This document shows positions 1 to 24,000 of a stretch of DNA of 24,000 bases, one piece after another. This stretch comes from Synechococcus sp. MIT S9452. Its GTDB lineage: Bacteria; Cyanobacteriota; Cyanobacteriia; PCC-6307; Cyanobiaceae. The stretch covers positions 871,287 to 895,286 of the forward strand of contig NZ_CP138956.1 of NCBI RefSeq assembly GCF_047304245.1, read 5' to 3'. Within the stretch, counting starts at the first letter, position 1. The number at the start of each line of letters is the position of its first letter. Under the pieces are notes generated by a model. It ran no database searches and was not told where the DNA came from. It worked only from the letters and a program-made list of their open reading frames with translations. The translations under genes and the position numbers were made by a program.

Positions 1-1
1 G

Positions 2-3000
2 CAGCTGCAGCAGATGGTCTTTAACCCTGCTGCAGAAGCCTCAGGTCAGGCCTCCTTCTCCTTCTCCGTCACTGACTCCGGCTCAATCGATGGCGACGGC
101 ACCATCATCAGCGCTCCAGAAGCGATCAGCGAAACCGTCAACATCAACATCCTTAACTTCAACGACGCTCCCATCCTTCCCACCACAGCCATCACCCTGG
201 CTGATGGCACAGAAGACACCGCCTACAACTTCACCGCTGAACAACTCCTCGCTGGTGTCACCGACCCAGACATCACCTACGCACCAGATGGCGTCACCGA
301 AATCTCTCGCGATGTCGACAACCTCCAAGTCACAGGCCTAACCGCCACCAACGGCACCATCTCCTTTGAGTTCACGCTTGATTCCACATTGAGCAGCGCT
401 CTTAGTGGGCTCTATCCATCACTGGAGAGCAACCAAGCAGACATCCTTTCGGCTGCCGAGTTGCTGCAAACAGCTGCCGAGGAACTCAGCAACGGCCAAG
501 CCATCAGCGATAGCTCTCTGTTCGATGCATTGAGCGCTCAAATTCCTGGCTTGCAACCGGATGCAGCAGATATCAACCAGGTTCAGGTCTTCCTCCAAGA
601 CTTTGATTCCGCACTCACAGGTGGCCAGGCGTTCCCTGGCTCACCTGAGCTCATTACGGCTCTGCAAACCACGTTCCCCGTTCTCCAAACCGATTTCTCG
701 GAACTCACAGAAGCCCAGGTCTTCCTCCAAGACTTTGATGCAGCACTCACAGGTGGCCAGGCGTTCCCTGGCTCACCTGAGCTCATTACGGCTCTGCAAA
801 CCACGTTCCCCGTTCTCCAAACCGATTTCTCGGAACTCACAGAAGCCCAGGTCTTCCTCCAAGACTTTGATGCAGCACTCACAGGTGGCCAGGCGTTCCC
901 TGGCTCACCTGAGCTCATTACGGCTCTGCAAACCGCGTTCCCCGTTCTCCAAACCGATTTCTCGGAACTCACAGAAGCCCAGGTCTTCCTCCAAGACTTT
1001 GATGCAGCACTCACAGGTGGCCAGGCATTCCCTGGCTCACCTGAGCTCATAACGGCTCTGCAAACCGCGTTCCCCGTTCTCCAAACCGATTTCTCGGAAC
1101 TCACTGAGGCTCAGACCTTCCTACAAGCAGCTGATCAAGCCCTAACCAACGGTCAGCCGTTCTCTGGATCGCCCGAGCTCATCACGGCTCTGCAAAGCAC
1201 TTTCCCTGTTCTCGCTGGAGAGCTGGGCGAAGCAGATCCCGCAGAGATCGAAGCCGCTCAGCTGGCGATCCAACAGGCCGCTGCTGAACTCACTGCAGGC
1301 GGACAAATCAGCAACCCTGACCTGCGTGATGCACTCAGCGTCGCCCTCCCCGCGGTTCTGATGGACCCTGCTGATCTCAACAGCGCTCAACAGCAGATCC
1401 AACAGGCCGCTGCTGAACTCACTGCAGGCGGACAAATCAGCAACGCTGACTTGCGTAATGCACTCAGCGTCACCCTCCCCGCGGTTCTGATGGACCCTGC
1501 TGATCTCAACAGCGCTCAACAGCAGATCCAACAGGCCGCTGCTGAACTCACTGCAGGCGGGCAAATCAGCAACCCTGACCTGCGTGATGCACTCAGCGTC
1601 GCCCTCCCCGCGGTTCTGATGGACCCTGCTGATCTCAACAGCGCTCAACAGCAGATCCAACAGGCCGCTGCTGAACTCACTGCAGGCGGACAAATCAGCA
1701 ACGCTGACTTGCGTAATGCACTCAGCGTCGCCCTCCCCGCGGTTCTGATGGACCCTGCTGATCTCAACAGCGCTCAACAGCAGATCCAACAGGCCGCTGC
1801 TGAACTCACTGCAGGCGGACAAATCAGCAACGCTGACTTGAGCAATGCACTTTTAAGCGCTGTGCCTGGCTTGGTGGCAGATCCAGCTGCAGCCACAACA
1901 GCGCAGCAACTCCTGGCAGACGGTGCCACCGCACTGTTGAACACCAGCTTCACCTTCAACCCCGACGCCAACTTCAACGGCATCGCCAACTTCAACTACT
2001 CCATCACCGATGGCACAGCAACCGTTTCCAACACCGTTGCTCTCAACGTCGCGGCGGTGAATGACGCACCAGAAGCCACCTTCTCTCTGGCTCAAATCAC
2101 CACTGAAGGCAATGCGATCCTGAGCGGCACATTGACCTCGTTTGATGTTGATGCTGTTGGCCAGGCACCTGCGACTGGATCTCCAGCCAACAGCGATACG
2201 GCTCAAAGTGCCGACCAGAACTCCGGTGAGAACAGCACCGGCGACAACACCAATGACCTTCCCGATGAGGGCCTGGTTGACGTGTTCTCAGTGCTCAGCA
2301 ATGAAGATGAGCTGAGCACACCGGCGTTTGAACCCGAGACAAGCAGCAACGCCGTTCCGCTGGAAACCGCAAGCTTCAGCTTGGTGTCGGCATCGATCAA
2401 AGATGCTGAAGGCAACGTTGTTTCCGACCCAACCACCGGAGAGCCTGTTGCTGTTGAAGGCCTCAGCATCAATGCCGATGGCACCTGGTCGTTTGATCCA
2501 GGTGATGGCGCTTACAACTCCCTCGCCGAAGGCGAAGTTCAAACCATCACGGTCAACTATCAAGTAGCCGACGCCGCTGGGCTGACGGATGGCAACTCCT
2601 TCGTTATTACGCTCACCGGCACCAACGATGCTCCGGTTGCCACCTTCTCTGAGGCGCAAACCGCCACAGAAGATGCTGCCGCCTTTACCGGTCAGCTGAC
2701 CTCAACCGATGTCGACATCAGCGACACCGTTTCCTACAGCCTCCTCGGCGCTGACATTGCTGGCCTCACCATCAACCCAGATGGCTCCTGGTCATTTAAC
2801 CCCGCTGATCCTGCGTACCAAGACCTCGCCGCTGGTGCCACGCAGGCGATCACGGTGCAGTACTCAGCAACCGATAACAACGGTGGTTCGGCCGCGAACC
2901 AGTTTGTGATCACCCTGACTGGCACCAACGACATCCCCGTCGTTGACACCAATGCCACCTCAAACCTGGCTGTTGGAGCAGAAGACACTGCTTACACAAT

Positions 3001-6000
3001 CTCCAAACAGCAATTGCTGGCTGGGTTCTCTGATCCGGATCGCGATGCTGCGGGAGTCATGCAGGCTCTAGACGTCATTGATGTGACAGCCAGCAACGGC
3101 AGCGTCACGACTGATAGCGATGGCGACTTTGTTTTCACACCAACTGCCAATTTCCATGGAACAGTCACGCTGAGCTACAAAGTCAGCGATGGCACAGCGG
3201 AGATCGAGGCGAGCAACAGCTTCTTGATGGCGGAAGTGAATGACACGCCGGTCCTCACCAGTGGTGTTGCTCCTGTGCTTGGCGATGGAACGGAAGATGT
3301 GCAGTACACGATTAATGCCAGCGAGTTGCTGGGCAGCTTCAGCGATGTTGATCAAGACAGCCTGAACATCCTGGCCCTGAGCTCAGAGTCAGGCACGATT
3401 CGCTCTGACCAGCAGAATCCAGGCAGCTACACATTTACACCGAATCAAGATCACAACGGCGCTGTGACCTTGAACTACATCGTTAGCGATGGCAGAGGCG
3501 GCAACGTGGAGGGCACAGCCACATTCAACCTGGAAGCTGTCAACGATGCTCCTGAGCTCACAGGTGCACCTGAAGTTCTATTCGAGAACATTGCTGAAGA
3601 TTCCGCCGGACTAACAATCAAAGCAAGCGACTTGCTGGCGAATTATTCCGACGTGGACGGCAATACTCTCAACATCACCAGCTTCTCGATCAAAGACCCG
3701 CTAGAGGGCGAGCCAAATCAAAACGCCATTCCGCTCGATCAGCGTATTGGATCAATTGCTGAAATTGAAAACAGTGGCAGCGTCACTGAATACAAGTTCA
3801 TTCCAGCCGCGAACTTCAATGGCTTCGTGCGCTTTGACTACACAATCTCTGATGGTCAGGCCAGCCTCAACCAGAGCTATGCCCTGGAAGTCACCAGCGT
3901 TAACGACGCACCAACAGGCGCCGACAAGACCATCCGCGCGACAGCCGGTGAGTTCATCACTCTGAGTCCTGCTGACTTTGGGTTCAGCGATGCCATTGAC
4001 CGTGATGTCATGCAGTCAGTGAAGCTCCAGCTGAAAGACAGCAACGGAAACTCAGTGCTAACCAGCGACAACTTAGAGATCACTGATGATTTCCTCAGCC
4101 AAGACGAGCAAAATAACGGTGTCAAAACTCTGTCATTTGCTCAACTTGCTGATGGCAAGGTTTCACTGAAAGCAGGAACCATATCCAGCAACACCAGGGT
4201 TCAATTCACCGTTGTTGACGACGGCAGTGAAACCATTGGATCTAATGAATCTGCGTCGCCCAATACCCTGACCCTCTACGCCGAACCGCCGGCAAGTGAT
4301 GACGTCACGATCATCAACCAGATTCGCGTCAATCAAGTGATTGACATCCTTGGCGAGACACTGACAACACAAGCAGAAAAGGATGAGTACTCCAACACCC
4401 TCAACCTCGCTGCTGCACTCAGCGATGAGATTCGGGTTGAATTCCTGAGGCAATATGACGTTGGCCTTTTCAGCGCAGAAGGTGGTGCTGGCGCCTTTAA
4501 AGCACGCCGCTTTATCCAATCCAACATCAGCACTGAAGGATTGGAGGGTGACCGCAATCAACTCGAGCAAAACATCAGCGGACTTGGGCTACAAAGCGCG
4601 ATCGAAAAGATTGACGTCAACACCAATTCCATAGTTCTGACCCTTGATCCCAGCAGCTGGACAGGCAAACACGAACTGATCTCTTCCACCTCAGGTTCAG
4701 GAGAGCAGCTCACCATTAACGACGACGGCAGCTGGAGCCTTGAGATCACGCCGCCTGCTGACGTTGAGGTACCTGGCGAGGTAGCTGATGCAGAAATATC
4801 TGCACTATTGAATGAAATCTATGGTGACGATTCTTGGAGCACGGATTCAGCCAAAGCAGCAGAAGCTATCGCCCTATTCGATAGCACTATCAACCAAATC
4901 AGTAGCGGTGGCCTGAATGCCATCAGCGATCCAGAACTGCTGAATGCACTTCAGCTTCAGATCCCTGAATTCCAAGAAGCTGTTGATGCAGCAGCACAAT
5001 TCACCTCTGCCGTTGAAACTCTGCAAACAGCAGCTGATTCCCTTGCCAATGATGATTTCGAGTCGATCGATAATGCTGAGCTCCGAGATGCTCTGCTGAA
5101 TCAGTTCCCTGATTTGGCCAGCGCTGGAGCTGATGCTGCAGCAGCCACAGCAGAGCTACAAGCCGCTTTTGATCAGCTCGCCGGTGGCGATATCAATGCA
5201 GTCAGCAACTTTGAACTCAAGGATGCCCTCAGCAATCAGTTCCCTGGCCTGAACAACGCTTCAAACGGAGCTAGCAACGAAATCAGCTTGGCCGTCAACG
5301 AATTACAGCAAGCAGTTAATCAACTCGAGAACGGAGGCATCAACTCAATCAGCAGCGCTGATATTCAATCCGCACTGCGCAATCAGTTCCCTGACATAGA
5401 AAACTCTCCTGCTGCAGCCAACGACGCCATGTTTGAGCTGCAGGCAACCATTAGTGATCTAGAGGAGGGCGGATTCAATTCCATCGGCAACTTCGAACTC
5501 AAGGATGCCCTCAGCCGCCAGTTCCCTGGCCTGAACAACGCTTCAAACGGAGCCAGCAACGAAATCAGCTTGGCCGTCAACGAATTACAGCAAGCAGTTA
5601 ATCAACTCGAGAACGGAGGCATCAACTCAATCAGCAGCGCTGATATTCAATCCGCACTGCGCAATCAGTTCCCAGACATAGAAAACTCTCCTGCTGCAGC
5701 CAACGACGCCATGTTTGAGCTGCAGGCAACCATTAGTGATCTAGAGGAGGGCGGATTCAATTCCATCGGCAACTTCGAACTCAAGGATGCCCTCAGCAAT
5801 CAGTTCCCTGGCCTCGATAACGCTTCAAACGGAACTAGCAACGAAATCAGCTTGGCCGTCAACGAATTACAGCAAGCAGTTAATCAACTCGAGAACGGAG
5901 GCATCAACTCAATCAGCAGCGCTGATATTCAATCCGCACTGCGCAATCAGTTCCCTGACATAGAAAACTCTCCTGCTGCAGCCAACGACGCCATGTTTGA

Positions 6001-6853
6001 GCTGCAGGCAACCATTAGTGATCTAGAGGAGGGCGGATTCAATTCCATCGGCAACTTCGAACTCAAGGATGCCCTCAGCCGCCAGTTCCCTGGCCTGAAC
6101 AACGCTTCAAACGGAACTAGCAACGAAATCAGCTTGGCCGTCAACGAATTACAGCAAGCAGTTAATCAACTCGAGAACGGAGGCATCAACTCAATCAGCA
6201 GCGCTGATATTCAATCCGCACTGCGCAATCAGTTCCCTGACATAGAAAACTCTCCTGCTGCAGCCAACGACGCCATGTTTGAGCTACAGGCAACCATTAG
6301 TGATCTAGAGGAGGGCGGATTCAATTCCATCGGCAACTTCGAACTCAAGGATGCCCTCAGCCGCCAGTTCCCTGGCCTGAACAACGCTTCAAACGGAGCT
6401 AGCAACGAAATCAGCTTGGCCGTCAACGAATTACAGCAAGCAGTTAATCAACTCGAGAACGGAGGCATCAACTCAATCAGCAGCGCTGATATTCAATCCG
6501 CACTGCGCAATCAGTTCCCTGACATAGAAAACTCTCCTGCTGCAGCCAACGACGCCATGTTTGAGCTGCAGGCAACCATTAGTGATCTAGAGGAGGGCGG
6601 ATTCAATTCCATCGGCAACTTCGAACTCAAGGATGCCCTCAGCAATCAGTTCCCTGGCCTCGATAACGCTTCAAACGGAACTAGCAACGAAATCAGCTTG
6701 GCCGTCAACGAATTACAGCAAGCAGTTAATCAACTCGAGAACGGAGGCATCAACTCAATCAGCAGCGCTGATATTCAATCCGCACTGCGCAATCAGTTCC
6801 CTGACATAGAAAACTCTCCTGCTGCAGCCAACGACGCCATGTTTGAGCTGTAG
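2..6853 (+). CDS. Giant repetitive secreted cell-surface protein (cadherin/VCBS-type, SwmB-like architecture). The 5' end is outside the window, and this segment ends at an in-frame TAG inside a repeat.
   Basis: The frame is open from nt 2 with no upstream stop, so the ATG at 14 is internal. Seven N-D-A/I/T-P domain junctions occur at about 161, 2059, 2624, 2927, 3238, 3541 and 3901, with ~100-aa spacing where consecutive. Motifs typical of VCBS/cadherin-like adhesin domains are present: DGSWSFNP...Y..LA.G...ITV.Y...D..G......F.ITLTGTNDAP, and EDTAYTI...LL.GFSD.D.D. Three tandem-repeat families are all in this frame. The TAG at 6851-6853 replaces the CAG seen in sister units. Confidence 0.85.
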   Translation, partial: QLQQMVFNPAAEASGQASFSFSVTDSGSIDGDGTIISAPEAISETVNINILNFNDAPILPTTAITLADGTEDTAYNFTAEQLLAGVTDPDITYAPDGVTEISRDVDNLQVTGLTATNGTISFEFTLDSTLSSALSGLYPSLESNQADILSAAELLQTAAEELSNGQAISDSSLFDALSAQIPGLQPDAADINQVQVFLQDFDSALTGGQAFPGSPELITALQTTFPVLQTDFSELTEAQVFLQDFDAALTGGQAFPGSPELITALQTTFPVLQTDFSELTEAQVFLQDFDAALTGGQAFPGSPELITALQTAFPVLQTDFSELTEAQVFLQDFDAALTGGQAFPGSPELITALQTAFPVLQTDFSELTEAQTFLQAADQALTNGQPFSGSPELITALQSTFPVLAGELGEADPAEIEAAQLAIQQAAAELTAGGQISNPDLRDALSVALPAVLMDPADLNSAQQQIQQAAAELTAGGQISNADLRNALSVTLPAVLMDPADLNSAQQQIQQAAAELTAGGQISNPDLRDALSVALPAVLMDPADLNSAQQQIQQAAAELTAGGQISNADLRNALSVALPAVLMDPADLNSAQQQIQQAAAELTAGGQISNADLSNALLSAVPGLVADPAAATTAQQLLADGATALLNTSFTFNPDANFNGIANFNYSITDGTATVSNTVALNVAAVNDAPEATFSLAQITTEGNAILSGTLTSFDVDAVGQAPATGSPANSDTAQSADQNSGENSTGDNTNDLPDEGLVDVFSVLSNEDELSTPAFEPETSSNAVPLETASFSLVSASIKDAEGNVVSDPTTGEPVAVEGLSINADGTWSFDPGDGAYNSLAEGEVQTITVNYQVADAAGLTDGNSFVITLTGTNDAPVATFSEAQTATEDAAAFTGQLTSTDVDISDTVSYSLLGADIAGLTINPDGSWSFNPADPAYQDLAAGATQAITVQYSATDNNGGSAANQFVITLTGTNDIPVVDTNATSNLAVGAEDTAYTISKQQLLAGFSDPDRDAAGVMQALDVIDVTASNGSVTTDSDGDFVFTPTANFHGTVTLSYKVSDGTAEIEASNSFLMAEVNDTPVLTSGVAPVLGDGTEDVQYTINASELLGSFSDVDQDSLNILALSSESGTIRSDQQNPGSYTFTPNQDHNGAVTLNYIVSDGRGGNVEGTATFNLEAVNDAPELTGAPEVLFENIAEDSAGLTIKASDLLANYSDVDGNTLNITSFSIKDPLEGEPNQNAIPLDQRIGSIAEIENSGSVTEYKFIPAANFNGFVRFDYTISDGQASLNQSYALEVTSVNDAPTGADKTIRATAGEFITLSPADFGFSDAIDRDVMQSVKLQLKDSNGNSVLTSDNLEITDDFLSQDEQNNGVKTLSFAQLADGKVSLKAGTISSNTRVQFTVVDDGSETIGSNESASPNTLTLYAEPPASDDVTIINQIRVNQVIDILGETLTTQAEKDEYSNTLNLAAALSDEIRVEFLRQYDVGLFSAEGGAGAFKARRFIQSNISTEGLEGDRNQLEQNISGLGLQSAIEKIDVNTNSIVLTLDPSSWTGKHELISSTSGSGEQLTINDDGSWSLEITPPADVEVPGEVADAEISALLNEIYGDDSWSTDSAKAAEAIALFDSTINQISSGGLNAISDPELLNALQLQIPEFQEAVDAAAQFTSAVETLQTAADSLANDDFESIDNAELRDALLNQFPDLASAGADAAAATAELQAAFDQLAGGDINAVSNFELKDALSNQFPGLNNASNGASNEISLAVNELQQAVNQLENGGINSISSADIQSALRNQFPDIENSPAAANDAMFELQATISDLEEGGFNSIGNFELKDALSRQFPGLNNASNGASNEISLAVNELQQAVNQLENGGINSISSADIQSALRNQFPDIENSPAAANDAMFELQATISDLEEGGFNSIGNFELKDALSNQFPGLDNASNGTSNEISLAVNELQQAVNQLENGGINSISSADIQSALRNQFPDIENSPAAANDAMFELQATISDLEEGGFNSIGNFELKDALSRQFPGLNNASNGTSNEISLAVNELQQAVNQLENGGINSISSADIQSALRNQFPDIENSPAAANDAMFELQATISDLEEGGFNSIGNFELKDALSRQFPGLNNASNGASNEISLAVNELQQAVNQLENGGINSISSADIQSALRNQFPDIENSPAAANDAMFELQATISDLEEGGFNSIGNFELKDALSNQFPGLDNASNGTSNEISLAVNELQQAVNQLENGGINSISSADIQSALRNQFPDIENSPAAANDAMFEL
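584..1243 (+). repeat. In-frame tandem repeat family A. Period is 132 bp (44 aa): four near-identical units plus one diverged unit.
   Basis: The string caggtcttcctccaagactttgat recurs at 584, 716, 848 and 980. The unit peptide is QVFLQDFDAALTGGQAFPGSPELITALQTTFPVLQTDFSELTEA. A diverged fifth unit starts at 1112, and a diverged related module precedes the array at 449-583. Confidence 0.95.
1256..1870 (+). repeat. In-frame tandem repeat family B. Period is 129 bp (43 aa), five units, with alternating variants that give a 258-bp higher-order period.
   Basis: The string atccaacaggccgctgctgaactcactgcaggcgg recurs at 1268, 1397, 1526, 1655 and 1784. The unit peptide is IQQAAAELTAGGQISN(P/A)DLR(D/N)ALSV(A/T)LPAVLMDPADLNSAQQQ. 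The NPDLRD and NADLRN variants alternate. Confidence 0.95.
1920..4290 (+). other. Beta-domain array within the giant protein: cadherin-like / VCBS-type ~100-aa domains joined by NDxP junctions, with DxDxD-type acidic motifs.
   Basis: Junction motifs seen are AAVNDAPEATFS, TGTNDAPVATFS, TGTNDIPVVD, AEVNDTPVLTSG, EAVNDAPELTG and TSVNDAPTGAD. Recurrent patterns include FTP.ANF.G...L.Y.VSDG and SDVDG/QD.LNI. An acidic, Ser-rich insertion lies at about 2150-2400. The domain family is assigned from motif knowledge, not from an HMM run. Confidence 0.7.
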
Positions 6854-7222
6854 GCAACCATTAGTGATCTAGAGGAGGGCGGATTCAATTCCATCGGCAA
6901 CTTTGAACTCAAGGATGCCCTCAGCAATCAGTTCCCTGGCCTGAACAACGCTTCAAACGGAACTAGCAACGAAATCAGCTTGGCCGTCAACGAATTACAG
7001 CAAGCAGTTAATCAACTCGAGAACGGAGGCATCAACTCAATCAGCAGCGCTGATATTCAATCCGCACTGCGCAATCAGTTCCCTGACATAGAAAACTCTC
7101 CTGCTGCAGCCAACGACGCCATGTTTGAGCTGCAGGCAACCATTAGTGATCTAGAGGAGGGCGGATTCAATTCCATCGGCAACTTCGAACTCAAGGATGC
7201 CCTCAGCAATCAGTTCCCTGGC
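5207..7222 (+). repeat. In-frame tandem repeat family C. Period is 282 bp (94 aa, two 47-aa modules): seven nearly identical full units plus a partial eighth.
   Basis: Units start at 5207, 5489, 5771, 6053, 6335, 6617, 6899 and 7181, each beginning aactt(t/c)gaactcaaggatgcc. Differences are limited to a few positions: S(N/R)QFPGL(N/D)NASNG(A/T)S, ccctgac versus cccagac, and gagctg/gagcta/gagctgTag. Diverged copies of the same module flank the array at about 4850-5206 and 7223-7500. Confidence 0.97.
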
Positions 7223-10200
7223 CTAAATAACGATCCCTCTCCAGAAGCCACTAGTGCTCGCGACGCACTGCAGCAAACCATTGATCAGCTTGCAAACGGC
7301 GGCATTAACTCCATCAGCAACGCTGAAATTCAAACTGCCCTGCGCAACCAGTTCCCTGGTCTCGACAGCTCCACAACGGCAGACGATGCCCGTTCAGAGC
7401 TGAATGCAGCGATCGATGAACTCAACACTGGCGGTATTAATGCCATCCAAAGCGATGACTTGCGCGATGCATTGCTTGAGCAGTTCCCTCAACTGGGACT
7501 GAGTTCTCTACAAACAGAAATCACCCAAAAGATGGGAGATGCAGCTCAGAAGCTGGGTACTAGCAGAACAGTGAGACAGTGGGATCTGACACCACCGGCC
7601 GACTCGATTGAAGTCAATTACAGCCTGGAGAGCTCCACCGGCCAATCAACAACACAATCGTTTGTTCTCAACATCAACATTGATAGTGATGCTCAAAGCG
7701 TCACAGGAGTCACGGCACAAACAAACCCAGCTAACGCCAACGAACAAGCAGTTGACCTGACTGTGACTTCCGATGGCTCGTTGACGTTCAGCGGGAGCTT
7801 GGCGACTCCTCCAGAGTCTCTGTTCCTGAACTACAGGGACAAGTCAACCAATAACGATGCCAGTGGCGTTCTTGAACTCAGCGGCGGTACTGACATCAAT
7901 GCCTTTATCCGCGAATTCAAGCTCGATGGCAGCACAAACACTGCTTCTCAGGCCACTGAAAGCTTCCAGTCAGCTGTTTTTGATGCCACTGCCAACACGC
8001 TGACACTCACACTCAATACCGGCGTAAGCAGCGATCTAACGGCACCCATTGCTGATGCCAATGGACTGACCTTTGCTGATGTGACGATCGACACCTCCAG
8101 CGAACTGGACACCAGCTCGCTATCCGTTGGCCAGTTGGTTGCCTACGGAGTTGTTGGTGGTGCTGATGCCAACTGGAGCTTCACCAACGTCACCAAAAAT
8201 GAAAGCAATCAACCTGTGCTTCCGACTGGCTTCCCAGATGCGGATGACACTTCAGGCAAAAAGCTCTACGCAGCGAGTGCCACAAGCACCATCAGCCTGA
8301 GAGATCGCTTCATCGTTACCCAAACTGCAGATGAGGCCACCAGGGTTCAGGCCCTGCAGGATCAAATTAATGCGCTGAATACGACCCTCGATGGCATCAA
8401 CAGCGGTGAGCTGATCCCCAAAACAGATCTACTGGCAGCCAACCCCAACCTCATCGATAGCGATGGCAAGGTTGACCTCACCAACTTGGCTGCGGCTATG
8501 CCCAATAGTGGCAATGAGCTGCTCAAGGGCGCAGACGATCCCAACGTCAATGAAGTTGCTGTGCAGATCGGCACAAACGAAGTTGCCATCGATAAAGAGG
8601 AGCTGGGCGAACTGCTTGCAGTCAAGAAGGAGACCTACAAAGAGGCCCTAACCGCTGGTTTCACCAGTGCAGAAGCAGGTACTGCCGCACAGATCAAGAC
8701 GATTGCAGCAGCGAAGGAATTCGGCGTGAATCTCAGCGCCGATGCCAGTGATACCGAGGCCAAAGCGGCGGCTGAATCATTCGACAAGGTCGCTCAGGAA
8801 TTCCTCAAGGCCGGTGTCACGGTGGCTGATGTGCTCGAGTCCGGCGATACAGAGCTCATCGAGCAAACCAAGCAATTGGTGAGTGACCCCAATGCAGCAG
8901 CAGCTGCTGCTGCTGCACGCGAGAAGCTCGATAACTACGTCTCGCCGTTTGGTGGTGTGGCCACCGTCACAGCACTTGACATCATCAAGCTGGCTACTAA
9001 AGCCGGACGCGCCCTCGATGGCGGCACCACCATCACGGATGTGGATGTTCTTGGTACCGATGATCTCTCGGAGACCAACGCAGCCTTCATTGGTGCTTTG
9101 GATGGAACCATCCAAGGAGCAGAAGGAGAAGGACTTAAGTTCAGCGCCGATAGCAAGGCGATGGTCTTTAAGTTCGAACTCAAAGGTGCAACACAAGCCA
9201 GCAAGACCATCAGCTATCTGGCCAGCGGCGAAGACATCTACTTAAAAGATGGCGCTGGCAACTACATCAAGGATGCCGCCGGGAACAATCAACTTATTGA
9301 AGCTGCTCAATCTGAGAATGCAGGTTTCGGGCCAGATGCCGACGGAAATGCAAAGTACGACAAGTACCTCAAGTACGTGTCTCACTACGACCTACTCCAG
9401 TACGGCGCAACTGAAACCGGGGACAAAGACGAGCAGGGCAACATGCTCTTCAGCTGGGATCTCGCTGCCACAGAAGTCGACCCAGCCAATGCAGGTCAGA
9501 TCAGATCCAAGGTGCGTACCGCTGATGGTGCTGCACTCACCACGCTCACTGGCCAGGTGATTGATCGAGCCGGGTGGTACGACTTCACCCAGCAAGGCGG
9601 TAGCGGCGATGGCGCCCGCTACATCGAAAATGACGCCGGACGAATCGTTGGCGTGGAGTTGAACTTCACGGCCAACAAATTCGGCGACAAGGCACCCGAC
9701 GATGACTTCATCACTGACCCGGGTGCCACCGTTGGCACTGAAACCATTGGTTCAGCTCCGACTCCAACGGCAGCTGCAGCGACGCTGGAACAGCGGCTCG
9801 AGGTTCAAACCGAAACCCAAACCCAACTCCCGCTGCAAAACCAGATCGTGCGGGAGACGCCCAACATCGTCAGCAACGCTCAGCCGCAGGATCCACGCCT
9901 AACCGGTACTGGCATCGGCCTCGATGCCTTCTACGGCGATGACATTGGTGTTGATGACTCCGGCGATGGCATCGCTGCCATGAACATCGGCAGCGGCGTG
10001 GGCCCAGGCGAAGCACTGCAATCCACCTCCAGCGGCCAAGGCGATGGCGAAATGAGCCTCAGCCAAGCTCTCAACACCTTCCTTGGCGAAGGCGAAGGCC
10101 AAGGCACCTCCGACACCCAAGGCCAAGCCAAGGGTCAAGGCGCAGAAGGCCAAGGCGCTGGCACCGGCGGGGATGCCGCCCTTGGGGAAGATCAATCCCC

Positions 10201-10984
10201 CGACACTCAGCGCAAGCGCGGCCTGCTGCTGCAGCCGATGATGAAGGCAGCGGAACAGGCCCAAGAGGCAGCCTCCAGCTCCAAGCTGCTGAAAAACCTG
10301 TCAGAAGGAACCCTGCTGGGCACCAACCTGCTCGATGCCCTGGCACTCGGCGCTGGTGTTCTTTACGCCCTCTATGCGCCCAAGGCGGTGGAGACCAGCC
10401 GCAAGGGTCTGCGCGGCTTGGTGGATCGCTTCCGCAACCAGGTCACCGGTGGCGGCGTCAAGATCCCTGAGAAGCAAGTGCTCTCGGTGTTTGCGATGCG
10501 CATGGCCAACGGCAGCGAACGCCTGGTGGCCGCCAAGGTGGGCATGGGCACCATGGAAGTGGTGGCCCAGCAGGATCTGCCGGCCGATGCTGGTGTCAAC
10601 AAGCCCGGCAGCCAAACCCAGGTCGACTACGCCGTCAAGCAGCTGGTCAACAAGCTGGGCGAGCGCACCAGTGATGTGTTGCTGATTGGTCCGCAACTCA
10701 GCAACCAGCGCTCACTGCTGGAGAACATCGCCGGTGAAACCCGCAACCTAGAAACCAGCAGCTTGGTGGAACGCATCAAGCAATGCAGCAGTGAGGAGAT
10801 CAGCCAACTGCGCGCTTGGCTCGATAAGCCCTCCAGCACACCTCCAGAAAGCAGCCCCGTCTATCAGCAGATGATGGGCCGCATGGAGAGCTACGGCGGT
10901 GTCTTCAGCCAAGAGCAAGCCTCGATGGCGTCGCTGATTGAGCTCAGCATCGCCCTGGGCTGGAGCGGAAGTGAGGCCGGCTAA
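6980..10984 (+). CDS. Continuation of the same giant surface protein, in the same frame as 2-6853. It covers the C-terminal unique region, a G/Q/E-rich low-complexity linker, one hydrophobic helix and a ~210-aa C-terminal domain.
   Basis: 14 and 6980 are both 2 mod 3. Translation directly after the TAG, from 6854, continues the repeat (ATISDLEEGGFNSIGNFELKDALSNQFPGL...). 6980 is only the first start-like codon (TTG) picked by the ORF caller and lies inside a repeat unit. The ORF ends at TAA 10982-10984. Confidence 0.8.
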   Translation: MAVNELQQAVNQLENGGINSISSADIQSALRNQFPDIENSPAAANDAMFELQATISDLEEGGFNSIGNFELKDALSNQFPGLNNDPSPEATSARDALQQTIDQLANGGINSISNAEIQTALRNQFPGLDSSTTADDARSELNAAIDELNTGGINAIQSDDLRDALLEQFPQLGLSSLQTEITQKMGDAAQKLGTSRTVRQWDLTPPADSIEVNYSLESSTGQSTTQSFVLNINIDSDAQSVTGVTAQTNPANANEQAVDLTVTSDGSLTFSGSLATPPESLFLNYRDKSTNNDASGVLELSGGTDINAFIREFKLDGSTNTASQATESFQSAVFDATANTLTLTLNTGVSSDLTAPIADANGLTFADVTIDTSSELDTSSLSVGQLVAYGVVGGADANWSFTNVTKNESNQPVLPTGFPDADDTSGKKLYAASATSTISLRDRFIVTQTADEATRVQALQDQINALNTTLDGINSGELIPKTDLLAANPNLIDSDGKVDLTNLAAAMPNSGNELLKGADDPNVNEVAVQIGTNEVAIDKEELGELLAVKKETYKEALTAGFTSAEAGTAAQIKTIAAAKEFGVNLSADASDTEAKAAAESFDKVAQEFLKAGVTVADVLESGDTELIEQTKQLVSDPNAAAAAAAAREKLDNYVSPFGGVATVTALDIIKLATKAGRALDGGTTITDVDVLGTDDLSETNAAFIGALDGTIQGAEGEGLKFSADSKAMVFKFELKGATQASKTISYLASGEDIYLKDGAGNYIKDAAGNNQLIEAAQSENAGFGPDADGNAKYDKYLKYVSHYDLLQYGATETGDKDEQGNMLFSWDLAATEVDPANAGQIRSKVRTADGAALTTLTGQVIDRAGWYDFTQQGGSGDGARYIENDAGRIVGVELNFTANKFGDKAPDDDFITDPGATVGTETIGSAPTPTAAAATLEQRLEVQTETQTQLPLQNQIVRETPNIVSNAQPQDPRLTGTGIGLDAFYGDDIGVDDSGDGIAAMNIGSGVGPGEALQSTSSGQGDGEMSLSQALNTFLGEGEGQGTSDTQGQAKGQGAEGQGAGTGGDAALGEDQSPDTQRKRGLLLQPMMKAAEQAQEAASSSKLLKNLSEGTLLGTNLLDALALGAGVLYALYAPKAVETSRKGLRGLVDRFRNQVTGGGVKIPEKQVLSVFAMRMANGSERLVAAKVGMGTMEVVAQQDLPADAGVNKPGSQTQVDYAVKQLVNKLGERTSDVLLIGPQLSNQRSLLENIAGETRNLETSSLVERIKQCSSEEISQLRAWLDKPSSTPPESSPVYQQMMGRMESYGGVFSQEQASMASLIELSIALGWSGSEAG

Positions 10985-10997
10985 CCCCCGGCCTCAC
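10971..10997. terminator. GC-rich stem-loop spanning the giant gene's stop codon, between convergent transcription units. It is a candidate bidirectional terminator or RNA-stability hairpin.
   Basis: A perfect 10-bp inverted repeat, gtgaggccgg (10971-10980) and ccggcctcac (10988-10997), flanks the 7-nt loop ctaaccc, which contains the TAA stop. No U-tract follows on either strand, so the intrinsic-terminator call is weak. Confidence 0.35.
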
Positions 10998-11051
10998 CCC
11001 ACCAGGGGCACTGGCGATGTATTGAAACCAAGCAAGGCTCAGTAGGTCGCT

Positions 11052-11543
11052 TTAAGCGGCCTGCTCGTCAGGTTTGATCGGGCAGTGCTCAACAATCAAA
11101 TCCATGATCAGCGTGGTGCGATTGGGCTGCGCCTGAATCGCAAAAGCTTCCTTCTCGATATCCCACTTACGACTGGAGTAATTGCGATAGAGGGTGTTGA
11201 ACACAGCCCGATCGACTGCATAACCAACCGGAGGCCGATAGCCAAGCGGCTTCATCTTGCCGGTCTTGCAGGCTTGAACGGCATGCACCGCTTCATGCAC
11301 AAACGTTTGCGGCATGATCCCCATCGCTTCAGTGATCGGATGCACCCAAATGGTTTTTTTCTTGGAATTCGCCATCCCATAGATGCCCTTGCGGGGCGGG
11401 GCCTGCAGCAAGACTGTCCAACCGCGTTGCTCTAAAGCATCAGCGATCGGCTGCAAATTCGCAGGAAACGCCAAGGCCGGCTTGAATGGCGCCAGCAGCG
11501 CCAAGGCCAAAGACGAACGGATCGCAAAGCTGATTCGGCTCAT
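11052..11543 (-). CDS. Small exported protein with an HExxH motif (putative zinc-metallopeptidase-like, ~163 aa). It is the last gene of the stator-like block.
   Basis: The preferred start is the ATG at 11543, which forms an ATGA overlap with the upstream gene's TGA (plus strand 11540-11543 reads tcat). The N-terminus MSRISFAIRSSLALALLAPFKPALA-FP looks like a signal peptide. It has a single FVHEAVHAVQ (HExxH) motif, with Glu residues ~40 aa downstream (EKEAF). The longer ORF reaching 11612 would overlap the upstream gene by 73 nt. Confidence 0.6.
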   Translation of the reverse strand: MSRISFAIRSSLALALLAPFKPALAFPANLQPIADALEQRGWTVLLQAPPRKGIYGMANSKKKTIWVHPITEAMGIMPQTFVHEAVHAVQACKTGKMKPLGYRPPVGYAVDRAVFNTLYRNYSSRKWDIEKEAFAIQAQPNRTTLIMDLIVEHCPIKPDEQAA

Positions 11544-12214
11544 TGGACCATCAAGGCGCGGCCAGAATTGCCCCAAAAATAGATCGGATCTCCGGCATAC
11601 CAAGGCTCCCAACCCAAAGGAACCTCATGCTGAATCGCTTTGGCTTTGATCTTGCGATATTGATCAAATCCTGTTTTCTCCAAAACAATGAACAGGGCTT
11701 CTTTGTTTTCAGACAGCCCCTTCATGAAGGCATCCAGCCGCTCAGGGTTGTTCTTGATCTCCGCCGCGGAAATCGTGGGCTGACCCGCCGCGCGAATCAA
11801 GCCATTGGCATGGGAGATCTCCATGCTCACTTGGCCGATGTTTTCATTGCGGGCCCAGCCATCAAGCTGAGCGTTACAGAGCTTTTGCTCAGCCGGCAGC
11901 AACTGCTGACAGCGGCGCACTTCTTCTCCGCGCTCACGGTCGAGCTCTGTCATGCGAGTGACGGCAGGCTGCAGGTCCCATAAACCATTGGCCGAGACCT
12001 GCACCAGATGAAACGAGCGGGTGCTCTTTTTGCTCATCGGCGCTTGGATATTCAAGGCGCTATTAGCCGCAATCACCCCGGTGAGCGAACCCACCAACGC
12101 CATCACACCCACAACGTTGGAGAGGATGTCGAGCAGGCCATCGGTGGACCCCTCAGGCACCCAACCTTTGCGCTTGCGGCGGTTCTTCAACAGCAGATCA
12201 CTGAGGCGCGGCAT
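11540..12214 (-). CDS. ExbD/TolR-like single-pass membrane protein (224 aa) with a conserved Asp at the cytoplasmic edge of the TM helix and an enlarged periplasmic domain.
   Basis: It has a basic N-terminus (KNRRKRK) followed by GLLDILSNVVGVMALVGSLTGVIA. This aligns by eye with the ExbD segment PFIDVMLVLLIIFMV, placing Asp29 at the ExbD Asp25 position. Next come LNIQAP (resembling i.v.LP) and a C-terminal motif, ALFIVLEKTGFDQYRKIKAKAIQHEVPLGWEP, shared with the neighbouring paralogue. The start codon overlaps the upstream stop (TAATG, 12212-12216). Confidence 0.6.
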   Translation of the reverse strand: MPRLSDLLLKNRRKRKGWVPEGSTDGLLDILSNVVGVMALVGSLTGVIAANSALNIQAPMSKKSTRSFHLVQVSANGLWDLQPAVTRMTELDRERGEEVRRCQQLLPAEQKLCNAQLDGWARNENIGQVSMEISHANGLIRAAGQPTISAAEIKNNPERLDAFMKGLSENKEALFIVLEKTGFDQYRKIKAKAIQHEVPLGWEPWYAGDPIYFWGNSGRALMVQ

Positions 12215-12678
12215 TAGTTCATGCCTCCGTTGGCATCAGGAACAATGACCTTGAGATCAGGTTCCAGCGGCTCATAGCCCACCATGATCTTGCGTAATTC
12301 CGCCTTGGAGCGAATTGCTTCAAAATCGACATAGCCCTCCGGGCGCACACCTATCACCAAATATTGCTCGGAATTACGGGACGCAATGCGATCCAAAAAT
12401 GCTTCCACCGCATCATCACCCGTTCGCACGGTGCGGCGTTGCTGGGGGCCAATCAGCTCCAGTTCGCCTTCGCCATTGACCAAGATGTAATTGGCCTCAC
12501 GGCCTTGGCCCGCGCCTTCGGCTGGCAACAACTGAATCGCTTGCACGCCAGGGCGAATCTGCAGCGCCGAGATCACCATCATCAAGGCCTGCACACCAAT
12601 GGTGGCGGCCATGATGTTCATGAACGAGAACAGGCTGACGCCTGGTGCTGTTGATGAGCGGCGGTGTCGACGTGCCAT
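12214..12678 (-). CDS. ExbD/TolR-like single-pass membrane protein (154 aa). It is a paralogue of the 224-aa protein but has Asn in place of the TM Asp.
   Basis: It has a basic N-terminus (MARRHRRSS), then the TM segment VSLFSFMNIMAATIGVQALMMVISAL with Asn21 at the Asp position. VQAIQLLPAEG follows, then a periplasmic domain ending YLVIGVRPEGYVDFEAIRSKAELRKIMVGYEP. Size and layout match ExbD/TolR. It sits 18 bp downstream of the MotA/ExbB-like gene. Confidence 0.6.
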   Translation of the reverse strand: MARRHRRSSTAPGVSLFSFMNIMAATIGVQALMMVISALQIRPGVQAIQLLPAEGAGQGREANYILVNGEGELELIGPQQRRTVRTGDDAVEAFLDRIASRNSEQYLVIGVRPEGYVDFEAIRSKAELRKIMVGYEPLEPDLKVIVPDANGGMN

Positions 12679-12696
12679 GGATGCGCTGGCCCTCGC

Positions 12697-14034
12697 TTAC
12701 CAGAACCAACGACGGCGGCGCGGTCGTTCAATTTGCTGCAGCTGACCATTAAGTTGTTCGATCGCTTGGCGCAACTCAACCAAGGCCTGGAGCTGATCCA
12801 TCTGCTCCACTTCGGTAAAGGTGCGACCTGAAGCGCGCTCCAAACGAGTGAGCACAGGATCGAGATCTTTCATGGTTTGGCCAAGATCACCGGCCATCGA
12901 ATCCATGCTGCCGCGGATCACATCGGCTTGATCTTGCAAGCTCAAACGTGCTTCGGCGATTCCTTCCACCGAATCACGCACCAAATTGGTGAGGGGCGCC
13001 AATTTCTCCACTGTGGCCTCGGTGAGGCGTTCGGCATAGGCCTGAGCCGGCTCCACCAACACCGATGGATCGGGCAGATGCTTTTCAAATGCGTCATTGA
13101 TCATGATCCCCAGCTCTTCACTGGAGAGCCCGGTGAGTGATTCCAAAGCACTTTCACTGGCGGGCTTGCCGGCTTTGCCGCCACCGCCGCCAAAGCCGCT
13201 GGGCTCCATCGCACCGATTTCACCTTCACCCAATGGGCTCAGGGCCATCACCGCTTCACGGATGAAGCCGTCGATCTGATTGAGCAGACGTTCCTCGCGG
13301 CGCTCCACCGAATTAAGCGGGAAGGCCATGATCACCGAGATCACCAGGGCCAGATAGGTGGTGTCGAATGCCGTACCCAGACCACTGGTCACCTGGGTCA
13401 GGCCATTTTTGAGGCCCTCAACGTTGTCGGCATTGCCGAGCACCTCATCAAAGGAGCCCACAGCACTGGACATCCCGAGCACAGTGCCGATGAAGCCCAA
13501 CAGGGGAATCGCCCACAGCAACACCTTCGGCAGGCTGTAGCTCTGCTGGACAGCCAACTCAAACAGATCGGCATCGTTATCCGCCGAACGCTCCAGCTGG
13601 AAGGCAGAACCTGTTTCGGTCCAAACATTGAGCAAGCGCAACACGCGCTTGCCCACCAGCGATCTGGATTGCTGGCTTTGGTTGGTGATCGCATCAAGAT
13701 CCCCCGAGCGGATCAACGGCGTGAGCGCTAGATCAAATTGCTTGGTTTTACGGCTCTGCTGCTGCAGCAACTGCCATTTGCTGAAGATAAAAACGGCCAG
13801 CATGCCGCCCATCACCAAACAGACCACCTGGGTGGGGCCGCGCTGGTGCAAAAACTCGTGAAACGGAAACCCAGGCGGACTGGTCAGCAACCACAGCACC
13901 AAACCAATCACGCCACCGGGGACAGCCCAACGAATCAGCTTGGGATTGAGGTCATCCCCCTCACCAAGACTGACCGGTGGAGCCGAAGCACTCCCCATAC
14001 CCGGCAGGTTCATCGCTGATGGGCTGGCAATCAT
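12697..14034 (-). CDS. MotA/TolQ/ExbB-family ion-channel (stator-type) protein, 445 aa, with four TM helices and a ~200-aa C-terminal coiled-coil extension.
   Basis: TM helices are at about aa 45-62, 78-96, 171-195 and 222-245. The family-typical TM3/TM4 signature is present: AIPLLGFIGTVLGMSSAVGSF ... GLTQVTSGLGTAFDTTYLALVISVIMAFPLN. A long loop lies between TM2 and TM3, as in MotA. The C-terminal tail has a Gly-rich linker (GFGGGGGKAGKP) and heptad-like helices, and ends ERPRRRRWFW. Alternative starts at Met8 or Met13 are possible. Confidence 0.75.
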   Translation of the reverse strand: MIASPSAMNLPGMGSASAPPVSLGEGDDLNPKLIRWAVPGGVIGLVLWLLTSPPGFPFHEFLHQRGPTQVVCLVMGGMLAVFIFSKWQLLQQQSRKTKQFDLALTPLIRSGDLDAITNQSQQSRSLVGKRVLRLLNVWTETGSAFQLERSADNDADLFELAVQQSYSLPKVLLWAIPLLGFIGTVLGMSSAVGSFDEVLGNADNVEGLKNGLTQVTSGLGTAFDTTYLALVISVIMAFPLNSVERREERLLNQIDGFIREAVMALSPLGEGEIGAMEPSGFGGGGGKAGKPASESALESLTGLSSEELGIMINDAFEKHLPDPSVLVEPAQAYAERLTEATVEKLAPLTNLVRDSVEGIAEARLSLQDQADVIRGSMDSMAGDLGQTMKDLDPVLTRLERASGRTFTEVEQMDQLQALVELRQAIEQLNGQLQQIERPRRRRWFW

Positions 14035-14074
14035 GACGCGTAGATGTGCTGGTTAATCAAGTCGTTGCTATCGA

Positions 14075-14359
14075 TCAAGCCGACTTCGCGGCATCCCATT
14101 CCTTCCACTCCACTTCCACTTCACCAACGCCTTGGCTGGTCGGCGGCGGAATGCGGTTGAGCATGTCGTTGGGTAAGCCCAAACGCTCGAATACCACCTT
14201 GCGTTGATCGGTAGGCATCGAGGCAAAGGAGCGCACCACCTCGCGCACCTTGAACTCGCTGTAAACCAAATTCATCAGCTCTTCCTGGTCAGCAGGATCC
14301 AACTGCTGAAACCAAGCGAGGAATTTGGGCAGGCGTTGACTGAGATCAGAACTGGTCAT
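14075..14359 (-). CDS. Small soluble hypothetical protein (94 aa) lying between the T1SS genes and the stator-like genes.
   Basis: It is an intact ORF in the same orientation as its neighbours, 40 bp upstream of the MotA-like gene. There is no TM segment or signal peptide and no motif I recognise. Composition is helical and acidic, with a PPP-containing tail (RIPPPTSQGVGEVEVEWKEW). Confidence 0.5.
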   Translation of the reverse strand: MTSSDLSQRLPKFLAWFQQLDPADQEELMNLVYSEFKVREVVRSFASMPTDQRKVVFERLGLPNDMLNRIPPPTSQGVGEVEVEWKEWDAAKSA

Positions 14360-14447
14360 TGGAGAGGCGAAAGCAATTCGGAATCAACAAGAAGAAGAGG
14401 ATCAGCTCATCCCGAAGGCGGCGGCAACGACAGGCGGCGGATCACGA

Positions 14448-15629
14448 TCATTTGCTCGAGCGAATACTGCGCAGGGAATCCAACGCCTTCTGGATGGCAT
14501 CGGTGAGCAGCGAGATCACGCGCTTATCACGCAGCACCAAGTTGGCTTGAACGCTTTGACCTGGGCTGACTTTGTATTCCCTGCCATCACGCTCCAGGAA
14601 CTGCTGATCCAGTCCGATATAGGCGGGGAACCTGGCTTGAGGTGAGGTTTGATCCGGCGGAAGGGGCAAGGTGCCCACCGACTTCAACTCACCCTCGATG
14701 GCGCCAAATTGGGTGTAGGGGAAGGCATCCACCCGAATCTGGGCAGGCATGCCTGGCTCGAGGAAACCAACATCGCGGTTGGTGATGAACACCTTGGCCT
14801 CCAGCGCCCCGCCAGGAACCACCTTCACTAGGGTTTCTCCCGCTGAGGCGGCATAGCCCGGGCTCGAGGGCACCATGCCGTAAACAACGCCATTGACTGG
14901 CGACACCAGCACTTCCTTGCTGCGGGTGTCATTGACTTCCACCAGCTGCCGCTCCAGATCAGCCAGCTCGCCAAGGGACTCCTGCTTCATCTTGAGCAGC
15001 TGAGCCTGCACTTCCTGCAAGTTGGCTTTGGCCTGGGCTATTTGCGATTGCAGTTGTTCAATGCTGTTTTTTTGCTTCAGCACCTGCATCCGCTGAATCC
15101 CGCCTTGAGCAGCCAAGGGAACGATGGCGGCATAGATCTCACGCTCAGTAGCCAAGGCCCTTGAAAGGCCATCCATCCGCTCCTGCAAGCTTTGCTCCCG
15201 CGCGCGGAATGATCGGGTTTCTTCGGTAAAGCGATTTTCCTCCAGCTCGTATTGCCGCTCCAATGTTTCTTTGCGCTTTTCCGACACTTCGGTGTCCATG
15301 CGAATCAGCGCTTGGCCGGCCACGACCTCTTGGCCCTCAGTCACCAAAATCTCTTTGACCATGCCGGCAAACGGCGCTTTCAAAGGGCGTTCAGCGCCCA
15401 ACGGCTGGAGTTCACCAACAGCCAAGACCACCTCATCAATTTTGGCAAAACAGGCAAAAACAAAGGCAAAACTGGCGCTGCCAATGATCGTCCAGGCCAG
15501 GGCGCGGCTCCAGACCGGAGCAGGCCGCAAACGCACTTCCTGGGGATTCAGGGGGCGAACAGCCAAGCTTGACGGCTTCGCCAGGGCGGAGGATTTTTTG
15601 TCAGCTTTTTGGGGGAGGTTTTTATTCAT
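14448..15629 (-). CDS. HlyD-family membrane fusion protein (type I secretion periplasmic adaptor), 393 aa.
   Basis: It has an N-terminal cytoplasmic stretch and a single TM segment (WSRALAWTIIGSASFAFVFACFA). A lipoyl-like half-motif follows (LKAPFAGMVKEILVTEGQEVVAGQALIRMD), then a long coiled-coil (EKRKETLERQYELEE...QSQIAQAKANLQEVQAQLLKMK) and the second half-motif LVSPVNGVVYG. The beta-barrel motif VDAFPYTQFGAIEGELKSV is also present. The start lies 9 bp after the ABC gene's stop. Confidence 0.9.
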   Translation of the reverse strand: MNKNLPQKADKKSSALAKPSSLAVRPLNPQEVRLRPAPVWSRALAWTIIGSASFAFVFACFAKIDEVVLAVGELQPLGAERPLKAPFAGMVKEILVTEGQEVVAGQALIRMDTEVSEKRKETLERQYELEENRFTEETRSFRAREQSLQERMDGLSRALATEREIYAAIVPLAAQGGIQRMQVLKQKNSIEQLQSQIAQAKANLQEVQAQLLKMKQESLGELADLERQLVEVNDTRSKEVLVSPVNGVVYGMVPSSPGYAASAGETLVKVVPGGALEAKVFITNRDVGFLEPGMPAQIRVDAFPYTQFGAIEGELKSVGTLPLPPDQTSPQARFPAYIGLDQQFLERDGREYKVSPGQSVQANLVLRDKRVISLLTDAIQKALDSLRSIRSSK

Positions 15630-15638
15630 TGTTTTGGC

Positions 15639-18600
15639 TTAAACCTCCTGCTGGTGATAGAGGGTGGCGTAGCGACCATCCAGCTCCATGAGGTCTTCAT
15701 GGGTGCCCTGTTCAACCAAAGCCCCTTGATCCATCACCAAGATGTGATCAGCAGCCTTCAAGGAAGCAAGCCGGTGGGTAATAAAGAACACCGTGCTTCC
15801 TTTGTAGAGCTGCATGAGATTAGCAGTTAATCGCCGTTCAGTATCAACATCCAAGGCACTGGTGGCTTCATCCAACACCAACAATCTTGGTTTGCGAATA
15901 ATCATCCGCGCAATCGCCAAACGTTGGCGTTGGCCGCCGCTCAAGCCAGCACCACGTTCACCCACCGAGCTGCTGTAACCCGCTGGCATGGCCTCGATAA
16001 ATTCATGAGCGCAGGCCACCTGACCGGCCAAAACAATTTCTTCAAAGCCAGCATCTGGCCTGGTTAAAGCGATGTTGGACATCACGGTTCCGTCAAAAAG
16101 CAAGCTGTCCTGGGGCACAACGCCGATCTGAGCGCGCAACGAATAGAGATCCACCTTGCTGATGTCGTTGCCATCAATCCGAAGACTTCCCTCTGCTGGT
16201 TCATACAAACGGGTGAGCAGTTTTAACATCGTGCTTTTGCCAGAGCCACTACTTCCCACCACGCCAACAAAGGATCCAGCCGGAATCTTGAAGCCAACAT
16301 TCATCAGCTGCATCTTGCCAGTTTCACCAAAGCGGAAGCTGACGCCCGAATACTCCACTTCACCAACAATGGGGGGGATCGGAGGTTTTTGATCACCCGT
16401 AAGTTCCAGCTCCTGGGGATGATCAACAATGTCAGCCAAGCGCTCCAATGACAGAGCGGTTTCTTGGAAGTTCTGCCACAGGTTGGCCATGCGCAGCAGC
16501 GGGCTCGTCACGTAGCCAGCCAAGATGCGGAAGGCGATGAGTTGGCCCAAGGTCATCTCGCCTTTGAGCACCAAAGACGCACCCACCCAGAGCACCAATA
16601 GACCAGACAGTTGCTCTAAAAACTGACTCGCTGATGCTGCAGCTGTGCTGGTAACGACATTCTTAAAGCCCGATTGAATTTGGCCGCCGTAGAGCTGCTG
16701 CCAACGCCAGCGGCTATGCACCTCCATGCTTTGGCCTTTGATGGTTTCCATCCCGCCAAGGGTTTCCACCAAGTGGCTTTGCACTTTGGAATTGGCCTCA
16801 GCCTGCTGCCTGAGCTGCTTACGGATCACAGGAGCAGAGAAGAACGTGACGCCCACAAACAGAGGCACCACCGCCAAAGCCCAGAAGGTGAGCTGCACGG
16901 AATACAGCAGCATCACAGCGATATAAATCACCGCAAATACCGCATCCAAAATCACCGTTAAGGCGGTGCCTGTGAGGAAACGGCGAATTTTCTCGAGTTC
17001 ATTCAGCCGGCTGCTGACTTCACCCACCGGTCGATCGGCGAAATACCCCAGCGGCAACCGCAGCAGGTGATCGATGATCGTGGAACCCAAGGAAATATCA
17101 ATGCGGTTGGTGGTGTCAGAGAACAGATAGGTGCGCAACGACGACAGCACCGCTTGCGCTAACCCCATGCCCACCAGCAAGGTGCCGAGCACATTGAGGG
17201 TGCTGACATTGCCCTGGCTGATCACCGCATCGATGATTTGCTGAATCAGCAAGGGATTCAGCAAACCAAAAAGCTGCACAAAAAAGCTGGCCAGCAGCAC
17301 TTGAATCAGCACCGACTTGTACTGCTTCAACGCCGGCACGAACCAGCTGATGCCAAAGCGCTTGGTGGGCGTTTGTTGGCTGCGCTCAATGCAAAGCACC
17401 GTCAACAGCCCCTCCTCATCGCGCTCCTCCAAGGAGGCAATCGGGCGCAGGCCTTGCTCAGCGATGGGATCACCCACCAACACCTGCCCGCCTTGATCGC
17501 TATCCCACAGGATCATTGGGCCATAGGGGCCCATGGTGATCGCCGGAAATTGCAGGCGGGCCAACTGCTGATCATCAACATTCAGCTGGGAAGCCCGCAG
17601 GCCCATCACATCAGCAATAGCCGCCATCTGCAGCAAGCTGATGCCGGAACCGTCTTCATTGCGGTTGAGCTGATCCTCCAAGATCCGCTGCAACACGTCT
17701 TTGCGGAAGGGCAAATCGAACTGGCGGGCCAACATCCGCAACACAGCCATGGGTATCCCCACGGGCCCTTCACCTTTGAGGTGGGGGAAGCTGCCGTCAT
17801 CCGCTAGACGGCCATACCAATCCTCCAGAGCATCTTGCTGACGCTCCACCACCACGATGGCGGAGGAGCTTTCCTGCCAATCAGGCTCCAGCAGCTCAGC
17901 TTCGGTGCGAACCGGCTCGATTTCGCCACTATCGGGGGAGAGCACCATCACCGATGGGCTTTCCATCGGCGGTGTGGCAGCCGATTTAGCCAACAACCTT
18001 GCCGGCACTTGGCCGCGAATGTTGAGCTTGGCTGGTCCCAGCAGCTCTTCTCCGGGCGCAGCACCAGCAATGTTGCTGCTGCTCACCAGCCAAGGCCCCC
18101 AATCGGAGCCGAACTGGTGCTCGCCGGGAGGCAGCAACAGCACATGCTGCTGATCAGAGGCTTCCTCGAGTTGATTGCTAGCCCAATCCCGCAGGCTGCG
18201 CCGATCAGGGGTGCGCGGCGCGGGGCTATCGGCCGCCACCGCATACAACTCCTCCAACGATGGCTGGGCCAAAGCCAGTTGCAGACTTGGATATTCCCGC
18301 ACCACCTCCAAAAAGGTTTGCTGCGGGATCAGCCACAACTGGCTGGGCTGGGAGGCCGCTAAGGCTTGGCCGGCCACACCCCGCAGCAAACCCACATCAC
18401 CGGCACTATCACCAGATCCAAGCCGGCGCAGCGTGAAAGGCACATCCTGCTCATCAAGAGCCAACAAACGCATCTGGCCTTGGGCGACCAAGGCCACACC
18501 AGGCGGCAGGCAGTCGTAGTCGTAAAGCTTTTGCCCAGGCCGGAGCTGAAGCGCCTGCAGGGATTCGGCCAACTTGGCCTGGGCAGCTTGCGGCAAGCGC

Positions 18601-18650
18601 GAGTACGGAGCCCACGAGGCAATGAGCTTGAGAGCCAGCGTGAGCTGCAT
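15639..18650 (-). CDS. T1SS-type ABC exporter (1003 aa): N-terminal cNMP-binding-like domain, Cys-less C39-like domain, six-TM ABC membrane domain and a nucleotide-binding domain.
   Basis: NBD motifs are Walker A GSSGSGKST, Q-loop VVPQDSLLF, signature LSGGQRQR, Walker B LLVLDEATSALD and H-loop FFITHRL. The cNMP-like fold spans aa ~20-135 (LRPGQKLY...VALVAQGQMRLL...LRRLGSGDSAGDVGLLRG...LWLIPQQTF). The C39-like region spans aa ~285-425 (GIPMAVLRMLARQFDLP...SLLQMAAIADVMGL...FPAI...VLVGDP), with Pro at the catalytic Cys position and no H-[FY]-V-V. Confidence 0.92.
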   Translation of the reverse strand: MQLTLALKLIASWAPYSRLPQAAQAKLAESLQALQLRPGQKLYDYDCLPPGVALVAQGQMRLLALDEQDVPFTLRRLGSGDSAGDVGLLRGVAGQALAASQPSQLWLIPQQTFLEVVREYPSLQLALAQPSLEELYAVAADSPAPRTPDRRSLRDWASNQLEEASDQQHVLLLPPGEHQFGSDWGPWLVSSSNIAGAAPGEELLGPAKLNIRGQVPARLLAKSAATPPMESPSVMVLSPDSGEIEPVRTEAELLEPDWQESSSAIVVVERQQDALEDWYGRLADDGSFPHLKGEGPVGIPMAVLRMLARQFDLPFRKDVLQRILEDQLNRNEDGSGISLLQMAAIADVMGLRASQLNVDDQQLARLQFPAITMGPYGPMILWDSDQGGQVLVGDPIAEQGLRPIASLEERDEEGLLTVLCIERSQQTPTKRFGISWFVPALKQYKSVLIQVLLASFFVQLFGLLNPLLIQQIIDAVISQGNVSTLNVLGTLLVGMGLAQAVLSSLRTYLFSDTTNRIDISLGSTIIDHLLRLPLGYFADRPVGEVSSRLNELEKIRRFLTGTALTVILDAVFAVIYIAVMLLYSVQLTFWALAVVPLFVGVTFFSAPVIRKQLRQQAEANSKVQSHLVETLGGMETIKGQSMEVHSRWRWQQLYGGQIQSGFKNVVTSTAAASASQFLEQLSGLLVLWVGASLVLKGEMTLGQLIAFRILAGYVTSPLLRMANLWQNFQETALSLERLADIVDHPQELELTGDQKPPIPPIVGEVEYSGVSFRFGETGKMQLMNVGFKIPAGSFVGVVGSSGSGKSTMLKLLTRLYEPAEGSLRIDGNDISKVDLYSLRAQIGVVPQDSLLFDGTVMSNIALTRPDAGFEEIVLAGQVACAHEFIEAMPAGYSSSVGERGAGLSGGQRQRLAIARMIIRKPRLLVLDEATSALDVDTERRLTANLMQLYKGSTVFFITHRLASLKAADHILVMDQGALVEQGTHEDLMELDGRYATLYHQQEV

Positions 18651-18719
18651 TCAGTGGGCGCCGAAACCGGGCAACTGGAGCGCCGAGTTTATCTTTCCTT
18701 CCATTTTCGTTCCTAGCGG

Positions 18720-19463
18720 CTATGCAGCTTTTGCATCGGTTGCTGGACGCATTTCCCGCTGCAGCCACTCTTCACCAAGCTCCAACACCAACTGCTGCTT
18801 CAGGCCCTGGTTAAACACAACCGGCAGCAACTGATCGAGGCGCACGATGCACCAACCCCCCTCCGCTTCTTTTGGGGGCCACAGCTTGCCCGGGGTGCTC
18901 ACACGCAGCAGCTCGCGCAGCACCTCAGGCACCTCACCGAGAGGAACAGGTCCGTGCTGACCAGAGGGCACAGCCGGCTTGGCCGCATTCATCTCTGCTG
19001 CAATCTGCTCAAGCTTGCGCTCCCCTTCGCTGAGCTGCAAAAACAGCTCATGGGCCAAGCCCTCATCAGCAATCCACAGCAGTGAATAGCTGACGCGATC
19101 CAGCTGGCTCTTGCGCTTAAGGAACAAGGTGGAAGCTTGCCCTTTAAATCGCTGCTCACAAAGCAGCTGCCAGCGCAGTTGACGTTCTGCCCGGCAGATC
19201 AGATCGGCTTCGCTGAGCCCCTCAGCCTGCAGCCACTGCTGCACGGCCTGCTGAGTTTTCAGCTGCCGTGCAGCCAGGAACAACGGCACCGCCTGCTCTT
19301 TTCGCTCATCGCTCAGCTCTGGCTGGCCTTGCAGCAACAGATCCCGCTGCTCTTCGCGTTGCACCAGCGATCCATAGCCCCACGAGCTCAGACGCTCGCC
19401 CAGCGAAGCCGATGTGGCCGAGGGCAGACCTCGCGGCGCAGAACCACCCTCGACAGCACTCAA
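18720..19463 (-). CDS. Hypothetical protein with a possible degenerate parvulin (PpiC)-like PPIase/chaperone domain, 247 aa.
   Basis: It is an intact same-strand ORF 69 bp upstream of the ABC exporter. The C-terminal half, ELFLQLSEGERKLEQIAAEMNAAKPAVPSGQHGPVPLGEVPEVLRELLRVSTPGKLWPPKEAEGGWCIVRLDQ, follows the parvulin pattern F..LA...S......GG.LG....G.L.P.....L..L..G....P.....G..I.RL only loosely. The assignment is tentative. Confidence 0.4.
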   Translation of the reverse strand: MSAVEGGSAPRGLPSATSASLGERLSSWGYGSLVQREEQRDLLLQGQPELSDERKEQAVPLFLAARQLKTQQAVQQWLQAEGLSEADLICRAERQLRWQLLCEQRFKGQASTLFLKRKSQLDRVSYSLLWIADEGLAHELFLQLSEGERKLEQIAAEMNAAKPAVPSGQHGPVPLGEVPEVLRELLRVSTPGKLWPPKEAEGGWCIVRLDQLLPVVFNQGLKQQLVLELGEEWLQREMRPATDAKAA

Positions 19464-19497
19464 AAGCCCAGGCCTCAGGTGAGCCTGAATTTAGGAC

Positions 19498-20193
19498 TTA
19501 AGCAACTTGCCGCTCTTCTAATGGCGTTGTGTCCCAGCCAATGGGGTGCATTGGAATCACCTGCCCGCGCTTAGGCGCAAGCTCAGCAATCTCCTCGCAA
19601 GCCTTGGTGTAGGCATGCCAACCGATCATGCGACGAGGATCAGATTTACCTGCCGCAGACACCGCTTGATCCACGGTGACGCCAGCATTTTCTGCTTTTT
19701 CAAATGCAGCCAGCAGGGGGATTTGAGCGCGCAGAACCGAAATACCTGCAGCTTCCAGTGCTTGGCGAATCTCGCGGGCCGCCTTGGCTTTACGCGAATC
19801 AACCTTCACCAGCAAGGCAGCAAAGGGAACATTGAACTGCTTGAGATGCTCGGCCATCTCCAGGGTCAATTCCAATGAACGGGTCTGAGCTGCGGTGGGA
19901 AGAATGATCACATCAGCGCCATCCACCAAGTTTTTGATTTCTTCTTGGCTGCTACTGGCTTGACCATCAGTAACCACCACCTCGGCATACCGGGTGGCCT
20001 TGGCCGCCGCTTCAATCGGAGCCACTTCAAAGTTCAATAATCCGCGGGCGCCATAGGCACTGGCTGAGCGATTGCGATCGGCATCAACCATGACAACTGA
20101 TTGATATTGATTGGACCAAATCGCCGCCAAATGCACGCTTGTGCAGGTTTTGGCAACACCACCTTTCTGACCGAAAACTGTTACGAACATCAC
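19498..20193 (-). CDS. ParA/MinD-family P-loop ATPase (orphan ParA-like, ~230 aa).
   Basis: It carries the deviant Walker A motif GQKGGVAKT, Walker A' VVMVDADRN and Walker B VVVTDG, and its size is typical of small ParA/VirC1-like ATPases. The ORF opens with GTG at 20193, immediately followed by ATG at 20190, which is the likelier start. No ParB-like gene is adjacent. Confidence 0.8.
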   Translation of the reverse strand: MMFVTVFGQKGGVAKTCTSVHLAAIWSNQYQSVVMVDADRNRSASAYGARGLLNFEVAPIEAAAKATRYAEVVVTDGQASSSQEEIKNLVDGADVIILPTAAQTRSLELTLEMAEHLKQFNVPFAALLVKVDSRKAKAAREIRQALEAAGISVLRAQIPLLAAFEKAENAGVTVDQAVSAAGKSDPRRMIGWHAYTKACEEIAELAPKRGQVIPMHPIGWDTTPLEERQVA

Positions 20194-20277
20194 ATCCCGC
20201 CAATAGGCGTTTTATACCGCTCATCACGCAGCAGGCAAGCCTGAAGAATCAGGCCTTCATGATCCTCCAATCAACCC

Positions 20278-22890
20278 CTAGTCAGCGGCGCCCAGACACA
20301 ACATCACCACTTCCTTGCTATTGGGAGAGGTGATGTTTTCGGCCAGCCATTCCAAACTGGAGCGCATTAATTGTTGGCGTTCGGGGCTGTAACGCCGCCA
20401 GCCCATAAACAGCTTCAGCATTCGCGAGGCTGCGATCGGATTGCGCTGATCCACCGCCACCAACTGCTGGGCCATCCACTGGTAGCCGCGGCCATCAGTG
20501 CGATGGAAATGCTCGGCGCAGCGGCCAAACCCACCCAATACAGCCCGAAGACTATTGGGTGCATTCGGATCAAACGCGGGGTCTTGCAGCAATGCATCAG
20601 CCCGGGCGATGCCATCGCCAAAGGGAGCGGAGGCTTCCATGGCAAACCAGGCATCAAGAATCACGGGCCTATCGCGCCAGCGCTTGGCAAAGGCAGTGGT
20701 GGCCTGCTGCCTTTCGGGGCAATCCCAGGGCTGCAAGGCCGCCAAACCAGAGCGAGCCAGGCTCATGGAGCCTCCATCAACAGCCCTGGCAGCTTGCTGG
20801 CGAATGGCACCATCCCCCGCCGCCGAGAGCCACGCCCATGCCAGGCCGAGCATGGCCCGCGCACCAACCCCAGCAGGCCAGCTCTGATCGGCCTGGGGCT
20901 GAGCCCACGCAATCACAGCCTGCAGTTCTGCCTGCAACGCCTCACCCAGCCAGCAGCGCCTTTGCAGCAACGACCGCTCGAGCTCCAAAGGATCAGGCGT
21001 GGTGCCTGCGGCCATGCAGGCAGCTTCCAATTCCGGACGCGATGGTGCTTGCAACAAGGCCCACACCAGCCTTGGATCCACCGAACCAGCCACCACGGCA
21101 TGCAGCAGCTGGCGGCAGACGCCCTCAAGCAGCTCAGCGGTGGCGGGATTGGGCTCAAGCAACTGCCGCTGCCACAGCTGTTGGCCGGCATCCCAACGGC
21201 TAAAGGGATCAGGGTCTGAGCGCAGCAGCAGAGCCAAATCCGCATCACTGCGTTGAAACACAAGCTGCACAGGCGCTGAGAACTCACGCAGCAGCGACAA
21301 CACCGGAGGGTTGGGCCCTACCGGCAAACCCGACAAGGTCCAGCTCTGCTCGGCTTGCTCGAGCACCAACAAGCGCTCTTGCAACTGCTGACCACTGGCA
21401 TCCAACACACCAAGCCGCACCGGAATCGGCACGGGCTGCTTCTCGCTTTGCCCAGGCGTGGGGGGTGTGAGTTGAGAGAGCGTCAGCTTCAGCTCGCCGG
21501 CAGCACCATCCCAATCGGTTTGCAGGCTGAGCTGAGGCGTACCGGCCTGGTGATACCAGCGGCGGAAGGTTTGCAGCGAAACACCGGAAGCCTCTTCCAG
21601 CGCCTGCACAAATTGCTCGCAGGTGGCGGCTTGGCCATCGTGACGGCTCAAATAGAGCTGAACCCCTTTTAAAAAGGCGTCTGCACCCAGCAGCGTGCGC
21701 TGCATGCGAATCAATTCAGCACCCTTTTCGTAAATGGTTGTTGTGTAGAAATTATCAATGGCTATGTATTCACTGGGCTGCACAGGATGGGCAGTTGGCC
21801 CTGCATCTTCAGGGAACTGAGCCGCACGCAGCATCGCCACATCTTCTATGCGCTTGAGCGCAGCACCATGGAGATCAGAGGTGAACTCTTGATCACGAAA
21901 CACCGTGAGGCCTTCTTTTAACGAGAGTTGGAACCAATCCCGGCACGTCACGCGATTGCCAGTCCAATTGTGGAAATATTCATGGCCAATCACACTTTCA
22001 ATGCGTTCCAGTTCAGCGTCGGTGGCTGTTTTGCTGTCAGCCAAGACCAACTTGGAATTAAAAATATTGAGGCTCTTGTTCTCCATGGCGCCCATGTTGA
22101 AGTGGCGCACGGCAACCAAATTGAACTCGTCGAGGTCGTATTCCAGCCCAAAGGCCTGCTCATCCCAGGCCATGCTGCGCTTCAAGCTGGCCATGGCGTG
22201 GCCGCAAAGGTGCTCATCACCTGGCTCCACATGAATGCGTAAAGCCACCTCACGCCCTGAGGCGGTGGTGAACTGGTCGCGCACCTCCTGCAAGCGGCCC
22301 GCCACCAGGGCGAAGAGATAGGAGGGTTTTGGGAAAGGGTCGTCCCACTCAGCGAAATGACGCCCCTGGGGTAGTTCACCCGTGGCGGTGCAATTGCCGT
22401 TGCTCAACAGCACGGGGCAATCAGCTTGATCAGCCTCGATGCGAACGCGGTAGCGGCTCAGCACATCAGGGCGATCAGGAAACGGGGTGATGCGGCGAAA
22501 GCCTTCGGCTTCGCACTGGGTGGTGAACAACCCACCGCTCACATACAACCCTTCCAGGCTGGTGTTGCTGGCTGGATCCAGCCGCACCCGGGTGCTCAGC
22601 ATCCAGATTGGATCGTCTGGCAACGCAGCCGCTTCAATCACCAGCCCACCGCCTTGGTGGCTCCACGCCTCCACTGGCAGGGCCGTGCCATTGATGGCCA
22701 GCTCCTGGATCTCCATGGCCACAGCCGGCCAAGACAGCGGCTCACGCTGCCGGTCAGATGAGCGCTGAATGCTCAGCTGGGCATGGACCAAGGTCTCGGA
22801 GCTGAAGAGCTCAACACGCAGCTCAACAGCATCAACCGACCAGACCGGAGGCATGTAGTCCGCCAAGCGAACCAAGGTTTCTGCGCTCAC
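20278..22890 (-). CDS. pepN: Aminopeptidase N (M1 family zinc metallopeptidase), 870 aa.
   Basis: It has the exopeptidase motif GAMEN (FNMGAMENKSLNIF) and the zinc motif HEYFHNWTGNRVTCRDWFQLSLKEGLTVF (HExxH plus E). Length matches PepN, and the N-terminus (RLADYMPPVWSVDAVELRVEL) resembles the PepN N-terminus. It uses a GTG start that overlaps the upstream stop (GTGA). Confidence 0.95.
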   Translation of the reverse strand: MSAETLVRLADYMPPVWSVDAVELRVELFSSETLVHAQLSIQRSSDRQREPLSWPAVAMEIQELAINGTALPVEAWSHQGGGLVIEAAALPDDPIWMLSTRVRLDPASNTSLEGLYVSGGLFTTQCEAEGFRRITPFPDRPDVLSRYRVRIEADQADCPVLLSNGNCTATGELPQGRHFAEWDDPFPKPSYLFALVAGRLQEVRDQFTTASGREVALRIHVEPGDEHLCGHAMASLKRSMAWDEQAFGLEYDLDEFNLVAVRHFNMGAMENKSLNIFNSKLVLADSKTATDAELERIESVIGHEYFHNWTGNRVTCRDWFQLSLKEGLTVFRDQEFTSDLHGAALKRIEDVAMLRAAQFPEDAGPTAHPVQPSEYIAIDNFYTTTIYEKGAELIRMQRTLLGADAFLKGVQLYLSRHDGQAATCEQFVQALEEASGVSLQTFRRWYHQAGTPQLSLQTDWDGAAGELKLTLSQLTPPTPGQSEKQPVPIPVRLGVLDASGQQLQERLLVLEQAEQSWTLSGLPVGPNPPVLSLLREFSAPVQLVFQRSDADLALLLRSDPDPFSRWDAGQQLWQRQLLEPNPATAELLEGVCRQLLHAVVAGSVDPRLVWALLQAPSRPELEAACMAAGTTPDPLELERSLLQRRCWLGEALQAELQAVIAWAQPQADQSWPAGVGARAMLGLAWAWLSAAGDGAIRQQAARAVDGGSMSLARSGLAALQPWDCPERQQATTAFAKRWRDRPVILDAWFAMEASAPFGDGIARADALLQDPAFDPNAPNSLRAVLGGFGRCAEHFHRTDGRGYQWMAQQLVAVDQRNPIAASRMLKLFMGWRRYSPERQQLMRSSLEWLAENITSPNSKEVVMLCLGAAD

Positions 22891-23279
22891 TCAGCTCCGC
22901 CGCCGGCTTGCAGGGCTTCTTGGATCTTCTCGCGCACGTCATCGGGCATCTGATCAGGGCAAACCTGAGCCACCGCGATCAGCACCGAGTTGATCGAGCC
23001 TTTGCGTAGATCTTCAATCGGCAAAGGGTCATCGCCGAGCTGGGCAATGGCGCCACCGTTTTGCCCCTGGATGGTTTGCGTCAGGGTTTCGCCGGCGATA
23101 CCGATGGCTTTTTTGAAATCCACATCATTGGAAACAGCCAAACAGGCATTGAGAGCCGTGATGCGCGAATAGAGCGTCATCTCTGCCTCAGTGGCTGGGG
23201 CAGCCTGAGCAGCGCTGGGTTGCAGCAGGGGGGAGATGGCCACAGCCATCAAGGCAGCAGCAGACAGCAACTGGCGCAT
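22887..23279 (-). CDS. Small exported hypothetical protein (130 aa).
   Basis: The N-terminus MRQLLSAAALMAVAISPLLQPSAAQA-AP looks like a signal peptide. The mature part contains two Cys residues. It is translationally coupled to pepN through a GTGA overlap at 22887-22890. I recognise no family motif. Confidence 0.6.
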   Translation of the reverse strand: MRQLLSAAALMAVAISPLLQPSAAQAAPATEAEMTLYSRITALNACLAVSNDVDFKKAIGIAGETLTQTIQGQNGGAIAQLGDDPLPIEDLRKGSINSVLIAVAQVCPDQMPDDVREKIQEALQAGGGAE

Positions 23280-23323
23280 GGCCGAGGCAGCTCAAAAGAC
23301 GCCTCATGTTGGCCTTTTTTTGC

Positions 23324-23518
23324 TCAAGCCGCCCGGCGCAGTGGTCGCTTTTCGCTCAAGTGGGACACCTCTGGAAAAGCCGGCAGGTCTTGCTCGAGCT
23401 CAGCGGCTTTAGCCGCTAGGTGCTCCGGCATGCATTCGGCCAAAAACTGCAACTCCTCCTCGCTGATTTCCTCATCCCAGCCGTCAGGCTCCTGAACTGG
23501 CTTCGCTGCTGAGGTCAT
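23324..23518 (-). CDS. Small acidic hypothetical protein (64 aa).
   Basis: It is an intact ORF in the same orientation as all its neighbours and fills an otherwise empty gap. It has no recognisable motif. Short length makes the call uncertain. Confidence 0.35.
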   Translation of the reverse strand: MTSAAKPVQEPDGWDEEISEEELQFLAECMPEHLAAKAAELEQDLPAFPEVSHLSEKRPLRRAA

Positions 23519-23580
23519 CGAGGAGCAGATCGGCTCCAGGCTGTCTAGCCCGTCCCACAGCCCGCGGCAACGCGATCGAA

Positions 23581-23991
23581 TCAGGACGTCAACGGTTGGC
23601 CCGAGGATTCCAAACGCTCTTCGTGGTGCACTTCGGCTAAGACCAGCTCACCGTTGCACCAGGAATAAATCGAGCGAGCCCGGTAGCGGTCCATGTCTAC
23701 CAAACGGATGTGCTCAAGAATGTCCCACTCGAGGTAATGGGACTCGAATACCAACTCATGCTCATCCACCTGGCGAATCTGGCTCTTGGTGGGTGAGCCG
23801 CAGAGATAACCGCGGCTGCGGCGCAACTGATGGCCGCATAAGTAAGCCTCCAGAGTTCCTTCGCGCACGTAACGGGGGTTCTTATCAAAGAAGTCGTATT
23901 CCTTTTCGGGCCACCAGGTGAAGCGGTAGGCCGCCTCTCCCTCCACCGGCTCACTGAATGCCTCCATGCGTAAAAACATGTCGACCCGCAT
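23581..23991 (-). CDS. Hypothetical protein (136 aa).
   Basis: It is an intact same-strand ORF with codon composition like its neighbours. No TM segment, signal peptide or motif can be assigned with confidence. Confidence 0.5.
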   Translation of the reverse strand: MRVDMFLRMEAFSEPVEGEAAYRFTWWPEKEYDFFDKNPRYVREGTLEAYLCGHQLRRSRGYLCGSPTKSQIRQVDEHELVFESHYLEWDILEHIRLVDMDRYRARSIYSWCNGELVLAEVHHEERLESSGQPLTS

Positions 23992-24000
23992 GGCCTGATC

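Follow-up and report, generated by a model that had tools for sequence, protein, structure and literature searches.

The closest described counterpart of the protein considered here is SwmB of Synechococcus sp. WH8102, a giant cell-surface protein of 10,791 aa on which swimming without flagella depends (McCarren & Brahamsha 2007, cited in PMC4949707 and PMC7522525). Published Synechococcus genomes contain gaps at the swmB repeats, or repeats that were "manually reconstructed" (PMC7522525; PMC4559175), which makes errors within such arrays a realistic possibility. A further point of comparison is provided by the RTX adhesins and toxins, HlyA and LapA among them. The locus described here, which lies in a window of 24,000 nucleotides from Synechococcus sp. 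MIT S9452 (all positions refer to this window), encodes a putative SwmB-like giant surface protein near genes for a HlyB/HlyD-type exporter, and its reading frame is interrupted by one amber codon (Table 1).

Table 1 Coordinates of the features discussed in the text
Feature	Position	Strand	Details
Giant ORF, 5′ part	1–6850	+	At least 2,279 codons in the window; runs off the window start
Tandem array	5205–7232	+	Period 282 bp (94 codons), 7.2 copies, 97% matches, 0% indels (Tandem Repeats Finder)
Unit 6, TAG-bearing	6615–6896	+	281 other positions equal to unit 3 (5769–6050)
Amber codon TAG	6851–6853	+	CAG (Gln) at the equivalent codon of six sister units
Giant ORF, 3′ continuation	6854–10984	+	Same frame, 1,376 sense codons, then TAA
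Post-TAG ORF (P0001), 1,334 aa	6980–10984	+	First in-frame TTG after the stop
Conserved C-terminal module, ~340 aa	9941–10981	+	Family conservation; downstream of the stop at 6851
HlyD-family membrane-fusion protein, 393 aa	14448–15629	-	TIGR01843, E 2.1e-51
HlyB-type ABC permease/ATPase, 1,003 aa	15639–18650	-	TIGR01846, E 8.7e-205

The TAG codon, flanked by ATGTTTGAGCTG on its 5′ side and by GCAACCATT on its 3′ side, stands where an earlier note on this DNA had placed it. Translation from position 14 to 10984 yields 3,656 codons, of which only codon 2280 is an internal stop, and ends at the TAA at 10982–10984; positions 14, 6851, 6980 and 10982 share one frame, which bears out the earlier statement that the frame stays open past the amber codon as far as this TAA. 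The frame is open from base 2, so the start of the gene lies upstream of the window and its full length is at least 3,656 codons. The other frames contain no ORF longer than 139 aa between 6854 and 10984, so the 1,376 codons that stay open in this one are no accident, and no indels or frameshifts were found across the 11 kb of this repeat-rich ORF. The part of the protein encoded 5′ of the stop contains cadherin-like, Big_9 and VCBS domains, as well as three arrays of a motif of 43–47 aa.

The sequence 3′ of the stop gave dN/dS values of 0.14 (740 codons) and 0.04 (279 codons) against metagenome relatives, a substitution pattern indicating that this part is real coding sequence under purifying selection. 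It ends in a conserved module that consists of a Gly/Asp/Gln-rich linker, an invariant R-G-L-x-L-x-P motif, a hydrophobic helix (10307–10381) and an α/β domain (10472–10975), and that is present in 157 representative proteins. The module ends 0–8 codons before the stop codon at all 38 metagenome loci compared, and at 35 of these the open frame reaches back to the beginning of the contig, over as much as 9 kb; at the remaining three the family member is broken, possibly through assembly errors. Frame continuity, purifying selection and the terminal module all agree with the earlier proposal that one intact giant gene has been split by a CAG-to-TAG change. AlphaFold2 modelled the module with confidence at residues ~178–345 only (pLDDT 85–94). 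A Foldseek search of the model against the PDB returned nothing at E ≤ 0.001, and an assignment of function from the fold was rejected, the matches being weak ones to transposases, ribosomal proteins and terminase/UvrC nuclease domains. The α/β domain has no counterpart among the Pfam and NCBIfam models either. A by-product of the analysis is thus an uncharacterised, always-terminal module common to a family of giant picocyanobacterial proteins.

The likeness to SwmB comes from the same end of the protein. Its C-terminal 490 aa are 37% identical, at 98% coverage, to a fragment from a metagenome-assembled genome (MAG) that its source named "SwmB-cell surface protein required for swimming motility", and the C-terminal module is 37–41% identical to the MAG protein so named. 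We therefore regard the protein as a putative member of a SwmB family through the name given to this fragment, and not through WH8102 SwmB itself; a link to motility, which the earlier note touched on, would stand on that same source-given name. Among GTDB representative genomes (with a few stretches masked), neither the C-terminal 1,189 aa nor the neighbouring MotA/ExbB-like protein found a relative when used as a query, and a word-indexed search of proteins found only the 1,334-aa ORF of the window itself, whether the query was the post-TAG part or spanned the site with Q in place of TAG. Of the relatives found, those from metagenomes mostly have one continuous ORF (35/38), and L006 lacks the array in which the stop lies.

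The HlyB- and HlyD-type genes lie within 8 kb of the giant gene on the opposite strand, a synteny that is kept in L006, and the HlyB-type protein has an N-terminal cNMP-binding domain together with a C39-like domain. The earlier note had taken the giant protein for a type I secretion substrate. The adjacent genes support this view; on the other side, both fall below the NCBIfam curated cut-offs (682 bits against 725.55 for TIGR01846, and 175 bits against 208.65 for TIGR01843), and RTX nonapeptide (GGxGxDxUx) repeats have zero matches in the 3,656 residues. From the neighbouring HlyB/HlyD-like genes we infer that the giant protein is a substrate of the adjacent exporter. A second by-product of the analysis is a conserved neighbourhood, in which the giant gene is accompanied by those of a type I exporter and of a MotA/ExbB-like protein. 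In type I secretion, substrates of the HlyA and RTX types carry their export signal at the C terminus; a product truncated at the amber codon would consequently most likely be neither exported nor anchored.

We favour, with moderate confidence, the explanation that the stop is a real and recent nonsense mutation whose product is defective in export or anchoring. In particular, a recent C-to-T transition at 6851 would have made an amber codon out of the Gln codon CAG in unit 6, in a gene for a putative SwmB-family surface protein. Translation would end at codon 2280 of the visible part, and the last 1,376 residues, including the conserved C-terminal module, would be lost; the truncated protein would most likely be neither exported nor anchored, and the allele would be a functional null. 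This presumes that the base is real, that the adjacent exporter handles the protein and that loss of the module abolishes export. It is directly observed that the stop stands in a repeat unit, that the part beyond it is conserved and coding, and that no recoding signal accompanies it. The earlier alternative, that the change is either recent or not real, is upheld by the intact frame, by selection, by the terminal module and by the ordinary use of TAG in this window. The further step from "no decay" to "very recent" fared less well. No decay is visible downstream, but the clock is weak and bounds the age only loosely: only 2.7% of substitutions in the giant ORF would create stops, so that neutral divergence of roughly up to 0.5–3% could go undetected, and the intact 3′ part does not establish a laboratory time-scale. 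One reason to take the base as real lies in the unique flank, where the only other assembly of the strain, a Logan contig built independently, shows 0 substitutions over 15 kb. Against this, that contig breaks off at 7187, inside the array, and a natural nonsense mutation should be rare in a gene under such strong purifying selection.

Rather unlikely, yet the most serious rival, is that the T is an artefact of consensus, base calling or repeat reconstruction, the true genome having CAG in all seven units and an intact gene. The site lies in ~220 bp (6683–6903) that are identical among several units, amid ~2 kb of repeats that are 97–100% identical, and a k-mer assembly of the same strain fails to cross the array. 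Multi-mapping regions are typically skipped by short-read polishing, such that long-read errors remain there. The perfectly intact 4.1 kb downstream, the possible assembly errors at three of the 38 metagenome loci and the documented gaps and manual reconstruction in swmB (PMC7522525; PMC4559175) point the same way. The composition of the array argues against an artefact. As the earlier note had it, the equivalent codon is CAG in all six sister units (5441, 5723, 6005, 6287, 6569 and 7133), in the context AMFELQATISDLEEGG. The sole difference between unit 6 and unit 3 is the C-to-T change at 6851, and T occurs at this site in none of the sister units; mis-placed reads from other units, or their collapse, therefore cannot produce it. 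The array is also free of indels, although these are the commonest long-read consensus error. Moreover, each of the three other single-unit variants (offsets 67, 187 and 235) is a synonymous change at a third codon position (P ~0.01 under random changes), as if selected, so that what the assembly resolves would appear to be genuine differences between units and not noise; the absence of substitutions in the flanks tells against an artefact as well.

One local feature could nevertheless betray a motif-specific base-calling problem, namely that two adjacent singleton transitions, at 6286 and 6851, fall in one CTGCAG palindrome, the change at 6851 abolishing one such hexamer. Set against this, the window has 38 copies of CTGCAG where 39 are expected, and so no depletion. 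A methylation hotspot at CTGCAG was considered and rejected for this reason and because the decay products of the motif are not enriched. The two versions of the site are distinguished by the 31-mers GCCATGTTTGAGCTGTAGGCAACCATTAGTG (T version) and GCCATGTTTGAGCTGCAGGCAACCATTAGTG (C version) that lie over it. A search of JGI metagenomes with a degenerate nucleotide pattern encoding AMFEL[Q/*]ATISDLE gave no match, so that the repeat was not met with there outside this DNA.

It is improbable, in our judgement, that the culture is mixed, with amber-bearing cells alongside cells that have an intact array, perhaps with another number of units, so that a costly surface protein would be on in some cells and off in others. 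Exchange between in-frame units, by unequal recombination or by gene conversion, would delete or overwrite the T and so give a high rate of reversion. Because the unit comprises 94 codons, deletion of any unit stays in frame, and unit 6 has its identical twin, unit 3, and near-identical neighbours as recombination partners. Consistent with rapid change, the 282-bp array is missing from L006 despite flanks that are ~90% identical, indicating that the array region of the gene turns over fast. (L006 is a long-read contig that crosses its giant gene and is full of frameshifts; it was dropped as an orthologous control for the site for this reason and because the array is absent.) Weighing against a mixed culture, the assembly contains a single sequence, direct evidence of heterogeneity is lacking, and the lesion is a single base substitution that involves neither an invertible element nor a simple repeat prone to slippage. 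The marks of a phase-variable locus (a slippage-prone repeat, an invertible segment or methylation) were likewise absent. We hold it more doubtful still that a real amber codon, precisely erasable by recombination or conversion between 282-bp units, makes the array a repeat-mediated reversible switch that needs no dedicated machinery. Were this so, the restored gene would be intact and slightly shorter, populations would carry a reversible off-state of a very costly protein, and the transitions at 6286 and 6851 would be a further hint of a site-specific mutational hotspot, such as a modified cytosine, that feeds the switch.

Very improbable, finally, is a real but tolerated stop, with either readthrough or suppression, or production of the 3′ part from an internal start such that both polypeptides function. 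The ORF at 6980–10984 does stand as a separate protein in NCBI and UniRef; however, its TTG and the next in-frame start, the ATG at 7121, lie within repeat units and have no Shine-Dalgarno-like sequence (no GGAGG-like ribosome-binding motif was found in the 20 nt upstream of the TTG), positions 6400–7700 contain nothing that resembles a promoter, and most relatives (35/38) have one continuous ORF. TAG is, besides, the normal terminator of the ORFs at 18720–19463 and 20278–22890 (the latter a PepN homologue), the window contains no tRNA genes, and the fold of the RNA downstream of the stop is no more stable than those of shuffled sequences (z = -1.2). Recoding, readthrough and internal restart were thus set aside as unsupported by any tRNA, fold, promoter or Shine-Dalgarno signal in the window.

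If the base is real, the giant surface protein of the strain would be cut short and lack the conserved C-terminal module. The strain would then probably be a natural null for the role of that protein, which in SwmB-like proteins is swimming, defence against grazing or the architecture of the cell surface, and this would matter to phenotype work with it. Should the T be an error instead, a single giant gene has been wrongly cut in two in the public annotation, its 3′ piece having already been deposited as a protein of its own.

Like SwmB, the protein is a giant, highly acidic, repeat-rich surface-type protein of a picocyanobacterium, and the repeats of both defeat short-read assembly; its C-terminal module is 37–41% identical to the MAG protein bearing the SwmB name. 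In the window alone it extends over at least 3,656 codons, with three repeat arrays, compared with the 10,791 aa of SwmB, and it differs in its 282-bp array, which is missing even in a close relative. With the type I substrates HlyA and LapA it shares a large repetitive architecture with cadherin, Big and VCBS domains, genes nearby for a HlyD-like adaptor and for an ABC transporter of the HlyB kind that includes a C39-like domain, and a family-defining element at the extreme C terminus. Unlike them, it has no RTX nonapeptide repeats, and its module combines a hydrophobic helix with a folded α/β domain that is without a match in Pfam, NCBIfam or, at E ≤ 0.001, the PDB. The lesion is of an already known and ordinary kind, whether the base is real or an artefact: as in ordinary nonsense pseudogenes and in genes split by error in repeat-rich assemblies, a lone in-frame stop stands where the paralogous copies have a sense codon and is followed by an intact continuation. 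The sole difference from these is its position in a tandem array, which offers a route to precise reversion.

Direct reading of the window DNA gave ATGTTTGAGCTG TAG GCAACC at 6840–6860, with positions 14, 6851, 6980 and 10982 sharing a single reading frame. Translation of 14–10984 yielded 3,656 codons, of which codon 2280 is the sole internal stop and the terminal TAA occupies 10982–10984; since this frame is open from the very edge of the window, the giant gene must begin upstream. According to Tandem Repeats Finder, the 282-bp array surrounding the stop comprises 7.2 copies with 97% matches and no indels, and six sister units carry CAG at the equivalent codon (5441, 5723, 6005, 6287, 6569 and 7133) in the context AMFELQATISDLEEGG. 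Only 12 of 282 offsets vary among the seven array units, and unit 6 (6615–6896), which bears the TAG, is the same as unit 3 (5769–6050) at the remaining 281 positions. Beyond the TAG the frame stays open for 1,376 codons, which is not a matter of chance since the other frames contain no ORF longer than 139 aa in 6854–10984. These findings bear out the claims of the earlier note that an amber codon at 6851–6853 stands in place of CAG and that the same frame continues to the TAA.

Two of the four single-unit variants in the array are adjacent (6284–6289 and 6848–6853). In particular, a synonymous G>A at 6286 in unit 4 (CTG>CTA) and the C>T at 6851 in unit 6 (CAG>TAG) affect the middle two bases of a CTGCAG palindrome and represent an identical C>T change, one on each strand; four offsets drawn at random would include an adjacent pair in ~4% of cases. 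Since CTGCAG is not depleted within the window, a methylation-linked hotspot or base-calling bias at this sequence is only a lead.

Pfam and NCBIfam contain no model that matches the part of the protein encoded after the stop. When 1.84 billion representatives were searched exhaustively with HMMER, 157 relatives emerged, with matches reaching the C-terminal ends of the matched proteins. The last 490 aa, used as query in a word-indexed search, returned 48 homologues, all of them metagenome- or MAG-derived gene fragments; one came from a Synechococcus MAG, and another (37% identity, 98% coverage) bears the source name 'SwmB-cell surface protein required for swimming motility'. The homologue alignment proceeds from a Gly/Asp/Gln-rich linker, through an almost invariant ALGEDQSP.TQRKRGL.LQP motif and a helix (LLDALALGAGVLYALYAP) more hydrophobic than any other segment of the protein, to ~200 more conserved residues extending up to the final amino acids. 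AlphaFold2 modeled the last ~170 residues as a confident alpha/beta domain (pLDDT 85–94) with no PDB match at E ≤ 0.001. In all 38 JGI metagenome loci encoding this C-terminal module (window 9941–10981), the module ends 0–8 codons ahead of a stop, and in 35 the upstream ORF reaches the start of the contig uninterrupted, over distances of up to 9 kb; in this family the gene is thus normally a single giant ORF that has the module at its end. The remaining three loci have frameshift-type breaks shortly before the module, where the ORFs on either side overlap (L016 near 2269–2311, L028 near 6437–6552 and L035 near 3208–3304); these breaks may stem from misassembly or have arisen naturally. The module seems to be a family-defining domain of giant picocyanobacterial proteins that has yet to be described, and its presence at the end of the post-stop part agrees with the description of the giant gene as otherwise intact.

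Ahead of the stop the protein contains cadherin-like, Big_9 and VCBS/tandem-95 domains, and a single 43–47-aa motif, roughly ..L..GG.I....L..AL...FP.L, underlies all three tandem arrays; Pfam and NCBIfam offered no model for it, only spurious sub-threshold matches. The order of the neighbouring genes recurs in L006, a related, noisy long-read metagenome contig with split ABC and MotA-like genes. Despite flanks of ~90% nucleotide identity, the giant gene of L006 is strongly diverged and lacks the 282-bp array (L006 1–11365 against window 1–10984), indicating that the gene body is hypervariable and the C-terminal module and neighbourhood are conserved.

Features of the giant gene and its neighbourhood
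Feature	Position	Unit or strand	Remarks
Tandem array	584–1213	132-bp unit	encodes version of 43–47-aa motif
Tandem array	1267–1851	129-bp unit	encodes version of 43–47-aa motif
Tandem array	5205–7232	282-bp unit	encodes version of 43–47-aa motif
Small ORF	11052–11612	-	unannotatable
Small ORF	11540–12214	-	unannotatable, overlapping
Small ORF	12214–12678	-	unannotatable
MotA/ExbB-like protein, 445 aa	12697–14034	-	MotA/TolQ/ExbB proton-channel domain (Pfam E 3e-8); weak ZorA match
HlyD-like adaptor		opposite to giant gene	
HlyB-like ABC transporter, 1,003 aa	15639–18650	-	N-terminal cNMP-binding domain ahead of C39-like domain
PPIase-like protein, ParA-like protein, PepN		opposite to giant gene	

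The MotA/ExbB-like protein and three small overlapping ORFs separate the giant gene from the type I exporter, an arrangement kept in L006 and in L001, a Logan contig of the same strain (run SRR32655888); a proton-channel protein beside a SwmB-like gene merits attention, the Synechococcus swimming motor being unexplained. The position of the cyclic-nucleotide-binding domain in the HlyB-like transporter suggests cNMP control of export. That the giant protein is a T1SS substrate, as the earlier note supposed, we reasonably infer, rather than demonstrate, from its linkage to the HlyB/HlyD-like genes, though it contains no RTX nonapeptides.

On balance we lean towards the T at 6851 being a real mutation. 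No sister unit has a T at this site, so collapsed or misplaced reads could not have produced it; the array is free of indels; and the other three single-unit variants are all synonymous third-position changes (P ~0.01 under random change), a pattern suggesting that unit-to-unit differences in the assembly are genuine and have passed through selection. A repeat-associated artefact is less likely but has points in its favour: the site falls within ~220 bp exactly common to several units, and residual long-read errors often persist in repeats beyond the reach of short-read polishing. Also in its favour, swmB repeats of published Synechococcus genomes were left as gaps or rebuilt by hand (PMC7522525; PMC4559175). 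L001 is identical to window 7187–22214, with no substitutions and one extra T ~30 nt from the contig end, which lies in the last repeat unit and short of position 6851. Because it matches the flank and then ends in the array, L001 shows the flanks to be accurate and the array to be impassable for k-mer assembly. The extra T (7213–7216, at the start of reversed L001; CAGTTTCCC against CAGTTCCC, inside the repeat) is the one point in 15 kb where L001 and the window differ, probably as an artefact of the contig tip.

If the mutation is real, the C>T transition would end translation in unit 6, and the product would be without 1,376 residues, the conserved module among them. Type I secretion signals are C-terminal, as established for HlyA- and RTX-type substrates; since the module is also the invariant end of the family, the truncated protein would most likely not be exported or anchored. 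Unequal recombination or gene conversion between the 94-codon near-identical units might remove the T and leave a slightly shorter intact gene; such a reversible switch is of low probability, and we regard a mixed or reversible population as improbable. It is scarcely credible that the stop is tolerated, given that TAG ends the neighbouring ORFs 18720–19463 and 20278–22890, the window contains no tRNA genes, RNA downstream of the stop shows no folding advantage over shuffled sequence (z = -1.2), 6400–7700 contains no promoter-like or terminator-like site, and the first in-frame starts (TTG 6980 and ATG 7121) lie inside repeat units without a ribosome-binding sequence. The ORF from TTG 6980 (6980–10984; 1,334 aa, 2,404,523-bp contig) is deposited separately in NCBI and UniRef, which seems to be a by-product of annotating a sequence with this stop and not evidence for a separate gene. 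The 5' giant ORF was absent from the protein collection matches, though overlapped by a query with 100% identity, and the public record seems to treat the two halves differently.

Comparison of the post-TAG region with two metagenome relatives gave dN/dS values of 0.14 (740 codons) and 0.04 (279 codons), which show selection across the lineage as a whole and do not date the stop. Because only 2.7% of possible substitutions in the giant ORF create a stop, and 4.1 kb contain no further lesion, the age of the stop is bound only to something like <0.5–3% neutral divergence, an estimate of our own that varies with the assumed indel share; the match between units 3 and 6 constrains the age about as loosely. 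The earlier view of a very recent change is therefore justified as to 'recent', but these data do not show a laboratory time-scale.

In this giant SwmB-like surface-protein gene, the lesion amounts either to a nonsense codon of the ordinary kind or to an equally ordinary repeat-associated error, and the stop is no new kind of feature. Among known systems, we find no support for placing the protein in the RTX subclass of type I substrates, the characteristic nonapeptides being absent. Membership of the SwmB family is plausible rather than established, through homology by source-given name (37–41% identity).

Follow-up and report, generated by a model that had tools for sequence, protein, structure and literature searches.

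Does a picocyanobacterial T1SS possess an ion-driven motor of its own? This question is raised by a 24,000-nt stretch of DNA from Synechococcus sp. MIT S9452 (here called the window), in which a MotA/TolQ/ExbB-like gene and two small genes lie in one string with a T1SS and next to a giant repetitive gene. Ion-driven 5:2 motors power flagella, the Ton and Tol systems, gliding, the T9SS, and Zorya. In the original prediction, the one-plus-two gene set was regarded as a candidate envelope motor which might act on a SwmB-like giant protein in swimming. The stator-like set and its linkage to the T1SS were upheld by the analysis described here; the link to swimming and SwmB was not.

Gene organization of the locus

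All genes of the string were found on the minus strand at the positions where they had been predicted (Table 1), and the ORF coordinates also agree with a same-strand string converging on the 3' end of the giant gene. The 445-aa and 154-aa genes are separated by an 18-nt gap, the 154-aa and 224-aa genes are joined by a TAATG overlap at 12214, and an ATGA overlap connects the 224-aa gene with the 163-aa HExxH gene starting at 11543; these junctions, too, are those originally described. Judged from the ATGA overlap, the 163-aa gene is predicted to be translationally coupled to the 224-aa gene. The remaining gaps in the string, as obtained from the ORF coordinates, amount to 40, 88, 9, and 69 bp. 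No terminator-like site was detected in the intergenic gaps within the eight-gene string; one such site is located at 19489-19467, just upstream of the parvulin-like gene.

Table 1. Features of the MIT S9452 locus, with positions counted from the first nucleotide of the window.
Feature	Position	Strand	Evidence
Giant repetitive gene, 3' part	1..10984	+	Pfam Cadherin_5, Big_9
HEAVH-motif protein, 163 aa, signal-peptide-like N-terminus	11052..11543	-	sequence
Paralogue of the 154-aa protein, 224 aa	11540..12214	-	hhalign
Single-pass protein with predicted TolR/ExbD-like fold, 154 aa	12214..12678	-	AlphaFold and Foldseek
MotA/TolQ/ExbB-like subunit, 445 aa	12697..14034	-	Pfam MotA_ExbB, hydropathy
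94-aa protein without family	14075..14359	-	Pfam and NCBIfam without match
HlyD-type periplasmic adaptor, 393 aa	14448..15629	-	Pfam HlyD_3, NCBIfam type_I_hlyD
HlyB-type ABC exporter, 1003 aa	15639..18650	-	NCBIfam type_I_sec_HlyB, Pfam
Parvulin (PpiC)-related protein, first in string	18720..19463	-	weak Rotamase matches

A divergent member of the MotA/TolQ/ExbB family

Residues 143-254 of the 445-aa protein matched Pfam MotA_ExbB (PF01618) with 33.9 bits (E 3e-8), above the curated cut-off of 22.9 bits, which was likewise exceeded by the homologues from Crocosphaera and Blastopirellula. Hydropathy analysis revealed four hydrophobic segments (32-51, 66-90, 167-194, and 218-244), and the motifs PLLGFIGTV..GM and GLGTAFD.TY in TM3 and TM4 were invariant in 20 homologues. 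Profile comparison assigns the 445-aa protein to the MotA/TolQ/ExbB proton channel family, and both the four-TM architecture and the family signature given in the original prediction were confirmed. Assignment to the TolQ, ExbB, MotA, or ZorA subfamily failed with the NCBIfam models as well as with solved chains: NCBIfam tolQ reached 17 bits (cut-off 221) and ZorA_2 20.6 bits (cut-off 100), and none of the solved ExbB, TolQ, MotA, ZorA, and GldL chains was retrieved at E <= 1 with the 445-aa family profile.

The C-terminal tail comprises about 200 aa, is largely helical, conserved across the 20 homologues, and presumably cytoplasmic. Its last ~70 aa gave sub-threshold, coiled-coil-like matches only. 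The NCBI annotation lists the gene product with 438 aa, starting 7 codons downstream.

Two paralogous single-pass proteins

Both small proteins share an Arg-rich N-terminus followed by a single hydrophobic segment, and comparison of the family profiles showed the 154-aa and 224-aa families to be paralogous (hhalign probability 99.2%, E 6e-20). None of the ExbD, TolR, or MotB sequence models in Pfam and NCBIfam matched them. The ExbD/TolR models (Pfam PF02472) gave no match at E <= 1 with either protein or its homologues, no ExbD or TolR match was obtained with PADLOC models, and the profiles of the two families retrieved no ExbD or TolR chain from the PDB sequences. A weak collinear profile match to ExbD/TolR (E 5e-4) was obtained with provisional reference sequences and is only a lead.

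The AlphaFold model of the 154-aa protein was of moderate confidence (mean pLDDT 66) and comprised a TM helix followed by the order strand-strand-strand-helix-strand-helix-strand. Among PDB structures, E. coli TolR 5BY4 was ranked first by Foldseek (E 2.9e-3, target TM-score 0.59); ExbD 8P9R was matched with a TM of 0.68. At this level of model confidence, the 154-aa protein is predicted to have the topology and fold of TolR. The periplasmic domain of the 224-aa protein was modelled confidently, but Foldseek retrieved no PDB structure with significant similarity to this model. The 224-aa protein contains a helical insert of ~70 aa bearing a Cys pair that is conserved in the 224-aa family and located beyond the TM helix. 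We use the term ExbD/TolR-like for a likeness in predicted fold and topology, without family membership. Of the claim that both proteins have an ExbD/TolR layout, paralogy, single-pass topology, and a TolR-like model of the 154-aa protein stood, and the expected sequence match to ExbD was found for neither of them.

The TM Asp of the 224-aa protein (Asp29), which had been singled out in the original prediction, was indeed kept in all homologues of the family (32/32); furthermore, Asp25 was nearly invariant in the family alignment. The axle position of the 154-aa family is occupied by Ser in 45, by Asn in 4, and by Asp in 1 of the 50 sequences, and Asn21 of the MIT S9452 protein lies at the site of the essential TM Asp of ExbD, TolR, and MotB.

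Other genes of the string and the giant gene

The T1SS components were assigned by their best-scoring models, which stayed a little short of the cut-offs. The 393-aa adaptor matched Pfam HlyD_3 (E 4.6e-16) and, as best-scoring model, NCBIfam type_I_hlyD (175 bits, cut-off 208). For the 1003-aa exporter, NCBIfam type_I_sec_HlyB scored best (682 bits, cut-off 725); both Pfam ABC_membrane and ABC_tran were matched, and its N-terminal region showed similarity to cNMP_binding (26.5 bits, cut-off 27.5) and Peptidase_C39 (20.1 bits, cut-off 22). A TolC-like gene was not found within the window.

The longest ORF of the parvulin-like gene encodes 247 aa; a gene caller applied to L001, a locus from a near-identical relative of the source strain, gave 214 aa. 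The protein matched NCBIfam TIGR04500 with 42 bits, far under the cut-off of 180, and the gene is present in L001, L003, and L082-L086. The 163-aa HEAVH protein, which gave a weak match to DUF6782 (E 0.09), is a putative small exported metallopeptidase; all T1SS-linked loci reaching that far have an HExxH gene at this position.

The 94-aa protein had no family match in Pfam or NCBIfam. An HMM built from its orthologues gave matches only in L001-L003 among 81 loci, and a gene of 93-98 aa occupies the same position in L082-L085. By these comparisons, the 94-aa gene appears restricted to the T1SS-linked version of the cluster in picocyanobacteria, where alone it was found. Small upstream ORFs in L004 and L045 were also considered as homologues and rejected, as they have no homology to the 94-aa protein.

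The giant gene extends past the left end of the window. It encodes Cadherin_5 (Pfam, E 9e-79) and Big_9 domains, contains tandem DNA repeats of 129-282 bp, and is divided into two ORFs by an in-frame TAG at 6851-6853. An environmental relative was checked for this TAG and proved uninformative, its contig being frameshift-ridden. A C-terminal region of ~330 aa of the giant protein is conserved in L003 and L082-L085, whereas the repeats differ among the giants; this pattern is consistent with a cognate signal for secretion or anchoring.

An old module and its picocyanobacterial operon

The three genes for the 445-aa, 154-aa, and 224-aa proteins had an identical order in 78 of the 81 related loci, which belong to cyanobacteria, Planctomycetota, Verrucomicrobiota, and Myxococcota. 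The subfamily comprises 172 clusters at 50% identity (E <= 1e-30). In most of these loci, the module is surrounded by housekeeping genes (for example ChlH, MutS, pyruvate kinase, and PntAB), and its vicinity contains neither a T1SS nor a giant gene, TonB, or receptor. Clustering of all ORFs within ~7-8 kb of stand-alone modules revealed no conserved partner beyond the three genes. Apparently, the three genes form a module that is old and stands on its own; its gene order is conserved in stand-alone and T1SS-linked contexts alike.

Within the window and in the sampled surroundings of the module (flanks <=10 kb), neither TonB nor a TonB-dependent receptor was encoded; the same was true for iron genes, and partners resembling TolA, TolB, or Pal were not seen either. 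The original prediction had reported the window to be free of TonB and its receptors, which holds for the sampled relatives as well. It had also named a module equally conserved in non-motile strains without a T1SS or giant gene nearby, and usually linked to TonB, as an observation that would speak against it. The former corresponds to what most of the loci display, whereas linkage to TonB was not found.

Fusion of the module into an eight-gene string, together with PpiC-like, HlyB-type ABC exporter, HlyD, 94-aa, and HExxH genes, was observed only in picocyanobacteria. The string recurs in L001, L002, L003, and L082-L086, with L002 ending before any giant gene. In every such locus that was read, seven in addition to MIT S9452, the string is convergent with a giant cadherin-like gene. 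These seven are L001, Vulcanococcus, freshwater Synechococcus UW140, estuarine NB0720_010, and three metagenome contigs. Subcluster 5.2 and freshwater picocyanobacteria are among the hosts of the operon. The identity of the MotA-like protein in T1SS-linked loci goes down to 56-67%. The linkage of the module to the T1SS and the giant gene, as originally noticed in a single genome, is conserved and not accidental.

Proposed role of the module

The chances are about even, in our view, that the module represents a divergent subfamily of 5:2-type ion-driven envelope motors that was recruited as a pmf-dependent accessory of a T1SS/giant-adhesin system. The accessory role is proposed because the module shares one operon with the T1SS and faces the giant gene whose product this T1SS most likely exports. 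The 445-aa protein would form a ring around an axle, in which the 154-aa protein may pair with the 224-aa one to give a heterodimer of TolR-like subunits; of the two, the 224-aa protein alone would carry the protonatable Asp (Asp29). The 5:2 stoichiometry is suggested by family membership only, and we infer the heterodimeric axle and the ion coupling. Ion flow would turn or switch the axle, and the periplasmic TolR-like domains would then perform mechanical work in the envelope. Such an axle would be unusual, since just one of its two subunits has retained the Asp. The giant cadherin-like protein is most likely the substrate of the T1SS encoded in the string, and the motor might help to export, tether, tension, or release it. 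The operon suggests a physical or functional link of the module to the T1SS or the giant protein; however, most lineages have the module without a T1SS, and the link could thus reflect shared regulation or envelope location instead of direct coupling.

The subfamily would add a widespread, unstudied branch to the family of 5:2 motors. A T1SS encoded together with such a motor was not found in the searchable literature. If both are coupled, the way in which export or display of giant adhesins is energised would have to be rethought, and a mechanistic handle on the "giant proteins" of picocyanobacteria would become available. It is rather unlikely that the T1SS possesses its own ion-driven motor in the strict sense, as a T1SS counterpart of GldLM with the T9SS and SprB, in which the ring and its asymmetric heterodimer use the ion gradient to pull, tension, move, or release the giant cadherin-like adhesin. 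If true, non-flagellated picocyanobacteria would have an active, energised surface, which might serve a kind of motility that has escaped notice, defence against grazing, or the control of adhesion.

Alternative explanations

The module could be a Ton-like energiser for the uptake of nutrients such as iron, possibly without a classical TonB, with its place in the T1SS operon being incidental or regulatory. In Synechocystis PCC 6803, the three-gene operon sll0477-sll0478-sll0479 (exbB, exbD3, and exbD4 in the literature) also consists of an ExbB-like gene and two small genes. It is listed as "ExbB-like, HP, HP", responds to iron stress with a 6.7-fold induction, and contains a Fur box (PMC4195498, PMC8634477); by this listing, its small proteins have likewise not been recognised as ExbD. 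The two systems were compared by outline only, and orthology may or may not hold. The module was found in relatives of Synechocystis (Microcystaceae, Crocosphaera, and Cyanothece); no named Synechocystis protein was obtained from a representative search plus cluster look-ups of module homologues. Unlike the module described here, sll0477-0479 is iron/Fur-regulated and has no T1SS linkage. Since the picocyanobacterial genes are translationally coupled within a T1SS operon and neither TonB, its receptors, nor iron genes were found in the window or the sampled flanks of the module, we consider a role in uptake unlikely. Quite unlikely is also a general Tol-like motor for envelope maintenance, acting in outer membrane tethering or constriction where classical Tol-Pal is absent and lying next to the T1SS owing to a shared envelope location. 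The fixed gene order across diderm phyla, the housekeeping neighbours, and TolR as the best structural match of the 154-aa model would fit such a function. A housekeeping role, however, leaves the strict eight-gene overlapping operon (down to 56% identity) unexplained, partners of the Tol type were not seen, and most cultured marine Synechococcus seem to lack the module, as MIT S9452 is the only cultured subcluster 5.1 strain among the homologues listed.

That the module generates the force for non-flagellar swimming by moving or vibrating a SwmB-like giant protein is very unlikely. The energy converter of Synechococcus swimming is listed as unknown (PMC7004002); furthermore, the conserved linkage of a stator-like module, a T1SS, and a giant surface protein is suggestive, and GldLM/SprB and AglRQS provide precedents. 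However, swimming has been reported in clade III only, with swmA and swmB located in clade III-specific islands (PMC7522525), and no named clade III strain was present among the best 120 homologues, all of them at least 54% identical. The operon occurs in estuarine subcluster 5.2 (NB0720_010), Vulcanococcus, and freshwater picocyanobacteria, the neighbouring giant protein of NB0720_010 was reported to be most similar to a WH8101 protein and not to SwmB (PMC9387257), and most modules have no T1SS at all. The module is probably a new accessory of a secretion or adhesin system, not the motor of Synechococcus swimming, and clade III genomes ought to be checked before the locus is regarded as the motor that is missing there. 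Still less probable is a Zorya-like anti-phage system, in which envelope perturbation would be sensed by a ZorA-like protein whose long tail lies in the cytoplasm. ZorA models gave the best, albeit weak, matches at the subfamily level (NCBIfam 20.6 bits; PADLOC 21 bits, including stretches of the tail), and the 445-aa protein has a helical C-terminal tail of ~200 aa. These scores are far under the cut-offs of 100-500 bits, and neither a ZorB-type peptidoglycan-binding partner nor a ZorC, ZorD, or ZorE gene is present. The gene order of the module is stable, its neighbours are housekeeping or T1SS genes and not defence islands, and PADLOC gave no further match for the four neighbouring proteins.

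Comparison with known systems

With TolQ-TolR and ExbB-ExbD, the proposed motor shares an A subunit from Pfam MotA_ExbB with Pro, Gly, and Thr motifs in TM3 and TM4, small subunits with a basic cytoplasmic N-terminus, one TM helix, and a predicted TolR-type periplasmic domain, an invariant TM Asp in one small subunit, and small-subunit genes directly following the A gene. ExbB and TolQ have three transmembrane segments, whereas the A subunit described here has four hydrophobic segments and a conserved tail of ~200 aa. Further differences are the presumably heterodimeric axle with the Asp in one subunit, the small subunits that lack an ExbD/TolR match at the sequence level, and, as compared to Ton and Tol systems, a TonB, TolA, Pal, or receptor partner that was not seen here.

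One TolQ-like and two different TolR-like subunits are also found in AglR-AglQ-AglS of Myxococcus xanthus, which act on surface adhesion machinery; this comparison holds at the superfamily level only. Unlike AglR-AglQ-AglS, the module has no Glt-type partners and is either linked to a T1SS or unlinked. Conceptually, GldLM/PorLM with SprB come close: there, the genes of a secretion system are accompanied by those of an ion-driven 5:2 motor, which works for a giant, repetitive surface adhesin. The secretion system is a T9SS there and a T1SS here, GldL and GldM are not recognisably related by sequence, and the coupling of motor and secretion is putative in the picocyanobacterial operon.

In LapA/LapBCE systems, a giant repetitive adhesin is encoded beside its own T1SS and the periplasmic protease LapG. 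The picocyanobacterial locus resembles this arrangement, with a giant adhesin-like gene next to a T1SS and a small, putatively exported protease-like protein. Lap systems have no motor module, however, and the HExxH protein is unrelated to the cysteine protease LapG.

A one-plus-two system of the PVC group, with reported vWA transducers, has the same outline as the module, occurs in Planctomycetota and Verrucomicrobia as well, and is likewise uncharacterised. In the sampled PVC loci, no vWA gene was found downstream of the module, and these loci probably belong to a subfamily different from the vWA-linked system for this reason. Their downstream neighbours encode a beta-propeller protein, a radical SAM enzyme, a kinase, a helicase, and others.

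Operon structure in picocyanobacteria

The module, consisting of the gene for the MotA-like protein and two genes for small proteins, belongs to a string of eight minus-strand genes which converges on a giant repetitive gene on the plus strand. The gene junctions described in the original prediction (an 18-nt gap, a TAATG overlap, and an ATGA overlap) were re-read in the sequence and agreed. A terminator-like site is located just 5' of the first gene of the string, and none was found in the intergenic gaps within it.

Features of the gene string and its surroundings in the window
Feature	Position	Strand	Remarks
Tandem repeat in giant gene	5205-7232		282-bp unit, 7.2 copies, 97% identity
In-frame TAG in giant gene	6851-6853		ORFs to 6853 and from 6980
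Conserved C-terminal block of giant protein	9990-10984
Giant repetitive gene	left window edge to 10984	plus
HExxH protein	11052-11543	minus	163 aa
224-aa protein	11540-12214	minus	NCBI: 'hypothetical'
154-aa protein	12214-12678	minus
MotA-like protein	12697-14034	minus	445 aa; NCBI: 'MotA/TolQ/ExbB proton channel family protein'
Conserved tail region of MotA-like protein	12697-13300
94-aa unknown	14075-14359	minus
HlyD adaptor	14448-15629	minus
ABC exporter	15639-18650	minus	1003 aa, HlyB-type
Parvulin-like protein	18720-19463	minus	first gene of string
ParA-like ATPase	19498-20193		231 aa, upstream of string
Aminopeptidase N	20278-22890		870 aa, upstream of string

Related loci were compared with the window, whose 445-aa and 224-aa proteins are each identical to a protein of Synechococcus sp. 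MIT S9452. The predicted linkage of the module with a T1SS and a giant gene was conserved in all readable picocyanobacterial loci of the close subfamily, which carry the module inside the same eight-gene string facing the giant gene: L001 (near-identical to the window), L003 (freshwater Synechococcus UW140), L082 and L083 (estuarine NB0720_010, subcluster 5.2 clade CB5), and the metagenome contigs L084, L085, and L086. The only exception was L002 (Vulcanococcus), where the sequence stops before any giant gene. Among the loci compared, the 94-aa protein was present only in this T1SS-linked picocyanobacterial version of the cluster. Because gene order is conserved and the genes are translationally coupled, we infer a functional link between the module and the T1SS/giant-protein system, for which this arrangement is the main argument. 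The literature searched contained no description of a T1SS encoded together with such a motor-like module.

Upstream of the string, the ParA-like gene (lacking an obvious ParB partner) and the aminopeptidase N gene lie ahead of the string in L001 as well, and not in NB0720_010. In the ABC exporter, the first 400 aa contain a cyclic-nucleotide-binding-like domain (26.5 bits; cut-off 27.5) followed by a C39-like domain (20.1 bits; cut-off 22). The former match was present in all orthologues and hints that secretion might be controlled by cyclic nucleotides.

Distribution of the module

A genome scan listed 81 matching loci in picocyanobacteria, other cyanobacteria (Crocosphaera, Cyanothece, Xenococcaceae, Spirulina, Waterburya, and Paraprochloron), Planctomycetota, Verrucomicrobiota, Myxococcota, and spirochaete MAGs. 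According to the scan listing and an ORF-by-ORF comparison, the three genes have identical order and strand in 78 of these loci; across the listed loci, the comparison revealed no conserved gene around the module beyond the three. Neighbors in sampled loci were housekeeping or unrelated genes (among them histidine kinase, ChlH/CobN, MutS, pyruvate kinase, PntAB, and P450); TonB, TonB-dependent receptors, and vWA proteins were absent from these neighbors. When the family profile was searched against a library of 1.84 billion representatives, 172 clusters were obtained at E ≤ 1e-30 and 3150 at E ≤ 1e-3. Since the fixed three-gene order is so widespread and nothing else is conserved nearby, the module is an old, self-standing unit, the basic job of which does not require a T1SS.

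A second, remoter picocyanobacterial copy with 36% identity (L004, a Prochlorococcaceae MAG) stands alone without a T1SS. There, a ComEC-like gene adjoins the module (11182-11658 in L004), and several 50%-identity clusters resemble this copy. The PVC versions (L080, 9515-11209; Blastopirellula marina; other PVC loci) are larger: the MotA-like subunit has 564 aa and a zinc-ribbon-like stretch at its N-terminus, and the small subunits (about 270 and 370 aa) carry long coiled-coil-like inserts after the transmembrane helix.

Subunits of the putative motor

The 445-aa protein scored above the Pfam MotA_ExbB cut-off (33.9 vs. 22.9 bits), and hydropathy analysis revealed four hydrophobic segments. 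TM3 and TM4 were unchanged in all 20 homologues aligned, and much of the C-terminal tail of about 200 aa was likewise invariant. The TolQ and ZorA models gave only 17-21 bits at cut-offs of 100-221, and the family profile matched none of the solved ExbB, TolQ, MotA, ZorA, and GldL chains. Judged by its sequence, the protein is not near any characterised subfamily. The strongly conserved tail region includes FEKHLPDPSVLVEPA and VRDSVEG.AEARLSLQ.QA; homology in the tail reaches copies in Gimesia and other Planctomycetota. At its end, the tail matched designed coiled coils in a coiled-coil-like fashion and, weakly, the tails of ZorA proteins.

The two small proteins, of 154 and 224 aa, are genuinely paralogous (hhalign 99.2%, E 6e-20); the longer one corresponds to the shorter one with an additional helical insert, some 70 aa in length, which bears a conserved Cys pair. 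Neither these proteins nor their homologues matched sequence models of ExbD, TolR, or MotB. AlphaFold modelled the 154-aa protein (pLDDT 66) as a transmembrane helix followed by strand-strand-strand-helix-strand-helix-strand; the top match of this model in 350,542 PDB chains was E. coli TolR 5BY4 (E 2.9e-3, target TM-score 0.59), and ExbD 8P9R gave a TM-score of 0.68. Compared as profiles, the family and E. coli ExbD and TolR gave a weak but collinear match (E 5e-4), which serves as a lead rather than a test. Because the sequence models fail while the predicted structure of the 154-aa protein resembles TolR and ExbD, the ExbD/TolR layout originally assigned to these proteins is borne out in fold and topology, whereas membership of the family is not supported. 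The module belongs to the MotA_ExbB superfamily via its large subunit only.

A dimer of the small subunits was proposed as an axle inside a ring of the MotA-like subunit. At the site of the essential transmembrane Asp, all 32 members of the 224-aa family have Asp; the 50 members of the 154-aa family have Ser (45), Asn (four), or Asp (one). The window has Asp29 and Asn21, respectively. The axle would be asymmetric if both proteins together form it. The single Asp in a 154-aa-type subunit is that of the L004 copy.

Possible roles of the module

In its working, the module would most resemble TolQR, ExbBD, and AglRQS. The original prediction saw in it a candidate envelope motor which could act on a SwmB-like giant protein or on its secretion machine, and pointed to Synechococcus swimming. 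The energy converter of swimming is listed as unknown (PMC7004002), and both the motor-like module and its conserved linkage to the T1SS and the giant gene were borne out; the link to SwmB and swimming was not. According to the literature examined, swimming is confined to clade III, with swmA and swmB in clade III-specific islands (PMC7522525), whereas estuarine and freshwater lineages carry the operon. Furthermore, MIT S9452 is the only named cultured subcluster 5.1 strain among the best 120 homologues (all at least 54% identical), which points indirectly to a lack of the module in clade III. In NB0720_010, the giant neighbor reportedly has its closest similarity to a WH8101 protein. On present evidence, a role as force generator of swimming is very improbable.

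A Ton-like energiser of nutrient uptake is possible, at low probability: Synechocystis sll0477-0479 has the same outline (ExbB-like, HP, HP) and is under iron and Fur regulation. Among the places examined, a Ton partner was nowhere linked to the module. A Tol-like housekeeping role agrees with the broad distribution, yet does not account for the strict operon, and appears unlikely. Zorya-like defence, based solely on ZorA matches below threshold, is very unlikely. In the PVC loci sampled, no vWA genes lie downstream of the module.

Giant protein

The giant proteins of different strains (10,749 aa in NB0720_010) differ in their repeats, but about 330 aa at the C-terminus are conserved among them and may be a cognate secretion or anchoring signal for the T1SS of the string. 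This block, also seen in L003, L082, L084, and L085, comprises RGL.L.P, a hydrophobic NLLDALALGAG.LY.LY.PK, and a roughly 230-aa domain that ends in W(L/I)(D/N)KPS...ELS.A..WS; it had no Pfam match. A single in-frame TAG divides the giant gene in the window; it could be a true nonsense mutation, or it could stem from faulty sequencing or assembly of the repeats. It lies within the tandem repeat, and the sister repeat has CAG (Gln) at this place.

Follow-up and report, generated by a model that had tools for sequence, protein, structure and literature searches.

We interpret aa 246-445 of a MotA/ExbB-family protein of Synechococcus sp. MIT S9452 as a selected cytoplasmic extension of a 5:2-type A subunit that serves as a coupling or anchoring arm, a reading to which we give a probability of roughly 0.5. 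The gene (12697..14034, (-) strand) lies in the window, the whole stretch of 24,000 nucleotides analysed here, and is a stop-free open reading frame of 445 aa plus stop, assigned by Pfam (MotA_ExbB) and an AF2 model. The tail of the protein consists of a tether, a neck, two helices and an Arg/Trp tip. 5:2 ion motors power flagella, Ton/Tol transport, gliding, type IX secretion and Zorya defence, and the output of each is set by what its A or B subunits couple to.

The protein matched PF01618 (MotA_ExbB) over aa 143-254 (33.9 bits vs. a cut-off of 22.9, E 3.1e-8), and it was the sole PF01618 match in a whole-genome profile scan of the complete 2.40-Mb genome. Hydropathy analysis revealed four hydrophobic segments (aa 33-51, 66-84, 171-189 and 222-240), and the last TM helix therefore ends at approximately aa 240. 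The AF2 model of the A subunit (alignment of 73 sequences, mean pLDDT 81.9) showed a TM4-derived helix spanning aa 205-265 at high pLDDT. Most of the invariant columns of the 73-sequence family alignment fall in the channel hairpin, defined by hydropathy and conservation, which comprises TM3, the periplasmic loop and TM4 (aa 171-240, PLLGFIGTVLGM ... GLGTAFDTT; 13315..13524, (-) strand). The TM4 helix continues into the cytoplasm (aa 241-268, ERREERLLNQIDGFIREAVMALSP; 13231..13314, (-) strand; AF2 and conservation), and E247, L250, L251 and D255 are invariant or near-invariant family-wide in the same alignment. The TM3-TM4 loop is acidic (1 K/R vs. 4 D/E), and basic residues follow TM2 and TM4. 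Family topology and this charge distribution of the loops indicate that the C-terminus is probably cytoplasmic, in agreement with the location first proposed for the tail.

TolQ, ExbB, MotA and ZorA chains occupied the top 50 of a Foldseek search of PDB folds with the A-subunit model; the best match had a target-normalised TM-score of 0.58-0.60 and a probability of 1.00, with an E value of only ~4e-3. Solved structures searched by sequence, with the family profile and with the channel segment, yielded no relative. Over the first ~250 residues, the closest structures were TolQ (9avi, 8vlw) and ExbB (6tyi, 5sv0), with target-normalised TM-scores of 0.55-0.60. These chains are tail-less and only 214-230 residues long, while the protein described here adds an N-terminal hydrophobic helix (four segments) and continues far beyond the matched region, as had been anticipated from a comparison with canonical ExbB and TolQ.

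The first-pass annotation, made from the letters of the DNA, had described a ~200-residue tail after TM4 with a Gly-rich linker, long helical heptad-like segments and a basic, aromatic terminus, and all of these were recovered. Positions 12697-13299 encode aa 246-445 plus the stop codon. The Gly-rich linker, EPSGFGGGGGKAGKP, was found at aa 277-291 and is disordered in AF2; it belongs to a flexible tether (aa 269-302; 13129..13230, (-) strand; pLDDT 41-55, conservation 0.34) that includes a ~25-residue picocyanobacterial insertion, and the disorder predicted in the tail spans aa 271-292 (pLDDT 41-46). The tail core (aa 303-378; 12901..13128, (-) strand), delimited by conservation and AF2, holds the neck motif AFEKHLPDPSVLVEPAQAYAE and the first half of a long amphipathic helix; the neck is conserved and Pro-rich (HLPDPSVLVEPA). 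The distal tail (aa 379-436; 12727..12900, (-) strand; AF2 and periodicity) comprises the remainder of the long helix and, after a hinge (aa 404-409), the second helix (aa 410-435). The cationic and aromatic tip, RPRRRRWFW (aa 437-445; 12700..12726, (-) strand), was delimited by its composition in orthologues.

AF2 predicted tail helices at aa 295-319, continuously at aa 323-403 (81 residues, pLDDT ~80-85) and at aa 410-435 (26 residues), and left the tip unstructured (aa 436-445). The two helical, heptad-like stretches quoted in the first-pass annotation lie at aa 339-399 and 411-436. Hydrophobic periodicity of 3.5-3.6 residues over aa 330-400 exceeded that of shuffled sequences (z up to 7.1), and the 3.5-residue periodicity was strongest in the distal tail (z up to 7.1); the hydrophobic residues are spaced 3-4 with occasional 4-4 stutters. 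If straight, the rod of ~80 + 26 helical residues would measure ~12 nm + ~4 nm. It holds invariant Pro347 and Pro393 together with several Gly residues, which is unusual in a regular coiled coil. When four copies of aa 296-445 were modelled as a complex on the family alignment, the score was 0.01 (pLDDT ~43), which speaks neither for nor against bundling of the tails.

Comparison of orthologues, which the first-pass annotation had suggested, demonstrated that the tail is kept and that only the linker is variable and disordered. Among 23 orthologues with identity down to 57%, the mean top-residue frequency was 0.91 in TM3-TM4, 0.84 in aa 303-378 of the tail, 0.73 in the cytoplasmic loop, 0.60 in the distal tail and 0.34 in the Gly linker. 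The final 14 residues contain W-x-W or WW in 101 of 118 full-length orthologues and average 28% Arg and 14% Trp with a net charge of +3.9; Trp is absent from the remainder of the tail, whose net charge is ~-16. The composition of the tip is kept and its exact sequence varies among orthologues, a pattern that would suit a membrane-interface or electrostatic contact.

Two single-pass, B-like proteins are encoded next to the A subunit. The first (154 aa; 12214..12678, (-) strand) immediately follows the channel gene, in the window as in most cyanobacterial loci examined, and the family alignment shows no Asp in its TM helix. The second (224 aa; 11540..12214, (-) strand; family alignment and AF2) is encoded two genes 3' of the A gene, both in the window and in the majority of the cyanobacterial loci examined. 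D28, C101 and C112 are invariant in its family and D24 is present in at least 90% of the sequences; both Asp residues fall inside the predicted TM helix (aa 24-49) or at its beginning. As in an A5B2 motor, a single-pass partner with a TM Asp is thus encoded beside the A gene. Comparison by hhalign identified the partners as paralogues of each other (probability 99.4%, E 2.5e-21). The periplasmic domain of the 224-aa protein was modelled at pLDDT >90, and a search of PDB folds with this model returned no convincing match (TolR 5by4 ranked 8th, probability 0.51). Profiles of the partners found no ExbD, TolR or MotB match in the PDB, and Pfam identified no OmpA-like or recognisable peptidoglycan-binding domain in them. 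As the B-like proteins are unmatched by sequence and only weakly matched by fold, the 5:2 assignment rests on the A subunit and the gene architecture. The A subunit would pair with both paralogues, with the Asp in the membrane helix of one only. AglRQS, the gliding motor of Myxococcus, likewise has one A-type and two different B-type subunits (AglR, AglQ and AglS).

An A gene followed by single-pass partner genes is also the arrangement of TolQ/ExbB systems. In Synechocystis sp. PCC 6803, sll0477-sll0478-sll0479 show the same pattern, an ExbB-like gene and two unannotated small genes, and are likened to the unit described here by gene pattern, not by sequence. They are induced by iron stress as one transcript (TU3083, 6.7-fold; PMC4195498) and have been named exbB/exbD3/exbD4 (PMC8634477). 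Members of the tailed family were found in Synechocystis MAG JTS-AC55 and strain LKSZ1. The complete genome of the strain analysed here had no PF02472 (ExbD) or PF03544 (TonB_C) match at E<=0.01, while control genomes did. With a sole PF01618 protein and no ExbD or TonB_C match, a Ton-type role is unlikely in this strain, and the lack of a TonB_C match makes a role in iron uptake unlikely too.

The tail had been regarded as an oddity of this module, a view that we reject. It marks a large uncharacterised subfamily of 2889 representatives (E<=1e-3) that spans Cyanobacteria, Planctomycetota, Verrucomicrobiota and others. Among the 138 nearest subfamily representatives with a locatable TM4 motif, the median tail after TM4 was 204 aa, and 121 had at least 100 aa. 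The neck, HLPxPxxLxEPAxxYA, is found again in relatives from the cyanobacteria and from Verrucomicrobiota/Kiritimatiellia; of 51 distant members, 36 have the aligned neck Pro, which most planctomycete members lack. Tips of the PRR-plus-hydrophobic type occur family-wide (PRRITLVE in other cyanobacteria, KQVVIE..PRRRWGLFG in planctomycetes). Approximately 50 loci consist of the channel gene and the two single-pass partner genes only, without type I secretion genes. Judging from these comparisons, the three-gene unit is an old and widespread family in which a long tail is the rule. The predicted disorder of the Gly-rich linker and of the last ten residues would fit a functionless tail, either tolerated as a largely disordered appendage or located in the periplasm, but the probability of this is close to nil: the core is conserved (0.84) at a level near that of the channel helices, the neck is shared by cyanobacterial and Verrucomicrobiota/Kiritimatiellia members, tip motifs recur across phyla, long tails are found in most relatives, and family topology argues against a periplasmic location.

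Exporter N-terminal domains, a ParA-like protein and a 94-aa protein had been put forward as partners of the tail. The neck and the PRR tip are present in the ~50 secretion-free loci, and the tail core is older than the exporter linkage; none of the three can therefore explain the conserved core, and they could account for no more than the clade-specific tip and linker. The relevant genes in the window are those of an ABC exporter with cNMP-binding-like and C39-like N-terminal domains (15639-18650, (-) strand; Pfam/NCBIfam), the HlyD adaptor of the type I secretion pump (14448-15629, (-) strand; Pfam/NCBIfam) and the 94-aa cytoplasmic protein (14075..14359, (-) strand; alignment and synteny), which is restricted to the secretion-linked clade and has an invariant C-terminal EVEWxEW. 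A nine-gene synteny is kept in six loci and includes the ABC exporter, HlyD, 94-aa, A and two B-like genes and a convergent giant cadherin-like gene, with the 94-aa gene between the HlyD gene and the channel gene in 6/6. Marine metatranscriptomes yielded contigs with 85-95% identity to the window that span the tail and the genes of the 94-aa protein and HlyD; as these contigs come from relatives and DNA carry-over is possible, they give only a hint of expression.

The secretion-linked clade is monophyletic (support 95/95). In sister lineages, the contigs recovered, some of them short, carried no exporter or 94-aa gene beside the channel gene, and one of these lineages has PRRVxLxE tips. The spacing between D255 and P321 is wider in the clade (median 60 residues) than in 51 other family members (median 36). 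The linkage to secretion, 94-aa and giant genes, the ~25-residue Gly insertion and the RRRRWxW tip thus arose only in this picocyanobacterial clade. At the stage of secretion linkage, the tip shifted from PRR(I/V)xLVE-acidic to RRRRWxW and the tether gained ~25 residues. The tip change and the secretion linkage amount to a single evolutionary event, and therefore constitute weak evidence of a functional connection.

One alternative is a clade-specific docking, in which the tip or the rod binds the cNMP-like or C39-like domains of the exporter or the EVEWxEW of the 94-aa protein, and ion flow gates or assists the export of the giant protein. The fixed position of the 94-aa gene, its invariant EVEWxEW end and the alteration of tip and tether on the very branch where the linkage arose are in line with this. 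So is the Salmonella system SiiA-SiiB, a MotAB/ExbBD-like proton-channel pair in the type I secretion operon of SPI-4 with the giant repetitive adhesin SiiE; the pair is needed for SPI-4 type I secretion function (bioRxiv 10.1101/641415, citing Wille et al. 2014). Six loci of the clade here have a comparable layout, with MotAB-like genes in a type I secretion operon beside a giant cadherin-like gene. In SiiA/SiiB, a TM-helix Asp of the B-like subunit is critical, SiiA is a single B-type subunit with an OmpA-like peptidoglycan-binding domain, unlike the partners here, and SiiB is not reported to carry a long tail (bioRxiv 10.1101/641415); the likeness is one of gene context, and the three-gene unit, unlike SiiAB, is also widespread without secretion genes. 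Docking is nevertheless improbable: the conserved tail core predates the secretion linkage, and the tip varies across the six loci (RRRRWFW, SRWRRFWRQG, GPGWWQRLGALLR, KGFSLKRVISQFKIR) while the 94-aa motif is invariant, which disfavours a specific peptide pairing. A pairing of EVEWxEW with RRRRWxW, attractive by charge, was weakened on these grounds. Complex prediction with the N-terminal 430 aa of the exporter, the 94-aa protein and the tail scored 0.00, which lends docking no support but does not count against it.

The tail could also resemble that of ZorA, forming a pentameric coiled coil that relays motor activation to soluble proteins, with phage defence as a possible function of the stand-alone units. 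ZorA (ZorA5B2; PDB 8qyd, 8qyk, 8vvn) shares with the protein here a MotA/ExbB-superfamily A subunit and a long helical cytoplasmic tail of varying length; its tail is essential for ZorA function, and all ZorA tail truncations abolish Zorya defence (PMC11946911). ZorA models were the best NCBIfam and PADLOC matches and the long helix has heptad-like spacing. One stand-alone unit lies amid GmrSD, DUF3800 and TnpB-like genes, and another is followed by a UvrD-like helicase. However, these matches were far below the cut-offs and partly reflect coiled-coil composition (NCBIfam antiphage_ZorA_2, 20.6 bits vs. 100; PADLOC ZorA, E 2.9e-5 or weaker and <=21 bits), and in fold the membrane part resembles TolQ/ExbB more closely than it does ZorA. 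The stand-alone loci showed no conserved effector gene beside the unit, be it ZorC, ZorD or another, and the neighbouring proteins in the window had no PADLOC match. The ZorA tail runs on from the membrane domain as a ~70 nm pentameric coiled coil, whereas the tail here is 5 to 6 times shorter, with ~150 structured residues on a disordered tether. Moreover, Zorya uses a ZorB homodimer with a peptidoglycan-binding domain, in contrast to the two different B-like paralogues here, in which no such domain is recognisable. Of the likeness to the ZorA tail seen by the first-pass annotation, the long helical cytoplasmic tail stands; the disordered tether argues against a coiled coil that continues from the membrane domain. 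A disordered tether transmits torque poorly, which weakens the simple picture of a rotating shaft. The rigid ZorA-like shaft was down-weighted for its disordered tether and sub-threshold matches, and we consider it distinctly improbable.

In a third alternative the tail is a reaction arm of the GldLM kind: five tails, fixed by their cationic-aromatic tips to the membrane or to a static complex, would stop the A ring from turning, so that ion flow turns the B-like pair and the output is delivered in the periplasm, on the HlyD adaptor or the giant protein. In the type IX secretion and gliding motor GldL-GldM, the A subunit of the 5:2 type is GldL, which is linked both to a secretion system and to the movement of a giant surface adhesin (PMC8986121). 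The comparison is functional: no sequence or fold relation of GldL-GldM or AglRQS to the proteins here was found beyond the superfamily (GldL cluster, TM 0.26 to a related model), and GldM is a long periplasmic protein whereas the partners here are small. The tip, through its Arg and Trp content and its positive charge, kept in composition and not in register, resembles a membrane-interface anchor, and in one orthologue an amphipathic basic segment (KGFSLKRVISQFKIR) takes its place. The periplasmic domains of the B-like proteins are confidently folded without a recognisable peptidoglycan-binding domain, and both the secretion machinery and the giant protein work outside the cytoplasm. By contrast, the net charge of the rod should repel an anionic membrane, and the usual cyanobacterial tip, PRRITLVE with acidic residues, is unlike a membrane anchor. 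We regard this alternative as tentative and on the unlikely side.

Returning to the coupling or anchoring arm, we infer that the A subunits form a pentamer, that the tip makes a contact and that the unit has an effect on secretion. The acidic rod would act as a spacer, probably associating with the other four rods of the pentamer, and the cationic, Trp-rich tip would be the contact point, either with the anionic inner face of the membrane or with an acidic partner. In the picocyanobacterial clade, this proposed motor has been incorporated into a type I secretion operon that serves a giant cadherin-like surface protein, a parallel to SiiAB of Salmonella SPI-4.

Marine Synechococcus has giant surface proteins, including one that is required for swimming. 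A speculative extension, to which we attach a very low probability, is that the three-gene unit is the engine, driven by ion flow, with which marine Synechococcus handles or moves giant surface proteins of the SwmB type, the rod and tip being its reaction arm or track coupling. The unit contains the sole MotA/ExbB-family gene of the genome, and the exporter and the giant gene are always alongside it in the clade, which is compatible with such an engine. If true, the tail would help to define a new kind of motor, for motility without flagella or for secretion.

The family comprises thousands of sequence clusters, distinguished by a conserved cytoplasmic arm and, in the proposed motor, by an axle of two different subunits. 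In the abundant marine and freshwater picocyanobacteria it would be the only motor of its superfamily, hard-wired to the export system of giant surface proteins. The neck, the rod, the tip and the clade-specific tether provide precise handles for tracing what this motor is connected to.

The channel gene (window 12697-14034, minus strand) is an ORF encoding a protein of 445 aa, with the tail (residues 246-445) and the stop codon encoded at 12697-13299 of the same strand. The MotA_ExbB domain of Pfam covered aa 143-254 (E 3.1e-8, exceeding the cut-off), and four hydrophobic segments were found (aa 33-51, 66-84, 171-189 and 222-240). An AlphaFold2 model was obtained from a 73-sequence family alignment (mean pLDDT 81.9). 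The best structural matches of its first ~250 residues were TolQ and ExbB chains (target-normalised TM-score 0.58-0.60), and MotA and ZorA chains ranked below them. The matched TolQ/ExbB chains have 214-230 residues and contain nothing corresponding to the tail, as the first-pass annotation had stated for these families. The C-terminus would be located in the cytoplasm, because of the TolQ/ExbB/MotA topology, the acidic TM3-TM4 loop (1 K/R vs. 4 D/E) and the basic residues present after TM2 and TM4. The channel gene was the only PF01618 (MotA_ExbB) match in the complete 2.40-Mb genome and neither ExbD nor TonB_C of Pfam had a match there, which makes a Ton-type role unlikely in MIT S9452.

The tail contains all of the strings quoted in the first-pass annotation. 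EPSGFGGGGGKAGKP spans aa 277-291, the helical stretches span aa 339-399 and aa 411-436, and the last nine residues (aa 437-445) are RPRRRRWFW. In the model, the TM4 helix extends into the cytoplasm as far as aa 265, followed by predicted disorder at aa 271-292 (pLDDT 41-46), short helices at aa 295-319, a single continuous helix at aa 323-403 (pLDDT about 80-85), a hinge (aa 404-409), a further helix (aa 410-435) and ten unstructured final residues. Hydrophobic residues showed a periodicity of 3.5-3.6 residues over aa 330-400, far above shuffled controls (z up to 7.1), and their spacing, judged by eye, was 3-4 with few 4-4 stutters. Pro347, Pro393 and Gly358 were invariant or nearly so in the orthologue alignment. 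The earlier description of the tail as a "heptad-like" coiled coil is therefore a fair label for its 3-4 spacing and periodicity, but the stutters and the conserved Pro and Gly residues indicate that it is no textbook coiled coil.

A search of 5.8 billion proteins gave 483 relatives of the channel protein. The best 120 were 54-95% identical to it, and 118 of these 120 had a length of 400 aa or more. In an alignment of 23 orthologues (57-89% identity), the mean top-residue frequency was 0.91 in TM3-TM4, 0.84 in the tail core (aa 303-378), 0.73 in the cytoplasmic loop, 0.60 in the distal tail and 0.34 in the Gly linker. W-x-W or WW was present in the final 14 residues of 101 of the 118 full-length orthologues among the best 120; these final residues were 28% Arg and 14% Trp, with a net charge of +3.9. 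The rest of the tail has a net charge of about -16 and lacks Trp. The tail is kept in orthologues, and nothing found spoke against the ~200-aa cytoplasmic extension ending in RRRRWFW that had been proposed. From conservation, charge and composition, therefore, the tail is an acidic rod that stands on a variable tether and ends in a cationic, aromatic tip.

The tail is a trait of a large family and not of the operon in the window. When 1.84 billion cluster representatives were searched exhaustively without a profile, 2889 matches were obtained at E<=1e-3, of which 1293 reached E<=1e-10. The TM4 motif was locatable in 138 of the 149 nearest representatives, and in these the median tail length beyond TM4 was 204 aa (interquartile range 155-255, maximum 742), with at least 100 aa in 121 of the 138. 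Relatives in named genomes belonged to cyanobacteria (Anabaena, Tolypothrix, Crocosphaera, Cyanothece, Xenococcus, Pleurocapsa, Thermosynechococcus and Synechocystis), Planctomycetota (Gimesia, Kolteria and Pirellulales), Verrucomicrobiota, Kiritimatiellia, Lentisphaeria and Myxococcota. Cyanobacterial and Verrucomicrobiota/Kiritimatiellia members share a neck motif, HLPxPxxL(V/I)EPAxxYA; 36 of 51 distant members have the aligned neck Pro, which most planctomycete ones lack. A tip with PRR and a few hydrophobic residues recurs at the C-terminus in several phyla. Most cyanobacteria, and also Verrucomicrobiota, have KPRRITLVE and then acidic residues, planctomycetes have KQVVIE..PRRRWGLFG (one member ends in KQVQIERRKRGWFW) and the window has QQIERPRRRRWFW. 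The rod differs in length between the conserved neck and tip, and thus fits a spacer. Three unplaced relatives that cluster with planctomycete members in the tree (P0152, P0164 and P0177, alignment A2) begin at the N-terminus with a zinc-ribbon-like segment that has two Cys-x-x-Cys pairs, then a low-complexity linker and the channel domain.

Homologues of the 154-aa and 224-aa genes come after the channel gene in about 50 cyanobacterial loci, where secretion genes are absent nearby; planctomycete and myxococcal loci have divergent, longer versions of these partners in this place. The 154-aa and 224-aa proteins (window 11540-12678, minus strand) are paralogues (hhalign probability 99.4%, E 2.5e-21), both with a basic N-terminus, a single TM helix and a C-terminal domain with a G(Y/W)EP end. 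The TM helix has an invariant Asp (D28) in the 224-aa family only, not in the 154-aa family, and the 224-aa family also has two invariant Cys within an inserted subdomain. Neither protein had a sequence match to ExbD, TolR or MotB. The periplasmic domain of the 224-aa protein was confidently modelled (AlphaFold2, pLDDT above 90) and had no convincing match in a fold search of the PDB (TolR was 8th, probability 0.51). The three-gene unit appears to be a 5:2-type motor with a putative heterodimeric axle. A putative counterpart with a matching gene pattern (one ExbB-like and two hypothetical genes) is sll0477-0479 of Synechocystis; these genes form an iron-stress-induced transcript (PMC4195498) and have been named exbB/exbD3/exbD4 (PMC8634477).

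In cyanobacterial genome G071 (locus L017, 5173-13980) a DUF3800 gene, a TnpB/Cas12f-like fragment and the gene of a GmrSD-type restriction endonuclease surround a stand-alone unit, in what looks like a defence island. In a Myxococcota contig (L093, 5758-11064) the channel gene and two long B-like genes immediately precede the gene of a UvrD-like helicase (763 aa). Loci from Kiritimatiellia and Verrucomicrobiota (L047, 7281-9257; L095, 7473-9617) have a gene for a ~660-710-aa protein, with a weak NHL-repeat match in one of the two, which separates the channel gene from the two B-like genes.

The channel core of 73 sequences was used for a maximum-likelihood tree, which resolved three groups: Planctomycetota/Verrucomicrobiota, general cyanobacterial, and a picocyanobacterial clade with its sister lineages. 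The picocyanobacterial clade (22 sequences) was monophyletic (support 95/95). It was rare in reference genomes (3 clear orthologues in 200 genomes of the family, none found in 7 congeneric species) and common in metagenomes. A string of nine genes was kept whole in six independent loci (the window, two reference genomes and three metagenome contigs), deepest branches included: a PpiC-like gene, an ABC exporter with cNMP-like and C39-like N-terminal domains, HlyD, the 94-aa gene, the channel gene, the 154-aa and 224-aa genes, a gene of about 150-190 aa and a convergent giant gene. In the window, a small HExxH gene (11052-11612, minus strand), read from its listed TTG start, shares 73 bases with the end of the 224-aa gene, so translation probably begins further downstream; all six syntenic loci have a gene of about 150-190 aa in this position. 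Short marine metatranscriptome contigs from relatives (runs X1, X2, X3 and X6; 85-95% identical to window 11000-15700, with DNA carry-over possible) span parts of the channel gene, tail included, the 94-aa gene and the HlyD gene.

In the sister lineages, neither the exporter nor the 94-aa gene was found beside the channel gene in the recovered contigs, some of them short. Tips were of the PRRVxLxE type in one of these lineages (P0124/P0125/P0127), and different (PRGPWARLRR...) in P0122, the nearer sister. The distance from D255, in the TM4-helix continuation, to the neck Pro (P321) had a median of 60 residues in the picocyanobacterial clade vs. 36 in 51 other members; because of this spacing, the Gly-rich stretch is a clade-specific insertion of about 25 residues. 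One branch thus carries three changes (secretion linkage, longer tether and new tip). As these constitute a single event, they are only suggestive of a new contact.

The 94-aa gene (14075-14359, minus strand), just upstream of the channel gene, is confined to the secretion-linked clade. Its product had no match in Pfam, NCBIfam or PADLOC, and its C-terminal E-V-E-W-(K/Q)-E-W was invariant in 8 of 8 aligned orthologues. This end is complementary in charge to the RRRRWxW tip, but pairing of the two was weakened by the six syntenic loci, in which the motif is constant while the tip varies widely (RRRRWFW, SRWRRFWRQG, GPGWWQRLGALLR, KGFSLKRVISQFKIR, RRRWFGRG and RQRRWPWH). Since tip composition is conserved and register is not, the pattern is that expected of a membrane-interface or loosely electrostatic contact, which would be favoured over a specific docking peptide. 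Complex predictions of four tails together, and of the exporter N-terminal region with the 94-aa protein and the tail, gave neither support nor counter-evidence.

In architecture the tail comes closest to that of ZorA, which is pentameric, measures 70 nm and is required in Zorya defence (PMC11946911). The channel protein failed as a Zorya member on thresholds, partners and effectors, and the disorder predicted in the tether argues against a rigid ZorA-like shaft. The arm may link rotation to a cytoplasmic partner, keep the ring still while the axle turns, or dock the exporter; the results are compatible with each of the three. The best-supported reading is that the tail, from tether and neck through the acidic rod to the cationic tip, is a conserved cytoplasmic arm of a 5:2-type motor yet to be characterised and that, in the picocyanobacterial clade, this motor serves as an accessory to the type I secretion of a giant surface protein. 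In this last respect it parallels the MotAB-like pair SiiAB of Salmonella, whose proton flow is needed for function of the SiiE secretion system by a route unknown there (bioRxiv 10.1101/641415).
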